This document shows, piece by piece, positions 1-64,000 of a DNA stretch of 64,000 bases. The first letter of the stretch is position 1. Every line of letters starts with the position of its first letter. Position numbers and translations under genes: made by a program. The notes under the pieces were generated by a model, which was given only the letters and a program-made list of their open reading frames with translations, did no database searches and was not told the DNA's origin. The stretch spans positions 11,033 through 75,032 of the forward strand of contig JBOHUC010000098.1 of NCBI GenBank assembly GCA_050733935.1, in the 5' to 3' direction. Source of the stretch: Candidatus Eiseniibacteriota bacterium (GTDB lineage Bacteria > Eisenbacteria > RBG-16-71-46 > DASYSL01).

Positions 1-717
1 GTCGTAGGCGGGAATCTGCACCTTCTGTTCAGCGGCAGCTTCGACCGCTTCTATAGCGAACCGCTCATCCTCCCCAATCAGCTCCAGATCTACCTCGACG
101 TGGGCACAGGAGGGCAGAATCCGCTGCGGCCCGACCTTCCTCACGTCGGCTTCTACGTGAATCTGCAAGAGATGTCGGGCATGGGCTTCGACTCGGAGTT
201 CACACCGGACTACTGGCTCGCGGGCTCCATGGACGGCGGGGGCGGGACGAACTCCTATTTCGCGTACTACGCCGAGCTCCCGGCGACCGGTGGTGGTGCG
301 GGATATTTCCTGGGCTCGACCACGCCCGGTGGACCCGGAAACCTCACCGGACCCGGCAGCAACAACCCCCATGGCATCCTCTCGAGCGTCGACCTGTCGA
401 ACCGCGACGGAGTCACGGGTGGCTGTGAAGCGGCCTCCGGCGAGGGGGTGACGACCGGAATGGAGTGGGCCGTTCCGCTCGCAGCCATCGGCAATCCGTC
501 CGGTCCGATCCGCGTGTGCGCCGTTCTCGTGGGAGTGGGTGCGCCCCAGCTCGTGTCGAATCAGGTGCTCGGTCCGGTCCCGCCGGGCACGTGTGGGCTC
601 GGCGGGGCCGGTACCGTCAACTTCGAGAACATCGCCGGCGCGCAATTCTTCACAGTCACAGTGCCGACGCCTGCGGTCACGACGTCGTGGGGAAAGCTCA
701 AGACAACATATCGATGA
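1..717 (+). CDS. C-terminal fragment of a Gly/Thr/Pro-rich secreted or surface protein; the ORF is open from window position 1 so the 5' end lies upstream
   Basis: Frame 1 is open from nt 1 to the stop at 715-717. Low-complexity GGGxG and PGxPG stretches; no recognisable catalytic motif. Confidence 0.4.
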   Translation, partial: VVGGNLHLLFSGSFDRFYSEPLILPNQLQIYLDVGTGGQNPLRPDLPHVGFYVNLQEMSGMGFDSEFTPDYWLAGSMDGGGGTNSYFAYYAELPATGGGAGYFLGSTTPGGPGNLTGPGSNNPHGILSSVDLSNRDGVTGGCEAASGEGVTTGMEWAVPLAAIGNPSGPIRVCAVLVGVGAPQLVSNQVLGPVPPGTCGLGGAGTVNFENIAGAQFFTVTVPTPAVTTSWGKLKTTYR

Positions 718-732
718 GCTTCCCGCGGACGA

Positions 733-1569
733 TCAGGCCTTGGTCGCCTCGCTCTCGGTCGCCGCATCCGCAGGCGGAAGGAGTCGGTTGAACCACGCCT
801 GCCACACGGGCGTTTCGCGCGCGGCGACGGTTTTCGCCTGTGCGCCGTAGAGATAGAGACGAACCGACGCGCAGACCTGCCCGCCCATCTCCATAGGGAA
901 GAGATGCGCGACGCCCGAGGTCGGCTCCTCGAGGCGAATGAAAAGCTCCTCGTGCTCCTTGTCACGGACGTGCTCGACAATCCCAGCGAGACGCGGCGCG
1001 CCGTGCGCCGTCTCCACACGCTGTCCCTGGACCAGCTTCCCAAGTCCGAGCGAGCCAAGGACCTTGTCCCAGACCGCGGACTTGCTCTCCGGGCTCATGC
1101 CGAGGAGAGCAATGAGATCGGTGGGCTGCCCACGGAAGTGAGACAGGTAGATCTTGAGGATCCGGAAGAACGAGGGCCAGCCCTGCTCGACGCCCTCGAA
1201 CTGATTGTCCCAATCGTCGGTGCTCGCGAACCAGCTGTGCACGACGCGAACTCGACACGTGCCTCCTGACTTGGCCTCGATCGTCCACTCATCCGCGACC
1301 GTCGGTGAGCCGGGGCCCATGGACTCCTTGCTTTCGGCGGCGAACCGACGAGGCGGGTCCCAGGTCGTGACGACGGCCTCCGACAACATGCCCGGACCGA
1401 AATCGAGGGTGACGGCGCCGCCTTCGCGCTCTTCGAGCCTGGTGGGGACGAACCACGCGGAGATCCCGGGTCCGGTCGCGATCGCTTGCCAAACCTCTTC
1501 CGGCGTGCCGGGGACTTCGGTCTCGACTTCGATGTAACGACGTCCGGATGGATCCTTCTTCACGGGCAT
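733..1569 (-). CDS. SRPBCC-fold protein, AHSA1 (activator of Hsp90 ATPase homolog) family
   Basis: 278-aa ORF with diverse composition. Lies immediately downstream of an ArsR-family regulator with a 9-nt gap, the classic arsR-ahsa1 pair. Confidence 0.8.
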   Translation of the reverse strand: MPVKKDPSGRRYIEVETEVPGTPEEVWQAIATGPGISAWFVPTRLEEREGGAVTLDFGPGMLSEAVVTTWDPPRRFAAESKESMGPGSPTVADEWTIEAKSGGTCRVRVVHSWFASTDDWDNQFEGVEQGWPSFFRILKIYLSHFRGQPTDLIALLGMSPESKSAVWDKVLGSLGLGKLVQGQRVETAHGAPRLAGIVEHVRDKEHEELFIRLEEPTSGVAHLFPMEMGGQVCASVRLYLYGAQAKTVAARETPVWQAWFNRLLPPADAATESEATKA

Positions 1570-1577
1570 GATGCCTC

Positions 1578-2168
1578 CTACTTGCGGGCTTTGCCGGGCA
1601 GAGGGTGAGCCACGACCACCAGTCGATGCGCGCGGCCGCCGGGCGCCGACTCATCGTGGTAGTGCGCGACGAGTTTCGTGATGGCGTTGGTGAGTTCGCT
1701 GCTGAACGCGGCTCGCTCCGCGGGAGAGCGGAAACGGACTTCGGCGTCGATCGAGAGCGTCGCCAGATGCTTGGCTTGCTCCTTCGAACGGCGCACGAGC
1801 TCTGCGACTTCGCGCACCACTCGGGCCGCGAGCGCGATCAGGTAGCGTGCAGACAGCCGATCCGACGCGCGGTCGGGGTCGTTTGCGGCCTCTCCGAGCG
1901 CCGCGGGTGAAACGACGAACGACGCCGCGGTGGCGACCAGTCGGCGCTCGACCAGTCCTCCCCATCGTCGTTCCTCGACCGGGCGAATGAGCCCGTGGGC
2001 CTCGAGCGCACGCAGGTGATAGTTCACCTTCTGGCGCGCGAGTCCCATCCGGGGAGCGAGCGATGCGGCCGAGCCCGGCTCGACGAGCTCGGCCAGGAGC
2101 CGGGCCCGCACCGGGTCGAGCGCGACCACTGCCGTGGCCGGATCGTCGATCACTTCGAGGTCGATCAT
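1578..2168 (-). CDS. ArsR family transcriptional regulator with a roughly 90-aa C-terminal extension
   Basis: wHTH region ('LDPVRARLLAEL...LAPRMGLARQKVNYHLRALEAHGLI'). Start chosen at the internal Met (MIDLEVID) because the upstream part of the 323-aa ORF is Arg/Ala-rich low-complexity. Confidence 0.75.
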   Translation of the reverse strand: MIDLEVIDDPATAVVALDPVRARLLAELVEPGSAASLAPRMGLARQKVNYHLRALEAHGLIRPVEERRWGGLVERRLVATAASFVVSPAALGEAANDPDRASDRLSARYLIALAARVVREVAELVRRSKEQAKHLATLSIDAEVRFRSPAERAAFSSELTNAITKLVAHYHDESAPGGRAHRLVVVAHPLPGKARK

Positions 2169-2184
2169 GGCGGGATTGGACCAC

Positions 2185-2202
2185 TGACAAGATTTGTTGT
2201 CA
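2185..2202. promoter_or_regulatory. Candidate ArsR operator: AT-rich inverted repeat TGACAA-N6-TTGTCA, 17-34 nt upstream of the arsR-like start codon
   Basis: Perfect 6-bp inverted arms seen directly in the sequence. It is AT-rich in a 69% GC background and sits in the promoter of an autoregulatory-type repressor. Confidence 0.35.
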
Positions 2203-2424
2203 AGGGGGGTCTTGCCGCCCGCGAGGCAGCCACTGTGGTTGGGTTTGACACGCGGTATTACCGTGGTTCTACTCCAGGCATGAAGACCGACCGCCGCAAG
2301 GAAGGCGTGACAGCTGCCCTTGACCGGCTCTATGGGGACGAGGCCCTCCCCTCGCAGCTGCCGGACGATCTCCGGGGCCTCCAGGGCGCTTCCATCGCCT
2401 CGGAGCGCTGGTAGTTCGGATGTC

Positions 2425-3201
2425 ATGCGAGTAGCTGCACTCTTTGACATCCACAGCAACCTCCCCGCCCTCGACGCGGTCCTCGAGGAGATTCGCCGTG
2501 CCGGCATCGACCAGATCGTCGTTGGTGGCGATGTGCTGCCTGGCCCCATGCCTCGGGAAACGCTCGGCCGGTTACTCGAACTCGACCGCCCGACCCACTA
2601 CATCCACGGCAACGGCGAACTGGCGATCCTGGCCCTGCTGGCTGCCCCGAACGAAGACGCGGTGACTTACTGGGGCACCACCTCAGGCGCGCCAATGCCC
2701 GAACAGTACCGACCGAACTATCGGTGGACGGCGAAGCAGATTGAGCCGGACTACCCACCGGTGTTGGCGCGCTGGCCCAAGACGTTGCGCATGGAGATCG
2801 ATGGGCTGGGCGCCGTGTTCTTTTGCCACGGTACGCCCCGCAGCGAGACGGAGCTCTTCACTCGCTTGACGCTCGACGAGCGCCTCGAGCCCATCTTCGA
2901 CGAGCTCGACGTGTCGGTTGTGATCTGCGGGCACACCCATATGCAGTTCGATCGGCAGGTGGGCCGGACACGCGTCGTCAATGCGGGCAGCATCGGCGAG
3001 CCCTACGGGGAGCCCGGGGCGCACTGGCTCGTCCTTGGCCCCGACGTCGAATTGCGGCGAACGCCTTACGACTTCGAGCGGGCGGCAGAGCGGATTCGGG
3101 CCACGACGTATCCCGACGCAGAGGCGTTCGCCCGGGACATCCTGCACCCTCCGTCGGAGGCCGAAATGCTCGAGGTGTTCACTCCGTGGGAGCTGAAGTG
3201 A
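2425..3201 (+). CDS. Metallophosphoesterase (calcineurin-like phosphoesterase, MPP superfamily)
   Basis: 'MRVAALFDIHSN' (D-x-H), 'GGD', 'GNGE', 'CHGTP' and 'VICGHTH' motifs. Start at the internal Met preceded by a Shine-Dalgarno-like sequence; the upstream ORF part is low-complexity. Confidence 0.8.
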   Translation: MRVAALFDIHSNLPALDAVLEEIRRAGIDQIVVGGDVLPGPMPRETLGRLLELDRPTHYIHGNGELAILALLAAPNEDAVTYWGTTSGAPMPEQYRPNYRWTAKQIEPDYPPVLARWPKTLRMEIDGLGAVFFCHGTPRSETELFTRLTLDERLEPIFDELDVSVVICGHTHMQFDRQVGRTRVVNAGSIGEPYGEPGAHWLVLGPDVELRRTPYDFERAAERIRATTYPDAEAFARDILHPPSEAEMLEVFTPWELK

Positions 3202-3647
3202 AGCACGATTCCGCCGCGACTTCCGAACTTGGGCGCCTGAACCCATTCGTGGGTGTCTGGAACACGGAGGGCGAGATGCGAAACACTCCTTCCGGCTCGT
3301 CCACGAAGTTCAAGGCGACCGACACTTATGAATGGCTCCCCGGCGGGCACTTCCTCCTGCATCGCTTTGATGCCAACATGCCGGACGGCAACGTTTAGGG
3401 CATCGAGGTCATCGGCTACAGTCAGGAAGACGGTTCCTATTCCATGCACTCCTATGACAGCGGCGGTAATGCTGGCGAGATGAAAGCGCGAGCGCAGGGC
3501 GACGAATGGACGTTCACCGGCGAAGACACCCGCTTCACAGGCGGTTTCCGGGAGAAGGGGATGGTTTTCGCAGGTCTCTGGGAGATGCGCGGGGACGACG
3601 GATTCTGGCGGCCCTGGATGGATGTTCGACTGCAGAGGGTCCAATGA
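3198..3647 (+). pseudogene. DUF1579 family gene interrupted by an in-frame TAG at 3396-3398. GTG start overlaps the stop of the upstream gene. The reading frame is otherwise intact over 150 codons.
   Basis: Two ORF-track pieces (2823..3398 tail and 3444..3647) lie in the same frame, separated by a single TAG. The joined protein resembles the intact DUF1579 paralog at 53049..53729. Confidence 0.5.
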
Positions 3648-3719
3648 GTCCTCCGGTCCGGAGGCCAGCGATGAGCGTGGAGCGCTATCGTTAGCGTTTC
3701 GAGGGCCGTAGGGGAGTAC

Positions 3720-3749
3720 TTGCACTGCACACATGGCCCCCGTTATAAT
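3720..3749 (+). promoter_or_regulatory. Sigma70-like promoter TTGCAC-N18-TATAAT directly abutting the higB start, implying a leaderless or near-leaderless transcript
   Basis: The -35 (3720-3725) and -10 (3744-3749) hexamers are read directly. The -10 hexamer lies inside the first codons of the longest higB ORF, so the true start must be downstream (GTG at 3757). Confidence 0.35.
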
Positions 3750-3756
3750 GGGGTCC

Positions 3757-4050
3757 GTGATACGCTCGTTCGCCGATCGCGCGACGGAAGATCTGTTCAA
3801 TGGTGTATCCAGCGGTCGAGCCAGGCGGGCGTTACCGGTTGGGCTCTGGCCCATCGCCAGACGAAAACTGGACCAGCTGAATCGCGTGCGGGAACTCTCC
3901 GACCTGGCAACTCCGCCGGGAAACCGGCTCGAGGCACTGCAGCGAGATCGGAAGGGCCAACACTGTATCCGCATCAACGATCAGTATCGGATCTGCTTTC
4001 GCTGGGAGGACGGCTATGCCGACGAGGTCGAAGTCGCTGACTACCACTAG
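3757..4050 (+). CDS. higB: HigB toxin (RelE/ParE superfamily, 'plasmid maintenance system killer')
   Basis: N-terminus 'VIRSFADRATEDLF' and C-terminus 'GNRLEALQRDRKGQHCIRINDQYRICFRWEDGYADEVEVADYH' match the HigB family. GTG at 3757 is preferred over ATG at 3733 because of the promoter position. Confidence 0.75.
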   Translation: MIRSFADRATEDLFNGVSSGRARRALPVGLWPIARRKLDQLNRVRELSDLATPPGNRLEALQRDRKGQHCIRINDQYRICFRWEDGYADEVEVADYH

Positions 4051-4078
4051 CCATCGTTCCCGCGCGCGCACGCCGCTG

Positions 4079-4393
4079 GTGGAGCGCCGCCTACCGACGC
4101 GTCGTCCCCCGACTCACCCCGGGGAAATGCTGTTGGAGGAGTTTCTGAAGCCGCTTGGGATCTCTCAGTCCGCGTTCGCGATCCGGTTGGGAGTGTCGTT
4201 CCCCCGGCTGAATGAGGTTGTTCGAGGGAAGCGCGGTGTAACGCCCGATACGGCATTGCGTCTAGCCCAGGTTACGGGGATGAGCGCTGATTTTTGGCTC
4301 GGGCTCCAGCAGGACTGGGACCTCTGGCATGCGGCGCGCTCGCGCGCGGCGGAAGAGATCGCGAGTCTCAAGCCAATCCGGAAAGCAGGCTGA
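4079..4393 (+). CDS. higA: HigA antitoxin (XRE-family HTH)
   Basis: 'HPGEMLLEEFLKPLGISQSAFAIRLGVSFPRLNEVVRGKRGVTPDTALRLAQVTGMSADFWLGLQ' is the HigA signature. The start is uncertain: GTG at 4079, or ATG at 4016 overlapping higB by 35 nt. Confidence 0.7.
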   Translation: MERRLPTRRPPTHPGEMLLEEFLKPLGISQSAFAIRLGVSFPRLNEVVRGKRGVTPDTALRLAQVTGMSADFWLGLQQDWDLWHAARSRAAEEIASLKPIRKAG

Positions 4394-4424
4394 CTCACCT
4401 CTACGTGAGGAAATTGGTCCCCGA

Positions 4425-5438
4425 ATGATACTGCTGGCGTTCCTCGCGCTTTCGCTATCCTCGCCCGCCGTTGATGCGGCTGAAACACCAAGGCTTCCCA
4501 ATACGGATCGCATTCGGATAGCCGAGGCGTTCCGGATGGCAGACTCGCTCGGCAACCGCCTCTGGCCGGACTGGGATAGGGCGCCGTTTGCCGTTCTCCT
4601 CATCACTCCCGAGCAGGAGTTTCTGATCCGCCATCCAAGGCCTTCGGACGACTTCACGCTCGCGGGCGAGGACACACTTCTGAAGAGCAAGGTGTGGCAT
4701 CGGCCCCGGAAGTTTCCGACCCACTTCCTCGCCACGTTTCCAGCAGTGGGTGGCGTTCCCACGATCGTCATCGGTCAGGCGGAGAACACCGAGGCGAAGA
4801 CCTCCTCGCGCTGGGTGGTCACGCTGCTCCACGAGCACTTCCACCAGCTCCAGAATTCCCAGCCCGGCTACTATGACGGCGTGAATGCGCTCGGTCTGGC
4901 GCGGGGGGACTCGACGGGCATGTGGATGTTGAACTATCCGTTCCCGTACGCGGCGCCCGAGGTGAAGGAGCAGTTCTCCGTGATGTCCCGCGCGCTCGCC
5001 GCGGCGCTAAAGGCACGGGAGCGGCCGGACTTTAGCGACAAGTTCGCTGCGTACGTCGTTGCGCGGGAGAAATTCCGTGCCCTGCTCCAGCCGGACGACT
5101 CCAAGTACTTCGCGTTCCAGATCTGGCAGGAGGGGATCGCGCGCTACACGGAATACCGCCTCGCCGAATTCGCTGCCGCAGAATTCAAACCGAGCGAGGC
5201 GTTTCGCGGGCTTGCAGATTACAAGCCTTTCGAAGGAGTCGCGCGCGATCTCGTGGACGGCATCGAGAAGGAGCTTGTGTCCGTTGAGCTCGACAAGGCC
5301 GGACGAACCGCCGTCTATAGCTTTGGAGCGGCGGAAGGGTTGGTCCTCGATCGCGTGCGTCCGGAGTGGCGGAAGGGGTACTTCGTGACGAAGTTCACGC
5401 TCGACGAAAATTTCAAGGGGAGGATGGATGGCCGTTGA
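4425..5438 (+). CDS. Secreted hypothetical protein with an HExxH motif; putative zinc metallopeptidase-like
   Basis: Signal peptide 'MILLAFLALSLSSPAVDA', and a 'TLLHEHFHQL' (HExxH) motif in mid-protein. Confidence 0.55.
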   Translation: MILLAFLALSLSSPAVDAAETPRLPNTDRIRIAEAFRMADSLGNRLWPDWDRAPFAVLLITPEQEFLIRHPRPSDDFTLAGEDTLLKSKVWHRPRKFPTHFLATFPAVGGVPTIVIGQAENTEAKTSSRWVVTLLHEHFHQLQNSQPGYYDGVNALGLARGDSTGMWMLNYPFPYAAPEVKEQFSVMSRALAAALKARERPDFSDKFAAYVVAREKFRALLQPDDSKYFAFQIWQEGIARYTEYRLAEFAAAEFKPSEAFRGLADYKPFEGVARDLVDGIEKELVSVELDKAGRTAVYSFGAAEGLVLDRVRPEWRKGYFVTKFTLDENFKGRMDGR

Positions 5439-5841
5439 TCTGGCGACAAGCGACCGAGCTGTCATTGAGAACATCGTGGGTCGGCTCGAGGCGGCCTGGA
5501 ACGCGATGGATGGCGTGGCTTTCGGGACGCCGTTCGCGAGCGACGCCGATTTCGTAAATGTCCGGGGCGATCATTTTCAGGGGCGAGAAGCAATTGTGGC
5601 CGGACATGTCGGGATCTTCCGGACGATCTACGCAGGGAGCTCGAACCGCTACACGGTCGAGACTGTTCGTCCGATCCGGCCGGACGTTGCGGTGGCGCAC
5701 GTTCGCGCTGTGCTCGATGTACCGCAGGGACCGCTGGCCGGGCGACACACGGCTCGCTTCTCAGCCGTACTGACGAAGGAGCCCGGCGGCTGGGAGATCG
5801 CCTCTTTCCACAACACGCTCGAGGCTCCGCCGCGGCCATGA
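5428..5841 (+). CDS. SgcJ/EcaC family, NTF2-like fold (DUF4440)
   Basis: 137-aa ORF with 'IENIVGRLEAAWNAMDG...FVNVRG' and '...WEIASFHNT' patterns typical of SnoaL/NTF2-like proteins. Confidence 0.7.
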   Translation: MAVDLATSDRAVIENIVGRLEAAWNAMDGVAFGTPFASDADFVNVRGDHFQGREAIVAGHVGIFRTIYAGSSNRYTVETVRPIRPDVAVAHVRAVLDVPQGPLAGRHTARFSAVLTKEPGGWEIASFHNTLEAPPRP

Positions 5842-6221
5842 CCGAGTCCGCTCCGACCGGACGTCAAACTCTCACCGTGCGCATTGTCGTGGAGGATCCG
5901 GCCAGTTTGATCGGATTCCTCAAGCGCGTGTTCGCGGCCACGGGCGAGGTCTATACTGACATCCCTTCGCAGATCGTGATCGGCAACTCCGTCCTCATGG
6001 TCAGCAAGGCCGGTCCTCGAGACGTGTTCCCGGCGTTTCTCTACGCATACGTCGAGGACGCGGACGCCACTTGCGCTCGTGCCATCGAGGCAGGAGCCCT
6101 TCTCCTCGAGCCGGCCTGGGATACGCCCTACGGAGACCGCCGCGGGATGGTGCGCGATCCGTGGGGAAACGTCTGGCAGATCGCTTCGTCTTTGTCACGG
6201 CAGGGTTCCGGCCGTGCGTAG
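5838..6221 (+). CDS. VOC (glyoxalase/bleomycin-resistance fold) family protein
   Basis: 127-aa ORF of PhnB-like VOC pattern. ATGA overlap with the upstream gene. Confidence 0.7.
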   Translation: MTESAPTGRQTLTVRIVVEDPASLIGFLKRVFAATGEVYTDIPSQIVIGNSVLMVSKAGPRDVFPAFLYAYVEDADATCARAIEAGALLLEPAWDTPYGDRRGMVRDPWGNVWQIASSLSRQGSGRA

Positions 6222-7764
6222 AAAGCGCCGAAACTCTCACGCCAGTCTCGCGCTTCTCGTCACCTGCGTCGTGGCTTTCTGCTCGTCTGCACATGCGGAT
6301 TCGACCAAAGATGCGGCGGTCTCCGCCGCGCGCAAGTGGCGCATCGCGAACGAGCGACAGATCCTGAACGAGCACGTCGAGCTCGTGAGAATTCAGAACG
6401 TCTCGAAAGACACGCTCAACATCCGGCGGAATGCGGAGTATCTGCTGACGGTACTCGAGAAGCGCGGAGTGAAGGCCCGTCTCCTCGAAGTTCCCGGGGC
6501 ACCGCCTCTCGTTTACGGCGAGCTGCTCACTCCGGGTGCGACGTCGACCTACGTGTTCTACGCGCACTACGACGGGCAGCCCGTCGACCCGAAGGAATGG
6601 GCGTCGCTCCCGTTCGAACCGACGTTGCGAACAGCGCGTCTCGACAAGGGAGGCACAGTTCTGCCGCTCGCATCCACAGGGCCGCTCGACCCGGAGTGGC
6701 GGCTCTACGCGCGCGCGGTCTCTGACGACAAGGGTCCGATCACGGCCATGATGGCCGCACTCGATGCGCTCAGGTCCGCAGGGATCAAGCCACGGGCGAA
6801 CCTCAAATTCGTGTTCGACGGAGAAGAGGAGGTTGGATCTCCCAATCTCGATCGCCTGTTGAAGGCGCATCGGGATCTCCTGCGAGGCGATTTGTGGATC
6901 ATCGGCGACGGCCCGGAGCATCCGAGCGGGCGACCGACGGTGTCCTTCGGCGTTCGCGGTGTGCAGGGAGTCGAGATCACCGTCTACGGGGCGAGCCGGG
7001 AGCTTCACAGCGGCCACTACGGGAACTGGGCACCGAATCCGGCCATGATGCTCTCCCGGCTCCTGGCCTCGATGAAAGACGCGGACGGTCGCGTTCTCAT
7101 CGCGGGCTTCTACGACGACGTGACGCCGCTCACGAAGTCCGAACGTGCGGCAATCGACGCGATTCCGAACGATGACGCCGAACGAAAGCACGACCTATCG
7201 CTGTCGCGTACCGACGGTGGAGGAAAGCGGCTCGCGGAGATGATCACAGTTCCGGCTCTCAACGTACGCGGCCTCTCGAGCGGAAAGGTGGGCGAGGAGG
7301 CGGCGAACGCGATCCCCACGACCGCGACCGCCTCGATCGACATCCGGCTCGTCAAGGCAATGGACGGCGCGCGGACCGTGTCGGCCCTGATCCGCCACGT
7401 CGAGAAGGAAGGCTATTTCGTCAAGCCGGACGAGCCCGGGCCGGACGTCCTCCGCGCGCACCCGAAGGTGGCTCGAATCACCGTCGAGACCGGCGGGTAC
7501 AATGCCGTCCGCACTCCGATGGAACTGCCGGTGGCGCAGAGGCTGGTCCGCGCGCTCGAAGGGATCCGGGGGCCGCTCGTGCTGCAACCGACGATGGGTG
7601 GGAGCCTGCCCCTGGCCGTGATCGAGGAGATCGTTGGCGCGCCTACCATCACCGTTCCGACCGTGAACTCCGACAACAACCAGCACGCGAAGAACGAGAA
7701 TCTCCGCCTGGGCAATCTGTGGACCGGCATCGAGACGATGGCCGCGTTGTTCGTGATGGAATAA
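6214..7764 (+). CDS. M20-family dipeptidase/peptidase, secreted
   Basis: GTG start giving 'VRRKRRNSHASLALLVTCVVAFCSSAHA' as a signal peptide. M20 metal-binding hallmarks: 'HYDGQPV', 'DDKGPI', 'FDGEEEVGSPN'. Confidence 0.85.
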   Translation: MRRKRRNSHASLALLVTCVVAFCSSAHADSTKDAAVSAARKWRIANERQILNEHVELVRIQNVSKDTLNIRRNAEYLLTVLEKRGVKARLLEVPGAPPLVYGELLTPGATSTYVFYAHYDGQPVDPKEWASLPFEPTLRTARLDKGGTVLPLASTGPLDPEWRLYARAVSDDKGPITAMMAALDALRSAGIKPRANLKFVFDGEEEVGSPNLDRLLKAHRDLLRGDLWIIGDGPEHPSGRPTVSFGVRGVQGVEITVYGASRELHSGHYGNWAPNPAMMLSRLLASMKDADGRVLIAGFYDDVTPLTKSERAAIDAIPNDDAERKHDLSLSRTDGGGKRLAEMITVPALNVRGLSSGKVGEEAANAIPTTATASIDIRLVKAMDGARTVSALIRHVEKEGYFVKPDEPGPDVLRAHPKVARITVETGGYNAVRTPMELPVAQRLVRALEGIRGPLVLQPTMGGSLPLAVIEEIVGAPTITVPTVNSDNNQHAKNENLRLGNLWTGIETMAALFVME

Positions 7765-7773
7765 GAGGTTTGC

Positions 7774-8169
7774 ATGAGCGCGGAAGTCCGATCGGGAATC
7801 CTGACGGAGGAGAATCTACGAGGCGAGGTGGATCACATCCGGGACTACCTGCTCGCCCGTGGATTCGAGGACATCGTCGTCATGTACGGACTGGCTTGCA
7901 ACCTCGAGATGGACGACCTCTATCAGGAGCGTCCTCTCAAGACCGACGCACTTCCGGAGTTCGTACGTGCAAGTCAGCAGAAGGGTGTCTTCATCCTCGG
8001 CGAGTGTGACCTGCACGTGGACTCGACGGACATGACGGTGCGTTTCACCCTGTACCACGAGTCGGATGTTCACTTCGAAGGGAGCCCCGAGGAGGCCGGC
8101 ACGCTCAGGGACCGCTGGCAGGCCCTGGGGTACGCGCCCCATTTCGTCCAGGACGGGAGCGAAGCGTGA
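7774..8169 (+). CDS. Hypothetical protein
   Basis: 131-aa ORF with diverse composition. A Shine-Dalgarno-like 'GAGG' lies upstream. No family recognised. Confidence 0.5.
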   Translation: MSAEVRSGILTEENLRGEVDHIRDYLLARGFEDIVVMYGLACNLEMDDLYQERPLKTDALPEFVRASQQKGVFILGECDLHVDSTDMTVRFTLYHESDVHFEGSPEEAGTLRDRWQALGYAPHFVQDGSEA

Positions 8170-8176
8170 CGATCAC

Positions 8177-9055
8177 ATGGACTGCGTCGATTCGCCCATG
8201 AAGGATTTGTCGGAAGGCGCAGGCCCCGCCCTTCCCTACGTACTCGGTCACTCGGATCGGGAGCTCGAGCGCTTGAGCGCACAAGCCCGCCTCGTGGAAC
8301 CGGCCACGCGCGCTTTCTTCCTCGAAGCGGGGATCGTTCCCGGAATGCGAATCCTGGACGTGGGCAGCGGTGCCGGTGACGTCGCGTTTCTGGCTACGAA
8401 TCTGACGGGCCTCGACGGGTCGGTCGTGGGCGTCGATCGGGTTCCGGCCGCCGTCGCAACGGCCCGACGGCGAGCCCAGGAACGCTCGCTCGGGAACGTC
8501 TCGTTCGTCGACGGGGATCCGGCCGAGATGACGTTTGACGAACCGTTCGATGCCGTCGTGGGTCGGTACGTGCTTCTCTTTCAGAACGACGCCGCAAGGA
8601 TGTTGCGCCGGCTCGCGAGGCACCTTCGGCCCGGCGGCCTTCTCGTGTTTCACGAGCCGGACTGGACCTTTGTGCGATCCGTTCCGCGCGCGCCGACGTA
8701 CGAGCAGTGCTGCCGATGGATCGTCGAGGCGGGGATCCGGGGAGGCTCCAACTGGAACATGGGGGAAAAGCTGCGTCCGACCTTCGTCGACGCGGGATTC
8801 CCGGACCCCACGATGCGGATGAGGACGTTCTTCGGAGGGGGAGAAGCGGCTCGCGAGGTCCTGCATGCGATTGCCGAAATCGCCATCACCCTTTTGCCGG
8901 CCATGGAGAAGTTCGGCGTGGCGACCGCTGCCGAGGTCGACGTGGCGACCCTGGCCGACCGCATGTGGCAGGAGGTCGCCCGGAGCAACGGCGTCATCAT
9001 CTGGCGATCGGAAATCGCCGCATGGTCGCGGGTTCGCGACGGGAGGGACGCGTGA
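8177..9055 (+). CDS. Class I SAM-dependent methyltransferase
   Basis: Motif I 'ILDVGSGAGDVAFLA', followed by post-I and II-like elements. Confidence 0.75.
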   Translation: MDCVDSPMKDLSEGAGPALPYVLGHSDRELERLSAQARLVEPATRAFFLEAGIVPGMRILDVGSGAGDVAFLATNLTGLDGSVVGVDRVPAAVATARRRAQERSLGNVSFVDGDPAEMTFDEPFDAVVGRYVLLFQNDAARMLRRLARHLRPGGLLVFHEPDWTFVRSVPRAPTYEQCCRWIVEAGIRGGSNWNMGEKLRPTFVDAGFPDPTMRMRTFFGGGEAAREVLHAIAEIAITLLPAMEKFGVATAAEVDVATLADRMWQEVARSNGVIIWRSEIAAWSRVRDGRDA

Positions 9056-9432
9056 ACCTGGAATTCATCGAGGACGGACCGAGTGGTGAGGCGCTCCTTC
9101 TTCTGTACGGGGGCGGCCCGGGGGAGGTGGCTTCGCTTCGGAGCGCTTTGCACGGCCTGTCTCAGGACGTCGGGCTCGAGCTCGCGGTGCACGACCTGCC
9201 GTTCGTGCTCACGGTCGGCAACTGTCGTCTTCGGGCAATCTCTGCGGCAAAGGATGTGGGAGTGCGGACCCGATCGCCGGCCGACTTCGAGTGGACCCTC
9301 GACCAAGAGTCGTGGCTTCAAGTCGACGATCTACTCGAGCCGTTCTGCCGGGAAACGAAAGAGGTCCGCTTTCAGTTCCTGAATCCAGGCCGGGGAACGA
9401 GGATCATCTATTCGACCACGCGCGCGTGGTAG
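9052..9432 (+). CDS. Hypothetical protein
   Basis: GTG start overlapping the stop of the methyltransferase. Diverse composition. Confidence 0.4.
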   Translation: MNLEFIEDGPSGEALLLLYGGGPGEVASLRSALHGLSQDVGLELAVHDLPFVLTVGNCRLRAISAAKDVGVRTRSPADFEWTLDQESWLQVDDLLEPFCRETKEVRFQFLNPGRGTRIIYSTTRAW

Positions 9433-9442
9433 AAACGAACGA

Positions 9443-10126
9443 ATGACTCGCACGGATCAGCGGCTCGGAATGTGGTCGGCGCGCCTCGTGGTGATCCTCG
9501 CCGTTGCATACATTCTCACCGGTTGCGCCTGGCTCCTCTTCGGGCGATCGCCAAATCCGCAAGAGCTGCAGCCAAGCGAACCCTATCTGGCGATTCTCGA
9601 AGCCCTCATCGTTCTCCTGTCACCGGTCATGATCGTCCTCATGGCGAGCATCCACGCGCATGCCGATCCCGATCGCAAGACGATGGCTCTGGTCGCTCTC
9701 GCGCACATGACGGCGTGCGCAACGCTCACGTGCGCCGTTCACTTCCTCCAACTGACAGTCGTGCGCCGGCTGCCCGTCGAGGATCCCCGCTTCTCAATTC
9801 TCCAGCTCTATCCGTGGCCCGGGCTCTCGCTCGGGCTCGACCTCATTGCCTGGGATCTCTTCTTCGGCCTCGCCATGCTGTTCGGTGCTCCGGTGTTTCG
9901 AGGAAACGGGCGGGACGCGGCCATCCGGCGCGGGATGAAACTGAGCGGGGTCCTGTGCCTGACGGGAGTGATTGCTCAGGCGACGGGCAACTTCTGGTTC
10001 CAGTATCCTGCGATCGTGGGCTATGCGTTCGTGTTTCCGGCGGTCTGTGTCCTCTTGAGCCAGTACTTCCGGCCCACGAGCAATGCGATCGCATCCGCCT
10101 CGTCGTCCCAACGCCCGCCTCAGTAG
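9443..10126 (+). CDS. Hypothetical integral membrane protein
   Basis: At least five hydrophobic segments of 20-25 aa. Confidence 0.6.
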   Translation: MTRTDQRLGMWSARLVVILAVAYILTGCAWLLFGRSPNPQELQPSEPYLAILEALIVLLSPVMIVLMASIHAHADPDRKTMALVALAHMTACATLTCAVHFLQLTVVRRLPVEDPRFSILQLYPWPGLSLGLDLIAWDLFFGLAMLFGAPVFRGNGRDAAIRRGMKLSGVLCLTGVIAQATGNFWFQYPAIVGYAFVFPAVCVLLSQYFRPTSNAIASASSSQRPPQ

Positions 10127-10150
10127 ATCAACTGGCTCAAGGAGGATTCA

Positions 10151-10519
10151 GTGGATGCATTGCGTGCCCTTTCGCTCCTGCCGTTCGTTCCGAGTGGAAC
10201 GGACTATGAGGCCAGTCGCCGACTCTTCAAGGATCTCGGTTTCGAGGAAGTGTGGGAAAACTCGGGTTATGCCGGATTCCGCAATGGTGACGCCCAGTTC
10301 ATCCTTCAGAAATACGAAGACCAGCACTTTGCCGAGAACTTCATGGTGCGCCTGAACGTGAACGATCTCGATGCCTGGTGGCACGTCGTTTCCGAGAAAC
10401 GTCTGGACGAGAAGTACCCGAAGGTCAAGATTCGCCCGCCGGAAGTCTTTCCGTGGGGACGCGAGGTCAACTTCACGGACCTCGCGGGCGTCTGCTGGCA
10501 TATCGGAGTCCAGAAGTGA
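10151..10519 (+). CDS. VOC family protein (glyoxalase/bleomycin-resistance-like)
   Basis: 122-aa ORF; 'FILQKYEDQHFAENFMVRLNVNDLDAWW' is typical of bleomycin-resistance-like VOC proteins. Confidence 0.7.
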   Translation: MDALRALSLLPFVPSGTDYEASRRLFKDLGFEEVWENSGYAGFRNGDAQFILQKYEDQHFAENFMVRLNVNDLDAWWHVVSEKRLDEKYPKVKIRPPEVFPWGREVNFTDLAGVCWHIGVQK

Positions 10520-11046
10520 AAGCCTCGGTCTTCGTTGGCACGAGTGTCGACGGATTCATCGCGCGGCTCGATGACACCCTCGACTTTCTGCCCGCGGACG
10601 GCGGTGAACCTCACGGCTTCGACGAATTCATGGCAACTGTCGATGCGCTCGTCATGGGCCGGAACACGTACGACGTCGTACTCGGGCTCGGGCCGTGGCC
10701 GTTCAACGACAAGCCGGTTTTCGTCCTGAGTTCGCGGGAGATTCCACCGCCACCGGACGCATCCGCCGGAGCCACGATCGAGTGCATGTCGGGCACTCCG
10801 GTCGAGATCGTGGCACAGCTCGAACGTCGCGGCATTCAAAGCATCTACGTGGACGGAGGACGGACCATCCAGCAGTTCCTCGAAGCTGGCCTGATCCAGC
10901 GGCTCATCGTCACACGGGTTCCCGTCCTGATCGGCACGGGGATCCCGCTCTTCGGACCCGTGCCGAAGGACGTCAAGTTGCGACACGTAAGCACTCGATC
11001 GTTCGTGAGCGGCCTGGTTCAGAGCGAATACGAGGTGATTGGTTGA
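10516..11046 (+). CDS. Dihydrofolate reductase family protein (RibD C-terminal domain, YwjB-like)
   Basis: 'KASVFVGTSVDGFIA...LVMGRNTY...FVLS...IYVDGGRTIQQFLEAGLIQRLIVTRVPVLIGTGIPLF'. GTG start overlaps the upstream stop. Confidence 0.8.
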   Translation: MKASVFVGTSVDGFIARLDDTLDFLPADGGEPHGFDEFMATVDALVMGRNTYDVVLGLGPWPFNDKPVFVLSSREIPPPPDASAGATIECMSGTPVEIVAQLERRGIQSIYVDGGRTIQQFLEAGLIQRLIVTRVPVLIGTGIPLFGPVPKDVKLRHVSTRSFVSGLVQSEYEVIG

Positions 11047-11134
11047 TCGCTCGGGAGTTGACGGCGTCCTGCCCGAGGGGCACTCTGGGTGCCCCGTCCC
11101 TGGTCAACCGCGTCTCACTACGGAGAAAAAACCA

Positions 11135-11620
11135 ATGCGCAACCTGATCGTCACGCACGCCGTTGTCGCGTTCCTTGCAGTCGGGATCACTTGCCCGCCG
11201 GGCGCCCAGGCTACCGACATGAGTCCGGAGCAGACGGCGGTCATGGCGACCATCAATCGGTTCGTCGCCGCCTTCAACAAGGGCGATGCGAAAGCCGCCA
11301 CGGCCGAGTGCGTCGACGACATGTCCATCATCGACGAGTTCCCTCCGTACGAATGGCACGGTCCCGGCACGCTCCTCAAGTGGATGGAGGATTACGGGAC
11401 GGACGCGACGAAAAACGCGATCACCGAAGGAGGCGTCACGATCGCGAAGCCGAAACACGTCGAGGTGATCGCGGATCGAGCCTACGTCGTGGTCCCCGCG
11501 AACTATGCGTACAAGAGGGCGGGCAAGCAGGTGAACCAGAACGGCTCGATGATGGCGCTAACCCTGCACAAGATCGACGCGGGCTGGCGCATCACCGGAT
11601 GGTCGTGGGCCAGGAAGTAG
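11135..11620 (+). CDS. Secreted NTF2-like (DUF4440/SnoaL-like) protein
   Basis: Signal peptide 'MRNLIVTHAVVAFLAVGITCPPGAQA', then 'INRFVAAFNKGDAKAA'. Confidence 0.7.
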   Translation: MRNLIVTHAVVAFLAVGITCPPGAQATDMSPEQTAVMATINRFVAAFNKGDAKAATAECVDDMSIIDEFPPYEWHGPGTLLKWMEDYGTDATKNAITEGGVTIAKPKHVEVIADRAYVVVPANYAYKRAGKQVNQNGSMMALTLHKIDAGWRITGWSWARK

Positions 11621-11626
11621 CGACGA

Positions 11627-12268
11627 ATGATCCCGGCGATCGAGGCGCTCGAGCGCCTCCGTGACGGCAACCGACGCTTCGTCGCGAACCAGTCGACGGC
11701 CGCCGAAACCTCGAGCCATGCGCACCGCGTGTCTCTCGTCGGCGGCCAGGAGCCGTTCGCGATCGTTCTCGGCTGCTCGGACTCCCGGGTGCCGGCCGAG
11801 CTCGTGTTCGACCAGGGCTTCGGGGACCTCTTCGTCATTCGAGTCGCGGGCAACGTCGTGGCACCTTCACAGATTGGAAGTGTCGAGTTCGCGGCGTCGC
11901 GCTTCGACACCCGTCTCGTGGTCGTCGTGGGTCACACGCAGTGTGGCGCGGTTGCGGCGACGCTCGAGGAGCTTCAGGGGCGTTCGACCACGCAATCGCG
12001 GAATCTCCGCTCGATCGTGGACCTCGTTCGCCCGCCGGTCGAAGCGCTGCTCGGCACGCATCCGGTCGGGGATCCGGAGGCGCTCATGCACGAGGCCGTT
12101 CGGGCCAACGTCCGTGCCGGTGTCGATCATCTGCGGCATGGCTCGGAGCTCCTCGAGCAGTTGATTCGCGATGACGGGTTTCTCGTCGTCGGTGCGGAGT
12201 ACTCGCTCGAATCGGGCGTCGTGACGTTCTTCGAAGGAGCTGCGGAGCCCAATCGGGCAGTGACGTGA
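11627..12268 (+). CDS. Beta-class carbonic anhydrase
   Basis: Zinc-ligand motifs 'LGCSDSRV' and 'GHTQCGAV', plus 'FVIRVAGN'. Confidence 0.85.
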   Translation: MIPAIEALERLRDGNRRFVANQSTAAETSSHAHRVSLVGGQEPFAIVLGCSDSRVPAELVFDQGFGDLFVIRVAGNVVAPSQIGSVEFAASRFDTRLVVVVGHTQCGAVAATLEELQGRSTTQSRNLRSIVDLVRPPVEALLGTHPVGDPEALMHEAVRANVRAGVDHLRHGSELLEQLIRDDGFLVVGAEYSLESGVVTFFEGAAEPNRAVT

Positions 12269-12612
12269 GGATCGGTTCGATCGTGATCCGCTGTCATGAA
12301 TTCGATCGGATGCTCGCGTTCTGGCAGGACGCACTCCACTACGTGCCCCGGGAGCCCGCGGAGGCCGGCTGGGCCGTGCTGCGCGATCCCGAGGGGCGCG
12401 GTCCGAACTTGTCTCTGGATCGGGCCCCAGCGCGCCGCTTGCAAGGCAGGAGCTGGATCCACCTCGACCTCTATGCGAATGATCAGGAGGCCGAGGTGGA
12501 GCGACTCGTCGGGCTCGGAGCAAGACGCTATCCGTGGCGGTATCCTTCCGACGCCGACTACGTCGTCCTCGAAGACCCCGACGGGAATCTCTTCTGCGTC
12601 GTTCAAACGTAG
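12265..12612 (+). CDS. VOC family protein
   Basis: GTG start overlaps the stop of the carbonic anhydrase. 115 aa with glyoxalase-fold pattern 'IVIRCHEFDRMLAFWQDALHY'. Confidence 0.65.
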   Translation: MRIGSIVIRCHEFDRMLAFWQDALHYVPREPAEAGWAVLRDPEGRGPNLSLDRAPARRLQGRSWIHLDLYANDQEAEVERLVGLGARRYPWRYPSDADYVVLEDPDGNLFCVVQT

Positions 12613-12621
12613 GCCTTTCAG

Positions 12622-13425
12622 ATGCCAGACCGCGTCGATCTCTTCTACAACACGTACGGCCACTTCACCGAGAAGGTGCTCGACACGATCCGGAAGGAGA
12701 CGTACGGCACGGACATCGGTCAGAACAGCTGGCTCACCGTCGACGAATACGAACGGTGGCTGCCCGAGCTCGACCTGGGTCCGGGCCGTCATCTCCTCGA
12801 GGTTGCAAGCGGGTCCGGCGGACCCGCGGTCTACGTGGCGCGTACGACGCGATGCCACATCACCGGCATCGATGCGAACGAAAACGGTGTCGCTACGGCG
12901 GCCCGCACGGCGGACGTGGCCGGCCAGACGCACAGCGTAAGCTTTCGCGTGGCCGACGCGACTGCGCCGCTTCCGTTCGAGGACGACTCGTTCGATGCGT
13001 TGCTCTGCATTGACTCGATGAACCACTTCCCGGACCGGCTCGCCGTGCTCCGGGAATGGCGTCGCGTTCTTCGCAAGGGGCGGCGGGCCCGCTTCACGGA
13101 CCCGGTCGTCATCACGGGCCCGATCACGAACGACGAGATCGCACTCCGAAGTTCGATCGGCCACTTTCTCTTCGTGCCGGCGGGCGTGAACGATCAGCTC
13201 ATCGAACAGGCCGGGTTTAGACTCGTCCGGCAGGAGGATGTCTCGGAGAACGCGGCCCGCGTCGCCGGCCGGTGGCACCGCTCGCGACAGGCGCACCGAA
13301 GAGAGCTGCTCGAGATCGAGGGCGACGAGCGTTTTGAGGGCGTGCAGCGGTTCCTCGAGGCGGTGGAAACTCTCACGAGCCGGAGACAACTCTCGCGCAT
13401 CGCGTACCTGGTCGAGAAGCCCTGA
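12622..13425 (+). CDS. Class I SAM-dependent methyltransferase
   Basis: 'LLEVASGSGGPAVYVA' motif I, 'LLCIDSMNHF', 'RVLRKGRR'. Confidence 0.75.
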   Translation: MPDRVDLFYNTYGHFTEKVLDTIRKETYGTDIGQNSWLTVDEYERWLPELDLGPGRHLLEVASGSGGPAVYVARTTRCHITGIDANENGVATAARTADVAGQTHSVSFRVADATAPLPFEDDSFDALLCIDSMNHFPDRLAVLREWRRVLRKGRRARFTDPVVITGPITNDEIALRSSIGHFLFVPAGVNDQLIEQAGFRLVRQEDVSENAARVAGRWHRSRQAHRRELLEIEGDERFEGVQRFLEAVETLTSRRQLSRIAYLVEKP

Positions 13426-13438
13426 AGGGGGAAGCCTC

Positions 13439-13924
13439 ATGGCGGAATACAAAGCGGTCGTCACGTGGAAGCGCGACGGCGCACGATTCATCGACAACCG
13501 TTACAGCCGCGGGCATCGCTGGCAGTTCGACGGCGGCATCGAGGTCCCGGCATCCGCGTCCCCGCACGTCGTGCCGCTCCCGATGTCCGTCGCGGCGGCC
13601 GTCGATCCCGAGGAGGCGTTTGTCGCAAGCCTCTCGAGCTGTCACATGCTGTTCTTCCTTTCGATCGCGGCGAAGCGTGGCTTCGTCGTCGAGGCGTATC
13701 GTGACGAGGCTGTGGGCGTGCTCGAGAGGGATGCCTCCGGCAAGATGTGGATGGCGCGCGTGACGCTCCGTCCGGAGGTTAAGTTCGACGCCGACAGCCG
13801 GCCCAGCGAGGACGTTCAGACGGCGATCCACCACGAGTCCCACGACGAGTGCTTCATCGCGCGGTCGGTCAAGACCGACGTCCGATGTGAGCCGATCTGG
13901 GATCGTCCCCTCGCGCAGGCTTGA
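13439..13924 (+). CDS. OsmC family peroxiredoxin-like protein
   Basis: 'EEAFVASLSSCHMLFFLSIAAKRG' and '...ESHDECFIARSV' carry the conserved Cys pair of OsmC/Ohr. Strong Shine-Dalgarno-like sequence. Confidence 0.8.
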   Translation: MAEYKAVVTWKRDGARFIDNRYSRGHRWQFDGGIEVPASASPHVVPLPMSVAAAVDPEEAFVASLSSCHMLFFLSIAAKRGFVVEAYRDEAVGVLERDASGKMWMARVTLRPEVKFDADSRPSEDVQTAIHHESHDECFIARSVKTDVRCEPIWDRPLAQA

Positions 13925-13958
13925 GCGATCGCCGTTCGCGCACCGTGGAGGAGCTTCA

Positions 13959-14348
13959 ATGAAGGACCTGGCGATTGAGCTTCCGAACCGACCGGGCGCA
14001 CTCGCCGAAATGGGAGAAGCGCTGGGACGCGCCGGCGTGAGCATCGAAGGCGGAGGCGCCTGGGTCGTCGAGGATCGCGGCATTGCGCACTTTCTCTTCG
14101 AAGATGGCGTCGCCGCGCGCAAGGCGCTCGAAGCGTCCGGAATCCGCGTGCTCGACGAGCGCGAGGTGATCGTGCAGCGGCTCAAGCAGGCGGTGCCCGG
14201 ACAGCTCGGCCTGCTCACCCGCCGCATGGCCGACGCCGGCGTGAACATCGAGGTGCTCTACAGCGATCACGACCATCAATTGATTCTCGTGGTCGACGAT
14301 CCCGCGAAGGCGCGCAAGGTGTCCGAGGAGTGGGCATGCTCTACATGA
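13959..14348 (+). CDS. ACT domain-containing protein
   Basis: 'MKDLAIELPNRPGALAEMGEALGRAGVSIEG' is a typical ACT beta-alpha-beta start. GGAGGAG Shine-Dalgarno-like sequence upstream. Confidence 0.65.
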   Translation: MKDLAIELPNRPGALAEMGEALGRAGVSIEGGGAWVVEDRGIAHFLFEDGVAARKALEASGIRVLDEREVIVQRLKQAVPGQLGLLTRRMADAGVNIEVLYSDHDHQLILVVDDPAKARKVSEEWACST

Positions 14349-14605
14349 TTCTCGAGCACTTCAAGGGCGACCGCGTGCCCGTGTATCGAAGGTTTCGGGA
14401 CCAGGGGCGCCTGGCTCCTGACGGGCTGCGCTACGTCCAGAGTTGGGTCACCGCGGACCTCCAGCGCTGCTATCAGGTGATGGAGTGCGACGATCCGGCG
14501 CTTCTCGAGGAGTGGATGGCCCGATGGCGGGATCTGGTCGATTTCGAGGTGATTCCCGTCGTGTCCTCATCCGAAGCCTCCGCGGCCCTGGCCCCTCGAC
14601 TATGA
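14336..14605 (+). CDS. DUF3303 family protein
   Basis: 'MLYMILEHFKGDRVPVYRRFRDQGRLAPDGLRYVQSWVTADLQRCYQVME' pattern. ATG overlaps the upstream stop with a well-spaced Shine-Dalgarno-like sequence. Confidence 0.55.
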   Translation: MLYMILEHFKGDRVPVYRRFRDQGRLAPDGLRYVQSWVTADLQRCYQVMECDDPALLEEWMARWRDLVDFEVIPVVSSSEASAALAPRL

Positions 14606-14641
14606 TGGGGGAAGCCCCACATTCGAATCGGAGGTGTTCCC

Positions 14642-15148
14642 ATGGCGAAGAAGGCAAGGAAGTCGGTGAAATCGGCAAGGAAGTCCGCAACGCGGCCCGC
14701 ACGGCCGGCGCGGAGCCAGCGCAAAGTTCTCGCCCGGTCGTCCGCGCCACGCGCACGACGCGCGAGCGAAACGAAATCTGTGTCGAGGAAGGAGCTCAAC
14801 GGCTGGATCACGCACACCGATCTCGCGAGTGACGATCCCGTTGCCACGAAAGCGTGGTGTGCCAAGGTTCTCGGCTGGACGTTCAAGCCGAGCATGATGA
14901 TGCCCGAGGGCGAGTACCACCTGTTCATGTACTCCAATAAGGGCGGAGGCGGCATTCATCAGACCGGGCCCTCCGAATCGCCCGGCACTCTCCCGTACGT
15001 TTCCGTGCCGGATACAACCCGTGTGTTCGACAAGGCGATTCGCGAAGGCGCCGAGGAGATCATGGCGCCCAATCGCATGGGGAACGGGATCACGCTTGCG
15101 ATCGTTCGCGCTCCGGGCGGCGTCGCGATTGGAATTGCAGGGCCCTAG
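14642..15148 (+). CDS. VOC family protein with a 50-aa Lys/Arg-rich N-terminal tail
   Basis: C-terminal 115 aa are a PhnB-like VOC domain. The N-terminus 'MAKKARKSVKSARKSATRPARPARSQRKVLARSSAPRARRASETKSVSRK' is histone-tail-like. GGAGG Shine-Dalgarno-like sequence. Confidence 0.65.
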   Translation: MAKKARKSVKSARKSATRPARPARSQRKVLARSSAPRARRASETKSVSRKELNGWITHTDLASDDPVATKAWCAKVLGWTFKPSMMMPEGEYHLFMYSNKGGGGIHQTGPSESPGTLPYVSVPDTTRVFDKAIREGAEEIMAPNRMGNGITLAIVRAPGGVAIGIAGP

Positions 15149-15194
15149 TCTTCCGGACTGCCCGCGGCCGTCCAGGAACCGAAGGAGTCGATCA

Positions 15195-15482
15195 ATGGAG
15201 CGCACGAGTCCGACCACGCCGATCATGTGGGTTCCTAGTATGGACGTCTTCTTGAGCCACTGGTTCCCGCAATACGACGAGGCGCGCAGGTTCTTGGACG
15301 CCGAGGGCGGGTATCTCTTCCCGTACCAGCATCAGTACTACGTGACGACGGCCGAGGCCGTGCGCAAACTCGGGTTGGATCCGTCCGATCCCGACTGGGA
15401 GCGGATCGGGTTCGACTGGGTGCGCCCGGCCGACGCAGGGGCCTGGGAGCGGCTGCGTCTCGCACGCGAAATCGCGTTCTGA
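15195..15482 (+). CDS. Hypothetical protein
   Basis: GAAGGAG Shine-Dalgarno-like sequence 6 nt upstream of ATG. 95 aa, Trp/Tyr-rich with diverse composition. Confidence 0.45.
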
Positions 15483-15499
15483 TTGCCGGCGAGTCGACG

Positions 15500-15928
15500 A
15501 TGAAGAAGACCGTGACCGCATCCGCTGCATCCACCGCATCACAGCTTCGCGCGTATTTCGCCGCATTGCCGCCCGATGCGCGCAAGCGCCTCCGATTGAT
15601 GCGTGAGGAGATTCGCGCGATGGCTCCGGACGCAGTCGAAGTGATCAGCTACAAGATTCCGGCGTTTCGACTCGATGGGAAGATGCTCGTCTGGTACGCG
15701 GCCTGGAAACACCACACGAGCCTCTACGCGATCACGACGGCCATCAAGCACGTCCACGCGACCGAGCTCGAGGGCTACGAAACGTCCAAAGGAACGGTTC
15801 GGTTTCCTCTCGCCGAGCCGTTGCCCACGACGCTCCTCAAGCGTCTCGTGAAGGCGCGCATCGACGAAGTGCGCGTGGAAGCCCCAAAGCGACTCGTCCG
15901 GCGCTCCGTTCGAAAGAAGGCGAAATAG
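15500..15928 (+). CDS. DUF1801 domain protein (YdhG-like)
   Basis: '...[30 protein letters not shown]...' matches the YdhG/DUF1801 pattern. Confidence 0.7.
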
Positions 15929-16027
15929 TCGTAGAGCCGGAGTCGGGAAACCGGGGTACAATCGCAAAGTGCACCGGCGCACTATGGACGCCGGAGAACG
16001 TGACGACCCTCGACACGGATCCTACTG

Positions 16028-17107
16028 ATGCGTATTCCCACCGAGCCCATTGGCAGCATTCCAAGACCTCACAAACTGATCGAGGCGTTCATGCACGCCG
16101 ACGGAACGAGCCCGTCGCTCGATCCGCTCTACGACCAGGCCATTCGGGAGACGATTCAGCAATTCGAAGCCACGGGCTCGCCGGTGATCACCGACGGGGA
16201 GCAGAAGAAGTACCACAACTTTTGGACGTACTGCGTGCAGGGCCTCGCGAACACCGTGCCCGACGGCTTCAGGCTTCCATTTGCGAACGGCCACGTGCGC
16301 CGGATGCCGCGACTGACCGGCGGGCCGTTCAAATTCCGCAGATACGCCGGCGGCTATCTGGACGTGGCCCAGAAGTACGCGAAGGTCGCCATCAAGCAGG
16401 CGGTCATCTCGCCTTCGGCCCTGAGCCTTCTGTATCCCGAGAAGGAGATCGCAGGCTACAGCCGCGAGGCGTTCCTCGACGACCTCCTGAGCGAGCACGA
16501 AAAGGAAGTTCGGACGTGTCTAAGGAAGGGTGCTCACAGCGTGCAGATCGACTTCACGGAAGGGCGCCTGGCCGTCAAGCTCGATCCCACGGGCCATCTC
16601 CTGCACAGCTTCATTGACCTCAACAACCTCGCGCTCGACCGATTCAGTGCGGAGGAACGGAAGAAGATCGGCGTGCACACGTGCCCGGGCGCGGATTGCG
16701 ATTCGACCCACAGCGCCGACGTCGACTACGCAGAGCTCCTGCCGAGCCTGTTCGATCTCAAGGTGGGGAACTTCTACATCGCGCTCGCGGGCGAGCCGGA
16801 TCGGGAGCGCGTCCTCAAGATCATCGGAGACCACTTGAAGCCCAACCAGCGCGTGTTCATCGGCGTCGTCGCGCCGATCGACCCGCGCATCGAAACACCG
16901 GAGGAAGTGCGCGATCGCACGCTCGAGGCGGCCCGCTACATTCCGGTCGCACAGCTCGGGACCACGGACGACTGCGGCTTCGCTCCATTCTCCGACGACA
17001 CATCAACGAGCCGTGCCACCGCGTTCGCCAAGATCCGGGCCCGCGTGCTGGGCACGGCGCTCGCCGCCGAGATCCTGGAGAAGGCGGAGATTCTGGAGAA
17101 GGGCTGA
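16028..17107 (+). CDS. Cobalamin-independent methionine synthase (MetE) C-terminal-domain-like protein
   Basis: 'MRIPTEPIGSIPRP', 'ITDGEQ', 'IQIDF', 'HTCPG...C' (zinc ligands), 'DCGFAPF'. Confidence 0.75.
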   Translation: MRIPTEPIGSIPRPHKLIEAFMHADGTSPSLDPLYDQAIRETIQQFEATGSPVITDGEQKKYHNFWTYCVQGLANTVPDGFRLPFANGHVRRMPRLTGGPFKFRRYAGGYLDVAQKYAKVAIKQAVISPSALSLLYPEKEIAGYSREAFLDDLLSEHEKEVRTCLRKGAHSVQIDFTEGRLAVKLDPTGHLLHSFIDLNNLALDRFSAEERKKIGVHTCPGADCDSTHSADVDYAELLPSLFDLKVGNFYIALAGEPDRERVLKIIGDHLKPNQRVFIGVVAPIDPRIETPEEVRDRTLEAARYIPVAQLGTTDDCGFAPFSDDTSTSRATAFAKIRARVLGTALAAEILEKAEILEKG

Positions 17108-18699
17108 TGGTCGATCGCGAAGACGACGACGAAGACGAAGACGCTCTCCTTCGCTCCGTCGCATTGCAGAACGCCCAGAGCGTGCGTCGCGCGCGCCAGC
17201 GCGCGGACGATGCGCTCCGCGATAGCGAACGCAGACTCCAGTTCGTTCTCGATTCCGTCCCGCAGAAGATCTTCACCGCCCGGCCGAACGGCGACCTGGA
17301 CTATGCGAATCCGCAGTGGACCGAGTTCATCGGGGTTCCGTTCGAGCGGCTTCAGGACCGCGGCTGGATGCAGTTCGTTCACCCGGAGGATGCCTCCGCA
17401 ACCATCCGGGCCTGGCGGCGATCCATCGATACGGGCGAACCCTTCCAGTTCGAGCTGCGCTTTCAGGATGCGGAGGGCCGGTATCGCTGGCACCTGAGCC
17501 GGGCCGTGCCGCTACGGGATGACGAGGGCGCGATCGTCATGTGGGTCGGCTCGAACACGGACGTGCACGAGGTGAAGGAAGCGGATCGTCGCAAGAACGA
17601 GTTCATAGCGATGCTCGCCCACGAGCTGCGCAATCCTCTCGCGCCCATCGGAAATGCGCTCAAGGTCCTGCGCAAGGCCCAGGGGAACCGCGAGGCGGTC
17701 GAATCCGCGACCGAGATGATGGAGCGCCAGGTCGCCCAGATGGTCCGCCTGGTGGACGATCTGCTCGATGCGAGCCGCGTGAGCCGGGGCAGGATCGAGC
17801 TTCGCCGGAGCCGGATCGATCTCCTCTCCGCGGTGAACGACGCCGTGGAAGCCTCGCGCGAGCTGTGCCGGAGCCTGAACCACGAGCTCGAGGTTTTGCT
17901 GCCCGACGGGCCGCTTCACCTCGAGGCCGACCCCCTTAGGCTCACGCAGGTGGTCGGCAATCTCCTCAACAATGCCTGCAAGTTCACGAACCAGGGCGGG
18001 CACATCCGGCTCACGGTCGCGCGCGAAGGGAACGAAGCGGTGATCCGGGTGCGGGACAACGGCATCGGCATTGCCGCCGATCAGAGGACCTGCATCTTCG
18101 ACATGTTCATGCAGGTCGACACGTCGCTCGAGCGCACGGTGAGCGGGCTCGGGATCGGGCTCACGCTCGTGAAAAACCTGGTCGAGCTGCACGGCGGAAC
18201 GGTGGAAGTGGAGAGCGGCGGCCCGGGACAGGGCAGCGAGTTCATCGTGCGGCTGCCCATTTCAGTGGACGCGGCGAAAGCGCCGGAATCGCCGGAAGCC
18301 GCGACGCCGGCTCCCAGGCCCGCGGTCGTGAAGGGCTGCAGAATTCTGGTCGTGGAGGACAACCAGGACTCGGCGGCGTCGCTCGCGATGTTCCTCAAGC
18401 TCTCGGGCAACGAGACGCTCATTGCCTGCGACGGCCTCGAGGCCGTCGAGTCGACGGAGGCGTTCAGGCCCGACGTCGTGCTGCTCGATCTCGGTCTGCC
18501 CCGGCTCAACGGCTACGAGGTGGCGCGCAAGATTCGCGAGCAGCCGTGGGGAAGGGACATCGTGCTCGTGGCCCTGACGGGCTGGGGACAGGACGCGGAC
18601 CGGGCCAAGTCTCAGGAAGCCGGATTCGACGCGCACCTCGTGAAGCCCGTGGACTTCGGCGCTCTCACAAAACTCCTCGCTTCGCGCACGCGCCCCTAG
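17107..18699 (+). CDS. Hybrid sensor histidine kinase / response regulator (PAS-HisKA-HATPase_c-REC)
   Basis: PAS 'PEDASATIRAWRRSIDTGEPFQFELRFQDAEGRYRW'; H-box 'MLAHELRNPLAPI'; N/G boxes 'LLNNACKFT' and 'DNGIGI'; receiver 'ILVVEDNQDSA...DVVLLDLGLP...LVKP'. Confidence 0.85.
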   Translation: MVDREDDDEDEDALLRSVALQNAQSVRRARQRADDALRDSERRLQFVLDSVPQKIFTARPNGDLDYANPQWTEFIGVPFERLQDRGWMQFVHPEDASATIRAWRRSIDTGEPFQFELRFQDAEGRYRWHLSRAVPLRDDEGAIVMWVGSNTDVHEVKEADRRKNEFIAMLAHELRNPLAPIGNALKVLRKAQGNREAVESATEMMERQVAQMVRLVDDLLDASRVSRGRIELRRSRIDLLSAVNDAVEASRELCRSLNHELEVLLPDGPLHLEADPLRLTQVVGNLLNNACKFTNQGGHIRLTVAREGNEAVIRVRDNGIGIAADQRTCIFDMFMQVDTSLERTVSGLGIGLTLVKNLVELHGGTVEVESGGPGQGSEFIVRLPISVDAAKAPESPEAATPAPRPAVVKGCRILVVEDNQDSAASLAMFLKLSGNETLIACDGLEAVESTEAFRPDVVLLDLGLPRLNGYEVARKIREQPWGRDIVLVALTGWGQDADRAKSQEAGFDAHLVKPVDFGALTKLLASRTRP

Positions 18700-18717
18700 A
18701 CGAATCCGAAGCTGTAA

Positions 18718-21700
18718 CTACCTCCACTCGCCTGCGCCGATGAACGCTCCCCAGATCGCGGGGTCGGGCTCGGCGCCGCGCCGGCGCAATCGCTCGAGCA
18801 GCGCGAGGCTTGCGGCCCGCACCGATTCGGCGGTCGACAGGCCGCGTGCGAACCGCGCCTCGTAGAGCGCCGCCATCCACTGGCGCGCGGCCGCATCTTC
18901 GACCGGCCAGAGGCTCATGACGAGGCTCCGGGCGCCCGCGATCGAGAACGCGCGGCGCAATCCGAACACGCCTTCGCCGGGCCTGACGTCTCCGACGCCG
19001 GTGTCGCACGCCGAGAGCACGACCCAGTCGACCGCGCGCAAATCAACCATCGAGATTTCTTCCGAGGTGAGGATGCCGTCGTCCTCGCCCGGCGCGGGCA
19101 GCGCGTGCCGGTTTGCGCCGGCGAACGCGAGCCCCGAGATCCGGAGCGGACTCTCCTCGCACTGATCACCCACGAAGAAGCCGTGCGTCGCGAGATGGAG
19201 GACGCGATGTCCCGGAGCGAGCGTCTTGAACTCTTCCTCGCCGGCCTGCGCTCCCAGGAGCAGGGTCGTCTTCGAGCCGTCGGTCGACGTCCGCCAGTGT
19301 TTCGCGATTTCGCGTCCTTCGAGCTCGGCGGCTTGCAAGGGCTCGAAGCGAGTTTCCGAGAGTCGCATGCACGTCGGTGGCGGGCCGCGGTACACGTGCG
19401 CGGACGCCCCGCCTGAACCCGGAGAGAGCGGCGAAGCGGTTGCGGCCGCGAGCAGCACGGCCTCCGCCGTGGCATCGAAGTCGGGTGCGGCCACGACGAA
19501 GAGGCCCGTTCCCGGCGAGCCGGCGTCCTTCCGCGGGACGAGGTCGCGCTCGGTCGACAACACGTGGAACAGCGGACCGCGCTCGATGAGGAAGGCGTCG
19601 GCGTCCGCGGGGAGCGCGGCGAAGTTCAAGAGGGCGAGCGCGCCGTCCGGGACCAGAAACACCATGTCCGCGCCCGCGACTCTGGAAGCGATCGGATCCC
19701 ACACAGCTTCACGCAGGCGATCGCCCGGCGATCCGGCGCGCACGCTTGCGCCCGCTTCGCGGTCGGCCGGTGTGCGGACGATCGCATTGCGCCACGCGCT
19801 GATCAACGAATCAATCGTGCTGCACGCGCCGAGCGGGACGATCTCCGGGGTTGCTTCTCCCGATGCGAGCACGAGGGCGGTATAGCGCAACTCCGATTCC
19901 CGCGGTTCGAGGCCGGATCGCTCGGGAACGTGGTGGTACACGGAGAACGCGACCAGGGCAGATCCCTGAGGCAACGCGGCGCGGACCTCCGAGAGTCCGA
20001 GGCGGCTCCGTTCCTGATCGCGGCGAAACGCGAGGCTTCGTTGAGCGAGCTCGCCCTCCAGGCGCTCGATCTCCTGCCGTGATGCGGCGATTGCGCTGTC
20101 GGACTTCACGTCTCCCGGCGTGGCTCTCAGGATCTGGGAGCCGAGCCGGCCGCGCGCGCGCGCGATGCGGCCGAGGAGTTCGCGCGTTTCGGAATCGGAC
20201 GCCGCCGCGATGACCCGCTGCCGTGTTGCCATCTCCTCGAGGATCTCGCCCCGATGGCGCAACACCGCGTCCCACAGGCGATCGCGCACTGTGGTCGGAA
20301 TGCGGGACGGAGGCAACGAGAGCGCGAGGTCGATCGCGAGCGGACGGCTGTCGGCGTAATCGAGCATGGGACGTTCCGCGAGCGTACGGGCGGTGAGCGC
20401 GAGATGTTCGCGCTCGCTCTCCGCAGCGTTGAGGGCAAGGTTGAGCGCCGCGGTTTCGTCACCCTGCGCGTGGCGCAATCGGGCTTCGCGAAACGTGGCC
20501 TCGATCCGGCCGGGATGGTCCGGTCGCGAGATCGCGGATCGAATGTGCTGTTCCTGCGCGAGGCTCGAATCGGCGCCGACGAGATTTCCGCGGCTCAATC
20601 GAATCTCGGTCAGGAATCCGAAGGCCGATGCCGCCGCGGGCATCGACGGGCCTTTCCGGTTCCAGTCGAGGCCGTGGGTGACGAGCGACTCCGCGCGGGC
20701 GAGCTCCCCGGTTCGCCACGCGAGGAGCCCCAGGTTTCCGGTGCTTTCGGCGACGCCGCCCGCATCGCCGATGCGCGTTCGGATCGCGAGCGCGCTGTCA
20801 TGGTAGGCACGCGCTTCGCCGTAGTTCCCCATGAAGTATTCGCTCAACCCAACGTTGTTCATGTAGCGGGCGACGTCGAGGTGATAGAGCCCGTAGGAGC
20901 GCTCCGCCAGGCGCACGCAGCGGCGGAAGACCTGGTTGCACCGGGGCGTGTCGTTGAGCAGTCCGAGCAGAGCGCCCTGCGTGTTGTAGATCCCGAGCAG
21001 ACGCGGATCATCGACGGGCAGGGACTCCTCGGCGATCGCGACCGCGCGCTCGATCTCACGAAGCCCCTCGGCATAGTCCCCGAGGCCACGCGAGATGTTC
21101 GCGATGCTCACGCGCGTCTTCGCCACCGGATAGGAGATGGGCCCGAAGGCCTGCTCGCGCAGGGCGAGACACTCCATGAGCAGAGTCCGGCACGAGTCGA
21201 CCTCCGACAGCACACCGAAGATGATGGCGGCGTTCTCGAGACAATCGGCGCGATCCGCGAGACTCATGGACGGACTTCGGCGCGCGATCGCGAGCGCGCG
21301 CGAAGCGTCTGCCGACGCGCCGAGCGGGTCTCCGAGGCTCAAACGAAGCATCGAATGTCGCGTCAGGACGCGGGCCATGTCGGGAGTGTCGGAGCCGAGC
21401 TCCACTTCCGCGACGGGCAGGAGGCGATCGCTGTACTTGCGAGCGAGCGTGGGGAAGGTCCGGCCGGCGAAGTTCGCGACTAGGCTGTCGAGGAGCACGA
21501 ACCTCTCGTGGCGTGCACGCGCCGAGTTGCCCTTGATCGTGCCCACGAGCGAGTCGGCGAGCCCGCCCGCCGCATCGGCCTGACCCTCGGTGAGGAGCCG
21601 ATCGATGCGCGCGAGCGCCGTGTCGCGGCCGGGATTGCCGGCGGTGGCCGAGGCTGCGATCGCGCTCGACGCCGGCACCATGCAGGCCAGCAGGAGAGCG

Positions 21701-21774
21701 AAGCCGATCGAACTACGGCGGCGGCTAACGAAGTTCGAAGACGTAGAGGGATTCCTCGATCGGCGAGCCGGCAT
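18718..21774 (-). CDS. Secreted TPR-repeat protein with a C-terminal CHAT (caspase-like) protease domain
   Basis: Signal peptide 'IGFALLLACMVPASSAIAASA'; multiple TPR-like repeats; CHAT His/Cys dyad regions 'HLATHGFF' and 'VVLSACDTGVGD'. No canonical start codon lies between the anti-sigma stop and the signal peptide, so the ATG at 21774, overlapping the anti-sigma gene by about 50 nt, is taken as the start. Confidence 0.75.
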   Translation of the reverse strand: MPARRSRNPSTSSNFVSRRRSSIGFALLLACMVPASSAIAASATAGNPGRDTALARIDRLLTEGQADAAGGLADSLVGTIKGNSARARHERFVLLDSLVANFAGRTFPTLARKYSDRLLPVAEVELGSDTPDMARVLTRHSMLRLSLGDPLGASADASRALAIARRSPSMSLADRADCLENAAIIFGVLSEVDSCRTLLMECLALREQAFGPISYPVAKTRVSIANISRGLGDYAEGLREIERAVAIAEESLPVDDPRLLGIYNTQGALLGLLNDTPRCNQVFRRCVRLAERSYGLYHLDVARYMNNVGLSEYFMGNYGEARAYHDSALAIRTRIGDAGGVAESTGNLGLLAWRTGELARAESLVTHGLDWNRKGPSMPAAASAFGFLTEIRLSRGNLVGADSSLAQEQHIRSAISRPDHPGRIEATFREARLRHAQGDETAALNLALNAAESEREHLALTARTLAERPMLDYADSRPLAIDLALSLPPSRIPTTVRDRLWDAVLRHRGEILEEMATRQRVIAAASDSETRELLGRIARARGRLGSQILRATPGDVKSDSAIAASRQEIERLEGELAQRSLAFRRDQERSRLGLSEVRAALPQGSALVAFSVYHHVPERSGLEPRESELRYTALVLASGEATPEIVPLGACSTIDSLISAWRNAIVRTPADREAGASVRAGSPGDRLREAVWDPIASRVAGADMVFLVPDGALALLNFAALPADADAFLIERGPLFHVLSTERDLVPRKDAGSPGTGLFVVAAPDFDATAEAVLLAAATASPLSPGSGGASAHVYRGPPPTCMRLSETRFEPLQAAELEGREIAKHWRTSTDGSKTTLLLGAQAGEEEFKTLAPGHRVLHLATHGFFVGDQCEESPLRISGLAFAGANRHALPAPGEDDGILTSEEISMVDLRAVDWVVLSACDTGVGDVRPGEGVFGLRRAFSIAGARSLVMSLWPVEDAAARQWMAALYEARFARGLSTAESVRAASLALLERLRRRGAEPDPAIWGAFIGAGEWR

Positions 21775-22711
21775 CCGCGGGACGCCGGATGCGGAGCGTG
21801 TAACGTCCCGGCGTAAGAGGAGCGTCGCCACGGTTCAGGACGATGGCACGGCGGACTCCGGCGGGGAACAGCGACTCGACCGACGTGCGAAGAGTGAACC
21901 GGTTGTTTCCTGCATCATCGAGAAGCGAAATCTCGAGCGGGCCTTCTTCTGCCACCGCGAGTGCGCGCGGAGGATCGAACGCGATCGACTGCGCGTCGCC
22001 TGTGAACGCATACGTTGGAGTCGGCGCCGCGGAGCTGCCGCGATAGCTCTCCGGCAACGCGAACGCGTCGGACGGCCGCGGGCCGAGCGCGAGAGAAAGC
22101 CCGCGCGCCGGATCTGACGACGAGGCGGGATGCGATGGATCGGGATGCGACGGGGCCGGAGGCGACGGAGCGGGTGTCGTCGTCCCGCCCGAAGGTCCCG
22201 CTGGGACCTGCACCGTAGGATTCGTCGGCGAGGGCGGGCGCGTTCGCAAGCCCTCGGAGTTGACGAGGATCAGGATGCCGGCCGCGGCCGCAAGCGCTCC
22301 CGCCGAGACGCCGTAAATCCAGTTCCACGCCGGACGTTTCATGGCAGCCGGGGGCGCCGCGTCGCCAACGAGCTCGAGTGCGGGCGGAAGCACCGCGCGC
22401 TGGCCGAGCGCCGTGAGCTCCTCGCGACACGACTCGCAGCGCTCGAGATGCCCCTGCACGAGCTCGCGCATGCCTCCGCGCAAGGTCGGAGCGGTGCGAT
22501 CCCAGGTCGCGATCAGCGTGCTCGGAAGATGATCGCCTCGCGAGCTCGCCTCGTCGTCCGGGCGCAGAGCTTCCGCCGCGGCTCCACAGGTCGGGCACTC
22601 CTCAATGTGCCGATCCATCACATCCTGCATCTCCGGATCGAGGATCCCGGCCGCCCAGGCACCGAGGAGCGCGCGAGCCCGCTCGTGCGGGAGCGTTGCG
22701 CCGCCGCTCAT
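21725..22711 (-). CDS. Anti-sigma factor (zf-HC2 type) with one transmembrane segment and a periplasmic domain
   Basis: 'HIEECPTCG...HLERCESC' zinc-finger, TM 'WNWIYGVSAGALAAAAGILILV', Pro/Ser-rich linker. ATGA overlap with the sigma-factor stop. Confidence 0.7.
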   Translation of the reverse strand: MSGGATLPHERARALLGAWAAGILDPEMQDVMDRHIEECPTCGAAAEALRPDDEASSRGDHLPSTLIATWDRTAPTLRGGMRELVQGHLERCESCREELTALGQRAVLPPALELVGDAAPPAAMKRPAWNWIYGVSAGALAAAAGILILVNSEGLRTRPPSPTNPTVQVPAGPSGGTTTPAPSPPAPSHPDPSHPASSSDPARGLSLALGPRPSDAFALPESYRGSSAAPTPTYAFTGDAQSIAFDPPRALAVAEEGPLEISLLDDAGNNRFTLRTSVESLFPAGVRRAIVLNRGDAPLTPGRYTLRIRRPADAGSPIEESLYVFELR

Positions 22712-23304
22712 GTCGCAAGGCCTTCGAAGTAATCGAGCAGATCGCGGAGCTCTCCGCGGTCGGCCCGCACGTAACTCAGGAACTGCTCGCGGCATCGCTG
22801 CCAGCGTTTCGCGAGCGAGTTCGGCCTTTCCTTGAGACATTCCGCCGCCTCCGCCCAGGATCGGCCGTCGAACACGAACTTCGCGGGATCGAGACAGCGC
22901 GGACTGTGGCGCGCGAACCACTCGCACACCGCGAAACGCCACAGCGCGAGCGCATGCGGATCCACGGTCGAGTCGGGCGGGCTCTCGAGCTCGACATCGT
23001 CCACGTCCACCGCCGTGCCCAGCGCTCCGGTCTCCGCCTTCCGGTGCCGGCAGAAGTCCACCCACGCCCGCCAAGCGATTCGCGACATGAGCGCTTCCAG
23101 GTTGTCTGCGGGGCCACGTCTCAGAGCCCGATCGAGCCGAATCCACGCGTCGGAGGCGATGTCCTCCAGGTCGTCTGCGTACCGACCGCGGGCGAGCGCA
23201 CGAATGCGTGAGCGCAGGAACTGCAACTCGGTGGACGAGTCGCGTGAAGCGCTGGGCGCGTTTGGCGCGTCGGCGGTCGGCAGGGAACCTGCTTCCGTCT
23301 CCAT
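22708..23304 (-). CDS. ECF (sigma-70 family group IV) RNA polymerase sigma factor
   Basis: Region 2-like 'DLEDIASDAWIRLDRAL' and region 4-like 'RSWAEAAECLKERPNSLAKRWQRCREQF'. Start at the internal Met (METEAG). Confidence 0.75.
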   Translation of the reverse strand: METEAGSLPTADAPNAPSASRDSSTELQFLRSRIRALARGRYADDLEDIASDAWIRLDRALRRGPADNLEALMSRIAWRAWVDFCRHRKAETGALGTAVDVDDVELESPPDSTVDPHALALWRFAVCEWFARHSPRCLDPAKFVFDGRSWAEAAECLKERPNSLAKRWQRCREQFLSYVRADRGELRDLLDYFEGLAT

Positions 23305-23475
23305 TTGTCGGCTCCGGAGGGCCTGTGTGACGGAGGAAAGAGCGCGGCAGGGAGCCGCGCCTTCCCGGTTCGGATACGCGTAAGCGACGACAGGGTAAGG
23401 GATTCTACAGCGTGCCCGGGGACGGGCCAAGCTCGATTTGAGGGAAGCACCCTCGTAACGTAGGCTTCGGAGCCT

Positions 23476-25605
23476 ATGTCCGCGCCCCTGGGTCTGGCCC
23501 GTAGAACCGTTCGACTGGTCGCGTACGACGAACGCTGGCCGGAACTGTTCGAGTCCGAGCGTCGTCTGCTGCAAGCGCACCTCGGCGATCACATCGTCGA
23601 GATGGCCCACATCGGAAGCACGGCGATCCCGGGACTCGACGCGAAACCGGTGCTCGATCTCATGGTCGCCGTGCCCTCACTGCGGATCCCGGCGCCCGTC
23701 TACTCGACGCTCGAAGGACTCGGCTACGAGCACCGTCCGCACGACGATGTGCCCGATCGTCTCTTCTTCGCCAAAGGCGGGGCGGAACAGCGAACGCATC
23801 ACCTGTCACTCTGTGAACGGGATTCGCACTTCTGGCGTGCGCACCTCTCGTTTCGGGAGCACCTGCGCCGCCATCCCTCCGTGGCCCACGACTACCTCGA
23901 GCTCAAGCGTGGTCTGGCCGCGCGATTCGCGTCTGATCGTCCCGCGTACACGACGGGGAAGGAGAGCTTCGTCAAGCGTGTGCTCGGGAGCCTTGGCGTA
24001 TTCGTTCTCGGGCTGATCGCTCCTGCGATCCTATCGCTGGCGCTCCTGGTTTTCGGCACGGCCCGGGCTCAAGGTCCCGGCCCACGCGTCGAGATCGAAT
24101 CCGGAATGCTCGAGGGCGCGGCCGCCGACAGCGTCGTCTCGTTCAAGGGAATCCCGTACGCCGCACAACCCGTGGGCGGCCTGCGCTGGCGGCCTCCACA
24201 GCCGATTCAGCCCTGGGCCGGCGTGCGCCAGGCGGGAGCGTTCGGACACGATTGCGTTCAGTTTCCAATTCCGGGCGATGCCGGTGCGAGCGGGGCGGAG
24301 CGCGGCGAAGATTGTCTCATGCTCAACGTGTGGCGGCCCGCTGCGATTCCCGAGGGAGAGAAACTCCCCGTCATGGTCTGGATCCATGGCGGGGGATTTC
24401 TGAACGGCGCCGCCTCGGTGCCGTTCTTCGACGGCAGCCGGTTCGCGCGCGAGGGAATCGTCTTCGTCAGCTTCAACTACCGCCTCGGCCGCCTGGGCTT
24501 CTTCGCGCATCCGGCACTCAGTGCGCGCTCCGAGAGGCCGCTTGCGAACTACGCGTTCATGGACCAGCTCGCTGCCCTGCAGTGGGTGCAACGCAACGTT
24601 CACGCATTTGGCGGTGATCCGCGTCAGGTCACGATCGTCGGCGAGTCGGCCGGCGGTATCTCGGTCGTGCATCTGCTCATGTGGGACAAAGCGCAGGGGC
24701 TCTTTCAGCGTGCGGCCGTCCTCTCGGGCTCCGGACGCAGGTACATGCCCCAGTTCCGGAAGCTCAAGGAAGCGACCGGCCCACTGCCCTCGGCCGAGGC
24801 CGCCGGTGTGGCCTTTGCCGAGAGCGTCGGCGTCCTCGCCACGGGCGAAGCAGGCCTCGAGGCCTTGCGCAAGTTGCCGGCCGAGCGCGTGAACGGGGAC
24901 ATGAGCATGCTCGCGCTCCTTCAGATGTCGCCGACCTACGTCGGCGGACCCGTGAACGACGGCGAGATCGTCACCGCCAAACCCGAAGAGAACATCCGCA
25001 AGAATGAATTCGCAAAGGTGCCGCTTCTGATCGGCACGACCGGCGCCGATCTCCCGGCCGACTTTCCTCCCGACCGAACGCGACCGCTCGACTTCTTCGG
25101 TCCTGATTCCGCGCGTGCGTCCAAGCTCTACGATCCCGACGGAACGATGCCTCCCGACCAGCTCTCCGTCCTCATCGCAGCCGACATGACGATGCACGAG
25201 CCGGCGCGGTTCCTGGCGGAGCGGATGGCTGCTACAGGAGAGCCCACCTGGATCTATCGCTTCGATTACGTTCCCGAATTTCTGCGCGGAAAGATGACCC
25301 ATGCTCCGCACGCCGGAGAGCTCGGCTTCCTGTTCGATCAGCTCGGTGCCCGTTACGGAAAAGGCGCCACCGCGCGCGACCGGGAGATGGCGAAGACCTT
25401 CCACGGATACTTCGTCCGCTTCGTGAAGCACGGCGATCCGAGCGGGCGGGGACTTCCCGCATGGCCGAAGGTCGATCCGTCGCGCGATGATCTCATGATG
25501 TTCGGCGCCGACGGGAAGGCGCGCCTCGACCAGGACCCGTGGGGCGAGCGCCTCCGGCTGGTCACGCGTGCGCAGGAGCGCCGGGGGGCCCCAGCAACGC
25601 GGTAG
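23476..25605 (+). CDS. In-frame fusion of a GrpB/UPF0157 domain (aa 1-175) and a type-B carboxylesterase (para-nitrobenzyl-esterase-like), with an internal signal-peptide-like segment
   Basis: N-terminus matches the GrpB family up to 'KESFVKRVLG'. A hydrophobic 'VFVLGLIAPAILSLALLVFGTARAQG' follows, then esterase motifs 'EDCLMLNVW', 'WIHGGGF', 'GESAGG'. No stop separates the two. An internal GTG at 23980 is an alternative esterase start. Confidence 0.7.
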   Translation: MSAPLGLARRTVRLVAYDERWPELFESERRLLQAHLGDHIVEMAHIGSTAIPGLDAKPVLDLMVAVPSLRIPAPVYSTLEGLGYEHRPHDDVPDRLFFAKGGAEQRTHHLSLCERDSHFWRAHLSFREHLRRHPSVAHDYLELKRGLAARFASDRPAYTTGKESFVKRVLGSLGVFVLGLIAPAILSLALLVFGTARAQGPGPRVEIESGMLEGAAADSVVSFKGIPYAAQPVGGLRWRPPQPIQPWAGVRQAGAFGHDCVQFPIPGDAGASGAERGEDCLMLNVWRPAAIPEGEKLPVMVWIHGGGFLNGAASVPFFDGSRFAREGIVFVSFNYRLGRLGFFAHPALSARSERPLANYAFMDQLAALQWVQRNVHAFGGDPRQVTIVGESAGGISVVHLLMWDKAQGLFQRAAVLSGSGRRYMPQFRKLKEATGPLPSAEAAGVAFAESVGVLATGEAGLEALRKLPAERVNGDMSMLALLQMSPTYVGGPVNDGEIVTAKPEENIRKNEFAKVPLLIGTTGADLPADFPPDRTRPLDFFGPDSARASKLYDPDGTMPPDQLSVLIAADMTMHEPARFLAERMAATGEPTWIYRFDYVPEFLRGKMTHAPHAGELGFLFDQLGARYGKGATARDREMAKTFHGYFVRFVKHGDPSGRGLPAWPKVDPSRDDLMMFGADGKARLDQDPWGERLRLVTRAQERRGAPATR

Positions 25606-25671
25606 ATTCCCGGCTCCCGGTCGCGGTAGGCTCTCCTTGCCTCGTATTGCCCACCCGGGGAGCCAACGTCC

Positions 25672-27960
25672 ATGCGGGATCGTAAGCCTTTGACCGAACG
25701 GCGGCGGGCGGAGAACACCCTCCAGCGCAGCGAGCGCGATCTTTTCGAACTTTTTGAACACGCAAACGTGGGCCTGCATTGGGCGGCCCCGGACGGAACG
25801 ATTCTCCGCGCGAACGAAACCGAGCTCGCGCTCCTCGGTTGTGCGCGCGACGAATACGTCGGGCGGAACATCGCGGAATTCCACGTCGATCCACTCGTAA
25901 TCCAGGAAATTCTCGAGCGACTGGAACGCGGGGAGACGCTGCGTGAGCACCCGGCGCAGATGTGCCGCAAGGACGGATCGATCCGCGACGTCCTGATCAG
26001 CGCGAACATGCTGTTCGAGGGCGGGAAGCTCATCCACATCCGGCGCTTGACGCGGGACGTGACCGACGCCAGGAAAGCGCACGAGACCCGCGAGCTCTTG
26101 AGCTCGATCGTCCAGTCGTCGGACGATGCGATCGTCAGCAAGACGCTCGAGGGAATCGTCCTCACGTGGAATTCGGGCGCCCAGCGGCTGTTCGGATACA
26201 AGCCGGAGGAGATCGTCGGCCGGCCGATCACCCTCATCATTCCGGAAGAGCTGCACGAGGAGGAGCGCTCGATCCTTGCGCGGCTCAGGCGGGGCGAGCG
26301 CATCGACCACTACGAAACCGTCCGCGTGTCGAAGGCGGGCCGGCGAATCGATGTTTCGCTCACGGTCTCGCCCATTCGGGATCCTTCGGGTCGGATCATC
26401 GGCGCGTCCAAGGTGGCGCGCGACATCAGCTGTCGAAAGGCGGCGGCGGAGCAGATTCGCGAGAGCGAAACGCGCTTTCGCGCGTTCGCCGATAGCGCGC
26501 CGGTCCTCATCTGGCTCAACGATCCCACGGGTTGCATCTTCGTGAATCGGGCGTATCTCGACTTCGTGGGCGTTCCGCACCTCGTGGACGTCCGGGGCTA
26601 CAACTGGGCCGAGTTCATTCATCCCGAAGATCGCGACGCCTACGTGGCGCTGTACCTCGATTGTCAGGAGCGGCGCGTCCCGTTCACGGCCGAGTTCCGG
26701 TTTCGACGCCATGACGGTCAGTACCGTTGGATGCACTCGTCCGGCGTGGCGCGGATCTCGAGCTCGGGAGCCTATCTCGGGTACACCGGGTGCACGATGG
26801 ACATCCATGAGGTTCGCATGGCCTCCGAGGCTCTGCACGAGGCCGACCGCCTCAAGAACGAATTCCTGGCGACGCTCGCGCACGAGCTTCGCAATCCGCT
26901 CGCTCCGCTTGCGAACATGCTCGAGGTCATGAAGCGCGCCGATCACGACTCGGAATTGCTGGTCCAGGCCCGGGGGACGATGGAGAGGCAGCTCGCAAGC
27001 CTGGTGCGGCTCGTCGACGACCTGATCGATCTGAGTCGGATCACGCGCAACAAGCTCGAGCTGCGGAGGGAGCGGGTCGATCTCGCGGACGTGATCCGGC
27101 AGGCCGTCGAGACGTGCACCCCGCTCCTCGAGGGATTCCATCACGAGCTCACCGTGACTCTCCCTCCGGAGACGATCTTCGTGCATGCCGACCGCGAACG
27201 CCTGGCGCAGGTGTTCACGAATCTCCTCAACAATGCGTGCAAGTACACCGAGCCCGAGGGCCGATTGAGCCTCTCGGCGACACGACGGGGAATGGAAGTC
27301 GTCGTGAGCGTGAAGGACAACGGCATCGGGATCCCGAAGGAGAAGCTCGCGGGCGTCTTCGACATGTTCACGCAGGTGGACCAGACGTTCGAGCGCACGC
27401 AGGGGGGTCTCGGCGTCGGTCTCTCGCTCGTCCGGCGGCTCGTGGAAATGCACGACGGGACCGTGTCGGCCACGAGCGAGGGTTCGGGACGCGGGAGTGA
27501 GTTCGTCGTGCGGCTTCCTCTCGAGATCCCGGCCCTGCCGGCGGCAGAGGCGCCCCGTGTCCTCGTTGAGAAGCGGGCGGCTCCCCGGCGAATTCTGGTC
27601 GTCGACGACAATCAGGATTCGGCCGCTTCGCTGGCCCTGTTGCTGAGCGTCACCGGCGAGGAGACGCTCATGGCGCATGACGGCATGGCGGCCGTCGAGG
27701 CCGCCGAGCAGTTTCGTCCCGGAGTCGTGCTGCTGGATCTGGGACTCCCCAGGCTCAATGGATTCGACGCCGCGCGCAGCATTCGCGAACAGCCATGGGG
27801 GAAGGACATGATCCTGATCGCACTCACCGGATGGGGCCAGGAGGAGGATCGCCGGAAGTCGCAGGCCGCGGGATTCGACGCTCATCTCGTGAAACCCGTC
27901 GACTACGATGCGCTCATGAAGCTCCTCGCCTCATTGCCCGCGGCGACTCAGGCGACCTGA
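25672..27960 (+). CDS. Hybrid sensor histidine kinase / response regulator (3xPAS-HisKA-HATPase_c-REC)
   Basis: Three PAS-like segments; H-box 'LAHELRNPLAPL'; 'LLNNACKYT', 'DNGIGI'; receiver 'ILVVDDNQDSA...LVKPVDYDALMKLLAS'. Its C-terminal 200 aa are a close paralog of those in 17107..18699. Confidence 0.85.
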   Translation: MRDRKPLTERRRAENTLQRSERDLFELFEHANVGLHWAAPDGTILRANETELALLGCARDEYVGRNIAEFHVDPLVIQEILERLERGETLREHPAQMCRKDGSIRDVLISANMLFEGGKLIHIRRLTRDVTDARKAHETRELLSSIVQSSDDAIVSKTLEGIVLTWNSGAQRLFGYKPEEIVGRPITLIIPEELHEEERSILARLRRGERIDHYETVRVSKAGRRIDVSLTVSPIRDPSGRIIGASKVARDISCRKAAAEQIRESETRFRAFADSAPVLIWLNDPTGCIFVNRAYLDFVGVPHLVDVRGYNWAEFIHPEDRDAYVALYLDCQERRVPFTAEFRFRRHDGQYRWMHSSGVARISSSGAYLGYTGCTMDIHEVRMASEALHEADRLKNEFLATLAHELRNPLAPLANMLEVMKRADHDSELLVQARGTMERQLASLVRLVDDLIDLSRITRNKLELRRERVDLADVIRQAVETCTPLLEGFHHELTVTLPPETIFVHADRERLAQVFTNLLNNACKYTEPEGRLSLSATRRGMEVVVSVKDNGIGIPKEKLAGVFDMFTQVDQTFERTQGGLGVGLSLVRRLVEMHDGTVSATSEGSGRGSEFVVRLPLEIPALPAAEAPRVLVEKRAAPRRILVVDDNQDSAASLALLLSVTGEETLMAHDGMAAVEAAEQFRPGVVLLDLGLPRLNGFDAARSIREQPWGKDMILIALTGWGQEEDRRKSQAAGFDAHLVKPVDYDALMKLLASLPAATQAT

Positions 27961-27974
27961 CCGGGTGACTCCGA

Positions 27975-29033
27975 GTGTCCGATAGCCTCGACGTTCTGAG
28001 GGAGCGCATCCGGCAGCTCGACCAGGAGCTGCTCACCCGCGCCGCACAGCGCGTGGAGCTCGCGCGGCAGCTCGGCGAGCTCAAGCGCCGCCAGAAGCTC
28101 GCGACCGTCGACTATGCGCAAGAACGCATCGTCCTCGACCGCGCGCGCGCGATCGCCGAGGAATCCGGGTTGAGTCCGGACGTGGCGGAAGAGCTGTTCG
28201 ATCGTTTGATCCGGGCCTCGGTCACCGCGCAGGACGAGGACAATCTCCGCGTTGCCGGGACCGGCCTCGGGAAGAGCGCGATCGTCGTCGGGGGCGCGGG
28301 CCGCATGGGCCGGTGGCTCGGGCGATTCCTCTCGGCGCAGGGCTACGAGACGAACGCGCTCGATCCTGCCGCCTCCGCAGAGGAGAACGATCGGGCGCGC
28401 GCTGCGATGGCGACGGCCGAGCTCATCGTCTGCTCCACGCCGCCGGCCGCCACCGCGGAGCTGTACGCCGCCTGGGCCGCGAAGAAGCCGCCGGTGGGGG
28501 TCGTGGTCGACATCGCGAGCATCAAGACGCCGCTTCTCGACGCGATCCGCGCGCTTCAGAGGAGTGGCGGGCGCGTCGCGTCGATCCACCCCATGTTCGG
28601 GCCGTCCGCCGTGCTGCTGCGCGATGCGGACGTCGTGATCTGCGACACGGGCGACGCCGCGGCGACGGCGATCGTCGAGAAGCTCTTCGAGCCGACGACC
28701 GCCCGGATCGTGCACTTGCCGCTCGCCGACCACGACCGGATCATGGCGGACCTTCTGAGCCTCGCGCACGCGACCGCAATTGCGTTCGCCCTGGCTCTTC
28801 CGACGGACGAGCACCCCGTGCGCAGCACGACGTTCAAAGCGCTCGAACGGCTCGCGGGAGCTGTCGTGCGCGAGAGCCCCGACGTCTACTACGAGATCCA
28901 GGCGCTCAACCCGCATTCGGGCGTCGCGCTCGATCGTTTGCGGGTTGCGCTGGAGCGGATCGTGGCAGCTGTCACAGCGCGGGACGCGGAAGGATTCCGC
29001 TCGCTGCTCGATGAGGGCAAAGGACGCACGTAG
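27975..29033 (+). CDS. tyrA: Bifunctional chorismate mutase / prephenate dehydrogenase
   Basis: N-terminal CM_2-like 'LDVLRERIRQLDQELLTRAAQRVELARQLGELKRRQKL' and Rossmann 'IVVGGAGRMGRWLG', with a PDH domain following. GTG start. Confidence 0.8.
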   Translation: MSDSLDVLRERIRQLDQELLTRAAQRVELARQLGELKRRQKLATVDYAQERIVLDRARAIAEESGLSPDVAEELFDRLIRASVTAQDEDNLRVAGTGLGKSAIVVGGAGRMGRWLGRFLSAQGYETNALDPAASAEENDRARAAMATAELIVCSTPPAATAELYAAWAAKKPPVGVVVDIASIKTPLLDAIRALQRSGGRVASIHPMFGPSAVLLRDADVVICDTGDAAATAIVEKLFEPTTARIVHLPLADHDRIMADLLSLAHATAIAFALALPTDEHPVRSTTFKALERLAGAVVRESPDVYYEIQALNPHSGVALDRLRVALERIVAAVTARDAEGFRSLLDEGKGRT

Positions 29034-29119
29034 AGCCTTCTCGGCGGCGCATTGACAGCGCCCGCTCACGGCAGTACGAATGATGTTCCACCTTCTCCCC
29101 CCCACCTGCGGGGGTTCTC

Positions 29120-31105
29120 ATGCGAACTTTCCCTCTTTCTACACGTCCATCGTCGTTCCCGTGGGCACTCCTCGGGATCCTCGTGGTCCTCGCGCAGACC
29201 GGACCGTCCCGAGCGGACGCTCCGGGGAACACTTACCTCTCGGAGCCGCACTTCGGATCTCCACCGGGATCGAGTGCTGTGCTTGCCGCGGGGAACGTCC
29301 GTCTGCGGGCGACCAACCAGGGATACATCGGCAAGCTGTCGACGGATCCGGCTTCACCTCCGGCGGCGCAATGGCCGGGTCTTTCGGGCGTGGAGTTTCT
29401 GGGGGCGATTCACCTTGCCGTTGCTGCAAATGATCCCTTCCAGGTTGACCCGGCGCTTCTCAGGCGAACGAGCTACTCGACAGAGTGGCAGCCTCCGACT
29501 CTGAGCGCCGAGGACTCGATTCGTTCCGCGCTTGCCGGCGCGCCGGGCAGCGAACGTTTCTTCGACGACGATGGCGACACGCGCGTCGATGAAGAATTTC
29601 TGGACGGCCGGGACAACGATTTCGACGGCATGATCGACGAAGACTATGCCGCGATCGGTGATCAGATGCTCGCGTGGACCATGCGCGACGACACGGCCCC
29701 GCCCGGGCCTCTTCACATACCGCTCAATCTCGAATGCACACAGCGCGTATGGGCGTTCAACCGTCCGGGTTTCTCGGACTTCGCAGTCATCGAATACACG
29801 ATTCGCAACGTCTCGGGTCATACGCTGGACAGCCTGGCGATCGGATGGATGGTGGATTTGAGTTGCGGGCCCAAGAATCAGCCTGGCGGATACGCGAACG
29901 ACGATGTCACGCTCCCCGTGTTTCCTTCGGGCTCGTTCCTGCTCGTGCCCGACCCTTCGGACCCACGGCGGCAGCACCCGCACGATCCGGCTCTCAACTC
30001 GTTCGTGCCGGCGGAGTCAGTCCTGTGCCCGAGATTCCCGGTTCGCGCGCGCGGGTTCTCGGTGGCCGATGTCGACGGGGACAACGGCTCGACGCCCGCG
30101 ATCGCAACCTTCCTGGTCGTCGATCACACCATTGACGCAACGGGCCTAAGGGCCCCCCAAAAGGTCGGACTTCGAGCGTTTCGACACAGCGTCATGGGCA
30201 CCCCGCCCGGGATGGGCGGCCTGCCCACCACTGATGGTTCCCAGTACCTGCTCATGACCGGGACGCAGGGGGTCGACCCGTTCACCGGCATGCCGAACGC
30301 CGCGCTCACGGGCGTTGTCGGTGATCAGGTCGCCATGTGTTCCGTGGGGCCTTTCCTCCAAGTGGAGGATGGGAGGAGCATCCAGGCCACGATTGCCGTG
30401 GCCGTTCAGACGGGCAACTATCCGACGGCACTGCAGTACCAGACGGATCGCTTCTTCTACGAGAACGGATTCATCCATCGCGGGGAACTGTTCCAGAAGT
30501 ATCCCTCTGCCGAAGTCGTGTTCAACGTGGGGACAGCGCTCGAAGGGGACAACGTGCCTGCACCCTCCGGATTTCCTGTTCCCGACCTGCACGGCCGTGA
30601 GGTAAGCCTCATTGCCCCGATTGGTGAGGAGTTCGAGGCGTCCGATTGTAGAGACCTTGCGAACGAGTCGACCCGCACCGTTCACGATGACAGGTACACG
30701 TGGTTCGATTTCGACTGCGATTTCTGTACAGGCGTCTACGACTATCCATCGCGCACGGGGCTGCTTCATCGCTCTTGGACACTTCCGCCGTCGCTGTTGA
30801 TCGGCGCCGAGCCTGCCCCCTCAGGCATGCCGATCCGGGTCGGTCAGGTCATGCCCAACCCGGCCCGCGGAAATTCCCGCGTGGATCTCGACTTGCCCCG
30901 GGCCCACGCCGTGACAGCAGCGATCTACGACGTCTCGGGACGACAGGTAAGGGAAGTCGTGAATGCCATGCGGCCGGCAGGGGGGAGCCAAATCGTGTGG
31001 GACGGCCGTGACGGCGGTGGAAGGGAAGTCCCTCCGGGCCTGTACTATCTGTACGTCCGGATCGGAGAGGAATCCGTCGTTCGCAAGGTGATCCGGGTCC
31101 ACTGA
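29120..31105 (+). CDS. Secreted protein with an acidic Ca-binding-like D-rich motif and a C-terminal T9SS/FlgD-Ig-like sorting domain
   Basis: Signal peptide 'FPWALLGILVVLAQTGPSRADA'; 'DDDGDTRVDEEFLDGRDNDFDGMIDEDY'; C-terminus 'MPNPARGNSRVDLDLP...AAIYDVSGRQVREVV...WDGRDGGGREVPPGLYYLYVRIGEESVVRKVIRV'. Confidence 0.7.
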   Translation: MRTFPLSTRPSSFPWALLGILVVLAQTGPSRADAPGNTYLSEPHFGSPPGSSAVLAAGNVRLRATNQGYIGKLSTDPASPPAAQWPGLSGVEFLGAIHLAVAANDPFQVDPALLRRTSYSTEWQPPTLSAEDSIRSALAGAPGSERFFDDDGDTRVDEEFLDGRDNDFDGMIDEDYAAIGDQMLAWTMRDDTAPPGPLHIPLNLECTQRVWAFNRPGFSDFAVIEYTIRNVSGHTLDSLAIGWMVDLSCGPKNQPGGYANDDVTLPVFPSGSFLLVPDPSDPRRQHPHDPALNSFVPAESVLCPRFPVRARGFSVADVDGDNGSTPAIATFLVVDHTIDATGLRAPQKVGLRAFRHSVMGTPPGMGGLPTTDGSQYLLMTGTQGVDPFTGMPNAALTGVVGDQVAMCSVGPFLQVEDGRSIQATIAVAVQTGNYPTALQYQTDRFFYENGFIHRGELFQKYPSAEVVFNVGTALEGDNVPAPSGFPVPDLHGREVSLIAPIGEEFEASDCRDLANESTRTVHDDRYTWFDFDCDFCTGVYDYPSRTGLLHRSWTLPPSLLIGAEPAPSGMPIRVGQVMPNPARGNSRVDLDLPRAHAVTAAIYDVSGRQVREVVNAMRPAGGSQIVWDGRDGGGREVPPGLYYLYVRIGEESVVRKVIRVH

Positions 31106-31143
31106 TCTGCAGCGTCAATTCCCCTCACCGGAGTCGGATTCAG

Positions 31144-31446
31144 ATGCGACGACCTTTCATCGTGATCAGAACACGCGGAGCCGTGTGGGACGACACGCAA
31201 TCGCTCGAGGGCCAGCGCGACTGGGCCGCTCACGCGGCGTTCATGGACGCGATGGTCGACGAGGGATTCATCGTGCTGGGTGGACCGCTCGAAGGGACGC
31301 GCGATGTCGTGCTCGTCTTTCAGGCCGAGGATCGGGCGGAGATCGAGCGCCGCCTCGCTGTCGATCCGTGGACCCGAAGCGGGCAGCTCGTGACCAAAGA
31401 GTGCCGGCCCTGGCGCATTCGGCTTGGATCGCTCGCACCGCGATGA
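31144..31446 (+). CDS. YciI family protein
   Basis: 100-aa ORF with 'WAAHAAFMDAMVDEGFIVLGGPL', the YCII-related domain pattern. Confidence 0.65.
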   Translation: MRRPFIVIRTRGAVWDDTQSLEGQRDWAAHAAFMDAMVDEGFIVLGGPLEGTRDVVLVFQAEDRAEIERRLAVDPWTRSGQLVTKECRPWRIRLGSLAPR

Positions 31447-31709
31447 CGGGACGCCTGGCGCTTGCGGGCGCGATCCTGAGCTGGGGTCTGCTCCTCGCCA
31501 CGCTCCTCTTCGGTGGACTCGATCCGACGCCGAGGGAGGCGACGATCCTGCGGGTCCTGAGCGTAAGCGCGCTCGCTCTGTCCGCCGCTGCAATGCTCGT
31601 AGGCCTCGTCGCGCTCGTGCGGCGGCGCAGGCGCATTTCAGCCGCTCTTGGCATTGCCGTTGCTTTCGCGCTACTCCTCTACTTCACGGGACTGGGTCAT
31701 GTCCTCTAG
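31443..31709 (+). CDS. Small hypothetical membrane protein (3 TM)
   Basis: ATG overlapping the yciI-like stop (ATGA). Hydrophobic segments. Confidence 0.4.
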   Translation: MTGRLALAGAILSWGLLLATLLFGGLDPTPREATILRVLSVSALALSAAAMLVGLVALVRRRRRISAALGIAVAFALLLYFTGLGHVL

Positions 31710-31935
31710 CGATGGGCGCAAGTACTGGTTTCCCGCCAAGCGTTTCGGCTGGGGATGGGGGCCGCCCTCGACCTGGCAAGGTTGGATCGTTCTCCTCGTC
31801 TACGTGGTGCTTCTCGTCTCTGGTGCGCTTTTCTTCGCTTTGCGCGGGAGCGAGCTGCTGGTCGTGCCGTTCGCCATTGTGCTTAGCCTGGTCCTGATCG
31901 CCATCTGTTCCGCGAAGGGCGAGCCGCAACGCTGA
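31699..31935 (+). CDS. Small hypothetical membrane protein (2 TM), Trp-rich N-terminus
   Basis: 'MSSSDGRKYWFPAKRFGWGWGPPSTWQGWIVLLVYVVLLVSG'. Overlaps the previous gene's stop. Confidence 0.4.
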   Translation: MSSSDGRKYWFPAKRFGWGWGPPSTWQGWIVLLVYVVLLVSGALFFALRGSELLVVPFAIVLSLVLIAICSAKGEPQR

Positions 31936-31956
31936 CGCCTTGACAATGGGGGACGA

Positions 31957-32598
31957 ATGAAGCTTCGCCTGAAGATCTCGATCTCGCTCGACGGCTTCGT
32001 CGCAGGACCCGAGCAGAGCGTCGAGAACCCGCTCGGCATCGGCGGTGAGCGCCTTCACGAGTGGGTGGTTCCGCTCGTCGCCTGGCGCGCGTCGCACGGC
32101 CTCGAAGGCGGCGAGGTGAACGAGAGCTCGCGCGTGGTCGAGGAGGAGGTCGCGAACATCGGAGCGACGATCATGGGGCGGAACATGTTTGGCGGCCATC
32201 AGGGTCCCTGGGATCCCGCGAAGCCCTGGACCGGCTGGTGGGGGGAGAAACCGCCGTTTCACCACTCGGTGTTCGTGCTCACGCACCACGCGCGCGCGCC
32301 GCTCGATCTCGAGGGCGGGACGACGTTCACGTTCGTCACCGATGGCATCGAATCGGCGCTCGCGCAGGCGCGGAAGTCGGCCGGCGGAAAGGACGTGTCG
32401 CTCGCGGGTGGAGCGCACGCGGCGCGCCAGTACCTCGCGGCCGGCCTGGTGGACGAGATGGAACTCCACCAGATGCCGATCCTCCTCGGGCGCGGCGAGC
32501 GGTTGTTCCACGACGTGGGCGACGATCTGCGCGGGCTTGCGCTCGTGCGGACCGTCGCCACTCCCGTCGTCACACACCTCAAGTTCGCGAGGCGCTGA
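31957..32598 (+). CDS. Dihydrofolate reductase family protein (RibD C-terminal domain-like); paralog of 10516..11046
   Basis: 'MKLRLKISISLDGFVAGP...MGRNMF...VFVLTHH...LAGGAHAARQYLAAGLVDEMELHQMPILLGRGERLF'. Confidence 0.8.
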   Translation: MKLRLKISISLDGFVAGPEQSVENPLGIGGERLHEWVVPLVAWRASHGLEGGEVNESSRVVEEEVANIGATIMGRNMFGGHQGPWDPAKPWTGWWGEKPPFHHSVFVLTHHARAPLDLEGGTTFTFVTDGIESALAQARKSAGGKDVSLAGGAHAARQYLAAGLVDEMELHQMPILLGRGERLFHDVGDDLRGLALVRTVATPVVTHLKFARR

Positions 32599-32601
32599 GC
32601 T

Positions 32602-33387
32602 TCAGGACCAGGACTGCGACTCCAGGTACCGAAGCGATCCCGGCGTCGTGAGGAGCTCGCCGGTTTCGAGCAGCGTCTTGAGCCCCGACAGCACCATCGG
32701 CCAGCCGCCGTAGATCTCGGAGTTCGCCCCTTCGCGCATCTTGTCGTGCGTGACGGTCAAGCGACAGGAATCGCCGATCGGCTCGATCTCCCACGTCACG
32801 CGCGACGTGCCTTCCTTCTTCACGTCGTCGCTCCAGAGCGCGCGAAAGGTCTGCACGAGCCTTCGCGGAGGATCGACCTCGACGTTCTCTCCCTCGACGA
32901 TGGGCGTTTCCGGCGCGGTGGTTCCATCCCCGGCCACCCCGCGGTAAGACGAGCCGGGCTTCCAGTCGGAGTAGACGCCGACGCCGAACGTGTACTTGCG
33001 ACGCATTTCGGGATCGGTGATCGCCTGCCACAGACGCTCCGGCGTCGTCTTGATGTAGATCTCGTAGACGCGTTCCATTTCTCCCTCCTCGATTCCCTTC
33101 TTGAGCCCGGTCAGCATGGCGGCCCAGGGCTCGGTGTACTTGTCGATCCACCGGTCATGGATCTGGCGAATGGGCACCCGGTTCAGGAAGTGCAGCTTCT
33201 CGCGACCACGCCGCTTGGTGACGACGAGCCCGGCCTCCTCGAGCACCTTGAGGTGCTTCATGACGCCGAATCGAGTCATGGTCAGTCGCCGCTCGAGCGC
33301 GCTCAGGGTCTGGCCGTCCTGCTTGTAGAGCTTGTCGAGCAGGCGGCGGCGCGTGGGATCGGCGAGAGCCTTGAACACTGCATCCAT
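32602..33387 (-). CDS. ArsR-family HTH regulator fused to an SRPBCC/AHSA1 domain
   Basis: N-terminus 'MDAVFKALADPTRRRLLDKLYKQDGQTLSALERRLTMTRFGVMKHLKVLEEAGLV' (ArsR), followed by a roughly 160-aa AHSA1-like domain. An alternative start at 33423 is possible. Confidence 0.8.
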   Translation of the reverse strand: MDAVFKALADPTRRRLLDKLYKQDGQTLSALERRLTMTRFGVMKHLKVLEEAGLVVTKRRGREKLHFLNRVPIRQIHDRWIDKYTEPWAAMLTGLKKGIEEGEMERVYEIYIKTTPERLWQAITDPEMRRKYTFGVGVYSDWKPGSSYRGVAGDGTTAPETPIVEGENVEVDPPRRLVQTFRALWSDDVKKEGTSRVTWEIEPIGDSCRLTVTHDKMREGANSEIYGGWPMVLSGLKTLLETGELLTTPGSLRYLESQSWS

Positions 33388-33515
33388 GGCTAGATCATAT
33401 GTGACTATATGGTCACCTGTCAATCGGATTGACCCTGGGGCCGGGGGTATACTCCGGCGCGCGTAACGACCGGTGGCGGATGCGGCCCGCGCCCCCCGGT
33501 GTCGGGAGGAATGCG

Positions 33516-33950
33516 ATGCAATCCGTGCTCAGGACCCTGCGCGAAAAACTCGAAGTCGGGCTCGTCTGGGGAGCTCTGTGGACCGCTCTCATGTTCCTCG
33601 TGGGAACGATCCTCGGGGCCGTGCGCCCGGAGAGCATCGATCGTGGAGAGGAGCCCCACGTCCTTGCGCCCATGGTCGGGCTCGTCGGTCTCCTCTGCGG
33701 AGTCGTCTTTGCCGCGATTGTTTCGGGAGCCGAAGATCGGAAGCCGCTCCACGAGATTCCGCTCGCGCGTGCCGCGATGTGGGGCGCACTCGTGGCCGGG
33801 CCGCTCCCGCTCTTGACGGGCGCGGACACTTCGATGGTGTTCATCACGGGACCGCTCGGCGCCGTTTCCGCTCTCGCTTCGGTCGCCCTCCTTAGGGCCC
33901 GGGCCCGCCGTCCACAGGCCCGCCCAAGCGCGGACGCCTCATCTTCATGA
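33516..33950 (+). CDS. Hypothetical membrane protein (4 TM)
   Basis: GGGAGGA Shine-Dalgarno-like sequence 5 nt upstream of ATG at 33516. Hydrophobic helices. Confidence 0.45.
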   Translation: MQSVLRTLREKLEVGLVWGALWTALMFLVGTILGAVRPESIDRGEEPHVLAPMVGLVGLLCGVVFAAIVSGAEDRKPLHEIPLARAAMWGALVAGPLPLLTGADTSMVFITGPLGAVSALASVALLRARARRPQARPSADASSS

Positions 33951-34999
33951 CGCACTGGCGGCCGCGCGCCGCGTACAGGCTCGTCCTCATCCTCACGATC
34001 GCGCTGCTCGTGCCCGCTCTTGCGGGCGCGGCTCCCGCACGTCCGCCGAGCCCCTTCTTCACCGAACGCGCAGTGACGTTCGTGAACGGCACGGTCGAGC
34101 TCAAAGGCACGCTCCTCGTTCCGACGAGTCCGGGTCCGCATCCGGTCGTCGTCTTTCTGCACGGGTCCGGGCCGCATCCGCGCACCGGTGCAAAGCCCTA
34201 CGCCGAAGAGTTCGCAAAGCTCGGAGTCGCCGGGCTCGTGTTCGACAAGCGCGGCTCGGGGGAGTCCGGAGGATCGTGGACCGAGTCCTCGCTCGACGAT
34301 CTCGCGGGCGATGCTCTGGCCGCCGTCGCGTTCGTGAAGAGTCAGCCGAACGTGGACGGATCGAAGATCGGGTTCTGGGGCGTGAGCCAGGCCGGATGGG
34401 TTACGCCTCTTGCCGCTTCGCGGTCCGCGGACGTCGGCTTCATGATCCTGATCTCGGGAGGCGGCGCGAGCCCGCGCGATTCGGAGCAGTTTTCGTACGA
34501 GAACGCGTTCAAGGAGGCGGGTCTTTCGGCGAGCGAAACAGCCGAAGCCGATTCCGTGATGGATGCCTACTTCCGCTACCTCGCGACCGGGGAAGGTCGG
34601 GCCGGGCTCGCTTCACGACTCGAGAGTGCGAAGTCGAGCCGCTGGTATCCGGCGATGCCGCTCGATCGAATTCTTCCTTCGGAGGGAAACCGGTCGAACT
34701 GGAGCTGGGTCGCCACCTGGGATCCCGCGGCGAGCCTCGAGCGGATCAAGTGTCCGGTGCTCCTCATGTTCGGAGACCGGGACACGAGCCATCCCACGCC
34801 GCTTTCGGTCACGAAGTGGAAGGAAGGCCTCAAGAAAGCCGGGAACAACGACGCAACCGTGATGGTGTTTCCGGGGGCGGGTCACGGAATCCGAATGCGC
34901 GAAGGCTACTCGGGCAGCGGCCGCGCGCCATTCGCCAACGGCTATGCTGAGGCCATGGTCGGCTGGCTCATGCTCCACGTCGTCGCGCGCGCGAACTGA
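33947..34999 (+). CDS. Secreted alpha/beta-hydrolase (S9/dienelactone-hydrolase-like)
   Basis: Signal peptide 'LVLILTIALLVPALAGAAPA'. Nucleophile elbow 'GVSQAG'. 'HPVVVFLHGSG'. Late 'GAGHG'. Confidence 0.75.
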   Translation: MTHWRPRAAYRLVLILTIALLVPALAGAAPARPPSPFFTERAVTFVNGTVELKGTLLVPTSPGPHPVVVFLHGSGPHPRTGAKPYAEEFAKLGVAGLVFDKRGSGESGGSWTESSLDDLAGDALAAVAFVKSQPNVDGSKIGFWGVSQAGWVTPLAASRSADVGFMILISGGGASPRDSEQFSYENAFKEAGLSASETAEADSVMDAYFRYLATGEGRAGLASRLESAKSSRWYPAMPLDRILPSEGNRSNWSWVATWDPAASLERIKCPVLLMFGDRDTSHPTPLSVTKWKEGLKKAGNNDATVMVFPGAGHGIRMREGYSGSGRAPFANGYAEAMVGWLMLHVVARAN

Positions 35000-35002
35000 C
35001 GC

Positions 35003-35596
35003 TCAACCGCCCCAGAGGGCCATCTGCTTTCCGGCGCTCCGGCCTTCCGGTGTCGCCAGGTGTTCGTGCTCGAGCAGCCACTTCTTGCGCGCGATCCCGC
35101 CGCCGAAGCCGGTCAGCGATCCATTCGCTCCGATGATGCGATGGCAGGGGACGACGATCGCGAGCGGGTTGCTTCCCACCGCTCCGCCGACCGCGCGAGC
35201 GGATCCCGGATGGCCCACGCGCTCGGCGAGCTCGCCGTACGTGCGCGTCCGGCCGGGCGGGATCTCGAGCAGAGCGTTCCAGACGTCGAGCTCGAACGGA
35301 GTGCCGTGCATGTCGAGCGCGAGACCCGACGGCGAGGGAAACTTGCCCGCGAAGTAGCGCGCGAGCCAGTTCCGGATCTCGCCGAGCGGATCACGCCGAA
35401 CGCCCGCGGGCGCTTCCGCGATTTCCGCCTCGGGGAAGAAGCGCTCGAAACGGCGCGCGAGCGAGGCGCGGCGCTTCGGGCCGTCGAACTCGAGCGCACA
35501 CAGCCCGGCCGGGGACTGGACGGCGAGCATGGGATCGAACGGGGCGTCCACGAAACCCCAGTAGAGTTTTTCGGGCGCTTCGCTGCGGCGGGACAT
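35003..35596 (-). CDS. ogt: Methylated-DNA--protein-cysteine methyltransferase
   Basis: Active site 'VPCHRIIGANGSLTGFGGG' and HTH 'RTYGELAERVGHPGSARAVGGA'. AGGAGG Shine-Dalgarno-like sequence upstream of the internal Met start. Confidence 0.85.
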   Translation of the reverse strand: MSRRSEAPEKLYWGFVDAPFDPMLAVQSPAGLCALEFDGPKRRASLARRFERFFPEAEIAEAPAGVRRDPLGEIRNWLARYFAGKFPSPSGLALDMHGTPFELDVWNALLEIPPGRTRTYGELAERVGHPGSARAVGGAVGSNPLAIVVPCHRIIGANGSLTGFGGGIARKKWLLEHEHLATPEGRSAGKQMALWGG

Positions 35597-35705
35597 CCTC
35601 TGCCTCCTGCGGAGTAAGGGAAGCGGGGTCGGAATCGGTACTCGGACCCTACGGTAACGCTCGCCGGGGACCGTGTCTCGCGCGAAACGCGGTTTGCCGG
35701 GTTCC

Positions 35706-35745
35706 GCGTCCGATCGCGTCCGATCGCGTCCGATCGCGTCCGATT
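35706..35745. repeat. Four tandem copies of a 10-bp unit GCGTCCGATC (last copy GCGTCCGATT) in the divergent ogt/tatD promoter region
   Basis: Read directly from the sequence. Confidence 0.9.
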
Positions 35746-35783
35746 GCATGGAACGGGCCCCCCGACGCCTGTACGATGCGTCC

Positions 35784-36560
35784 ATGATCGACACGCACTG
35801 CCACCTCGGTTCCTCGCGCTTCAAGAAGGACCGGGCCGAGGTGATGGAGCGGGCGCGTCAGGCCGGCGTGACGCGCTTCATCGAGGTCGGGTACGATCTG
35901 GCCACGGCGGAGCGCGCGATCGCCCTTGCGGCGAACGAGCCCGATGTCTGGGCGACCGTGGGCCTCCACCCCCACGAGGTCGAGCGCGTGGCGGGAACGG
36001 AGGTGCTCGCGAAGCGCGCGGAGGAGCGACTGCGCGAGCTCGCCCGGAGCCCGCGGGTGGTGGCGATCGGGGAGTGCGGGCTCGACTTCTATCGCAATCT
36101 TTCCCCGGCCGATCTCCAGCGCGAATGGTTCGAGCGACAGCTCGTCATGGCGCGCGACCTCGATCTACCGCTCGTCGTTCACGTGCGGGATGCGATGGAT
36201 GAAGCGCTCGACCGGCTCGAGCGGGCGCGTCCGCCGCGAAGGGGCGTCCTGCACTGTTATTCGGGGAACGCGGCGCAGGCGGCGCGCGCGACCGCACTCG
36301 GGATGAAGCTCGGCTTCGGCGGTTCGCTTACGTACGGAAACGAAGAGTTGGAAGCGGCCGCTCGTAGCGCGCCGGACGACGCGATCGTCCTCGAAACCGA
36401 TGCGCCGTATCTCGTGCCGGAGCCGAAGGACACGAAGCGCAACGAGCCCGCTCTCATGGCGCGCGTACGCGCGAAGCTCGCCTCCTTAAGGGGCGTCAGT
36501 GAGGCCAGAATCGATGCACTCACCACGGAGAACGCCGCGCGGCTTTTTGCGCTTGGGTAG
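35784..36560 (+). CDS. TatD family hydrolase (metal-dependent DNase)
   Basis: 'MIDTHCHL', 'GLHPH', 'AIGECGLDFYR', 'PLVVHVRDA', 'LHCYSG', 'ETDAPYL'. Confidence 0.85.
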   Translation: MIDTHCHLGSSRFKKDRAEVMERARQAGVTRFIEVGYDLATAERAIALAANEPDVWATVGLHPHEVERVAGTEVLAKRAEERLRELARSPRVVAIGECGLDFYRNLSPADLQREWFERQLVMARDLDLPLVVHVRDAMDEALDRLERARPPRRGVLHCYSGNAAQAARATALGMKLGFGGSLTYGNEELEAAARSAPDDAIVLETDAPYLVPEPKDTKRNEPALMARVRAKLASLRGVSEARIDALTTENAARLFALG

Positions 36561-36597
36561 GCCGGAGGAGCGCACTCCGTTCGCCGATACCGCGAAT

Positions 36598-37467
36598 GTG
36601 CGCGAACGCCTGCTCGTGCGCGGCATCAAGCCGCGGAAGAAGTGGGGACAGAGCTTCCTCACGCGGCCCGAGATCGCGCGCAACATCGTCGAGGCCGTTC
36701 CGCTCACCGGCGACGAGCTCGTGGTCGAGATCGGTCCCGGCGCGGGCGCGCTGACCGGGCTCCTCGCGCAGCGGGCGGCGCGCGTCGTGGCGATCGAGTT
36801 CGACGAGGGCCTGGCCGAGCTCCTGACCGAGGATCTCGCCGAAGTCTCGCGCATCGAGATCGTGCGCTCGGACATCCGCGACATCCGGCTCGCCGACATC
36901 TGCGCGCGCACGGGCTACGAGCGGGCGACCGTGGTCGGCAACATCCCGTACTCGATCACGACTCCGATCCTCGAGTGGCTCATCGAAGAGCGCTCGCGCA
37001 TCGCGGGCGCCGTCGTGCTCGTCCAGAAAGAATACGCGGACCGGCTCGCCGCCGCCCCCGACACCGAGGACTACAGCTCGCTCACGATCTTTGCGCGCTA
37101 CTACATGAGGCTCGAGCCGCTGTTCCACGTTCCGCCCGGTGCGTTCTGGCCGCGGCCGGCGGTGGATTCGACGCTCATTCGCCTCCGCTTCCGTTCCGAG
37201 CCTCCGGTCGAGGTGCCGGACGAGACGCGCTTGTTCGAGATCGTGCGCGCGGCGTTCGGGCAGCGGAGAAAGACGCTTGCGAATGCGCTTCTGCCGCTCT
37301 ACGAACACGATCGCGGCAGGGTCGAGCGGCTCCTGCGCTCGGCGCACGTCGCAGGGAACCGAAGGGGCGAGACGCTCGACCTCGAGGAGTACGCGCGCAT
37401 CGCCCGGCACGAAGCGCCGTATCGGCCGGGCGTCGATCAAGCGAGCCCCGCGGAGGACTCCGCGTGA
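36598..37467 (+). CDS. rsmA: 16S rRNA (adenine1518-N6/adenine1519-N6)-dimethyltransferase
   Basis: 'KKWGQSFL', 'VVEIGPGAGALT' (SAM motif), 'VGNIPYSITTPIL', 'GQRRKTL'. GTG at 36598 is chosen; the ATG at 36514 would overlap tatD by 47 nt. Confidence 0.8.
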   Translation: MRERLLVRGIKPRKKWGQSFLTRPEIARNIVEAVPLTGDELVVEIGPGAGALTGLLAQRAARVVAIEFDEGLAELLTEDLAEVSRIEIVRSDIRDIRLADICARTGYERATVVGNIPYSITTPILEWLIEERSRIAGAVVLVQKEYADRLAAAPDTEDYSSLTIFARYYMRLEPLFHVPPGAFWPRPAVDSTLIRLRFRSEPPVEVPDETRLFEIVRAAFGQRRKTLANALLPLYEHDRGRVERLLRSAHVAGNRRGETLDLEEYARIARHEAPYRPGVDQASPAEDSA

Positions 37468-38333
37468 GCCTGTTCGGCACTTCGGGATCCGGGCCCCTCG
37501 GACCGGATCCACCGGATCCTCCGGAACTCCCGGGACCTCTGGGACCGGAGGGCGCAGAAGGCGAGCGGGAGAGGAAGCCCTGGTACTCACCCTCGCGCCT
37601 CAAGACGTTCCTCGAATGCGCGAAGAAATACGAATTCCAGAACATCCTGAAGCGTCCCACCCGACCGCAGCCGCATTTCGATCTGGGCACGAACGTCCAC
37701 GCAGCCCTACGCGAATGGTTGCGCCAGCCGCCGGTGATTCGGACGTGGGATGGATTGCTCGAGCTGTATCGCACCGAGTGGCGCAAGAACCAGCCCGCGT
37801 TCGCGACTCGCCCGCGCGAAGAGCTCCAGAAGTGGGGCGAACAGGGGAAGGCGATGCTGCGCCGCTTCGCGGACACGCTGCCCGACCAGCTCGAGCCGCT
37901 TGCGACCGAAAAGATGGTGCGAGTGGACTTCGGGGATGTGGTCGTGGGCGGTCGCGTGGATCGCGTGGACGAGCTGCCGGACAAGACACTCCGCGTGATC
38001 GATTACAAGACCGGCAAGTTTCCTAAGAACCCCGCGCGCACTCGCGAGGAAGACCTGGCTGCGGCGGTGTACGCGCGCGGCACGAGCGAAGCGTTCGTCG
38101 GCTTGCCCGTGAGCGAAGTCGAGTACCTGTACCTCGAACCGATGGAGCGGCTCGTCTTTCCCGTGGATGCGGCCTGGCAGGCGCACAAGGAGACGGTCGT
38201 GTCCGAGCTCGCGCGCCGGGCCATGGCGGCCGAAGCCGCAAAGAGCTTTCCGGCGCAGCCCTCGAATCTCTGCCAGTGGTGCGATTTCCTCGATGCGTGC
38301 GCGGAGGGGCGCGCGTTCCTCGATCGCGGATGA
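37464..38333 (+). CDS. PD-(D/E)XK nuclease superfamily protein (Cas4/RecB-like C-terminal Cys cluster)
   Basis: GTG overlapping the rsmA stop. 'DRVDEL...RVIDYKTGK' (D...D/E-x-K) and terminal 'CQWCDFLDAC' Fe-S-type cysteine cluster. Confidence 0.65.
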   Translation: MSLFGTSGSGPLGPDPPDPPELPGPLGPEGAEGERERKPWYSPSRLKTFLECAKKYEFQNILKRPTRPQPHFDLGTNVHAALREWLRQPPVIRTWDGLLELYRTEWRKNQPAFATRPREELQKWGEQGKAMLRRFADTLPDQLEPLATEKMVRVDFGDVVVGGRVDRVDELPDKTLRVIDYKTGKFPKNPARTREEDLAAAVYARGTSEAFVGLPVSEVEYLYLEPMERLVFPVDAAWQAHKETVVSELARRAMAAEAAKSFPAQPSNLCQWCDFLDACAEGRAFLDRG

Positions 38334-38384
38334 TGCGTCGGGTTTCGATCTCCGGATTCGTCCTCTACAGCCTCCAGTAATCCG

Positions 38385-38960
38385 ATGGACGTGCCGCTCG
38401 ATTCCTTCATCCCGCATCCGTACGTGCGCGAGCGCTTCGAGACGACGATCCGAGCGCCTGCGGCGCTCGTGCTGGGCGTCGCCCGAAGCTTCGACATGCA
38501 ATCGCCCCCGCTCGTCCGCGCGATCATTCGGCTTCGGGAGAGATTCATGGGCGCGCAGGGGACTCCACGCACCCCTCGGGGACTCGTGGACGAGATGCTC
38601 GGGCTGGGGTGGGGCCTTCTCGTGGATCGCCCAGGCGAATTGGTCATCATGGGGGCGAGCTGTCAGCCGTGGTTACCCGACGTGGTGTTCACGGCCGTTC
38701 CTTCGGCTCACTTCCGGTCCTACGCGGAACCCGATCGCGTGAAGATCGCGTGGACGCTGGAAGCGAGAGAGCTCGACCTTGCCGTGACTCGCTTCGGTCA
38801 GGAGACGCGGGTGGTGGCGACGGATGGCGGAGCACGGATCAAGTTCCGAAACTACTGGCGCTGGGCGCGCTTCGGGATCGTGGCCATCCGGCTCGTGCTC
38901 CTGCCTGAGATCCGAAAGGCCGCAGAACGTGAGTGGCGGCGAGGGGGTGGCGCTCGATGA
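38385..38960 (+). CDS. Hypothetical protein
   Basis: 191-aa ORF with diverse composition. No family recognised. Confidence 0.45.
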   Translation: MDVPLDSFIPHPYVRERFETTIRAPAALVLGVARSFDMQSPPLVRAIIRLRERFMGAQGTPRTPRGLVDEMLGLGWGLLVDRPGELVIMGASCQPWLPDVVFTAVPSAHFRSYAEPDRVKIAWTLEARELDLAVTRFGQETRVVATDGGARIKFRNYWRWARFGIVAIRLVLLPEIRKAAEREWRRGGGAR

Positions 38961-39421
38961 AGCGAGTGTTCCGACAATGGGTCCTTCGGCTGGCCCTGGG
39001 GCTGGTCCTGATTGGAGCGTGCCACGGTCAGCTGCACGCCTGTTCGTGTATCAGGACCGACTACGGATTCCTTTACCGGGACCATGTCGAGTTGCCTCGC
39101 AACGCTGTGGGCGTCCCGTGGTGGGGCTCCCTGGATTGGGCCAACGATCGGTTCTGGTTGCCCGATTCCGCCGCGTTTCTCATCGAAGTGCGGAAGGGCG
39201 ACGCATGGAAGCCCGTACCGACACGTCTCAGCTTCGTACAGCACGAGCTGACGAACCGTAGTCCCAAGTGGCGGCAACCGCCACTCGTGATGGTCGCTCC
39301 CGAAGGTCCTCATCGTGATGGAGCTGCCGAAAAGGCAGCAAGCTTGGGCGGATGCCCTGTTGTACACGGTGTTCGTCGACGACCAGGGCATGTGGCGCCC
39401 GGACAAGAGTCTCTGCAGTGA
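38957..39421 (+). CDS. Hypothetical secreted protein; possibly the 5' part of a frameshifted gene
   Basis: Signal peptide 'MKRVFRQWVLRLALGLVLIGACHG'. The last 40 aa are Arg/Gly-rich and look out-of-frame. Overlaps the next ORF by 107 nt. Confidence 0.35.
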   Translation: MKRVFRQWVLRLALGLVLIGACHGQLHACSCIRTDYGFLYRDHVELPRNAVGVPWWGSLDWANDRFWLPDSAAFLIEVRKGDAWKPVPTRLSFVQHELTNRSPKWRQPPLVMVAPEGPHRDGAAEKAASLGGCPVVHGVRRRPGHVAPGQESLQ

Positions 39422-39632
39422 GACTCCACCTGGGATGAGCCACACAGGCTGGGGCAAGGAAGTGCTCTTCTCGTTTTGCGCGAACATCCCGGGAGACTAC
39501 GGGCCGCCGGTGCCGCACGCAGAGAGTCTCCTCCCGGAGGGGCGGCACACCGTTCGGATGGTGGCATGGCTCCCCGGGACTTCCGAACAGATGAAGAGCA
39601 CGACGAGCGTCGTCCTTTCATGCCAGGAGTAG
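39315..39632 (+). CDS. Hypothetical protein; possibly the 3' part of the same frameshifted gene
   Basis: Good compositional complexity. Its frame opens only 27 nt upstream, after a TGA at 39288. Confidence 0.35.
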   Translation: MMELPKRQQAWADALLYTVFVDDQGMWRPDKSLCSETPPGMSHTGWGKEVLFSFCANIPGDYGPPVPHAESLLPEGRHTVRMVAWLPGTSEQMKSTTSVVLSCQE

Positions 39633-39636
39633 CCTG

Positions 39637-40005
39637 ATGAAGGAACTCGTCACACTCCGGCGGTTCGACACGCCGGACGAAGTTCGCGAAATGCCGTTCG
39701 GGCGCTTCGAGATCGTGCGCGCGGGTGGGCTCACGATCGGCCGCGCCACGTATCAGCCCGGATGGAAGTGGTCGGAGCACGTGGGACCGCAGGTCGGAGC
39801 CCGCCGATGCGACGTCGAGCACGTCGGGCTCGTCGTGAGCGGGACCGCCGCCGTGGCGTTCGAAGACGGGACCGTGGTCGAGCTTCGGGCGGGAGAAGTG
39901 TTCCACGTGCCTGCCACGCCGCATGACAGCTGGGTGGTCGGGAACGAGCCCTACGTGTCCCTCCACCTCATGGGGGCCGCCGCTTACGCGAAGGACCCGG
40001 GTTGA
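39637..40005 (+). CDS. Cupin domain protein
   Basis: 'GWKWSEHVG...HVGLVVSGTAAVAFEDGTVVELRAGEVFHVP' matches the cupin two-motif pattern. Confidence 0.7.
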   Translation: MKELVTLRRFDTPDEVREMPFGRFEIVRAGGLTIGRATYQPGWKWSEHVGPQVGARRCDVEHVGLVVSGTAAVAFEDGTVVELRAGEVFHVPATPHDSWVVGNEPYVSLHLMGAAAYAKDPG

Positions 40006-40072
40006 TGCCGCAGCCGCATTCCTGAGATGCGCGCGCGTTGACGCACGGCGCCCGGCCCGATAGGTTGCCGAC

Positions 40073-41386
40073 ATGGCGCGCACCCTGAGACGAAGCCGCG
40101 GACGGAACTCGACCGCGCTCGTCCTTTTCCTCGCCGTCGTCGCGATCCTCACGTTCGCCGGTGGAGTCGCCGTGCTGCACGGGCGCTCCGAGGAGGGTCT
40201 GATCCTGCGCGCGCGCGTGGGACTTCCCGTCGATCGCGTCGCGCTGACCCGCACGATCGGAAAGATCGCCCACCGCACGTTCAGCGAATTCGGTGTTCCG
40301 CTCGGGGCCCAGGTGGCGAAGGATCGCCGGGGCAAACAGGTGGACGCGCTCGACCCGCCGCGCTCTCTCTATGCAGGGACGACCGCGAATGCCTCGGGTC
40401 GCGGGGAGAAGCGCGAGGCCGGCTGGGTCGTGGACGGTAAGGGGTCGCGCGGTCCTGCACGACCGCCGATCGTCTGGACCGCCTACCTCCCCGGCCGGGC
40501 CTCGACTCTTCAGCTCAACGCCCGAATGAGCGAGAACCTGCGAGCGAAAGGGGCGGCAGTGCTCGACGCGTGGGAGGACACGCTCGCGACCGCAGGCTCC
40601 CAGGTGCACCTCGTGCTCGGCGCAGGAAACATCGCGACCCACGAGATCCGGCTCGAGCGGCGCACCGATGCGGTGGGGGCACGTGGCTACGAATCCGCGC
40701 GGCTAATGCTGGTCGTGGATGCGTTCGCGTCTCCCGGGGCGGACACCCTCGGCGCGTCGTTCCTGAACCTCGACGTGCCGCTCACGGTCGCCGTCCTCCC
40801 GCAGTCGAAGTCGACCAAGGCCTGGGGCGAGCGCTTGAAGCGCGCCGGACACGAAGTGCTGCTCCAGATCCCGATGGAGCCGCTCAATTATCCGCAGCGC
40901 GATCCGGGGCCCGGTGCGGTACTCGTCGACATGCCTTCGGGACAGATTCAGCGCCTCGTCAAACGGCACCTGTCCGAGGTGTCGCCCGCTACGGGGGCCA
41001 CGAGCTACATGGGGGCGATGGCGCTCTCCGACGTGGCCGCGATGACGGCCGTCATGAACGAGCTCAAGCGGGCAGAAGTCTATTACCTGGATGCGCGCAC
41101 GATTCCCGGCTCGATCGCGGCCGAGCGCGCGGCGCAGGAAGGCGTGACGTGCTTCCGGGTGGACCAGCGACTCGAAACTCCAGGGAAATACGAAACGCAG
41201 GTGAAGATGCTCGGGAAGCAACTCGAGGCGGCCGTGGACCTCGCGCGGCGGCGCGGTTACGCGATCGTTCTCGTCCACCCCGACAAACCGTCGCTCGCGG
41301 TCCTCAGGCGCGACGTGCCGAAGCTCCTTCGCTCCGGCGTGCGCTTCGAGAGGCTTTCGAGCCTACTCAAGCCGCAGGCCCTTTGA
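40073..41386 (+). CDS. Divergent polysaccharide deacetylase family protein (YibQ-like)
   Basis: N-terminal TM, then 'LMLVVDAFASPG...LDVPLTVAVLP...AGHEVLLQIPMEP...YMGAMALSDVAAM...YLDART'. Confidence 0.75.
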   Translation: MARTLRRSRGRNSTALVLFLAVVAILTFAGGVAVLHGRSEEGLILRARVGLPVDRVALTRTIGKIAHRTFSEFGVPLGAQVAKDRRGKQVDALDPPRSLYAGTTANASGRGEKREAGWVVDGKGSRGPARPPIVWTAYLPGRASTLQLNARMSENLRAKGAAVLDAWEDTLATAGSQVHLVLGAGNIATHEIRLERRTDAVGARGYESARLMLVVDAFASPGADTLGASFLNLDVPLTVAVLPQSKSTKAWGERLKRAGHEVLLQIPMEPLNYPQRDPGPGAVLVDMPSGQIQRLVKRHLSEVSPATGATSYMGAMALSDVAAMTAVMNELKRAEVYYLDARTIPGSIAAERAAQEGVTCFRVDQRLETPGKYETQVKMLGKQLEAAVDLARRRGYAIVLVHPDKPSLAVLRRDVPKLLRSGVRFERLSSLLKPQAL

Positions 41387-41403
41387 GCGGGGGACGCGCG
41401 ACC

Positions 41404-41766
41404 GTGTACGAACAACTCGCTGGACCGCTCCTCTCGACCCGCGCCTTCCTGCGTCGGGTCGGCCGGCACTGGAGTGTTGCGATCGGCGTCCTCGCCGTCT
41501 CCGAGCTCGCCGGCGTTCTCGGCTTTCACTTCCTGGGCGGAGAGTCGTGGATCGACGGGTTCCTCGACTCGTCCATGCTCCTCGGCGGCATGGGTCTCGT
41601 CGGAGACATCCGATCGCCGAGTGGCAAACTCTTCGCGTCCTTCTTTGCGCTCTATGCGGGAATCGTGTTCCTCGGCGCCGGAGCCCTCTTCATCGCACCG
41701 TTCATCCATCGCGTGCTCCACATCCTCCATCTGGACGAGGAGCGTCGCGGGCGTTCGAGCCGCTAG
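41404..41766 (+). CDS. Small hypothetical membrane protein
   Basis: GTG start. Three hydrophobic helices. Confidence 0.35.
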   Translation: MYEQLAGPLLSTRAFLRRVGRHWSVAIGVLAVSELAGVLGFHFLGGESWIDGFLDSSMLLGGMGLVGDIRSPSGKLFASFFALYAGIVFLGAGALFIAPFIHRVLHILHLDEERRGRSSR

Positions 41767-42254
41767 GTTCGGGATGCGATCCAGCCCGCGAGAACGAGAA
41801 TCGTGCCCATGAGGAGCGTCCCTCCGACCAGGATCCAGCCCGCACGCGGGTGATCCGGCGAGCACACGCCGCGCCCCGCCGCGGGACCAAGCCCGAACAC
41901 AAGAAGCGACCACGGCATCATCCAGGCGGTCGACATTCCGGATTCGGACCATGCGCCCGGAGCGGAGAGACCGGCCCACGCGAGCAGGAGTCCTGCGAGG
42001 AGCGCGCCCGAGGTGTACACGCTCCAGCGCGGATAACGCGTCCGCGGGGCGAGCCACCACGCCATCGCGAGCGTGCCGAGCCCGAAAGCTGCGGCCGCCA
42101 GGAGCGCACCTTCGCGTGTCGTCTTTCCAGTTGCATGACCAGCGATCGCCGCGGCCATCGTGGCTGCGAGCAGGATGAGGGCGCCGAGCGCGGCGCCGCG
42201 CGCAGTTCGCGGCGAACGTGGATGCCGTTCGATTCCCGGGTTTCCGGCGTTCAT
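41763..42254 (-). CDS. Hypothetical integral membrane protein
   Basis: 163 aa, 4-5 TM segments. Last gene of a three-gene minus-strand operon. Confidence 0.5.
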   Translation of the reverse strand: MNAGNPGIERHPRSPRTARGAALGALILLAATMAAAIAGHATGKTTREGALLAAAAFGLGTLAMAWWLAPRTRYPRWSVYTSGALLAGLLLAWAGLSAPGAWSESGMSTAWMMPWSLLVFGLGPAAGRGVCSPDHPRAGWILVGGTLLMGTILVLAGWIASRT

Positions 42255-42272
42255 GGAATCCTCCTTTCGACC

Positions 42273-42473
42273 TCAGCGCTCTGCATCTTCTTCGAACACT
42301 TCCTCGATTCGCTTCCCGAACAGCCGCGCGATCCGAAACGCGAGCGGCAAGCTCGGGTCGTACTTTTCGGTCTCGATCGCGTTCACGGTCTGGCGTGACA
42401 CGCGGAGCCGGCTGGCCAAGTCTCCTTGAGACCACTCGCGCGCGGCCCGCAGCGAGCGAAGGTGGTTCCTCAT
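42273..42473 (-). CDS. XRE-family HTH transcriptional regulator (YozG-like)
   Basis: 'LRAAREWSQGDLASRLRVSRQTVNAIETEKYDPSLPLAFRIARLFGKRIEEVF'. Confidence 0.75.
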   Translation of the reverse strand: MRNHLRSLRAAREWSQGDLASRLRVSRQTVNAIETEKYDPSLPLAFRIARLFGKRIEEVFEEDAER

Positions 42474-42483
42474 CGCCGCCGCG

Positions 42484-42879
42484 TCACCGGTAACGTCGGT
42501 GGCTGATCAGGAGCCCGATCGCCCACAGCCCGCACATCACCGGCCACACGATCGTGCCCCACTCGATGTCCGGAAGCCCCGCGCCGACCAGGAACCCGTA
42601 GCCGGTCGCGAGAATCCCCGTGCCGCCGAAGCTGAACGCGAGCGCCTCGAGATGCATGCGCTGCTGGAGCTCGTCGAGGCGCCGGATGGAGCTGAACATT
42701 CCGAGGATCAAGGCGGCCGAAGCGGCGCCTTGAACGAGGGCGACCGCAATCCGTCCCGGTGATTCCTTGGGCATCGTCTTTCCGAGAAAGGCGCCGCCGA
42801 GGATGATCGCGGCGATGACGAGCGCGAACGCCAGGAACCGCGGGTCTTCGCAGGACCAGATACTGCGCTTTTCGTTCAT
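42484..42879 (-). CDS. Hypothetical membrane protein (partner of the YozG-like regulator)
   Basis: 131 aa, 4 TM. Sits 10 nt upstream of the XRE gene. Confidence 0.5.
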   Translation of the reverse strand: MNEKRSIWSCEDPRFLAFALVIAAIILGGAFLGKTMPKESPGRIAVALVQGAASAALILGMFSSIRRLDELQQRMHLEALAFSFGGTGILATGYGFLVGAGLPDIEWGTIVWPVMCGLWAIGLLISHRRYR

Positions 42880-42946
42880 GCCCGGGACTGTAAAGGATCC
42901 TTGTCAGGCTGTCAAGCGTGCTTTACATGGTCGGCGGGCTCGGCGC

Positions 42947-43090
42947 AACTTGCCCCGGGGCAACCTGCTGCGCAGCAACCTGGGGGTCCGCCAACTTGCC
43001 GCAGGGCAACCTGCTGCGCAAGCAACCTGGGGGTCCCCCAACTTGCCCCGGGGCAACCTGCCGTGCGGCAACCTGCCCGTGGAGCAACCC
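42947..43090. repeat. Three imperfect tandem copies of a roughly 46-bp unit, with 'GCAACCTG' occurring six times, in the divergent intergenic region upstream of lepB
   Basis: Units start at 42947, 42992 and 43039 (CAACTTGCC...GGCAACCTGCTGCGCA(A)GCAACCTGGGGGTCC). Read directly from the sequence. Confidence 0.85.
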
Positions 43091-43106
43091 TGCTATCCTG
43101 CTTTCC

Positions 43107-43715
43107 GTGAACCCCACCGCGAGCCGCGCCCGGAAGCGAATACTCGAACTCCTCGTGATCGGAGCCGCCGTGCTCCTTCAGTTCGCGGCGCGCTCGTCGC
43201 TCGCGGATCACTACATCGTTCCCACGGGCTCGATGGAGCAGACGATCCACCCTGGCGACCGCATCCTGGTCGACAAGAGGGCCTACGGCCTGCGGGTGCC
43301 CTTCACGCGACTCGAGCTCGTTCCGGGCGCCCGTCCTGCGCGGGGCGAGATCGCGGTGTTCGATTCCCCGGAGAATGGTATCCGGCTCATCAAGCGCGTG
43401 GTCGCGATCTCCGGCGACGTGGTCGAAGTGCGAAAGGGCCGGGTGATCGTGAACGGCAAGCCGCTCGCGCTCCCTCCCGACGGACAGCACGAGCGCTTCG
43501 GCGCGCGCACCTCGGACCTCGAGCTCTGCTTCGGCGGTGGACCCGACATCGGACCGGTGCGGGTGCCCGACGGCTCGGTGCTCCTCCTCGGAGATGCGCG
43601 TGGGAACAGCCGCGATGGCCGCACGTTCGGCTTCGTCCGGGAGGACCGGCTCTACGCGCGTGCGATCTCGGTCTTCTTCCGAACTGACCGGGGATTCGTC
43701 TGGCAGACGCTGTGA
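43107..43715 (+). CDS. lepB: Signal peptidase I
   Basis: TM 'ILELLVIGAAVLLQFAA', catalytic Ser box 'PTGSME', Lys box 'LIKRVVA', 'GDARGNSRDGR'. Start GTG at 43107, downstream of the repeats. Confidence 0.8.
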   Translation: MNPTASRARKRILELLVIGAAVLLQFAARSSLADHYIVPTGSMEQTIHPGDRILVDKRAYGLRVPFTRLELVPGARPARGEIAVFDSPENGIRLIKRVVAISGDVVEVRKGRVIVNGKPLALPPDGQHERFGARTSDLELCFGGGPDIGPVRVPDGSVLLLGDARGNSRDGRTFGFVREDRLYARAISVFFRTDRGFVWQTL

Positions 43716-44443
43716 CCGCCGACCGCGCCGACCGCGCCGACCGCGCGCGTCGCGTGGCCGGCATCATCGGCGGCATCGGCCCCGAATCGACGCTCGACTA
43801 CTACCGCCAGATCATCGACCGCTACCGCGCTCGCGCGGGGAACGGCCGATACCCCCACGTCCTCATCAACAGCATCGACGCCGAGACCGTCGTCCCGCTC
43901 GTCCTGGCCGGGGAGCTGCCGCGGCTTGCCGAAATCCTGTCGGCCGAGGTCGAGCGGCTCGCGTCCGCCGGGGCGACGTTCGCCCTCCTCGCCGCGAACA
44001 CGCCGCATATCGTGTTCGATGACCTGAAGGCGCGCTCGCGGATCCCGCTCTTGAGCATCGTCGAGGCAACCGCGGACGCCGCGCGGGCGCGCGGACTCAC
44101 GAGGCCCGCGCTCCTCGGCACGCGCCCGACGATGCAGGGGCGCTTCTTCCCGGAAGTGTTCCGGAAGGCGAGCCTCGATCTCGTGGTTCCGCGCCCCGAC
44201 GAGCAGGAGGTGGTGCACGAGATCTACATGGTGGAGCTGTTCCGCGGCGTGTTCCGGCCAGAGTCGCGCGAGCGGATTTGTAACGTGATGGATCGGCTCG
44301 CAGCCGAAGAGAGAGCCGACAGCGTCATTCTGGGCGGCACCGAGCTTCCGCTCCTCATGCGTGAAGTCGAACACCGGACGCCGCCGTTCCTCGACACGAC
44401 GAAAATCCACGTCGAGCGGATCGTGGACGAGCTTTTGTCCTGA
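43712..44443 (+). CDS. Aspartate/glutamate racemase family protein
   Basis: 'IIGGIGPESTLDYY', 'LLAANTPH', 'ILGGTELPLL'. The 5' end contains a 9-bp x3 repeat encoding 'ADRADRADRA'. Confidence 0.8.
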   Translation: MTADRADRADRARRVAGIIGGIGPESTLDYYRQIIDRYRARAGNGRYPHVLINSIDAETVVPLVLAGELPRLAEILSAEVERLASAGATFALLAANTPHIVFDDLKARSRIPLLSIVEATADAARARGLTRPALLGTRPTMQGRFFPEVFRKASLDLVVPRPDEQEVVHEIYMVELFRGVFRPESRERICNVMDRLAAEERADSVILGGTELPLLMREVEHRTPPFLDTTKIHVERIVDELLS

Positions 44444-44476
44444 TCCGAAGCGCTCCTGGCCTGACGAGCGGGTAGA

Positions 44477-44929
44477 GTGTCCTCCATGGAACCCCGGTTG
44501 AGCTTTCTCACGCTCGGCGTACGCGACATGACGCGCGCGACGCGCTTTTATGCGGACGTTCTCAAGCTTCCGCCCGTTCGGATCGGAGAGGACATCGCGT
44601 TCTTCGAGCTCGGGAAGACGTGGCTTGCGCTCTATCCGCGCGAGCTCCTTGCGGCCGATGCGGGCGTCCCGGCCGACGCGGGCATTTCGGCGGTCGCGGC
44701 TGAAGGCCCGGGCTTGGGCTCGGTCTCAGGCTTCCCGGGGTTCACGCTCGCGCACAACGTGCGCTCCGAGGCCGAAGTGGATGCGCTCCTCGCGGAGGCG
44801 GTCGCGGGCGGCGCTCGGCTCGTGAAGGCCGGCAAGAGAGCGGAATGGGGCGGATACAGCGGCTACTTCGCCGATCCCGATGGATTCCTGTGGGAGATTG
44901 CGTGGAATCCGAAGTTCCCGCACGTATAA
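44477..44929 (+). CDS. VOC family protein
   Basis: 'LSFLTLGVRDMTRATRFYADVL...GYSGYFADPDGFLWEIAWNP'. Confidence 0.7.
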   Translation: MSSMEPRLSFLTLGVRDMTRATRFYADVLKLPPVRIGEDIAFFELGKTWLALYPRELLAADAGVPADAGISAVAAEGPGLGSVSGFPGFTLAHNVRSEAEVDALLAEAVAGGARLVKAGKRAEWGGYSGYFADPDGFLWEIAWNPKFPHV

Positions 44930-45106
44930 AGCACGAGTCACGCTCGTGTCCGCATATGCATCGTCCGGAGGCACAGCTTCCGTCCTTGCCTTGACCGTCC
45001 GGGTTCCATAGAATCGTCGTCGCTCGACATCCCCCGGATTCAACCCCCCCCCGAAGACAGTTCGTCCCCCCCTTGATCTCGCCGGCCGACTGCGGGGGGA
45101 AAGCTC

Positions 45107-48100
45107 TTGCTGCGACGTTTCGTGCTTCTCCTGTTCGCGCTCGTCGTGCCGGCCGCAGTCGCAAGCGCCGTCACGCTCCCGCCTGATTTCTTGGTCGAGA
45201 ACGCCACGCCCGGCATCGGGTGGACGCTTCCGGTTGAAGTCGCATTCCTGCCCGACGGACGTTGGCTCGTGGCCGAGAAGCGCGGCCGCGTCTGGGTGGT
45301 GCGAAACGGCGTGCGTCACCCGGTTCCGATGTGGGAGGGGGAGAGCGAGGTCCTGAACCATCACGATCGCGGGCTCCTCGGGCTCGCCGTCGATCCCCAC
45401 TTCGACACGAACCGTTTCATCTACCTCCTCTACACGGTCGATCCCGACTCGAACGGCGACGACTCGTTCGGGCCCGCGTTCGGGCGCCTGACGCGCTACC
45501 AGGTGAGCGCGAGCGATTCGAACGTGGTCGACCCCGCAACGCGCACGGTTCTCCTCGGGCAAACGTGGGCCGAAGGTCCGCTCGCCGCCTCCCCCTCGCA
45601 CACGATCGGCTGTCTGCGCTTTGGTACCGACGGGTCGCTCCTCGTCGGCACGGGCGACGGCGCGAACTACTCCGATGCCCCCGACGACGGAGGCGACTAT
45701 CCGGACGCGTTCCTGCCGGGCCGCACCGATCCGGTCGAAGACATCGGCGGGCTTCGATCGCAGTACCTGGGGAGCCTGGCCGGGAAGATCCTCCGCATCG
45801 ATCCTGCGACCGGGCACGGTTACCCGAGCAATCCGTTCTTCGACGGCGATCCGATGTCGGTGCGGTCGCGCGTGTGGCTCTACGGCGTGCGCAATCCGTT
45901 CCGCTTCGCGGTGGAGCCCGGCTCGGGCAGCACGAATCCCGCCGACGGTGCTCCGGGGGTGATCCACTTAGGCGACGTCGGATGGGCGCTGTGGGAGGAG
46001 CTCGACATCGCGACCACCGGGGGGAAGAACTTCGGGTGGCCGTGCTATGAGGGTCCGATCCGGCAGAACAAGTACTGGGCGCCTCTCTCCACGCCGGCGC
46101 ACTGTCCGTGCGACTCGATCGCACTTTCGTTCCATGATCCGGCGGACACGACCCGTCCGGTGTCGACCTGGTACCACTACGAACCGGAGCCGGGGATTCC
46201 CGGCGGATTCGAGGGGCAGACCGCGCTCGGCGGGACGTTCTACACCGGACGCCGTTATCCGCCGCAGTACCGGAATCGCCTCTTCATGGGGGACTTCGGA
46301 TCGAGCTGGATCAAGGTGCTGGTCACCGATTCGCTCTATCGCCTGAACGCCGTTCTCCCGTTCGCCGATCAGGCGGACTTCCCGGTCGAGATCGCGGCCG
46401 AGCCGATCTCCGGCGACATCCTCTACATATCGATCAGCCACAACGAGATTCGCCGTATCCGCTACGTGGGGCCGGTGGACAACGTGTCGCCGGTCGCCGT
46501 CGCGGGCGGCGCGCCGTCGTTCGGAGGTGCTCCGGTCGCGGTCGAGTTCTCGAGCGCGGGGACGAGTGACGCGGAGAACGACAGCCTGAGCTTCGCGTGG
46601 CTGTTCGGGGACGGCGACGGATCGAGCGATCCCCATCCGACCCACGTCTACGAGTCGCCCGGCGTCTTTGCGGCCGTGCTCACGGTGACGGATGCGTTCG
46701 GCGGACTCGACCGCGACACGGTGATCGTGACCGTCGTCTCCGGGGAGGGTTTCCCGACGAAGGTCGTGCTCGACAGCTTCGATCGCGCGGACGAGCCGCT
46801 CGGACCGCCGTGGACGGACGACCTTACTGCGCTCGCGACTGTCGCAAACCGCCTTTCGGTCGGCGCCGCCTCGGGCGGAAACGCGAGTGCCCTCTGGGAC
46901 GACTCGATGTTCGGTCCCGTGCAGGAGGCGTTCGTCACCCTGCACGAGCTTCCCGGCGGAACGGGTGCGATCGAGCTCGTGCTGCAGGCGCAGGGAGTCG
47001 AGAGCGGTGACGGATACCTGGGCGTCCGCTACGAGCCGTCGAACGATGCGATCCAGATCCGAACGAGCGAACCGGGGTTCGACCCGGTCGTGCGCGCGAC
47101 GTTCGAGGCCGTGGGCCTGGTCGCAGGCGACCGGCTCGGTGCGCGCACCGGGACTGACGGCCTCGTGGGGGTCTACCGGAACGACGAGCTCCTTGGCGCT
47201 GCGTCCGTCGAGGGCTTCTGGCCGCACGCCGACGAACCGGGACGCATCGGACTCCGCTTCGAGAAAGCGACCGGAGCCGTGGTCGATGATTTCGGCGGAG
47301 GCGGCTCGCTCTTCGTTCCGAACACGCCGCCCGTGGCCGCGATTCTCACGCCGCCCGACAGCTCGTTCTTCGCGGAAGGGGACACCGTGCGCTTGATCGG
47401 CTCCGGTGTCGATGCGTTGACGTCTGCCGACAGCCTCGACTTCATCTGGGAAGTCGACACTCATCACAACGAGCACACGCATCCTTCGTCCTTCACGCTC
47501 GAAGGCGACAGTGCGTTCTTCCTCGGGGAGTCGCACGACGATGGGAGCGGCGTGTACCTCCACGTCCGGTTCATCGTGGCCGACTCGGCGGGACTCGCCG
47601 ACACGGCGTCGGTCGATCTCTTTCCGGAGGCGGACCTCCGGCCGACGATCGTCTCGGCCCTGCCGGAGTCGGTCGCGGCGGGGGACTCGCTGTTCGTCAC
47701 GCTCCGGCTTGCGAACGACGGCCGTATGCTCGCGCATCGCTCGCGCTGGCGGCTCGATCTCGGCGGCGTGCTGCTCGCCGAGGGCGACACGACCGTGAGC
47801 GGCGGGGACAGCGTCTCGATCGCGCTTGCGATCGGAAACCTGCCTGCGATCGCTCCCGGCGCGCGGGCCCTTCGACTGGTGGCCGATGCGCTCGGAGTCG
47901 TCGTCGAAACCGACGAGACCGACAACGAGAGCGCGCTCTTTCTCTATGTTCGGACGCCGCCGGATGCGGAGCCGCCGAATCTCACGCTCCTCTTCCCGAA
48001 CGGGGGCGAGGCGTGGCCGCTCGGAGCCGTGCACAGCGTCCTGTGGAGCGCCTCGGACAACACGGGGGTCACGGCCGTCACGGTCGAGCTCTCGCGCGAC

Positions 48101-49165
48101 GGGGGAAACACGTACGCGCTCCTCGACTCGGGCCTTGCTCATACCGGCGAGCTCGAGCTCGTCGTCACCGGCCCGGCCAGCGATTCGGTCCTCGTGCGCG
48201 TCACGGCGCGCGATGCCGCGGGCAACACGAGCATCGACGTGAGCGACGTGTACTTCGCGATCGTGGTCGACGAGAAGACCCCTGCGGTCTTTCTGCTCTC
48301 GCCGAACGGCGGTGAAGCGTGGCCCGTGGGATTCGCGCGGACGATTCGCTGGACCGCCGAGGACCACGTGGGCGTCACGGCGATCGATCTCTTCGTCTCC
48401 TATGACGACGGCGAGTCCTATGCCGAGATCGCCGAGGGGTTGCCCGATACGGGCGAGCACGATTGGGTCGTGGCCGGGCCGCTCACGGCCTCTGCCCGGA
48501 TCCAGATCATTGCCCGCGACGCAGTCGGGAATGCGGCGGCGGACGCGAGCGACGCGGCGTTCTCGCTCGTCGACGGAACCCCGCCTGCGTTCACGCTCGG
48601 GCCGACCGCCACGCCGAACGAGGCCGACGCGGCGATCGCGTGGCAAACCGATGAATTGGCCACGGGTTGCGTGCGCTGGGGACTCACCGGCTCGTTCGGC
48701 GACTCGACCGAGACGGCCTCCCCGAGCCTCGGCCAGGCCGTGAATCTGACCGGGCTCACCCCCGAAATGACGTATCATTATTGCGTCGTTGTCCGCGATA
48801 CGGCCGGCAACGTGGCCGTCGCCGCCCCGGACTCATTTACAACCCTCGCGAGCACCGTCGCCGCCGACCCGGCGCCGCATACGCTCGCGCTTTCGAACCC
48901 CTATCCGATCCCGGCCCATGGACACGTCTCGCTGGTTCTCGACCTCCCGCAGCGTTCGACCGTGGACTTCGCCGTCTACGACGTGCGGGGCCGTCGTGTC
49001 TGGTCGAGCGCGCGTTACTCCCGCGAGCCCGGGCGCTGGTTGCTGGAATGGCAGGGCCTCGACGACCGTGGCGCCCGCGTTCCGGCCGGTGTCTATCTCG
49101 CGTGCGTGACCGCAAACGGGCGGCTCTTGAGCCGGCGGATCACGCTCCTTTCCGGGGAGCGTTAG
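45107..49165 (+). CDS. Giant secreted protein: glucose/sorbosone-dehydrogenase-like beta-propeller, PKD domain, CARDB/FN3-like Ig repeats, and T9SS/FlgD-Ig C-terminal domain
   Basis: TTG start and signal peptide 'MLRRFVLLLFALVVPAAVASA'. GSDH-like 'AFLPDGRWLVAEKRGRVWVV...HHDRGLLGLAVDP'. PKD 'FGDGDGSSDPHPTHVYESPGVFAAVLTVTD'. C-terminal domain 'LSNPYPIPAHGHVSLVLDLP...FAVYDVRGRRVW...GVYLACVTANGRLLSRRITLL'. Confidence 0.8.
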   Translation: MLRRFVLLLFALVVPAAVASAVTLPPDFLVENATPGIGWTLPVEVAFLPDGRWLVAEKRGRVWVVRNGVRHPVPMWEGESEVLNHHDRGLLGLAVDPHFDTNRFIYLLYTVDPDSNGDDSFGPAFGRLTRYQVSASDSNVVDPATRTVLLGQTWAEGPLAASPSHTIGCLRFGTDGSLLVGTGDGANYSDAPDDGGDYPDAFLPGRTDPVEDIGGLRSQYLGSLAGKILRIDPATGHGYPSNPFFDGDPMSVRSRVWLYGVRNPFRFAVEPGSGSTNPADGAPGVIHLGDVGWALWEELDIATTGGKNFGWPCYEGPIRQNKYWAPLSTPAHCPCDSIALSFHDPADTTRPVSTWYHYEPEPGIPGGFEGQTALGGTFYTGRRYPPQYRNRLFMGDFGSSWIKVLVTDSLYRLNAVLPFADQADFPVEIAAEPISGDILYISISHNEIRRIRYVGPVDNVSPVAVAGGAPSFGGAPVAVEFSSAGTSDAENDSLSFAWLFGDGDGSSDPHPTHVYESPGVFAAVLTVTDAFGGLDRDTVIVTVVSGEGFPTKVVLDSFDRADEPLGPPWTDDLTALATVANRLSVGAASGGNASALWDDSMFGPVQEAFVTLHELPGGTGAIELVLQAQGVESGDGYLGVRYEPSNDAIQIRTSEPGFDPVVRATFEAVGLVAGDRLGARTGTDGLVGVYRNDELLGAASVEGFWPHADEPGRIGLRFEKATGAVVDDFGGGGSLFVPNTPPVAAILTPPDSSFFAEGDTVRLIGSGVDALTSADSLDFIWEVDTHHNEHTHPSSFTLEGDSAFFLGESHDDGSGVYLHVRFIVADSAGLADTASVDLFPEADLRPTIVSALPESVAAGDSLFVTLRLANDGRMLAHRSRWRLDLGGVLLAEGDTTVSGGDSVSIALAIGNLPAIAPGARALRLVADALGVVVETDETDNESALFLYVRTPPDAEPPNLTLLFPNGGEAWPLGAVHSVLWSASDNTGVTAVTVELSRDGGNTYALLDSGLAHTGELELVVTGPASDSVLVRVTARDAAGNTSIDVSDVYFAIVVDEKTPAVFLLSPNGGEAWPVGFARTIRWTAEDHVGVTAIDLFVSYDDGESYAEIAEGLPDTGEHDWVVAGPLTASARIQIIARDAVGNAAADASDAAFSLVDGTPPAFTLGPTATPNEADAAIAWQTDELATGCVRWGLTGSFGDSTETASPSLGQAVNLTGLTPEMTYHYCVVVRDTAGNVAVAAPDSFTTLASTVAADPAPHTLALSNPYPIPAHGHVSLVLDLPQRSTVDFAVYDVRGRRVWSSARYSREPGRWLLEWQGLDDRGARVPAGVYLACVTANGRLLSRRITLLSGER

Positions 49166-52100
49166 GGCTCGTTATCGCGCTGACCGCCCTACCCGTTCTC
49201 CTCCTCACGCGCGACAGCACCGGGCAGAGCTTCCCGCCGAACTTCACGCACGAGAACGCGACGCCGGGCCTCACCTGGGTCCTTCCGACGACGCTCGACT
49301 TCCTGCCCGATGGCCGCTGGCTCGTGGCCGAGAAGCGCGGACGCGTGTGGGTCGTGAAGAACGGCGTGAAGCACCCGACTCCGTTCTGGGACGGTGCCTT
49401 CGAAGTGCTCGATCAGCACGACCGCGGGCTCCTCGGACTCGCCGTCGATCCGAACTTCGCGACCAACCGCTACGTGTACTTCCTCTACACAGTGGACCCG
49501 GACTCGAATCAGATCGACGACTCGGCGCCGGGATTCGGCCGTCTGACGCGCTATCAGATGAGCGCGACGGACTCGAACGCGGTCGATCCCGCGTCGCGTA
49601 CGGTCCTGATGGGGGCGACGTGGCGGGAGGGCCCGGTGTCCGCGTCCGAGTCCCACACGGTCGGAAGCGTGCACTTCGGCGCCGACGGCTCGCTCCTCGT
49701 GAGCTGCGGGGACGGCGCGAACTTCGGCTTCACGCCCGACATCGGCGGCGAGCACCCGTTCGCGTTCCTGCCCGGGCGTGCGGACTCCTCGGAGGACATC
49801 GGCGCGCTGCGATCGCAGTACCTGGGAAGCCTGTGCGGGAAGATCCTCCGCATCGATCCCATGACCGGTCACGGTTATCCCACGAATCCATTCTGGGACG
49901 GGAACCCGATGTCCGTGCGCTCCCGCGTCTGGCAGTACGGCTTGCGCAATCCGTTCCGCTTCACGGTCGAGCCGGGCACCGGCAACAGCGATCCTGCGTT
50001 CGGAGATCCGGGGATCCTCCACATCGGAGACGTCGGCTGGCGCCAGTGGGAGGAGCTCGACATCGCCGCCGAAGGCGGAAAGAACTTCGGCTGGCCGTGT
50101 CGCGAGGGTCCGCGGCGGCTCGACGAGTACTGGCCGCCGAATCCGCAGCCCTCGCACTGCGGGTGCGATTCGCTCGGGCTCACGTACCACAATCTGGCGG
50201 ACACGACCGGGCCGGTGTCGACGTGGCACCACGATTTCCAGAGCTTGAGCATCCCCACCGGGATCACGGGAATCACCGCCGTGGGCGGGACGTTCTACAA
50301 GGGGCGTCGTTATCCGGCGCAGTACCGCGACCGGCTCTTCATGGCCGACTACGGGTACAACTGGATCAAGGTGCTCGAGACGGATTCGCTGCATCATCTG
50401 ACCGGAGTGCTGCCGTTCATGTCGGGGATCGACGGGCCCGTCGACATCGTCCGCGAGCCGGGAAGCGCGGGCGATCTCCTCTACGTGGCCATCGTCGACA
50501 GCGAGATCCGCCGCATTCGATACACGGGCCCGGTCGACAACCTTCCGCCGAATGTGTTCGCGAGCGTGAATCCAACGTTCGGAGTCTCGCCGCTCACGGT
50601 CAACTTCTCGTCGGCGGGCACGAACGATCCCGAGGGGGACAGCCTGAGCTACGTGTGGCTGTTCGGGGACGGGGAGGGCTCGACGGAACCGAATCCCGTG
50701 CACGTCTACCAGAATCCCGGGCTCTACCTCGCGCTGGTCACCGTGACCGATACGTTCGGGGGTCTCAACCGGGCCGTGGTCTTCGTTCCGGTCTCGAATC
50801 CGGCCCCCTTCCCTTCGACGGGGATCCTCGACGCGTTCAACCGTCCGGACCAATCGCTCGGGCCTCCGTGGACGGACGATCTCGCGGCTCTTCGGGTCGC
50901 GGGCAACCGGCTCACCGTGACTTCGGGAGGCGGTGGCGGAGGCGGCAACGCGAGCGCTCTGTGGGACGCGACGATCTTCGCGTCCCGGCAGGAGGTGTTC
51001 ACGAGGCTCGTGACGCTGCCGCCCGCCCCCGGAAAGTTCGAGCTCATGGTCCAGGGTCTGGGAAGCGAGAGCGCGGACGGGTACGTCGGCGTGCGCTACG
51101 ACGTCGGACCGCAGAAGCTCGAGATTCGAACGATCGCGCCCTCGGGAACGGTGACCGTGCACCGCGTGTTCGCGCCAATCGTGTTCGCTCCCGGAGACCG
51201 GATCGGTGTTCGCACCTCCGGGGACGGCATCGTGGCCGTCTACCGGAACGCCGAGCTCGTCGCGGCCACGACGCTCATCGACTGGCCGTACTCGCAGCTC
51301 ACCGGGCGGATCGGCGTGCGCTTCGAGAACGCCTCCGGAGCCGTGCTCGATGACTTCGGGGGTGGGTCCGTGCCGCTCGTTCCGAACTTTCCTCCCTCCG
51401 CGACGATTCTCGCTCCGCCCGACAGCTCGTTTTTCGTCGCGGCGGACACGGTCCACCTTTCGGGAACGGGCACGGATCCGAACACGCCGTCCGACAGTCT
51501 TTCGTACCTGTGGGAGGCGGATCTCCACCACAACGTGCACGTCCATCCCAACGTGTTCCACCTCACCGGGAGAGACACCTCCTTCGTGGGCGAGAACCAC
51601 GACGACGGAACGGGCGTCTACCTGCACGTGCGCTTCATCGTGTCCGATCCGGCCGGGCTCGCCGACACCACCGCGATCGACCTGTTCCCGGAGGCGGATC
51701 TCAAGCCTTCGATTGCGATCGTCGTCCCCGAGACGCTCCACGTCGGGGATCCGCTCGGGGCCGTGTTCCGCATTGCGAACCCGGGGCGGATGCTCGCGCG
51801 GCGCTCCCACTGGCGGCTTACGTTCGGGGACTCGCTGCTCGCCGAGGGAGACGTCATCGTGCCGCCGCGGGATTCCGTGTCGTTCTTCCGCGGGTTCCCG
51901 TCGACGCCCTTGATCGCACCCGGCCCGCGTGAGCTGCGGCTGGTCGTGGATGCGAACGGCGAGGTCGTCGAGACCGACGAGACCAACAACCACGCCGTCG
52001 ATTCGCTCTTCGTCCGTCCGGTCCTCGATCCCGTGCCGCCCATCGTGGTCCTCCTCGCGCCGGGAGGGGGCGACGGGTGGCCGATCGGCTCCATGCAGTC

Positions 52101-52953
52101 CGTGCGCTGGAGCGCCACGGACAACATCGGAGTCACTGCGATCGCGATCGAGCTCTCCCGCGACGCGGGTGCGTCGTTCGCCGTCCTCGATTCGGGGCTC
52201 GCGCACTCGGGTCATCACGAGTTCCTCGTCGAGGGTCCTCCGTGTGACTCGGCGGTCGTTCGAATCACGGCCCGCGACGCGCAGGGGAACCTCGCGTCCG
52301 ACACGAGCGACGGGATGTTCCAGATCATGTTCGACGAGAAGTCGCCGTCGGTCTTTCTGGTCACGCCGAACGGGGGCGAGGCGTGGCACAAGGGAAGCGT
52401 GCACCCGCTCCAGTGGATTGCGCAGGACAACGTGGGCGTGACTCGCGTCGATCTTGCGGTGAGCTACGACAACGGAGGCTCGTTCGTGCCGATCGCGACC
52501 GGCCTCCCGAACACCGGTGCGTACGGCTGGTACGTGGAGGGCGCGCTCACGAGCCTCGCGCGCATTCAGGTGGTCACATACGACGCCGTCGGCAACGCCG
52601 CCGCCGATCAGAGTGACGGGCCGTTCACGATTCTCGAAGGCATCGTAGGAACGGAGCCCGTCCCGTTCGTGCCGACGGTGCTCGCGCTCTCGAATCCGTA
52701 CCCGAGTCCTTCGCGGGGGCGCGTGTCGCTCGTGCTCGATCTTCCCGCCCCCGCGAACGTGAGCCTCGACGTGTACGACCTGCGTGGCCGCCGCGTGTGG
52801 TCGGGACCGTCGGGGATGCGGGAGGCGGGCCGGTGGACGCTCGACTGGCCCGGTCGCACCGAGGCGGGCGCACGCATGGCTCCGGGCGTCTATCTTGCGC
52901 TCGTGACCGCAGATGGCCGGGCGATGAGCCGCCGGATCGTAGTCCTCGACTGA
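49048..52953 (+). CDS. Tandem paralog of the preceding giant secreted GSDH-PKD-T9SS-CTD protein
   Basis: Same domain order, with roughly 60-70% identity by eye. The start is uncertain: ATG at 49048 overlaps the previous gene by 118 nt, with GTG at 49102 as an alternative. Signal-like 'LGLVIALTALPVLLLT'. Confidence 0.75.
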   Translation: MAGPRRPWRPRSGRCLSRVRDRKRAALEPADHAPFRGALGLVIALTALPVLLLTRDSTGQSFPPNFTHENATPGLTWVLPTTLDFLPDGRWLVAEKRGRVWVVKNGVKHPTPFWDGAFEVLDQHDRGLLGLAVDPNFATNRYVYFLYTVDPDSNQIDDSAPGFGRLTRYQMSATDSNAVDPASRTVLMGATWREGPVSASESHTVGSVHFGADGSLLVSCGDGANFGFTPDIGGEHPFAFLPGRADSSEDIGALRSQYLGSLCGKILRIDPMTGHGYPTNPFWDGNPMSVRSRVWQYGLRNPFRFTVEPGTGNSDPAFGDPGILHIGDVGWRQWEELDIAAEGGKNFGWPCREGPRRLDEYWPPNPQPSHCGCDSLGLTYHNLADTTGPVSTWHHDFQSLSIPTGITGITAVGGTFYKGRRYPAQYRDRLFMADYGYNWIKVLETDSLHHLTGVLPFMSGIDGPVDIVREPGSAGDLLYVAIVDSEIRRIRYTGPVDNLPPNVFASVNPTFGVSPLTVNFSSAGTNDPEGDSLSYVWLFGDGEGSTEPNPVHVYQNPGLYLALVTVTDTFGGLNRAVVFVPVSNPAPFPSTGILDAFNRPDQSLGPPWTDDLAALRVAGNRLTVTSGGGGGGGNASALWDATIFASRQEVFTRLVTLPPAPGKFELMVQGLGSESADGYVGVRYDVGPQKLEIRTIAPSGTVTVHRVFAPIVFAPGDRIGVRTSGDGIVAVYRNAELVAATTLIDWPYSQLTGRIGVRFENASGAVLDDFGGGSVPLVPNFPPSATILAPPDSSFFVAADTVHLSGTGTDPNTPSDSLSYLWEADLHHNVHVHPNVFHLTGRDTSFVGENHDDGTGVYLHVRFIVSDPAGLADTTAIDLFPEADLKPSIAIVVPETLHVGDPLGAVFRIANPGRMLARRSHWRLTFGDSLLAEGDVIVPPRDSVSFFRGFPSTPLIAPGPRELRLVVDANGEVVETDETNNHAVDSLFVRPVLDPVPPIVVLLAPGGGDGWPIGSMQSVRWSATDNIGVTAIAIELSRDAGASFAVLDSGLAHSGHHEFLVEGPPCDSAVVRITARDAQGNLASDTSDGMFQIMFDEKSPSVFLVTPNGGEAWHKGSVHPLQWIAQDNVGVTRVDLAVSYDNGGSFVPIATGLPNTGAYGWYVEGALTSLARIQVVTYDAVGNAAADQSDGPFTILEGIVGTEPVPFVPTVLALSNPYPSPSRGRVSLVLDLPAPANVSLDVYDLRGRRVWSGPSGMREAGRWTLDWPGRTEAGARMAPGVYLALVTADGRAMSRRIVVLD

Positions 52954-53048
52954 TCCGGACGGAGCCCGGTGGTATAGTCCGGATTGCTCCGCAAAGACCC
53001 CCCGCGCGGACCCCACCCGAGCGAACCCAATCCCTGGGAGGCTTTTCC

Positions 53049-53729
53049 ATGAACGGAAGCTCGAAGTCGTTCGTGCGCGTTTTCGTGTTCGGCGTGCTCT
53101 GTCTGGCCCTGACGGCCGGCGGCGCGCTCGCGGATACGCAATCGGACAAGGACAAAGCGGCGGCGGCCGCCAAGCAGACCGCGCAGACCCCGCCCGCGAT
53201 GGACGCCGCCATGCAGGCCCAGATGGCGGAGATGGTGAAGCTCGGGACACCGGGCAAGCCCCACGAGCAGCTCAAGGCGATGGAAGGCACGTGGAACGCG
53301 GACGTGAAGTCGTGGATGGGTCCGGGCGAGCCCACGGTGTCCAAGGGAACGATGGTCAACAAGATGATCCTGGGAGGCCGGTTTCTCGAGTCCCGGTATT
53401 CCGGGAAGTTCCTCGACCAGACGTTCGACGGCGTCGGCCTGACGGGCTACGACAACAAGAAGAACGAGATCATCACGCTGTGGCTCGACAGCATGGGCAC
53501 GTCGTGGATGATGCAGAACGGCAAGTGGTCGGCCGACGGCAAGGAGATTCAGGTCAGCGGCACGGCCGATGGGTTCGACGGCAAGCCCACGACGTTCACA
53601 TCGACGACCAAGGTCGTGGACAACAACAAGCACGTGTACACGATGAGCACCATGATGGGCGGCAAGGACACGCCGGTCATGGAGATCACGTACACGCGGG
53701 CGTCGGGAACCACCGCCGCCGGTCAGTAG
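53049..53729 (+). CDS. Secreted DUF1579 family protein; intact paralog of the amber-interrupted gene at 3198..3647
   Basis: Signal peptide 'FVRVFVFGVLCLALTAGGALA'. 'LKAMEGTWNADVKSW...' matches the DUF1579 pattern. Confidence 0.7.
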   Translation: MNGSSKSFVRVFVFGVLCLALTAGGALADTQSDKDKAAAAAKQTAQTPPAMDAAMQAQMAEMVKLGTPGKPHEQLKAMEGTWNADVKSWMGPGEPTVSKGTMVNKMILGGRFLESRYSGKFLDQTFDGVGLTGYDNKKNEIITLWLDSMGTSWMMQNGKWSADGKEIQVSGTADGFDGKPTTFTSTTKVVDNNKHVYTMSTMMGGKDTPVMEITYTRASGTTAAGQ

Positions 53730-53819
53730 TCGGGCAGTCGTGCGCAATCTTGCGATGGGGGTGGGCGCGGACTATTCTCACGCAGTCCGTTCCACCCCAA
53801 CGCAGGAGCGCGCAATTCC

Positions 53820-54581
53820 ATGAGCCACGCGACACAGCCTTCGTCCCATCCGTCCGCCAAGCCTTCCGCACAGCCTTCCACGCCTAAATCGGCCGATCTC
53901 CGGCGCCAGTTCGTCTCGTTCTACGGGCTCAAGCTCTCGCCCGCCTGGCGGGGGCTCTCCGCCGAGGCGAAAGCGCAGGCCAAGCGCGAGTTCGTGGCGG
54001 CCTGCGAGAGCTTCAAGGCCGAGGGCGGGATCCTCGTTCCGTACTCGTGTGTGGGCATCCGCGGGGACGTGGACGTCATGCTGTGGCGCATCCATCACGA
54101 GCTCGAGCCGCTCCAAAGGCACGGCGCGGCCCTCATGCGCACGTCGCTTGGGCCCTATCTGGCCACGCCGTACGCGCTCCTCGGGATGACCAAGCGCTCG
54201 ACCTACGTGGATCACATTCATCCCGACCACGAGGACGACCGGCTCAAGATCGTGCCCGGGCTCCTCAAGTACATCTTCATCTACCCGTTCGTGAAGACCC
54301 GGGAGTGGTACGGGCTCGACGCGGAAACGCGCCAGAAGATGATGCGCGAGCACATCCACATTGGAACGACCTACCCGTCGGTCAAGCTGAACACGACCTA
54401 TTCGTTCGGTCTCGACGACCAGGAGTTCGTGGTCGCGTTCGAGAGCGACCGGCCCGACGACTTCCTCGATCTCGTCCAGGACCTGCGCGAAACCGCCGCG
54501 AGCCGGTACACGTTGCGCGACACTCCGACATTCACGTGCGTGCGGCACGAGCTCGCGACCGTGCTCGATACTGTCGGCTGA
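53820..54581 (+). CDS. Chlorite dismutase family protein (HemQ/coproheme decarboxylase-like)
   Basis: 'FVSFYGLKLSPAWRGLSAEAKAQAKREF...', 'HIHIGTTYPSVKLNTTYSFGLDDQEFVVAFESDRPDDFLDLVQDLR'. Confidence 0.75.
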   Translation: MSHATQPSSHPSAKPSAQPSTPKSADLRRQFVSFYGLKLSPAWRGLSAEAKAQAKREFVAACESFKAEGGILVPYSCVGIRGDVDVMLWRIHHELEPLQRHGAALMRTSLGPYLATPYALLGMTKRSTYVDHIHPDHEDDRLKIVPGLLKYIFIYPFVKTREWYGLDAETRQKMMREHIHIGTTYPSVKLNTTYSFGLDDQEFVVAFESDRPDDFLDLVQDLRETAASRYTLRDTPTFTCVRHELATVLDTVG

Positions 54582-54594
54582 TCGCCCGGCGGGG

Positions 54595-55272
54595 TTGCAT
54601 GCCATGAGTGGTGTTCAGGATCGACTGCTGAACTTTCTGCTTGGTTGGGCCCTCCTGACGGCAGCCCTGCCGACCCTGATTGTCTATCGCGCAGCCATGC
54701 AACCGCGATACCAGTGGGGTCTGTTCGGTATCGTCGGAGAAGGAGTGACGCCTGGCCTCCTGGTCATCGCCGCTGCGGCCATTCTGGCGTGGTCCGCGGT
54801 CGTGCTCGGTAGCGTGAGAACCCACGCAGGCGGACTTCTTCTGATCGGGCTCAACGCGCTGTGGTTTACTTCTATCCTGGTTGCGGCGCTTCGATTGGGA
54901 TCGCAGATGACGTTGCGTGGCGATGCCTACGGCATACGAATCAATTTGGCGATTCTGGGGCCTCTCGTATTCGGGGCGCTGCTGCTCTTGAGCATTCGCT
55001 GGTGGTGGACACGACGACAAAACCTGGTCGGCTTCGAGGCCTTGTCCACATTGAAGGTGACCCTGACGTCAGGAGCGCGTCGCGTCCTCTGCGTGGCAGC
55101 GGTCGCCCTGTTGCCTGTCATCCTTGTTCTCTTCGCGATCGGCGATGGTGCTCGTCACACCTGGGCTGACCGAGTGGCAGTCGGTTGTGTCATTGTGCAG
55201 TGTCTGTGTGTCCTTGCTGCGTTGCGTGACGCCACGGTGGACACGGTCCGCTCGCCTGTGGTGGCGGCCTAA
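54595..55272 (+). CDS. Hypothetical integral membrane protein (6 TM)
   Basis: Hydrophobic helices with diverse composition. Confidence 0.5.
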   Translation: MHAMSGVQDRLLNFLLGWALLTAALPTLIVYRAAMQPRYQWGLFGIVGEGVTPGLLVIAAAAILAWSAVVLGSVRTHAGGLLLIGLNALWFTSILVAALRLGSQMTLRGDAYGIRINLAILGPLVFGALLLLSIRWWWTRRQNLVGFEALSTLKVTLTSGARRVLCVAAVALLPVILVLFAIGDGARHTWADRVAVGCVIVQCLCVLAALRDATVDTVRSPVVAA

Positions 55273-55309
55273 CAACTCGGCCGCTCGCACCTGAGCAGGA
55301 GACGTTAAG

Positions 55310-55435
55310 CCCGGGGGACGAGTCGTCTCTCTCAGGGGTCCGTACAATTTGTACAAGCTTGTACGCGCGTACGCTCACGTACGGTCGCGTACAAATTGTA
55401 CAAGCCCGTGGGAGAGACCCCTTCACCCCCGGGCT
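55310..55435. repeat. About 125-bp nested imperfect palindrome rich in GTAC-containing sub-palindromes, lying between convergent genes
   Basis: Outer arms GCCCGGGGG / CCCCCGGGC. Inner 13-bp arms GTACAATTTGTAC / GTACAAATTGTAC are exact reverse complements. Central perfect palindrome GTACGCGCGTAC. GTAC occurs eight times. AT-rich core in a 69% GC genome. Confidence 0.8.
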
Positions 55436-55464
55436 TTACATTGGGTCCAGCCGGGCCCAGCCGG

Positions 55465-56175
55465 CTACTTCAACGTCTGTCCGGGCTCGAGCGCGACGAT
55501 CTCGGTCTTCGTGCCGGCCGTGAGGTGTCGCCGGAGCTCGTCGGGCGTGCCGGTGAGCGGCGGAAACGTGCCGTAGTGCATCGGGACCACCCAGCGCGGC
55601 CCGAGGAGCTCGATTGCCTTCGCCGCTTCGCGCGGTCCCATCGTGAAGAGCCCCCCGATCGGCAGGCAGGCCACGTCGGGCGCGTAGAGCTCGCCGATCA
55701 GCCGCATGTCCCCGAACACGTTCGTGTCGCCCGCGTGATAGATGCGGAAGCCGTTTTCGAGCGTGACCACGAAGCCGCAGGCCTCGCCGCCGACCAGGAC
55801 CCCCTTCGAGCCGTTGATTCCCGAGGAGTGATCCGCGTGCACCATCTGCACCTCGAGCCCGGCCACGGTCTGCGATCCGCCTTTGTTCATCGGCCGGATG
55901 TTCTTCGCGCCCTCGTTCTCGAGCCAGAGACAGATCTCGAACATGCCCGGGATCTCGGGCTGATGCTTCCGGACGAGGTCGGGGGCGCTCCCTGCATGGT
56001 CGGCATGACCGTGGGTGAGGAGCAGCATGTCCACGCGCTCGAACGACTTCCAGCGATCGGGACATTTCGGATTGTCGATCCAGGGGTCGAACAGGACGTG
56101 CTTGCCGCCGGGGGTCTTGAGGTGGAACGCCGCGTGGCCGAGCCAGGTGAGCTCGAAATCCTTTCCGATCGTCAT
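55465..56175 (-). CDS. Metal-dependent hydrolase, MBL fold (UPF0173 family)
   Basis: 'LTHGHADH' (HxHxDH) and 'IYHAGDT'. Confidence 0.8.
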   Translation of the reverse strand: MTIGKDFELTWLGHAAFHLKTPGGKHVLFDPWIDNPKCPDRWKSFERVDMLLLTHGHADHAGSAPDLVRKHQPEIPGMFEICLWLENEGAKNIRPMNKGGSQTVAGLEVQMVHADHSSGINGSKGVLVGGEACGFVVTLENGFRIYHAGDTNVFGDMRLIGELYAPDVACLPIGGLFTMGPREAAKAIELLGPRWVVPMHYGTFPPLTGTPDELRRHLTAGTKTEIVALEPGQTLK

Positions 56176-56232
56176 GAACGCCTCCGGGACAGGGGGCCGT
56201 CACCCTAACCCGTGAGCGGAAAAACGACCACA

Positions 56233-56267
56233 AAACCGAAGGCCTCCTCGAAAGGAGGCCTCGGTTT
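56233..56267 (-). terminator. Rho-independent terminator of the repeat-protein gene
   Basis: Perfect 15-bp stem AAACCGAAGGCCTCCT/AGGAGGCCTCGGTTT with a 4-nt loop. On the minus strand it is followed by UUUUGUGGUCGUUUUU. Confidence 0.65.
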
Positions 56268-56307
56268 CGGGCTCAAAGAGGTGCTGTCGAAGGTGCGGCC
56301 CTGAATC

Positions 56308-56775
56308 TTACTCGTCCGCCGTCATCTTGCGGGTCGTGGCAACCGAACCGCGAGCGGTGGCGACTGAACCGCGCGCCGTGGCGACCGAGCCGCGAGCGGT
56401 GGCAACCGAACCGCGCGCCGTGGCAACCGAACCGCGCGCCGTAGCAACGGAACCGCGGGCGGTAGCGACGGAACCGCGCGAGGTCGCGAGCGTGCCGCGG
56501 GGGCTGGTCAGCGTTCCGCGAGGCGTGGCAGCCGAACCGCGGGGGCTGGTCAGCGTTCCGCGAGGGGTTGCGGCCGAACCGCGAGGGCTGGTCAGCGTGC
56601 CGCGAGGCGTAGCCGCCGAACCGCGAGGGCTGGTCAGCGTACCGCGAGGCGTGGCAGCCGAACCGCGCGGGGTGGCAACCGAACCGCGAGCGGTGGAGAC
56701 GTTCGACTTGGACTCTGTCTTCTTCGCCGGAGCCTCGATTCTCGAGGCGACTTTGGGTGTCAGCTTCTTCGACAT
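56308..56775 (-). CDS. Intrinsically disordered repeat protein: Lys-rich N-terminus, then 4x 14-aa 'GSAATPRGTLTSPR' and 7x 7-aa 'GSVATAR' repeats
   Basis: Strong Shine-Dalgarno-like AAGAGGAGG 8 nt upstream of ATG on the minus strand, and its own terminator. The mirror plus-strand ORF lacks a Shine-Dalgarno-like sequence. Composition is R/S/T/A/G/P only after residue 30. Confidence 0.65.
   Translation of the reverse strand: MSKKLTPKVASRIEAPAKKTESKSNVSTARGSVATPRGSAATPRGTLTSPRGSAATPRGTLTSPRGSAATPRGTLTSPRGSAATPRGTLTSPRGTLATSRGSVATARGSVATARGSVATARGSVATARGSVATARGSVATARGSVATTRKMTADE
56327..56706. repeat. About 18 tandem copies of a 21-bp unit (consensus GTGGCAACCGAACCGCGAGCG, alternating with CTGGTCAGCGTTCCGCGAGGC) inside the repeat-protein gene
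   Basis: Read directly from the sequence. Not CRISPR-like: there are no unique spacers and the unit is in-frame coding. Confidence 0.85.
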
Positions 56776-57043
56776 TTTGACTACCTCCTCTTTGAGTGAC
56801 CGGTGAATCCTCCGGAGCTGGCTGGGGGGTGAGCTTCCGGATTCGACCGAGATTTAACGCATCGGCTGTGCCACATCTGCCCTTGCCGACGTGCCCACCC
56901 CGCAACCACCAACCAAACCTTGGTTTAGGAGATTCGCTGGGATTGTTCCGCGGCCCTGAGACCCACCGGCCCGGCGGGGATTTCCCGAGAAGACGAGGAA
57001 AACCGTTGGGGAAATCCCCAGCTCACCTTCGGGCCCAACGAAT

Positions 57044-59068
57044 CTACAACCAGAACCCCATCCGCAGCCAGCGCCAAACACCCCGGAGCCAGCGGACGAT
57101 GAGCGTTTCTGGTGAAACGTCCACCCGGGCCCGGCCGGTCATACCGCTCCGAAGGGTCGGCCCGGGGTTCGCCACGAACCCGAGGACCTTGAACACGGTC
57201 GGGCGTCCCGGCCGGCTCGGCTCGCCCTGCCAGGAGACCTCGGTGACGCGGCCACGGAACTGCCGATCCGGGTAGCCCAGCACCTTGAGCCTAAGCGTCT
57301 GCCCCGGCCGGATGCGGGCCACATCGGTCTCCGAAACGCCGATCTCGACCCGCAGCGTGTCGAGCGGGGAGACCTGGCAGAAGACCTCCCCGGCCTCGAG
57401 ATACGTCCCCGCCCGTTCGGCCAGGTTCGGGGTCAGCACATAGCCGGTCACCGGGGCGGTGAGCTGCGACCGCGCGTTGTCCCGCTCGAGAGCCGCCAGG
57501 CGGGCCATGGCTCCCTCGCGGTCGAGCTCGGCCATCCGGCGGGCGAACGGATCGGCACCCCGTTCGGCCTGCCCGCCCGCGGCTTGCGCGTGGTCGGCTT
57601 CCGCCCGAAGGGTCGAAAGCCGGGCCGCGAGTCCCTCGGGCTCGAGGACCGCGAGCCGCTGCCCGGCGAGAACCCGCTGACCGGAACGGGCCTCCACCGA
57701 GCGGACGATCCCGGTCGACGCCGCCCGGACGGAAACTTCGTTTGCAGGGAGCGTGCGGCCGTCCCCGCCCACGGCCGCGGGCCAGGGAATCGCTCCGACG
57801 AGGAGCAGGCCCACACCGATCGCAATCAGGATTCCCCGTCGGCGGGCCGGGCTCATGCGCTGCCAGCGTCGGCGGCGCTCGGCGAGCGGGGTGAGCGCGC
57901 TCACCATCGGAAGCTGCCGGTAGAGCTCCGCATTCCGGATCGCGACCGAGAGCTGGCCGACCAGGACCCCGAGGGCCTCGCGGTCGCTCTCGCTGTCGAA
58001 CTGGCCCTCGGCGTACGACTCGAGGAGCAGCACACCGACCGGGCCCTGGTCGTCCCGGAGCCCGAGCACGAGCGCGCCTCGCATCTCGCCCTTGAAATAG
58101 TCGAGCCAGACGTCGCGTCCTGGGTGGTCCTCGTTCTGCTCCACCTCCGAGAGCCCGACGACCAGGCTGTCAGGCTTCTTGAAGCCGATCCACTCGAGCA
58201 ACTTCTCGAGCCCGAGCCGCTCGGCCGTGTTCGCATCGACGCGCGGGAAATCGCTCACCGCACGGATCTTCAGGCGCTGGCCCTCGAACAGGGCGAGCAC
58301 AGCGCGCTGCCGCTCGACGATCGCACCGGAGAGGTTCACGGCGGTCTGGAGCACGTGGTCCACGTCGAGCGTCGAGGAGAGCTCGCGGCTGATGCGCAGG
58401 AGCGCGTCCAGGTCCTGCAGGCGGTTCTGGTTCTGCTCGAACAGCAGGGCGCGATCGATCGCGAGCGCCGCCTGATCGGCGACGTGATCGAGGAACAGGC
58501 GGGCGTCCTCGGGATAGGGCTCGCCGCCCGGCGCCGGTCCCATGGCCATGACCGCGATCGTCCTGTTCTCGAGCAGGAGGGGGACGAAGAGATCGAGCAG
58601 CGGTGTGAGGTTCGCTTCCGGATCCGCCTCGAGCGCTTCGGCCTTCCACTCCGCGAACGCCTCGCTCTCCTCGGCCTGCGCGACGTCAAACGTGCTCGCT
58701 TCGTTCTCGGCCAGATTGCAGAGCGCGAGGTCGGGGAGGCTCACACCGAGATGCTCGCGGGTCTCCTCGTCGAACCCGATCGACGCGAGCAGCTCGAAGC
58801 TCCCTTCGCCGTGAGAAAGGAAGAGCGCTCCGCTCCGCGCCATCACGGAGCGGGTGGCGACGTCGAGCGCCGCCGCCGCGGCGGACGTCGCGTCGTGCGT
58901 CTCGACGAGACTGTTGGAGGCTTCGCTCATCGCGAGCACGCGACTCGTGATCTCCGAGAGCTGGGCGTAGGAAAGATCGAGCTGCGCCTGCAGCCGGTCG
59001 CGCTCCTCGGCCAGGCGCGCACGCTCCTGCTCGAGGGCTTCTATGCGGTCGTCTTTGGGCTCGCTCAC
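57044..59068 (-). CDS. Coiled-coil + tandem GAF domains + single TM + HlyD/membrane-fusion-like periplasmic domain
   Basis: N-terminal 'IEALEQERARLAEERDRLQAQL'. GAF-like blocks, the second ending '...LGVLVGQLSVAIRNAELYRQL'. TM 'ILIAIGVGLLLVGAIPW'. HlyD-like 'LAVLEPEGLAARLSTLRAE...LTAPVTGYV...' beta-barrel. 4-nt overlap with the upstream gene. Confidence 0.7.
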   Translation of the reverse strand: MSEPKDDRIEALEQERARLAEERDRLQAQLDLSYAQLSEITSRVLAMSEASNSLVETHDATSAAAAALDVATRSVMARSGALFLSHGEGSFELLASIGFDEETREHLGVSLPDLALCNLAENEASTFDVAQAEESEAFAEWKAEALEADPEANLTPLLDLFVPLLLENRTIAVMAMGPAPGGEPYPEDARLFLDHVADQAALAIDRALLFEQNQNRLQDLDALLRISRELSSTLDVDHVLQTAVNLSGAIVERQRAVLALFEGQRLKIRAVSDFPRVDANTAERLGLEKLLEWIGFKKPDSLVVGLSEVEQNEDHPGRDVWLDYFKGEMRGALVLGLRDDQGPVGVLLLESYAEGQFDSESDREALGVLVGQLSVAIRNAELYRQLPMVSALTPLAERRRRWQRMSPARRRGILIAIGVGLLLVGAIPWPAAVGGDGRTLPANEVSVRAASTGIVRSVEARSGQRVLAGQRLAVLEPEGLAARLSTLRAEADHAQAAGGQAERGADPFARRMAELDREGAMARLAALERDNARSQLTAPVTGYVLTPNLAERAGTYLEAGEVFCQVSPLDTLRVEIGVSETDVARIRPGQTLRLKVLGYPDRQFRGRVTEVSWQGEPSRPGRPTVFKVLGFVANPGPTLRSGMTGRARVDVSPETLIVRWLRGVWRWLRMGFWL

Positions 59069-61179
59069 AGCCAGAAATCCGCTCGAACGACGCGCGCGTA
59101 GAAACGCGTGACACGCTGGACGAGACTCAAGGGTGGGGCCGCCACGCGCGCGACGCCGGACATGCCGGGGCGCAACGCGCCGTCTGGGTTCGGAATGCGG
59201 GCGCGCACGAGGTAGGTCTGCGCCGGACGATCCGGATCCACGAGCCGTGCGGCCGGGAGGCCCAGCACCGCGTCGCTCGCGGGTCCGAAGTCGAGGCTCT
59301 CGATGCGGAAATGGATCCTGCGCCCGGGATCGCTGCGCAGGCGCAGGTCCGCGCGCTGGCCGAGCCCGAGATCGCCGATCGCGCGTTCACTCGCGAGCAG
59401 AACCACGGAAAGCGTATCCAGGCGGCCGATCGTCAGGATCGAATCCCCGACCTCGACGTGCTGTCCGCGCAGCGATTGCGGGTAGGGCGCGAGCACGTAT
59501 CCAGGGGTCACGGCCGTGATCCAGCCCGCCGCGTTCTGGGCCCGCGCTTCCTCCCATCGGGCACGCGCCACCGGGAGAGCCGTGAGCCCGCCCGCCGTCG
59601 CATCCGCGCGCGACCACGGCTCGCTCAGGGCGCGGCGCAGCTCGGCTTCGCGCCGCCCGGCGTTCGACGCCTGGGTGGCACTCCGGGCGTCGCTTTCCTC
59701 CGACCGGACGACTGCGAGCACGGCACCCGGGGCCACGAAGGACCCGTCGCGTACCAGGACCTCCTCGATCGTCCCTTCGACCGGGCTCGCGACGACGCGC
59801 TGCTCGACCGGGATGAGGCGCGCTTCGACCTTGACGCGATGGGGAAGCGGAAGCAGCACGACTCCGACGAGGAGCACGGCCAGGCCGATCGCCAGGGCGA
59901 GATGGCGGCGCACGAAACCCGCCTTCTCGATCGCCAGGTAGCGCGCCCCGTTCCAGAGCTTCGCCCACTGCTTGCGTGTCATGTAGAGGAAGAACACGGC
60001 GAACACGACGAAGCCCGCCTCGCGGAAGTTGCCGACCAGGATTCCGCGCAGGAAGAGGAGAACGACGACCGCATAGAAGATCGAATAGGCCATCGCGCAC
60101 AGCCCGTAGATGAGGAGCGCCTTCCGCTCGTGCCGGGTGAGACCCGGATCCGGCACGCTCATGCGAAGGACATGCTTCTTGAAGAAATCGCCGACGTACG
60201 TGAACGCGCGCTCGCGCAGGTCCGGGATGTCGAGCCAGCTCATAAGCACGTAGTAGCCGTCGAGCTTGATGAGCGGGTTGTAGTTGAAGACGAGGCCCGT
60301 CATGCCGGAGAACAGCATGACGCGGAACGCGATGTCGTGCACGAGGAGGTCCGAGGGTGTGATCGCCCAGATGTAGGTTCCGAGCGTGAAGCACAGGATT
60401 TCGACGTAGCCGCCCGCAAGCGCGACCGCGGCGCGGTGCCAGCGCTTCTCGAAGAAGTAGATGTCCGAGACGTCGCAGAACATGCCGGGCATGAGGTAGA
60501 ACAGCATGAAGCCGAGCCGCCGGGGCTGGCCGCCGAAGTGCATGCACGTGAGCCCGTGTCCGAACTCGTGGGCGATCACGATCAGGAACAGGATCACCCA
60601 CAGCATGAGAAGGCCCAGCCAGTTCGAGTTCTCGAGGGTGAAGATCGTGGCGAGCCCGCCGACGAGCGCGTCCCGCCGGTCCCACAGGATTCCGCAGGCG
60701 CCCAGGAACGCGATCACCGCTCCGATGACGAACCAGCGCGCGAACAGGATCCGGAGCATCGGGTAGACGACCTTGAAGACCGGTGTGGGGTCGATCACGC
60801 CGAACTGGATGTTGAAGATGTTCTTGAGCGACTCGGGCGCGAACTTCCGGCGGGCCTCGCGGGCGCGGGCGCGCTGGATCTCGTTCATCTTGAACGTCTC
60901 TTCGAGGAACCCGCCGCGCTGGAGGTCGCCCGCGACCTCGGTCACGTACTCGACCGGAAAGGTGTACTGGGGATAGCGGGCCTCCATCTCCGCGCTGACC
61001 TCGGCCGCACCCCGCTGGCCGTCGAGCAGATCGCAGATGTCGTGCGTGATCGGATCGTGCCGGTAATAGCTGTTCCGCACCGGGTCGTGCACGGTGTACG
61101 AGGCGTCGCCCGATTCGACGATCCGGCGCACCACGAGATCGCGCCGGAATCGCGGGATGGGATCGTTAGAGCCGCGCAC
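59065..61179 (-). CDS. M50 (site-2 protease) family intramembrane metalloprotease fused to a C-terminal HlyD/membrane-fusion-like domain
   Basis: GTG start. TM-embedded 'IAHEFGHGL' (HExxH) and 'FNYNPLIKLDGYY' (the N-x2-P-x3-LDG S2P motif). C-terminal 300 aa with HlyD-like lipoyl, coiled-coil and beta-barrel pattern. Confidence 0.7.
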   Translation of the reverse strand: MRGSNDPIPRFRRDLVVRRIVESGDASYTVHDPVRNSYYRHDPITHDICDLLDGQRGAAEVSAEMEARYPQYTFPVEYVTEVAGDLQRGGFLEETFKMNEIQRARAREARRKFAPESLKNIFNIQFGVIDPTPVFKVVYPMLRILFARWFVIGAVIAFLGACGILWDRRDALVGGLATIFTLENSNWLGLLMLWVILFLIVIAHEFGHGLTCMHFGGQPRRLGFMLFYLMPGMFCDVSDIYFFEKRWHRAAVALAGGYVEILCFTLGTYIWAITPSDLLVHDIAFRVMLFSGMTGLVFNYNPLIKLDGYYVLMSWLDIPDLRERAFTYVGDFFKKHVLRMSVPDPGLTRHERKALLIYGLCAMAYSIFYAVVVLLFLRGILVGNFREAGFVVFAVFFLYMTRKQWAKLWNGARYLAIEKAGFVRRHLALAIGLAVLLVGVVLLPLPHRVKVEARLIPVEQRVVASPVEGTIEEVLVRDGSFVAPGAVLAVVRSEESDARSATQASNAGRREAELRRALSEPWSRADATAGGLTALPVARARWEEARAQNAAGWITAVTPGYVLAPYPQSLRGQHVEVGDSILTIGRLDTLSVVLLASERAIGDLGLGQRADLRLRSDPGRRIHFRIESLDFGPASDAVLGLPAARLVDPDRPAQTYLVRARIPNPDGALRPGMSGVARVAAPPLSLVQRVTRFYARVVRADFWL

Positions 61180-62320
61180 TGTCCACCAGTCGCGGAACGA
61201 CAGGCCCGCTCGCCTCCGGCGGAGGGCCCTTGCCGGCGGCGAAGACGAGGTCGCCCGGCGCGAGACCGGAGAGCACTTCGTACCCGTCCGGCCGAAGCGC
61301 GCCGAGCTCGACCTCGGTGCGGACGATCTTCCCGTCCCTGACGCGGCGCACGAACAATCGGCTGCCGTCGCGCTCGAGATAGGCAGCCCGCGGAAGAACG
61401 GCTCCGCCTCCGAGGCCGGTGGACGGGGCGGCCGCGCCCGCGTTCCCGGACGCGCTTCCGTCGCCGTTCGCGAACGCCACGCGCACCGTCGACCCGGCGA
61501 GCCCCGGGGAGGTGCCGACGGCCTCGATCTGAACGCGGAACCGGCCGGTGGTGGGATCCACGATCGGGCTCACGTTCGCGACGCGGCCCGCGGCGGCCGA
61601 GCTGGTCGAGCCCGCCTCGCCTTCGGGCACGAGCGAGACCCTTTCTCCGACGGCGACCCGGCCGCGGAACGACGCCGGCAGGTAGAGATCGGCTTTGAGA
61701 CGCGAAGGATCGGTGACGCGGAACAAGACCTCCTGCGCCTTGACCGGCTGGAAGCGCTCCGCGCGCACGTTCCAGACGATTCCCGAGACCGGCGCGCGCA
61801 GCGTGCGGCGCTCGAGCGCGAGCTTGGCGAGCTTCAAGTCCGCTTCGGTGGCCTGCGCCTTGGCGCGCGCGGCGTCCAGGGTCTGGCGCGAGATCCACGC
61901 CCCCTCGGCGCCCTTCTGGGCCCGCTCGAACTCGGCCTTCGCCTGGGCCGCGAGCGCCCCGATGTACTCGACCTCGAGCACGTGCTCCTCGGAATTGAGC
62001 CGCGCGAGCGCCATTCCCGCGCTCACGCGCTGCCCTTCCTTGACCAGGACCTCGCGCACGATTCCGTCGGCGCGGGCGATCACGGGCGCATCCACGGCCG
62101 GCTCGCAGAACGCGCGCACGACCTCGCTCGCGTCGAGTCCCGGCCGAACGCTCACGACGTCGACCGGCGTCCCCTCGACCCCGGCCGCCGACGACGTGGC
62201 CGCGCGCGAAGGAGAATCGGCGGGGCCGCCACAGCCGGCGGAAGCCAGGGAAAGAGAGGAAAACGCGAGGGCAACAGCCGTCCAGCGGGCATGCCGACGA
62301 GTGGAGTACAGACTCCACAT
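61166..62320 (-). CDS. Membrane-fusion protein (HlyD/RND-adaptor family) lipoprotein
   Basis: Lipobox 'LSLASAGCGG'. 'VDVVSVRPG', coiled-coil 'LDAARAKAQATEADLKLAKLALERRTLRAPVSGIV', beta-barrel. Overlaps the M50-HlyD gene start by 14 nt. Confidence 0.75.
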   Translation of the reverse strand: MWSLYSTRRHARWTAVALAFSSLSLASAGCGGPADSPSRAATSSAAGVEGTPVDVVSVRPGLDASEVVRAFCEPAVDAPVIARADGIVREVLVKEGQRVSAGMALARLNSEEHVLEVEYIGALAAQAKAEFERAQKGAEGAWISRQTLDAARAKAQATEADLKLAKLALERRTLRAPVSGIVWNVRAERFQPVKAQEVLFRVTDPSRLKADLYLPASFRGRVAVGERVSLVPEGEAGSTSSAAAGRVANVSPIVDPTTGRFRVQIEAVGTSPGLAGSTVRVAFANGDGSASGNAGAAAPSTGLGGGAVLPRAAYLERDGSRLFVRRVRDGKIVRTEVELGALRPDGYEVLSGLAPGDLVFAAGKGPPPEASGPVVPRLVDSARL

Positions 62321-62488
62321 GGGTGGACCTCGGGGGAGACCTGGGAAAGGACTGGCGATCTGGTCCGGGCTGAACCAGAGGGGAGCGTCCGAATCGAGCA
62401 ACGATCCTGCCTTGTGCGCGCCGGACTGTCAACCGCGCGACGCACGCGACACGCGCGACGGGTTCGACTGGCGCGACCGGCGCGACCC

Positions 62489-62525
62489 AAAAAACTGCGA
62501 CCCGGAGCCACGCGCTCCGGGTCGC
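62489..62525 (-). terminator. Orphan rho-independent terminator on the minus strand, upstream of the MFP operon promoter
   Basis: Stem CTGCGACCCGGAGC/GCTCCGGGTCGC with a 5-nt loop. On the minus strand it is followed by AGUUUUUUGGG. No convincing minus-strand gene ends there. Confidence 0.45.
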
Positions 62526-62882
62526 CGGTCGGTTCGGGGGTGGGGAACTGCGGGTGCTGCCTGAGGAGTAGGAGCGGGCAGGGGCGCCGGGGTCACGGGT
62601 GTCACGCGCTGAAGTAGCGCACCCTGCGCCGCTCACTGGATTGACGGCGATCCCTCGCCGTCCGTCTTTCCCTTTGAGCAGGGGATGTGCCAGACTGGGG
62701 ACCGGACGGAAGGCAACTTCGAAATCGTTCTGAACAGGGGCCTTAGGCGTCCCGGTGGAGCCGTTGGGGGAACCCGGAGGAGCCCCCGGACGCGCTCGAA
62801 GGCTGCAAGCCGCAAGGTACTTTCGCCGCAAGTTGCAGAATCCCTGCGACGCTCAAAACCCGGAGGAGGGAACCCCCCACCC

Positions 62883-63311
62883 ATGGATCTGAACACCTAC
62901 TTCACACAGACGATGCGGGACGAGCTCACCCGGATCGGTTTCGAAGAGCTCACGACACCCGAAGCGGTGGACACCGCACTCGCCGCGCGCAAGGGAACGG
63001 CCCTCGTGTTCGTGAACTCGGTCTGCGGATGCGCCGCCGGCATGGCCCGCCCCGGGATGGCGCTCGCGCTCGAGAAGACGTCCGCGCGCCCGGATCGCCT
63101 GGTGACCGTGTTCGCCGGACAGGATCGCGAGGCGACCCAGCACGCGCGCACGTACTTTGCGGAGGTTCCTCCGTCGTCGCCTTCGATTGCGCTCCTCAAG
63201 GACGGCGCGCTCGTCGGGTTCGTGCCGCGCCATCAGATCGAAGGGCGTCCCGCGGAGGACGTGGGCGCTCGGATCGCGGAGATGCTCGAGTCGCATTGCA
63301 CTGCGGCGTAG
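62883..63311 (+). CDS. BrxA/BrxB (YphP/YqiW, DUF1094) bacilliredoxin family protein
   Basis: 'MDLNTYFTQTMRDELTRIGFEELTTPEAVD...LVFVNSVCGCAAG' with the CGC redox motif. GGAGGAGGG Shine-Dalgarno-like sequence upstream. Confidence 0.75.
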   Translation: MDLNTYFTQTMRDELTRIGFEELTTPEAVDTALAARKGTALVFVNSVCGCAAGMARPGMALALEKTSARPDRLVTVFAGQDREATQHARTYFAEVPPSSPSIALLKDGALVGFVPRHQIEGRPAEDVGARIAEMLESHCTAA

Positions 63312-63403
63312 CGAGGGACGGCGCAAGGCACGGTGTCCGCGCACGGCGCAACGCGCTCCTCGCAACGCGGCGCAGAAAATCTTGCAGAAAAGCGCGATGG
63401 CGG

Positions 63404-63439
63404 ACGGCGGCCCGGAAAACGGGCCGCCTTTTCGTTTCG
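63404..63439 (+). terminator. Rho-independent terminator downstream of the bacilliredoxin gene
   Basis: GGCGGCCCG-GAAAAC-GGGCCGCC followed by TTTTCGTTTCG. Confidence 0.6.
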
Positions 63440-63527
63440 AAACCTTTGCAGGTGCACGCGTTCAGACGCCGGCCTTGCCCGCCGATAACCTGCGTGGAGG
63501 GAGCCCGCACCTTCCCTGGAGGAGAAA

Positions 63528-64000
63528 TGACCGACCTCAAGATCCGCACGTTCCCGCGTTCGCTGCCGAAAGCGCTCGAGTCCGTCGCGCGTCTCGTGCC
63601 CGGCTATCGCGGGTATTCGTCGAAGGACGACCGCCGGGAAGAGGACAAGCGCCTGCGCACGCAGATCGCGCGCTGCCTGCGCGAAGCTTCGCAGGACCTG
63701 CACCGTGCCGTGCGCACGCTGCCGTTCGACGGCGTTCCTCCGGGATTGAACCGGCTCGGTCAGGTCGCGAAGCGGATCGATCGCCTGGTCGAGGACGTCG
63801 TGCACTCGGCGTACGGCTATCCCGGGTTCTTCGAGCCCGTGCGCGTGGACGAACGCCGGCTCGAGCTTCTCTACCGCGCGGACATTGCGGTCGCCGAGTC
63901 CGTGCAGGGCGTCACGTCCGAAGTCGAGGCGTGGATCCTCAATCCCGATCTCGAAGCGCGCGGCGGCGAATCACTCGCGAACGTCGAGGTCGCGCTCGAT
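63528..64000 (+). CDS. Hypothetical protein, 5' partial view; the ORF runs off the window end
   Basis: GGAGGAGAA ATG; 157 codons open to nt 64000; diverse composition. Confidence 0.5.

Follow-up and report, generated by a model that had tools for sequence, protein, structure and literature searches.

The means by which a membrane anti-sigma factor senses its signal, and the protease that makes the first cut in it, are known in only a handful of ECF systems, and DdvA (2024) is the one studied case that involves a caspase-like TPR-CHAT protein. The DdvS–DdvA pair of Myxococcus xanthus (PDB 8ROT/8RW5; PMC11506125) is also the closest known system to the locus described here. Fused proteins of the DdvA type have been reported only in Myxococcota and one Comamonas, having been described as almost restricted to myxobacteria, and only a subset of the DdvA-like pairs lie near defence genes (PMC11506125). 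The authors of that work propose that the CHAT domain clips the linker and that RseP then cuts, proteolysis by DdvA itself being only proposed, and they quote ExxR as the consensus cleavage site of separase (PMC11506125). A precedent for relieving the inhibition of an ECF-like sigma factor is provided by the TPR-CHAT protein Csx29 of craspase, which cleaves Csx30 (PMC10028731). In the ECF54 group, genes for CHAT proteins, a carboxypeptidase and a subtilase lie near the sigma gene, and earlier bioinformatic work named the CHAT proteins as possible proteolytic regulators of some ECF sigma factors (PMC8999054, section 3.3; PMC7826278). The initial annotation of this locus had framed its CHAT protein in terms of cyanobacterial signalling and programmed death; that is not the closest context, as DdvS–DdvA and the craspase set of Csx29, Csx30 and sigma factor stand nearer.

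The locus lies in a stretch of 64,000 nucleotides, referred to here as the window. The source organism is an uncultured soil bacterium. Genes for a sigma factor of the stress type, an anti-sigma factor and a TPR-CHAT protein are co-oriented and overlap, first by 4 nt and then by 50 nt (Table 1). Much of what the initial annotation said of this arrangement was borne out: the sigma stop and anti-sigma start codons share an ATGA, as read directly from the sequence, the second overlap of about 50 nt is exactly 50 nt, a hybrid histidine kinase gene is convergent with the operon and a GrpB-carboxylesterase gene divergent from it, and the domain calls (ECF sigma, zf-HC2, TPR and CHAT) were supported by Pfam and, for sigma4, by hhalign. 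The length of 1019 aa given for the TPR-CHAT protein needs a small correction, since the ATG at 21774 yields 1018 aa. The neighbours of the triad in the window are histidine kinases, the esterase and metabolic genes; no CBASS or CRISPR defence island adjoins it there (PADLOC matches, 0), and no genes for Cas7-11 or Csx30/Csx31 occur within the window. The public record annotates the sigma factor as a 126-aa hypothetical protein, compared with 198 aa here, and starts the CHAT protein downstream, at 987 aa and without a signal peptide, so that both the sigma gene and the signal-peptide segment are missed.

Table 1. Features of the sigma, anti-sigma and TPR-CHAT locus, in window positions.
Feature	Position	Strand	Detail or basis
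Sigma-70-like promoter, TTGGCC-17 nt-TAGAAT	23402..23430	(-)	About 98 nt upstream of sigma start codon
Sigma gene	22708..23304	(-)	198 aa
Anti-sigma gene	21725..22711	(-)	328 aa
Predicted zinc-binding unit 1, H9 ... H35-x3-C39-x2-C42	22586..22687	(-)	Four residues invariant, 11 sequences
Predicted zinc-binding unit 2 (duplicate), H61 ... H88-x3-C92-x2-C95	22427..22531	(-)	Residues invariant
Predicted transmembrane helix, aa 132-150, IYGVSAGALAAAAGILILV	22262..22318	(-)	Sole hydrophobic window
Pro/Ser/Thr-rich variable linker, aa 151-205	22097..22261	(-)	Composition; weak conservation; AF2 pLDDT <50
Linear motif SLALGP-x8-LPESYRG, aa 206-225 (E221-x-x-R224)	22037..22096	(-)	Family alignment
Beta-rich extracytoplasmic C-terminal domain, aa 226-328 (PGRY ... 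YxFExR)	21728..22036	(-)	Rare domain
TPR-CHAT gene	18718..21774	(-)	1018 aa
Putative signal peptide, aa 1-40	21655..21774	(-)	Basic n-region, h-region IGFALLLACMVPA, AIA before predicted cut
TPR/helical-repeat region, aa 48-590	20005..21633	(-)	Pfam TPR_12, TPR_10, TPR_MalT
CHAT protease domain, aa 600-1018	18721..19977	(-)	Catalytic H864, C923
H864 codon	19183-19185	(-)	Motif LHLATHGFF, direct reading
C923 codon	19006-19008	(-)	Motif VVLSACDTG, direct reading

Judged by its sequence, the first protein is a divergent ECF-type (group IV) sigma factor. The Pfam model Sigma70_r2 matches it at 26.4 bits (cutoff 24); none of the Pfam region-4 models matches, and both TIGR02937 and the NCBIfam type III-E sigma model (E 0.016) score under their cutoffs. 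Alignment by hhalign to 13 canonical ECF sigmas gave a probability of 96.6% (E 4.8e-10) over aa 21-182, taking in sigma2 and sigma4 with the helix-turn-helix of region 4.2, and a PDB profile search returned ECF sigmas alone (SigE, SigR and SigJ), weakly, at E 0.03-0.7. Only sigma2 and sigma4 are present, regions 1.1 and 3 being absent, and the stop codon overlaps the start of the zf-HC2 gene. Its family, with the signature NSLAKRWQRC, looks small: there are 16 relatives at 53-66% identity, and a pattern scan of 185,579 species-representative genomes found none.

The second protein is predicted to be an anti-sigma factor of the class I zinc-binding (zf-HC2/ZAS) type, which would bind zinc and would bind and inhibit the sigma factor. 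Pfam zf-HC2 matches at E 4.4e-10, and the zinc-binding unit appears twice, the copies aligning by hhalign at 95.4% (E 1.9e-8); each HxxxCxxC (H35/C39/C42 and H88/C92/C95) follows an invariant upstream His, and AF2 models aa 9-49, in the first unit, as three helices (pLDDT 77-89). The structure model of the whole protein is poor, with pLDDT 51.6. A single membrane pass is predicted from a 19-residue Kyte-Doolittle mean of 2.15, and the 178 aa beyond it agree with the roughly 180 aa that had been claimed for the periplasmic part. Within the motif that follows the variable linker, A208, L209 and R224 do not vary among 11 sequences, at least 90% of which also keep E221, and a hydrophobic-Arg-Gly/Ser/Ala motif occupies the equivalent place in two other types of anti-sigma factor that adjoin TPR-CHAT genes. 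It is a candidate docking or cleavage site, and could also be a mere structural element that opens the C-terminal domain. That domain, for which a low-confidence model has beta strands, is rare, occurring in just 12 representative clusters from a set of 1.84 billion proteins, and is always C-terminal, in proteins of 318-350 aa apart from two shorter entries.

The third protein belongs, by sequence and predicted structure, to the separase/craspase/DdvA type of TPR-CHAT proteins and has an intact dyad, from which proteolytic activity is predicted. Pfam matches are strong (CHAT, E 1e-55; TPR_12, E 8.6e-26), the TPR region is modelled as an unbroken series of helix pairs with matches to kinesin-light-chain TPRs, and the predicted structure has craspase Csx29, separase and the anti-sigma factor DdvA among its matches. 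Absence of the His/Cys dyad on alignment had been named as the finding that would count against the CHAT call; both residues are present and are kept across the family, H864 and C923 being invariant in 10 sequences and, in a wider set of 29, H864 invariant and C923 conserved in at least 90%. The protein is probably exported to the periplasm, as its one strongly hydrophobic N-terminal stretch (aa 21-45) ends in AIA and all close homologues have N-termini like signal peptides, some of them, as at locus L007, encoded upstream of the annotated Met. This call rests on hydropathy and conservation, and the public start, further downstream, removes the segment.

All contigs of the sigma family that are long enough carry the triad, and the flanking genes vary. 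This order of genes therefore recurs, which answers the concern of the initial annotation that the sigma/anti-sigma pair might be generically adjacent to unrelated genes. The 4-nt overlap of sigma and anti-sigma genes is shared by the window, L007, L009 and L012, and the overlap between anti-sigma and CHAT genes measures 50 nt in the window, 47 nt at L012, 20 nt at L009 and 4 nt at L006, while L006 and L019 have the triad with other sigma factors. Among the 80 best TPR-CHAT loci of species-representative genomes, a co-oriented sigma gene lies no more than 2.5 kb upstream at 22. Sigma genes number 1.08 per 10 kb on the upstream side of the CHAT gene and 0.43 per 10 kb in the remaining flanks. 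A single-pass protein stands between sigma and CHAT at 19 of these 22 loci, and a Ser/Thr kinase at one. About half of the 19 intervening proteins (L032-L099) contain an H/CxxxCxxC zinc motif, and of nine that were sampled, five pass the threshold of Pfam zf-HC2. The association spans more than one sigma group and more than one anti-sigma type, and the split form occurs in Acidobacteriota, Eisenbacteria, Gemmatimonadota, Chloroflexota, Verrucomicrobiota and Ignavibacteria. The survey suggests that poorly studied soil phyla commonly pair TPR-CHAT proteins with modules of an ECF sigma and its anti-sigma factor. Many TPR-CHAT relatives have no sigma gene nearby, some adjoining Peptidase_C11 genes instead, so sigma control is not the sole business of this family of proteases.

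Transcription of the cassette appears to start from a conserved promoter of the housekeeping type, which would suit a standby sensor. The site in Table 1 is the sole promoter-like site in 18400-23700, where shuffled sequences gave a mean of 0.3, and TTGnnn-16/18-TAnnnT aligns with it at five further loci with a sigma gene of this family (L017 is truncated and has the -10 element only). An ECF-type -35/-10 pair had been sought upstream of 23304, and only this sigma-70-like site was found there. The same scan revealed no separate promoter for the CHAT gene and, together with the gene overlap, this means that the CHAT protein would be made along with the inhibitor, ahead of any induction.

The best explanation, to which we give a little less than an even chance, is that the triad works as a single signalling module, a DdvS–DdvA switch in split form. 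The TPR-CHAT protein would then act in trans as a periplasmic sensor and as the site-1 protease for the anti-sigma factor, a role put forward with the same reserve. Pieced together from sequence and synteny throughout, the proposed course of events begins with a resting state in which sigma would be held at the membrane by the anti-sigma factor, with the exported TPR-CHAT protein probably docked on the rare C-terminal domain or the linear motif. The TPR array would sense a signal and turn on the CHAT domain, which would make the site-1 cut in the exposed part of the anti-sigma factor, most plausibly after the Arg224 that ends the ExxR motif; degradation could then be completed by an intramembrane protease of the RseP type together with proteases of the cytoplasm, and the sigma factor would be freed. 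The initial annotation had left open whether the protease was the regulated output or the agent that cleaves the anti-sigma factor. The latter is favoured by the conserved overlaps, the fused DdvA precedent (PMC11506125) and the invariant linker Arg, with cleavage itself a prediction from sequence. Fusion in one lineage makes it likely that the separate parts interact physically, and the ExxR context of the invariant Arg, matching the separase consensus, supports the cleavage reading. Further points in favour of the split switch are the recurrence of the triad, the invariant dyad within a fold that matches active TPR-CHAT proteases, the conservation of N-termini like signal peptides, and the Csx29 precedent (PMC10028731). 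Rather more doubtful is the fully specified form of the proposal, in which a separately secreted, separase-like TPR-CHAT protein is a dedicated, operon-encoded site-1 protease and sensor that cuts after the conserved linker Arg.

Two other readings are each unlikely, although evidence can be cited for both. The TPR-CHAT protein might be the output, a secreted protease that serves in envelope remodelling, attack or defence and is simply co-transcribed with the pair or induced by it; ECF operons often keep their main targets alongside, regulators and targets among the neighbouring genes are hard to separate (PMC7826278), and the relatives beside Peptidase_C11 genes show functions independent of sigma factors. 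This less favoured half of the initial proposal sits poorly with a CHAT gene that lacks a separate promoter and shares 20-50 nt with the anti-sigma gene, with a sole conserved promoter that is housekeeping-like, with an association that persists across sigma groups and anti-sigma types, and with the union of both parts in one protein in DdvA (PMC11506125). Alternatively, the TPR-CHAT protein might bind the anti-sigma factor without cutting it, as a co-sensor or protector like RseB for RseA, its protease acting on other substrates or on itself. TPR arrays are protein-binding scaffolds, the rare, family-specific C-terminal domain of the anti-sigma factor occurs only with this cassette, and the CHAT site of DdvA is incomplete at rest (PMC11506125), but pure binding would have no need of the His/Cys dyad and surrounding motifs that are so strictly conserved.

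It is most improbable that the TPR-CHAT protein, read from the shorter public start, is cytoplasmic and cuts the tandem zinc domains there as craspase cuts Csx30, given the in-frame hydrophobic N-termini that follow basic residues in all close homologues (including L007, upstream of the Met), the absence of Cas7-11 and Csx30 from the window, and the periplasmic TPR-CHAT part of the fused relative DdvA (PMC11506125). That three functionally unrelated genes are neighbours by chance is refuted by the synteny survey, in which the triad recurs with differing flanks and sigma genes are concentrated upstream of CHAT genes, even though ECF sigma and TPR-CHAT genes are generally abundant in these phyla.

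If the split-switch reading is true, the triad would represent a class of ECF signal transduction that is widespread, with Acidobacteriota, Eisenbacteria and Gemmatimonadota among its phyla, and has yet to be characterised. The RseA/DegS/RseP control of sigma-E and kindred pathways of regulated intramembrane proteolysis (PMC10028731, PMC10202637) would share with it a membrane anti-sigma factor that is cut outside by a signal-activated protease and then within the membrane; there, the site-1 serine protease DegS is encoded elsewhere, whereas the candidate here is a caspase-fold cysteine protease of the same operon. ECF54 is actinobacterial and was described without an anti-sigma factor, while here a canonical membrane anti-sigma factor stands between sigma and CHAT. 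Craspase of type III-E (Cas7-11, Csx29, Csx30 and CASP-sigma; PMC10028731) operates in the cytoplasm, activated by RNA and in a complex with Cas7-11, and the inhibitor in that system, Csx30, does not belong to the zf-HC2 membrane proteins, whereas those partners are absent here and the window protein is apparently exported. The eukaryotic separase–securin pair involves an intracellular cell-cycle enzyme; the likeness in motif is a lead only, with specificity a matter of conjecture. Sequence similarity to DdvA is not detectable. Compared with DdvS–DdvA, the triad has no adjoining CBASS or CRISPR island, and its anti-sigma factor has a rare C-terminal domain of its own and two predicted zinc-binding units where DdvA has one. 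In DdvA, the TPR-CHAT region makes up the C-terminal portion of the anti-sigma factor and acts within a dimer; here, the anti-sigma factor ends at its own stop (21725) and the TPR-CHAT protein occupies a separate frame with its own start codon and putative signal peptide, the frames being likewise separate at L006, L007, L009 and L012. With protease and presumed substrate as separate proteins, the proposal is testable in trans and, if it is true, the DdvA of myxobacteria would be one particular, fused form within the triad class.

The three genes of the cassette follow one another in the same direction on the minus strand (see table). The stop codon of the sigma gene and the start codon of the anti-sigma gene overlap in ATGA, and the ATG of the TPR-CHAT gene lies 50 nt within the anti-sigma gene. 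The G+C content is 64-70% along the whole length of the window. The sigma, anti-sigma and TPR-CHAT gene set of the initial annotation was confirmed, although the last gene had been given one codon too many (1019 aa and an implied start at 21777, where the ATG is at 21774 and the product has 1018 aa). The neighbours it had described were found as well, namely a convergent hybrid histidine kinase with its 3' end at 18699 and a divergent GrpB-esterase gene, which is a GrpB-carboxylesterase fusion with its start at 23476. The TPR-CHAT protein is 100% identical to an NCBI entry from a Candidatus Eiseniibacteriota metagenome-assembled genome, the source of the window. The public MAG annotation shortens two of the three cassette genes: the sigma is a 126-aa hypothetical protein with its start placed inside sigma2, and the CHAT protein is 987 aa from Met32, whereby the signal-peptide-like segment is lost. 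Family conservation supports the longer predicted forms of both.

Positions of the cassette, its upstream region and other genes of the window
Feature	Position	Strand	Length
Sigma gene	23304..22708	minus	198 aa
Anti-sigma gene	22711..21725	minus	328 aa
Tandem HHCC zinc units of the anti-sigma (aa 9-95)	22427-22687		
TPR-CHAT gene	21774..18718	minus	1018 aa
Promoter-like site, sigma-70-like (TTGGCC-17-TAGAAT)	23430..23402		
Leader	23305-23401		~100 nt
Hybrid histidine kinase	17101-18699	plus	
GrpB-carboxylesterase gene (one frame)	23476-25605		709 aa
Hybrid histidine kinase	25672-27960	plus	
Two tandem paralogous genes	45107-52953		~1350 and 1430 aa as called
Two adjoining genes with HlyD-type domains	57044-61179	minus	~700 aa each

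Both flanking kinases have the PAS-HisKA-HATPase-receiver architecture and are paralogues with 50% identity over 509 aa, and in the esterase frame a GrpB domain at the N-terminus is fused to a domain of the type-B carboxylesterases, a hydrophobic segment separating the two. Elsewhere in the window, the two huge tandem paralogues, whose reading-frame calls overlap, carry GSDH (glucose/sorbosone dehydrogenase-like), PKD, CARDB and Big_7 domains and a C-terminal FlgD_ig; secreted proteins with a FlgD_ig tail also flank the cassette in the related loci L007 and L019. The two adjoining genes further on encode HlyD-type membrane-fusion domains, in one case with an N-terminal GAF domain, an unusual combination.

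Pfam detected region 2 alone in the sigma factor (26.4 bits, cutoff 24), the TIGR02937 score fell below its cutoff, and a single-sequence PDB search had no sigma among its matches. Sixteen relatives at 53-66% identity are conserved across all 198 aa. When the profile of this family was compared with one built from 13 canonical ECF sigmas, aa 21-182 aligned (96.6% probability, E 4.8e-10), a span that includes both sigma2 and sigma4. The PDB matches of the family profile were to ECF sigmas only, weakly. On these profile comparisons the window sigma is accepted as ECF-type and as a member of a small, unclassified family. No relative was confirmed when species-representative genomes were pattern-scanned with the family profile, and a metagenome scan gave five short contigs, nothing more.

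All sigma-family contigs of sufficient length (L007, L009/L010 and L012) carry the full triad in the order sigma, tandem-zinc anti-sigma of 318-338 aa and TPR-CHAT of ~1030 aa, with flanks that vary from secreted FlgD_ig/Por_Secre_tail proteins to unknown genes and, in the window, the esterase. The triad also occurs with other sigmas, in L019, on a frameshifted long-read contig, and in L006. Locus L006 combines a canonical ECF sigma, a single-zinc anti-sigma sharing its C-terminal domain with that of the window, and a TPR-CHAT protein 35% identical to the window's. When 185,579 species-representative genomes were scanned for the TPR-CHAT family, 591 of the first 600 pattern matches were confirmed and the best 80 kept, their hosts being labelled as Acidobacteriota (several classes), Gemmatimonas, Limnocylindrales, Verrucomicrobiia, Ignavibacteriales and others. 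In about half of these best 80 loci a sigma profile built by iteration picked up sigma-like frames, and Pfam assigned Sigma70_r2/r4_2 to 27-28 and Sigma70_ECF to 12 of 42 sigma candidates. In 22 of the best 80 loci a sigma gene precedes the TPR-CHAT gene on the same strand at a distance of no more than 2.5 kb; a single-pass protein of 218-373 aa stands between the two in 19 of the 22, and a Ser/Thr kinase in one. The middle proteins are of several kinds, among them one that is zinc-type and often has periplasmic TPR repeats (e.g., L032, L048 and L099) and one that is zinc-less yet zf-HC2-like, with the motif YLLGSLPE...LDELS (e.g., L056 and L069). Since the arrangement recurs with differing sigmas and middle proteins, the association is, by gene order, one of a membrane anti-sigma module with a predicted secreted TPR-CHAT protein, across different sigma groups.

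Other arrangements were also seen. TPR-CHAT relatives at 35-37% identity lie directly 3' of a Peptidase_C11 (clostripain-like) gene in L003:119-6031, on the P0004 contig and probably in L005:2-4802, so that two cysteine proteases of clan CD are neighbours; one such locus also has a 197-aa gene and a sigma transcribed divergently. The recurrent order Sigma70_ECF-type sigma, transmembrane Ser/Thr kinase with DUF4384 and TPR-CHAT is found in L081:426-6257, L004 and the P0009 contig, where the kinase takes the place of the anti-sigma. In four loci from species-representative genomes (L028, L030, L035 and L075) the order is the opposite of that in the window, with a same-strand sigma directly 3' of the TPR-CHAT gene at gaps of 11-106 nt; in six more (L024, L027, L036, L043, L045 and L067) a sigma lies upstream on the opposite strand.

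The initial annotation had interpreted the protease as either the regulated output or the agent that cleaves the anti-sigma, an interpretation that is supported in part. The favoured reading, held with slightly less than even confidence, is that the cassette works as DdvA would but in trans, with the TPR-CHAT protein as periplasmic sensor and site-1 protease. Alternatively the protease could be the output of the system. The search 5' of the sigma gene for an ECF-type promoter (GGAAC ... CGTC), which the initial annotation had called for, gave no consistent pair, and the sole promoter-like site in 18400-23700 is sigma-70-like. Four other family loci keep both of its hexamers, 16-18 nt apart, despite ~67% G+C, and in the truncated L017 the -10 element alone remains. 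No internal promoter or terminator was found inside the cassette. Because the lone conserved promoter is sigma-70-like and no consistent ECF-type pair was found, expression of the cassette appears to be constitutive, which would suit a standby sensor; nothing found points to autoregulation by the sigma. The leader and its equivalents in L007, L012, L015, L016 and L017 keep short conserved blocks without consistent spacing (GAAC directly past the -10, TACG ~18 nt on, and TGTCA(C/T) ~27 nt 5' of the ATG). The GAAC...TACG block was not called as a promoter, being partly conserved and inconsistently spaced at 12-21 nt, and the leaders of six loci gave no consistent RNA fold (z-scores of -2.1 to +1.65).

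The middle protein of the window matches zf-HC2 (E 4.4e-10) and has one hydrophobic segment, at aa 132-150, with the zinc units before it and 178 aa after it. N-in, C-out is the usual topology for membrane anti-sigmas of this class. The zinc units are two, H9...H35xxxC39xxC42 and H61...H88xxxC92xxC95, which are mutually homologous by hhalign (95.4%, E 1.9e-8), with all eight residues invariant among 11 aligned family members. This tandem is kept across the sigma's own family and in L019, and is absent from L006 and from the other anti-sigma types beside TPR-CHAT genes. A single-sequence PDB search with the anti-sigma gave nothing useful, and a structure model built from three sequences (mean pLDDT 51.6) is usable for local helices and strands only. 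Directly past the membrane helix is a poorly conserved Pro/Ser/Thr-rich linker, followed by the short, strongly conserved motif SLALGP-x8-LPESYRG, in which A208, L209 and R224 never vary and E221 is kept in at least 90% of the sequences. The last part is a beta-rich domain ending PGRY...YxFExR. Among 1.84 billion representative proteins, searched exhaustively, this domain turned up in 12 clusters, always C-terminal in proteins of ~320-350 aa bar two shorter entries, and a direct HMM search of the loci found it in its own clade and L019 only. Homology of this domain with the C-terminal domain of Blastocatellia-type anti-sigmas was not adopted, the hhalign result (P 8.9e-4, probability just 23%) being a hint only.

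The R224 motif takes the form ExxR, the separase cleavage consensus as quoted in PMC11506125. Two other anti-sigma types beside TPR-CHAT genes have an invariant Arg at the equivalent position, directly past the variable linker, with a hydrophobic residue before it and Gly/Ser/Ala after it. A conserved linear motif in a variable, probably disordered segment would fit a site of proteolysis or of docking to the TPRs, and may just as well form the opening strand of the C-terminal domain. In a second alternative the TPR-CHAT protein would be a partner without a cleaving role; the ExxR form and the conserved catalytic dyad of that protein would suit cleavage. Pfam found CHAT (E 1e-55) and several TPR_12 repeats in the TPR-CHAT protein. 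Neither His864 (LHLATHGFF) nor Cys923 (VVLSACDTG) varies among the ten closest sequences; across 29 aligned sequences the His is again invariant and the Cys is kept in at least 90%. The AlphaFold2 model is confident (pLDDT 84.3, pTM 0.82), with separase (7e-15), Csx29 (2.3e-14) and DdvA (1.1e-11) as its best Foldseek matches. A full-length profile search of structures was swamped by TPR matches, and the CHAT domain had no sequence-level match to solved CHAT structures at E <= 1, a CHAT-only profile included; judged from the model, its kinship with them is structural only.

The N-terminus of the TPR-CHAT protein, MPARRSRNPSTSSNFVSRRRSSIGFALLLACMVPASSAIA followed by AS, combines basic residues, a hydrophobic core and an Ala-x-Ala site; no other N-terminal stretch is strongly hydrophobic. 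Comparable N-termini are found in all close homologues, some encoded 5' of the gene-caller Met, and because this signal-peptide-like segment is conserved we infer that the protein is exported. A third alternative, a cytoplasmic protease like the Cas-bound craspase, sits poorly with such an N-terminus. A lipoprotein was rejected, as the Cys of the LLAC at the N-terminus is unconserved among homologues.

Three local features are unusual: the rare, unannotated sigma family, the tandem zinc anti-sigma, and the invariant ExxR motif together with the rare domain at the C-terminus. No description of a split sigma, anti-sigma and secreted TPR-CHAT triad was found in the open-access full-text literature. 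In the ECF54 group, CHAT-domain neighbours have been noted and an anti-sigma is absent (PMC8999054, PMC7826278), and in craspase, which is cytoplasmic and Cas-bound, a TPR-CHAT protein is able to relieve the inhibition of an ECF-like sigma (PMC10028731). The closest known system is DdvS-DdvA of Myxococcus xanthus, an ECF sigma with a single-pass zinc anti-sigma whose periplasmic part consists of a scaffold and a TPR-CHAT with a His/Cys dyad; its authors proposed, as yet without demonstration, signal-induced CHAT clipping of the linker and then RseP cleavage (PMC11506125). In contrast to DdvA, the window TPR-CHAT is a separate protein that is predicted to be exported, the anti-sigma has its own C-terminal domain and a duplicated zinc unit, and no defence island adjoins the cassette, the locus having no PADLOC matches. 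The window locus lacks the defining fusion of the DdvA family, yet plausibly shares its working mode. Fused DdvA-like proteins have been reported only from Myxococcota and one Comamonas (PMC11506125), and the pairing of TPR-CHAT with an anti-sigma is far more widespread than that fused form would imply.

Follow-up and report, generated by a model that had tools for sequence, protein, structure and literature searches.

An array of ten head-to-tail (G/C)CAACYTG cores, 15 or 16 bp apart on the plus strand (42945-43092), precedes the signal peptidase I gene lepB in the stretch of Eiseniibacteriota DNA analysed here, called the window in the following (64 kb in total, to which all positions refer unless stated otherwise). 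In structure, this non-coding array is a minisatellite, i.e. an intergenic tandem repeat, possibly cis-regulatory. We tentatively read its cores as docking sites for a sequence-specific DNA-binding protein other than the adjacent XRE regulator, which would act at a lepB promoter devoid of a -35 element. This reading and that of a function-less minisatellite are nearly even, the docking array being slightly favoured.

Organization of the array

As the initial annotation had placed it, the array occupies the space between divergent genes, a gap of 227 bp from the ATG of a minus-strand membrane/XRE/membrane operon (42879) to the GTG of the plus-strand lepB (43107). TRF returns a single array (42946-43075; score 209 for a period of 47, with 2.8 copies and 88% matches), stronger than any other non-coding repeat of the 64-kb window, and the three tandem repeats of about 46 bp first described are recovered as plus-strand units of 46 bp (42945-42990), 47 bp (42991-43037) and 46 bp (43038-43083). 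These are non-coding, head-to-tail copies of a unit in the 10-100-bp range that defines minisatellites.

The cores start at 42945, 42960, 42975, 42991, 43006, 43022, 43038, 43053, 43068 and 43084, the last one being a degenerate GCAACCCTG. Six of them are exact copies of GCAACCTG (42960, 42975, 43006, 43022, 43053 and 43068). This octamer occurs once elsewhere in the 64 kb, and its total of seven, compared with 1.3 expected by chance for the whole window, was reached in none of 100 shuffles. Relaxing the core to CAACYTG brings in three further copies, at 42946, 42992 and 43039, within the third core of each unit, (G/C)CAACTTG at 42945, 42991 and 43038. The six cores counted initially thus stand as exact octamers, but the total rises to ten with these three and the degenerate one. 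The spacing was also revised: instead of two cores per unit, about 20 bp or two helical turns apart, there are three, at intervals of 15 or 16 bp corresponding to ~1.5 turns. Every second core is then 31 bp away, i.e. ~3 turns, so that alternate cores lie on one helical face.

Two tiers can be distinguished in this structure, a module of 15-16 bp, in which a GC-rich spacer comes after an invariant, directional core, and a triplet A-B-C of modules with unrelated spacers. Unit 1 is composed of modules A (CAACTTGCCCCGGG), B (CAACCTGCTGCGCA) and C (CAACCTGGGGGTCCG). In unit 2, module B contains one additional A, and in unit 3 module A is the same as in unit 1, the B and C spacers having diverged with their cores intact. 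Identities amount to 89% between units 1 and 2, 77% between units 1 and 3 and 74% between units 2 and 3; unit 3 is the decayed edge of the array. The triplet of 46/47 bp was amplified about threefold at a later stage, presumably by slipped-strand or unequal-exchange duplication.

All nine inter-core segments are palindromes of 14-15 bp of the form YTG-(GC-rich N8/9)-CAA, for example TTGCCCCGGGGCAA, cTGCTGCGCAGCAa and cTGGGGGTCCCCCAa, and neighbouring palindromes are joined by a single C. The first of these three is the perfect 14-bp palindrome of module A (42950-42963), which is found again at 43043-43056 and, in imperfect form, at 42996-43009 and 43058-43071. Inner dyad matches number 28 out of 36, against 15.5 +/- 2.9 in 20,000 shuffles, for copies that are not independent of one another. 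The pattern TTGCC-N4-GGCAA has three exact matches in the window, all inside the array. G+C content of the array region is 63-68%, and no AT-rich stretch is present there.

Variation between the three units is confined to the non-core columns, 13 out of 26 of which differ, none of the 21 core columns being affected (Fisher p = 1.3e-4; omission of the last spacer gives 2e-3). Within the core, positions 2-5, 7 and 8 stay the same in all nine full modules while the A, B and C spacers are unrelated to each other. Such invariant cores next to unrelated spacers are hard to obtain by duplication and neutral drift, and this is our main argument for a function. As a test, the avoidance of cores by mutations is weak since the variable positions are clustered and belong to a single lineage: if they represent 4-6 mutational events, p is estimated at only ~0.03-0.05. 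Template switching at quasi-palindromes could moreover have directed mutations to the middle of the palindromes. One pair of changes in unit 3 (module B, T>C and A>G) keeps the dyad.

An assembly artefact in repeat number, a concern raised at the outset, is not apparent and the assembly looks sound. The longest exact repeat inside the array is 23 nt and no canonical k-mer of at least 25 nt is repeated, so that the array can be resolved by short-read assembly and its collapse is unlikely. The array is identical in GCA_975254425.1; this assembly and a Logan contig (L002, SRR27067778) match the window at 100% identity over 12.2 and 6.7 kb, respectively. Such identity suggests that both derive from the same population as the window, possibly from the same sample, and they therefore bring no independent evidence. 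Despite the lack of any repeated k-mer of at least 25 nt, the Logan contig terminates within the array, at 42977, which could reflect a coverage drop over GC-rich palindromes or heterogeneity of the array in the population. Exact-protein look-ups for strain variants led back to the same population only, and the LepB protein cluster has no further member.

The lepB start and coding capacity of the array

The lepB gene (43107-43715, plus strand) encodes a signal peptidase I of 202 aa (TIGR02227, 125 bits for a cutoff of 47; PF10502). That the repeats are non-coding and that LepB is translated from a GTG just downstream had been proposed from the start, and both the homologues and the NCBI annotation agree with it. 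An NCBI protein 100% identical to LepB is annotated with 202 aa, which corresponds to GTG 43107. The best 120 homologues listed are mostly of ~190-205 aa, with a few up to 234. Among ten aligned homologues, none starts before residue 64 of the long lepB ORF, equivalent to GTG 43107, the closest one (81%) beginning 7 residues after this position, and none aligns with the part encoded by the repeats (residues ~9-56 of this ORF). This ORF is open from 42918, and the gene caller of one assembly took ATG 42927 as the start, giving 262 aa.

Pfam at E <= 10 has no match in five frames of the array and the sixth contains a stop, three in-frame pentapeptides being too short to be detected. No frame persists along the array since modules are of 15 or 16 bp and units of 46 and 47 bp. 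Given units that are not multiples of 3, the silence of Pfam and the start of LepB homologues at 43107, the array is non-coding.

Downstream, an Asp/Glu racemase gene starts at a GTG which overlaps the stop codon of lepB (GTGA, 43712-43746). The N-terminus of the racemase includes ADRADRADRA, encoded by a 9-nt repeat in 3.3 copies, CGCCGACCG.

The divergent operon and its own operator

The minus-strand operon encodes, in this order, a 131-aa membrane protein of no known family (42484-42879), a 66-aa XRE/HTH_3 regulator (42273-42473; PF01381, 1.3e-13) and a 163-aa membrane protein, again of no known family (41763-42254). It is preceded by a sigma-70-type promoter (42887-42915, minus strand) with TTGACA (42915-42910), a spacer of 17 bp, TACAGT (42892-42887) and 7 nt before ATG 42879; the promoter scan scores it at 10/12 matches, with 0.0 expected. 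Its -10 and -35 are covered by two 18-bp inverted repeats, TGTmAAG-N4-CTTkACA (42889-42906 and 42910-42927), with centres 21 bp apart, which form a probable XRE operator (42889-42927) separate from the array.

The 131-aa membrane protein has orthologues (55-60% identity) in operons that also encode an XRE protein of 66-76 aa. Orthologous XRE proteins are 73-74% identical, and the central HTH stretch VSRQTVNA as well as most flanking residues are invariant. Upstream of the orthologous operons (L129 and L132), the sole conserved DNA is TGTAAAG-N4-CTTGACA-N2/3-TGACAAG-N4-CTTTACA, a dyad which overlaps a conserved TTGACA-17-TACnnT promoter. The 39-bp dyad is present in three lineages (window 42889-42927; L129 2917-2955; L132 2921-2960) and is unique within the window. 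The orthologous operons carry a Shine-Dalgarno leader of 36-38 nt, which the window species lacks, its -10 being 7 nt from the ATG.

This dyad is probably the autoregulatory operator of this small XRE family. Its layout is the classical one of Cro/CI-type tandem operators, with a pair of 18-bp inverted repeats placed over -35 and -10 at 21 bp centre to centre. The array, on the other hand, differs from such operators, as it does without the conserved half-site and does not accompany the regulator in other lineages: the GCAACYTG array is absent from the orthologous membrane/XRE operons (L129, L132), and the XRE half-site TGTmAAG has no occurrence in the array. The initial annotation regarded the adjacent XRE as a plausible binder of the array. 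It now appears an unlikely one, because it has a conserved operator of its own where the array is absent and because its half-site is missing from the array. The conserved two-operator site of this widespread small XRE/membrane-protein operon is a solid by-product of the analysis, firmer than the array itself.

The lepB promoter and leaderless genes

The lepB promoter, as read from the sequence, would consist of an extended -10, TGcTATCCT (43091-43099, plus strand), followed by 7 nt to GTG 43107. At the -35 position (43071-43076) stands ACCTGC, without any TTGACA-like hexamer; core 9 (43068-43075) sits there, and core 10 overlaps the TG of the extended -10. No Shine-Dalgarno sequence precedes GTG 43107. 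On this inferred promoter layout, the array would be untranscribed, and it extends from a point 30 bp upstream of the minus-strand -35 as far as the TG of TGcTATCCT.

The geometry of a -10 followed by 6-7 nt and a start codon recurs at four other genes: those of the 131-aa membrane protein, a glyoxalase (TAGAGT-7-ATG), a polysaccharide deacetylase (TTGACG-17-TAGGTT-6-ATG) and TatD (TACGAT-6-ATG). Judging from this recurrence, this Eiseniibacteriota genome seems to make frequent use of leaderless mRNAs and of sigma-70-like promoters. The evidence of common leaderless transcripts with TTGACA-17-TAnnnT promoters is a firmer by-product than the array; we know of no cultured members of the phylum and of no promoters mapped in it. 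Operon-first genes at 42879, in the 44929 region (glyoxalase), at 40073, 35784 and 43107 have TAnnnT 6-7 nt before the start and no Shine-Dalgarno, often with TTGAC(A/G) 17 bp further upstream.

Tandem alternative promoters within the array were rejected because the spacings do not fit: judged by eye, they are off by 1 nt for sigma-54 (GG-N10-GC) and by 3-4 nt for ECF-type promoters (AAC-N16/17-CGT). Rfam at gathering score has no match in the whole window, and at E <= 1 the segment 42700-43300 gives sub-threshold eukaryotic chance hits only (miRNA, lncRNA and snoRNA models).

Distribution of the array

In the closest relative, GCA_973526205.1 (LepB 81% identical), no repeat is present upstream of lepB; the lepB-racemase-glyoxalase order is kept and the gene upstream differs. 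Two lepB loci at 63% identity are also without the array. The comparison of repeat copy number with relatives, which had been suggested as a check, thus found the array absent at both levels of identity. In the window species itself, the motif forms no other cluster in the rest of the 64-kb window nor in ~9 kb beyond (~74 kb of this genome), hence no sign of a regulon. The module palindromes have no occurrence in the window outside the array, and REP/BIME-type dispersed palindromes were rejected on this ground. A Chi or uptake sequence was likewise discarded, the 8-mer not being over-represented outside the array.

Beyond this genome, no blastn match was obtained in plasmid or phage collections. 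The A-B-C module pattern has four matches in JGI metagenomes, all unrelated: L126 has the appearance of a coding repeat, L127 consists of four copies of a simple 15-nt unit, and L125 and L128 are arrays of inverted GGTTGCC/GGCAACC heptamers. The last two (L125 1-190, L128 1219-1290) are non-coding and possibly form long hairpins; they belong to a different type sharing the word GCAACC.

A scan of a genome collection for three cores at 15/16-bp spacing listed at least 120 matches. Those listed are mostly pentapeptide-repeat-type coding DNA, with a few simple 16-bp arrays in unrelated phyla. There is no Eiseniibacteriota record among the matches listed, and the scan therefore says nothing on absence in relatives. 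In viral contigs, almost all matches to the three-core pattern are of 37 nt, i.e. 15-nt-spaced. Public pattern scans return pentapeptide genes because these have the same core word (GCN-AAC-CTG) and a dominant 15-nt period in common with the array. The array differs from such genes in that its frame is broken by 16-nt intervals, its spacers are palindromic, it gives no Pfam signal and it has no flanking gene of this kind. It is, from these data, an orphan, species-specific (lineage-specific) array at a synteny breakpoint with respect to the 81% relative.

Comparison with known repeat arrays

Mycobacterial MIRU have units of 46-100 bp in intergenic regions. The array resembles minisatellites or VNTRs such as these by its head-to-tail intergenic unit of ~46 bp, its lineage specificity, its decayed edge and its origin by slippage or unequal exchange. 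Unlike MIRU-type VNTRs, it is seen at a single locus and its unit comprises three modules with an invariant core.

Arrays of iteron or centromere type offer a second comparison, the closest one as to how the array would work. The sopC site of F is made of twelve 43-bp repeats, each with an inverted repeat, whereas in R1 parC 11-bp iterons surround the par promoter and the array is also an operator. The lepB array shares with them phased sites, a palindrome-bearing tandem unit and a promoter-proximal position, but differs by its 15.5-bp period, its chromosomal housekeeping setting, its GC-richness and the lack of plasmid or phage similarity. Replication iterons are direct repeats of 17-22 bp phased at whole helical turns, with an adjoining AT-rich unwinding element and DnaA boxes. 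This type was rejected for an array with a period of 15-16 bp, 63-68% G+C and no AT-rich stretch, whose neighbours are lepB, the Asp/Glu racemase and glyoxalase genes and the membrane/XRE/membrane operon, with no Rep, Par, integrase or transposase. Transposon-end or arm-type sites were rejected as well, as neither an inverted partner array nor a recombinase is found nearby.

Docking sites or minisatellite

The docking of a protein on the cores, whose probability we place somewhat below even, is favoured by the absence of variation in the cores (0/21 against 13/26 in the spacers), the regular 15/16-bp phasing and the promoter-proximal position. Against it stand the lack of conservation, the lack of a second site in ~74 kb, and the palindromic spacers, which a protein binding direct repeats would not need; no candidate binder is encoded nearby. 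A substantial chance, also below even, goes to a young minisatellite that is function-less or acts incidentally. A GC-rich, palindrome-rich segment in a rearrangement gap would have been expanded by slippage or unequal exchange, template switching at quasi-palindromes would keep the spacer dyads, and lepB would be affected only by displacement of upstream promoter DNA. Such an origin is consistent with an array that is species-specific and located at the breakpoint, with units 74-89% identical among which the outermost has decayed most, a typical trait of tandem arrays, and with its orphan status in ~74 kb of the genome, in plasmids, in phages and in JGI metagenomes. Simple 16-bp arrays containing CAACYTG exist in unrelated phyla (L005, L069 and L090 among the matches listed), and the dyad-preserving pair of changes in unit 3 (T>C / A>G, module B) fits a single template-switch event. 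A perfect tandem repeat of 4 x 10 bp also lies upstream of another promoter of this genome; it shows that promoter-region duplication occurs without need of a function, so that the neutral reading stays strong. On the other hand, a neutral array should mutate its cores as often as its spacers, at odds with the 0/21 and 13/26 variable columns, and an exact core shared by A, B and C modules with unrelated spacers is unlike the outcome of duplication and drift.

The other explanations carry much less weight. All modules being palindromic, the array could be seen as nine tandem hairpins, either structured RNA within a long 5' UTR of lepB or on the strand antisense to this leader, or hairpins of single-stranded DNA, and its predicted fold is somewhat more stable than that of shuffles (z = -2.3 and -1.9 for the plus and minus strands). 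A weak plus-strand promoter-like pair, TTGTCA-17-TACATG (42901-42929), would be placed to transcribe it. However, the conserved final T is missing from this candidate -10, which the promoter scan did not call, GTG 43107 has no Shine-Dalgarno and a proper -10 only 7 nt upstream, conservation resides in the stem base and linker rather than in the loops, no Rfam family is matched and repeated palindromes trivially yield such z-scores; we consider hairpins very unlikely. Even less credence is given to a coding origin of the array, whether as additional N-terminal residues of LepB or as what decay has left of a pentapeptide-repeat gene. In favour of it, AAC-CTG would be read as Asn-Leu and 15 nt as five residues, the long ORF is open from 42918 with ATG 42927 used by one gene caller, 116 of the 132 motif chains among the matches listed in the genome scan are purely 15-nt-spaced and read xNLxx, and one frame of the array gives NLPRG NLLRS NLGVR. 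Yet the 15/16 alternation and the 46/47-bp units break every frame, Pfam finds nothing at E <= 10, none of ten LepB homologues covers the repeat stretch and palindromic spacers are not typical of coding repeats. Equally improbable is a role of the array as auxiliary or decoy operators for the adjacent XRE, in spite of its proximity and of the form of the modules, YTG-N8/9-CAA, close to the inner XRE dyad TTG-N9-CAA: a complete two-operator site is present over the XRE operon's own promoter in three lineages, orthologous lineages do without the array, and the conserved half-site TGTmAAG is absent from it.

Returning to the docking sites, a multimer or filament of the candidate protein would load on the ten head-to-tail sites every ~1.5 turns and would cover the DNA between the -35 position of lepB and a point 30 bp upstream of the -35 of the XRE operon. 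The bound protein might there replace, or occlude, the missing -35 of the leaderless extended -10 promoter, and binding to the array might in this way set the expression of signal peptidase I, either raising or lowering it. A more elaborate version, in which an operator lattice evolved de novo and the putative protein both replaces the lepB -35 and couples lepB to the divergent XRE operon, seems to us rather unlikely.

If the cores are protein-bound, the array would represent a clean natural multi-site operator, recently made by tandem amplification and controlling an essential secretion enzyme, signal peptidase I. The lattice, if true, would add a new regulator/operator pair from an uncultivated phylum, and would exemplify a regulatory array born by tandem amplification. 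With unbound cores, the array would be one more orphan minisatellite, at most a marker for strain typing.

Other repeats and gene pairs of the genome

The 4 x 10-bp repeat mentioned above, CGCGTCCGAT, is located at 35705-35744 in a divergent intergenic region and ends ~28 bp upstream of the TACGAT-6-ATG of TatD. Repeats are also found within coding sequence: a 155-aa ORF (56308-56775, minus strand) is made over nearly its whole length of ~17 heptads (TPRGSAA / TARGSVA / SPRGTLT), encoded by a tandem repeat of 21 nt x 17 with a higher-order period of 84 nt (56336-56696), and corresponds to a low-complexity protein. Finally, two pairs of a HigB-like toxin and an HTH_3 antitoxin are present, one at L254 7177-7837 (window ~3733-4393) and the other outside the window (L254 14909-15506).

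Follow-up and report, generated by a model that had tools for sequence, protein, structure and literature searches.

We report that, in a Candidatus Eisenbacteria genome, two adjacent genes go back to an old duplication and now encode diverged versions of one large secreted multi-domain protein. The genes, here called A and B, lie in a 64-kb window (the whole stretch of DNA that was analyzed) and have a common domain order: a signal peptide, a GSDH-type propeller, a PKD domain, a lectin-like jelly roll, an HxxHxH PKD-like domain (below, the His-cluster domain), a CARDB domain, a pair of Ig-like domains and, at the C-terminus, a type A T9SS-like domain. The genes and their domains are as follows:

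45107 to 49165, + strand: gene A, TTG start, 1352 aa
45170 to 46471, + strand: A, GSDH-type six-bladed beta-propeller, aa 22-455
46472 to 46741, + strand: A, PKD domain, aa 456-545, matching ColH/ColG PKD domains in the PDB
46742 to 47305, + strand: A, lectin-like, concanavalin-A-like jelly roll, aa 546-733
47306 to 47641, + strand: A, His-cluster domain, aa 734-845, a PKD-like Ig sandwich with H787, H790, H792 and H810-D811-D812
47642 to 47950, + strand: A, CARDB-like Ig domain, aa 846-948
47951 to 48577, + strand: A, two Ig-like repeats ("GGEAW...DAxGN"), aa 949-1157, weak Big_7 and Kre9_KNH matches
48578 to 48856, + strand: A, FN3-like (Pur_ac_phosph_N-like) domain, aa 1158-1250
48893 to 49162, + strand: A, FlgD_ig / T9SS type A-like sorting-type C-terminal domain, aa 1263-1352
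49102 to 52953 (from GTG), + strand: gene B, 1283 aa; 1301 aa from the ATG at 49048
49228 to 50529, + strand: B, GSDH-type propeller, aa 43-476
50530 to 51369, + strand: B, PKD domain then lectin-like jelly roll, aa 477-756, by alignment to A
51370 to 51705, + strand: B, PKD-like His-cluster domain, aa 757-868, with H810, H813 and H815
51706 to 52641, + strand: B, CARDB-like domain and two Ig-like repeats, aa 869-1180, by Pfam and alignment to A
52684 to 52950, + strand: B, T9SS type A-like C-terminal domain, aa ~1195-1283

The original prediction had described A and B as tandem paralogues sharing one domain order, and the pairwise alignment bears this out, with 679 identities over 1143 aa (59%, E = 0, BLASTP). 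Identity amounts to 68% in the propeller, 57% in the PKD domain, 50% in the lectin-like domain and 62% in the His-cluster domain, followed by 54% in CARDB, 56% in each of the two Ig-like domains and 60% in the C-terminal domain, so that the similarity spans every folded domain and is not limited to linkers. The identical peptide blocks that had been quoted, such as LRIDP(A/M)TGHGYP(S/T)NPF, are found in both proteins, and the positions and frames given earlier for the two genes proved correct. A single domain, cleanly lost or gained, sets the two copies apart: the FN3-like domain of A has no counterpart in B, leaving a clean 89-aa gap in the alignment. A length of about 1,350 aa, earlier given for both genes, fits A but not B, and the term "giant" was overstated.

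At the DNA level the copies are 69.7% identical over 3466 nt and their longest exact match is 24 nt, so the duplication is an old one and did not arise through misassembly. A second assembly, GCA_975254425.1, has the same arrangement on contig CDHSSG010000022.1; this contig matches window positions 39324-58979 at 99.985% identity, and the 1352-aa gene A is called identically in it. Across the A/B region the sole difference between the two assemblies is G>A at window position 51592, giving E831K in the His-cluster domain of B. Tandem paralogues also occur at six further loci of the family, and we found no evidence favoring an assembly artefact, a reading that these observations effectively exclude. 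A and B are reciprocal best matches, at 67.5% against at most 60% to any other homologue. No conversion tracts were seen between them; with ~70% nucleotide identity and a single domain loss or gain, the "ongoing diversification" proposed at first overstates the case for what are old copies.

The N-terminal propeller, with its strongly conserved polar pocket, would be the working end of each protein. Its assignment to the GSDH type was correct: against Pfam GSDH (PF07995, cutoff 25) A scores 96.8 bits and B 100.3 bits, with matches covering only profile positions 3-224 of 332, and comparison of the A propeller with E. coli YliI gives an hhalign probability of 99.2%. In sGDH, His144 is the catalytic base, Arg228 and Asn229 contact the PQQ quinone oxygens, and Gln231, Gln246 and Arg406/Arg408 (R-x-R-D-V, blade 6) hold the PQQ carboxylates. 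We mapped the corresponding residues by HMM alignments to 2ISM, 3A9G, 2G8S and 1C9U and counted their conservation over 87 ORFs from many phyla. H165, R262 and N263 align to sGDH His144, Arg228 and Asn229 (1C9U) and are conserved in 81/87, 87/87 and 84/87 ORFs, respectively; R266, E297, W311 and E315 are likewise kept in 81-87 of the 87. At the positions of Gln231 and Gln246 stand F/Y265 and V291 instead (RNPQG becomes RNP(F/Y)R, and EQGP becomes DVGW). The blade-6 R-x-R (R406/R408 in sGDH, RIRDV in YliI) reads P-V-[D/E/Q/S] in all 87 ORFs, in a C-terminal alignment of low reliability, and in neither of the two plausible alignments with the family does an Arg stand opposite those of YliI RIRDV. 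We take R406/R408 to be the C-terminal PQQ arginines of sGDH, a numbering consistent with PMC6881789. An invariant Cys pair of the A propeller, C313 and C335, belongs to the loop that follows the NFGWPCxEG motif. Against TIGR03606, the NCBIfam model for sGDH/Asd-type PQQ-dependent sugar dehydrogenases (cutoff 434.55), A and B reach only 37.3 and 44.2 bits, an order of magnitude below. The earlier reading as a redox enzyme is not established: the H165/R262/N263 set favors it, but the glutamine pair, the blade-6 R-x-R and the TIGR03606 score do not.

Among the ~45 annotated ORFs of the window there are no pqq genes, and neither a cytochrome nor any other partner that could accept electrons was found. 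YliI is used by E. coli, a species that makes no PQQ. PQQ dependence of A and B is not established; judging by the residues kept, the propeller would oxidize sugars or aldoses, most likely with a PQQ-type cofactor bound non-canonically. Alternatively, it could bind a ligand without catalysis, like the propeller of vertebrate HHIP, making the proteins surface adhesins or lectins. The loss of the canonical PQQ-carboxylate arginines and of the two glutamines would fit this, as would an architecture rich in adhesion-type domains (lectin, PKD, CARDB, Ig) and the lack of redox partner and pqq genes nearby. HHIP is an extracellular, vertebrate ligand-binding protein with a GSDH-superfamily propeller that does without PQQ, and it is a detectable relative (E ~1e-9 with the family profile), although only its N-terminal blades align. 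The catalytic-base His, the Arg-Asn pair and the further invariant charged residues R266, E297 and E315 are nevertheless retained across phyla, a pattern that one would sooner expect at an active site than on a binding surface, and we regard a pure binding role as unlikely, if the most serious of the competing accounts.

Compared with the soluble PQQ glucose/aldose dehydrogenases (sGDH of A. calcoaceticus, 1C9U; YliI/Asd of E. coli, 2G8S; and the Thermus and Pyrobaculum enzymes, 2ISM and 3A9G), A and B belong to the same six-bladed GSDH superfamily and have in common the catalytic His, the Arg-Asn pair and the motifs GK(I/L)LR and N(Y/F)GWP, while the sequences are only distantly related (E 1e-12 to 1e-22 with the family profile). 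Besides the replaced Gln231/Gln246 equivalents, they differ by P-V-D/E in place of the blade-6 R-x-R, by a Cys-bridged loop insertion after GWPC, and by an additional ~900 aa fused to the propeller, made up of extracellular modules and a sorting domain; the sGDH-type enzymes are periplasmic proteins of ~350-450 aa. A secreted GSDH-type propeller combined with carbohydrate-binding modules also occurs in the fungal AA12 PQQ pyranose dehydrogenase of Coprinopsis cinerea (CcPDH) and in the GSDH-CBM proteins that Teredinibacter turnerae secretes on cellulose (PMC12055684). In the AA12 structure one PQQ-binding Arg comes from a different, non-homologous sequence position (PMC6881789), so that a rearranged cofactor site would not be without precedent. 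The AA12 and T. turnerae proteins carry built-in cytochrome b or c electron acceptors together with CBM1, CBM5 or CBM10; in A and B a cytochrome is missing, and the modules found instead are a lectin fold like that of CBM66, an Ig domain with the HxxHxH cluster and a C-terminal domain of T9SS type.

Downstream of the propeller, the predicted PKD domains pass the Pfam cutoff of 27 (PF18911/PF00801), with PKD_4 scores of 55.9 bits in A and 56.6 in B. The ~300 aa between PKD and CARDB, where Pfam has no match, had been missed by the original prediction; they are predicted to fold as a ConA-like lectin module and the His-cluster domain. The lectin-like domain of A is modeled at an AF2 pLDDT of 91.8, and its best Foldseek match is CBM66 (4B1M; E 1.6e-6, TM 0.64-0.69), a comparison of folds at 14-18% identity. 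Within the family this module is limited, by its distribution across loci, to Eisenbacteria-type members. The His-cluster domain (pLDDT 89.1 in A) is closest in fold to the PKD-like domain of ColG (4AQO; TM 0.85, rmsd 1.9 Å), with no structure match below E 1e-3. H787, H790 and H792 are invariant in 57 of 57 domains from other phyla and H810 is found in 43 of the 57; in most homologues the domain lies a constant 80-89 aa beyond the propeller. The three-part core of propeller, PKD and HxxHxH Ig domain is conserved across phyla, and the ConA/CBM66-like lectin module would have been inserted into it in the Eisenbacteria branch, which suggests that it may target the protein to a glycan.

The invariance of these histidines and their constant distance from the propeller would also suit a metal-dependent enzyme, in which the three His bind Cu, Zn or Fe in a catalytic or electron-transfer role, replacing PQQ or working alongside it. 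That the domain has no Pfam model and matched no known metal-site fold was counted on the same side. The fold itself is, however, a generic PKD/Ig sandwich whose N-terminal half resembles common repeat Ig domains, and histidine clusters may also be structural; a metal enzyme is in our judgment rather improbable, more so than the binding role, and we retain the sugar-oxidizing propeller as the preferred reading.

The CARDB, Ig and FN3 modules would serve as a stalk. CARDB (PF07705, cutoff 22.7) is present as predicted, at borderline scores (24.0 bits in A, 23.9 in B), and the Ig-like domains are recognized through weak matches; among 120 homologues, only A and B have the Ig-like repeat pair. 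The FN3-like domain of A scores 21.8 bits in Pfam, below the cutoff of 30; such a domain precedes the C-terminal domain in several other homologues, in which PF16656 is found.

The ends of both proteins point to export. Gene A, whose TTG start is preceded by GGGGGGAAAG, encodes a Sec-type signal peptide recognizable by inspection, MLRRFVLLLFALVVPAAVASA|VT (aa 1-21), with RR, a hydrophobic core and ASA|V. In gene B, inspection likewise shows a signal core, ALGLVIALTALPVLLL, then TRDSTGQS|FPPNF with a TGQS site, whether translation starts at 49048 or at 49102, and the N-termini of 20 homologues have signal peptides of similar appearance. The signal peptide would probably take each copy across the inner membrane, and the 85-90 aa T9SS-like domain, going by homology, would probably direct it across or onto the outer membrane. 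The T9SS/FlgD-like C-terminus was correctly recognized in both proteins: B passes the cutoffs of TIGR04183 (25.9 bits against 23) and FlgD_ig (32.9 against 27), A falls short of both (19.1 and 22.0), and an HMM of the family's own C-terminal domain gives 107.5 bits for A and 115 for B. The same domain terminates an unrelated ORF of the window, showing that it is a modular tag in this genome:

29120 to 31105, + strand: unrelated 661-aa ORF with the same C-terminal domain (FlgD_ig 34.7, family HMM 78, TIGR04183 30.5 bits)

In Eisenbacteria loci the A/B-type domain was found on 7 unrelated ORFs. Among members of the propeller family, those from Bacteroidota have T9SS C-terminal domains of the canonical kind (32-44 bits), and none was seen in the two from Planctomycetota that were tested. 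As in Bacteroidota type A cargo (TIGR04183/Por_Secre_tail), the domain sits at the extreme C-terminus, measures 70-90 aa and has the motifs PNP, D..GR.V and G.Y; it differs in its host, Candidatus Eisenbacteria, and in being a longer, FlgD_ig-like variant. No T9SS or secretion machinery is encoded among the ~45 Pfam-annotated of the window's ~60 ORFs, and our literature search found no paper linking Eisenbacteria with T9SS; the C-terminal domain is the one feature that suggests T9SS export of A and B.

The start of gene B is as ambiguous as first described, and B would have to start within the 3' end of A. The sites at issue are:

44986 to 45014, + strand: sigma-70-like promoter match TTGCCT-17-TAGAAT, 93 nt upstream of A, a consensus match only
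49048 to 49165, + strand: A/B overlap zone with the candidate starts of B inside the 3' end of A (A stop codon TAG at 49163-49165)

The open frame of B extends from 48667 to its stop codon at 52951-52953. Its sole in-frame ATG, at 49048, overlaps A by 118 nt and the alternative GTG at 49102 overlaps it by 64 nt; between 49102 and the signal-peptide core the frame has no ATG, GTG or TTG, and neither candidate has a good Shine-Dalgarno motif. The NCBI call for B (1209 aa, start 49324, VAEKRG) is clearly truncated, lacking the first strand of the propeller as well as the signal peptide. B might accordingly be seen as a copy in decay, one whose own start and intergenic spacer disappeared at the duplication junction and which is translated poorly or not at all: no canonical start lies beyond the A stop, the automated pipeline called only a truncated gene, and other tandem pairs in the family keep normal starts and normal spacers of ~100-300 nt. 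Yet the frame is intact over at least 1283 codons with a GC3 of 0.83 (0.85 in gene A), all family-invariant residues are kept, including the H, the RN, the His cluster and the C-terminal-domain motifs, homologues likewise have long basic n-regions ahead of the signal core, and the TIGR04183 score of B exceeds that of A. Decay therefore seems quite improbable to us, below even the metal enzyme, and we treat B as a second copy of the exported protein. Sigma-70-like sites number 2 in the region against 0.6 expected; the consensus scan found none before B, and the junction has no terminator-like site. Because a promoter-like site precedes A only and the junction lacks a terminator-like site, A and B are probably co-transcribed.

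The family to which A and B belong is common but uncharacterized. It counts more than 1800 database homologues, annotated "PQQ-dependent sugar dehydrogenase" and centered on Eisenbacteria; species-representative genomes hold at least 597 loci, of which those nearest to A and B are from Eisenbacteria. The most widely conserved gene neighbor recurs at no more than 6 of 80 loci. The RsmA encoded in the window is 100% identical to a protein that NCBI attributes to a Candidatus Eisenbacteria MAG. In this Candidatus Eisenbacteria genome, a lineage-specific tandem duplication would have given rise to two diverged copies that are probably exported, would oxidize sugars through their propeller, may be targeted by their lectin module and are probably transcribed together, an account that we hold, as a whole, to be somewhat likelier to be right than wrong.

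Genes A and B of the window encode tandem proteins predicted to be secreted, each with a signal peptide, a GSDH propeller, a PKD domain, a lectin-like module, a His-cluster domain, a CARDB domain, Ig-like repeats and a C-terminal domain:

45107-49165, plus strand: gene A, 1,352 aa
frame ending at 52953, plus strand: gene B, 1,283 or 1,301 aa depending on the start

The tandem paralogy proposed in the original prediction is upheld by pairwise alignment, with 59% identity between the two proteins over 1,143 aa (BLASTP). In a global alignment each of the folded domains is 50-68% identical, which rules out a similarity restricted to linkers, and only one large segment sets the two apart, an FN3-like domain of 89 aa found in A and not in B. 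The DNA of the two genes is 69.7% identical over 3,466 nt and their longest exact match is 24 nt, which excludes both misassembly and recent gene conversion. Both genes are also present in a second assembly (GCA_975254425.1), a contig of which is 99.985% identical to window positions 39324-58979, with three differences in all; the only one to fall in A or B is a G>A change at window 51592, which gives E831K in B immediately ahead of the conserved N-H-D-D (His-Asp-Asp) motif in the His-cluster domain. A and B are reciprocal best hits (propeller 67.5% identity, compared with at most 60% to any other relative), and a pair of 'GGEAW' Ig-like repeats is common to these two alone; the duplication therefore occurred within this lineage, after those modules had been acquired.

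The RsmA encoded in the window matches, at 100% identity, an NCBI protein of a Candidatus Eisenbacteria bacterium MAG. Database searches returned more than 1,800 relatives of A at E 1e-10 or better among 8,000 candidates scored, named, where a name is given, 'PQQ-dependent sugar dehydrogenase' or 'glucose/arabinose dehydrogenase/PKD repeat protein', and the best non-self matches share 44-53% identity with A. When a single genome from each species was scanned for the family motifs NFGWPCxEG and WxYGxRNP[FY]R, at least 597 loci were identified, the closest from Eisenbacteria (49-58% identity) and then Planctomycetota (40-45%), with further loci in Bacteroidota, Chloroflexota, Acidobacteriota, Actinomycetota and other phyla; several homologues come from cultured organisms, among them a minimal form of 787 aa in Emticicia agri. 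A and B are an old, lineage-specific tandem duplication in a large, already annotated, uncharacterised family. One related locus labelled Candidatus Udaeobacter (L007, DATJEP010000152.1) holds an Eisenbacteria-type member with 49% identity, the lectin insert and the Eisenbacteria-type C-terminal domain, which is also found on a second ORF there; this contig may be mis-binned.

Tandem copies of the propeller family recur independently in six other loci (L003, L008, L018, L023, L027 and L042), as arrays of two or three genes in Eisenbacteria, Planctomycetota, Bacteroidota and Acidobacteriota; one planctomycete has three copies, and the cultured Engelhardtia mirabilis Pla133 has two. In the other pairs the downstream gene starts in its own spacer of about 100-300 nt, and the compressed A/B junction is therefore peculiar to this locus; the normal spacer appears to have been lost at the duplication junction. 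At this junction, gene A ends in RRITLLSGER (stop; window 49138-49165), about three residues past the usual family ending of RR plus five residues, and the signal core of gene B starts only about five codons past the gene A stop.

Both reading frames have the composition of coding sequence. In a window of 64-69% GC, third-position GC reaches 0.85 in the plus-strand frame 45107-49165 and 0.83 in the plus-strand frame 48667-52953, as high as in real genes, and the long minus-strand ORFs across the region are shadow ORFs. Gene A starts at a TTG with GGGGGGAAAG just upstream, and its N-terminus is predicted to be a textbook Sec signal, MLRRFVLLLFALVVPAAVASA followed by VT. The start of gene B had been called ambiguous, and it is exactly so: its frame offers two upstream starts only, ATG 49048 and GTG 49102, both within gene A (stop at 49163-49165), and from 49102 to the hydrophobic signal core ALGLVIALTALPVLLL the frame has no further ATG, GTG or TTG. 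The non-canonical codons ATC 49174 and CTG 49180, past the gene A stop, are unlikely starts, as the signal peptide would be left without an n-region. The NCBI call for B on the GCA_975254425.1 contig (L001) is a protein of 1,209 aa that begins VAEKRG at window 49324 (L001:10001), and is thus short by at least 74 N-terminal codons, which encode the signal peptide together with the first propeller strand. Because both parts are present in 20 of the 20 homologues inspected, we consider this call truncated and reject the start at 49324. Shine-Dalgarno-like motifs precede many genes of the window, and none was found at ATG 49048 or GTG 49102. A sigma-70-like site lies 93 nt upstream of A, with no such site before B, and the A-B junction shows nothing terminator-like. 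The simplest reading is that A and B are co-transcribed, with weak or coupled initiation of B.

Domain annotation agreed with the original prediction: Pfam and NCBIfam models matched GSDH, PKD, CARDB (marginally), weak Big_7/Kre9-like Ig repeats and a FlgD_ig/TIGR04183 C-terminal domain. Between PKD and CARDB, a stretch of about 300 aa that comprises the lectin-like and His-cluster segments had no Pfam match at E up to 5. An AlphaFold2 model of this stretch from a 24-sequence alignment (pLDDT 91.8) shows a first half folded as a concanavalin-A-like jelly roll, whose best solved match is a fructan-binding CBM66 (Foldseek E 1.6e-6, TM 0.64-0.69), ahead of galectins, GH16 enzymes and toxin receptor-binding domains. 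The second half, predicted alone (pLDDT 89.1), is a PKD-like sandwich that resembles the ColG PKD domain (TM 0.85, rmsd 1.9 Å); no match fell below E 1e-3, and Foldseek against the PDB returned generic PKD/Ig matches only and no known metal site. This domain is found at:

47306-47641, plus strand: HxxHxH PKD-like domain of A; no Pfam model
51370-51705, plus strand: HxxHxH PKD-like domain of B; no Pfam model
related loci L013-L081: HxxHxH PKD-like domain of relatives; no Pfam model

We searched 87 propeller ORFs, drawn from 80 related loci, with HMMs of the two new domains. Apart from one match in a Chloroflexota locus (L077), only the Eisenbacteria type has the lectin-like module, while about 62 of the 87 ORFs, in all phyla, combine the propeller with the His-cluster domain. 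The distance from the propeller to the His-cluster domain is a fixed 80-89 aa, one PKD domain, and grows to 276 aa in the Eisenbacteria type, where the lectin module is inserted. Outside that type, HxxHxH (H787, H790 and H792 in A) is invariant in 57/57 His-cluster domains and H810 is present in 43/57, with W781, D769 and D826 also conserved. The invariance of the His cluster across these sequences suggests a putative metal site. Searched against 1.84 billion representatives (E 1e-10 or better), the His-cluster profile matched 2,588 proteins, which did not establish an independent context for the domain: the top matches were giant repeat proteins aligned over the generic N-terminal half only, and short full-length matches were mostly fragments of the same propeller family.

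The family profile of the propeller matches 2ISM, 3A9G, 2G8S (E. coli YliI), 7CDY and 1C9U (sGDH, the PQQ glucose dehydrogenase of A. calcoaceticus), and more weakly HHIP; hhalign against YliI gave a probability of 99.2%. H165 of A aligns with the catalytic base His144 of sGDH, and R262-N263 with Arg228-Asn229. Like R266, V291, G292, E297, W311 and E315, these three residues are kept by 81-87 of the 87 ORFs, which span many phyla; the pattern looks like a maintained active site. Other cofactor positions differ: Gln231 of sGDH is F/Y265 in the family, and its EQGP motif (Gln246, Gly247, Pro248) is D-V-G-W. The blade-6 RIRDV of YliI, which we take to be the counterpart of R406-Y-R408 in sGDH, faces no arginine of the family in either of the two plausible alignments, which are of low reliability here, and the family reads P-V-[D/E/Q/S] at this position in 87/87 ORFs. 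The R406/R408 numbering agrees with the placement of Arg408 near the C terminus, and the AA12 structure shows that a PQQ-binding arginine can come from another position (PMC6881789). The TIGR03606 cutoff was missed by an order of magnitude. In our reading, the propeller would be an enzyme of the GSDH superfamily that keeps the PQQ-dehydrogenase catalytic triad and has a rearranged cofactor site, for which PQQ dependence is plausible and unproven.

The propeller without the canonical PQQ-carboxylate arginines, one PKD domain and the HxxHxH Ig domain form a cross-phylum core with fixed spacing. We see only a small chance that this core represents an undescribed class of extracellular quino- or metallo-oxidoreductases, a bacterial counterpart of AA12, supplemented in Eisenbacteria by a lectin module and by T9SS export outside Bacteroidota.

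The family C-terminal-domain HMM matches three window proteins (A, B and the product of ORF 29120-31105), two of which pass the curated TIGR04183 cutoff. Among the related loci, the A/B form of this domain occurs in Eisenbacteria-type contigs only, where it also ends seven unrelated ORFs; Bacteroidota members of the propeller family end in a canonical T9SS type A domain (32-44 bits), and the two Planctomycetota members tested showed no T9SS C-terminal domain. This distribution fits a candidate lineage-matched sorting tag and lends indirect support to T9SS-type sorting in an FCB-group phylum besides Bacteroidota. No T9SS machinery was found among the approximately 45 annotated ORFs of the window, and literature searches pairing T9SS with Eisenbacteria or with GSDH returned nothing relevant. 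ORF 29120-31105 (plus strand, 661 aa) has a T9SS-like C-terminal domain (TIGR04183, 30.5 bits) and no other Pfam domain; its product is a putative secreted protein.

No pqq genes or cytochromes were seen among the approximately 45 annotated ORFs either, and an all-against-all comparison of flanking ORFs found no conserved operon partner: no neighbour family occurs in more than 6 of 80 loci, the most frequent ones being of housekeeping type. The neighbours of A and B, and other genes of the window, are:

upstream of A/B: cupin, polysaccharide deacetylase, HTH regulator, signal peptidase I, Asp/Glu racemase, glyoxalase; unrelated
downstream of A/B: DUF1579, chlorite-dismutase-like protein, MBL hydrolase; unrelated
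18718-21831 and 22708-23610, minus strand: TPR-CHAT protein of 1,037 aa adjoining an ORF that matches sigma-70 region 2
23476-25605, plus strand: 709-aa ORF that appears to fuse a GrpB domain (aa 12-170) to a type-B carboxylesterase (aa 203-524)
57044-62401, minus strand: three HlyD-type membrane-fusion genes in a row (674, 704 and 411 aa), the first with an N-terminal GAF domain

The closest characterised relatives of A and B are the periplasmic sGDH/Asd enzymes, with which they have the fold and part of the active site in common. Closest in logic are the fungal AA12 enzyme CcPDH (PMC6881789) and the secreted GSDH-CBM proteins of Teredinibacter turnerae (PMC12055684), both of which carry cytochrome domains, whereas A and B do not. 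What we add is a correction to the 5' end of B, folds for 300 residues that lacked annotation, the finding that canonical PQQ ligands are partly lost, and the cross-phylum propeller-PKD-HxxHxH core. The present result is mainly a correction of annotation: the public entry for B is too short, and in each protein about 300 aa had been left without a domain. A new type of surface-bound sugar oxidoreductase, if true, would matter for understanding how extracellular glycans are attacked by uncultured Eisenbacteria of soil and sediment, and likewise by many Planctomycetota, Acidobacteriota and Chloroflexota. Because the family has thousands of members, several of them in cultured organisms, such enzyme discovery would be testable.
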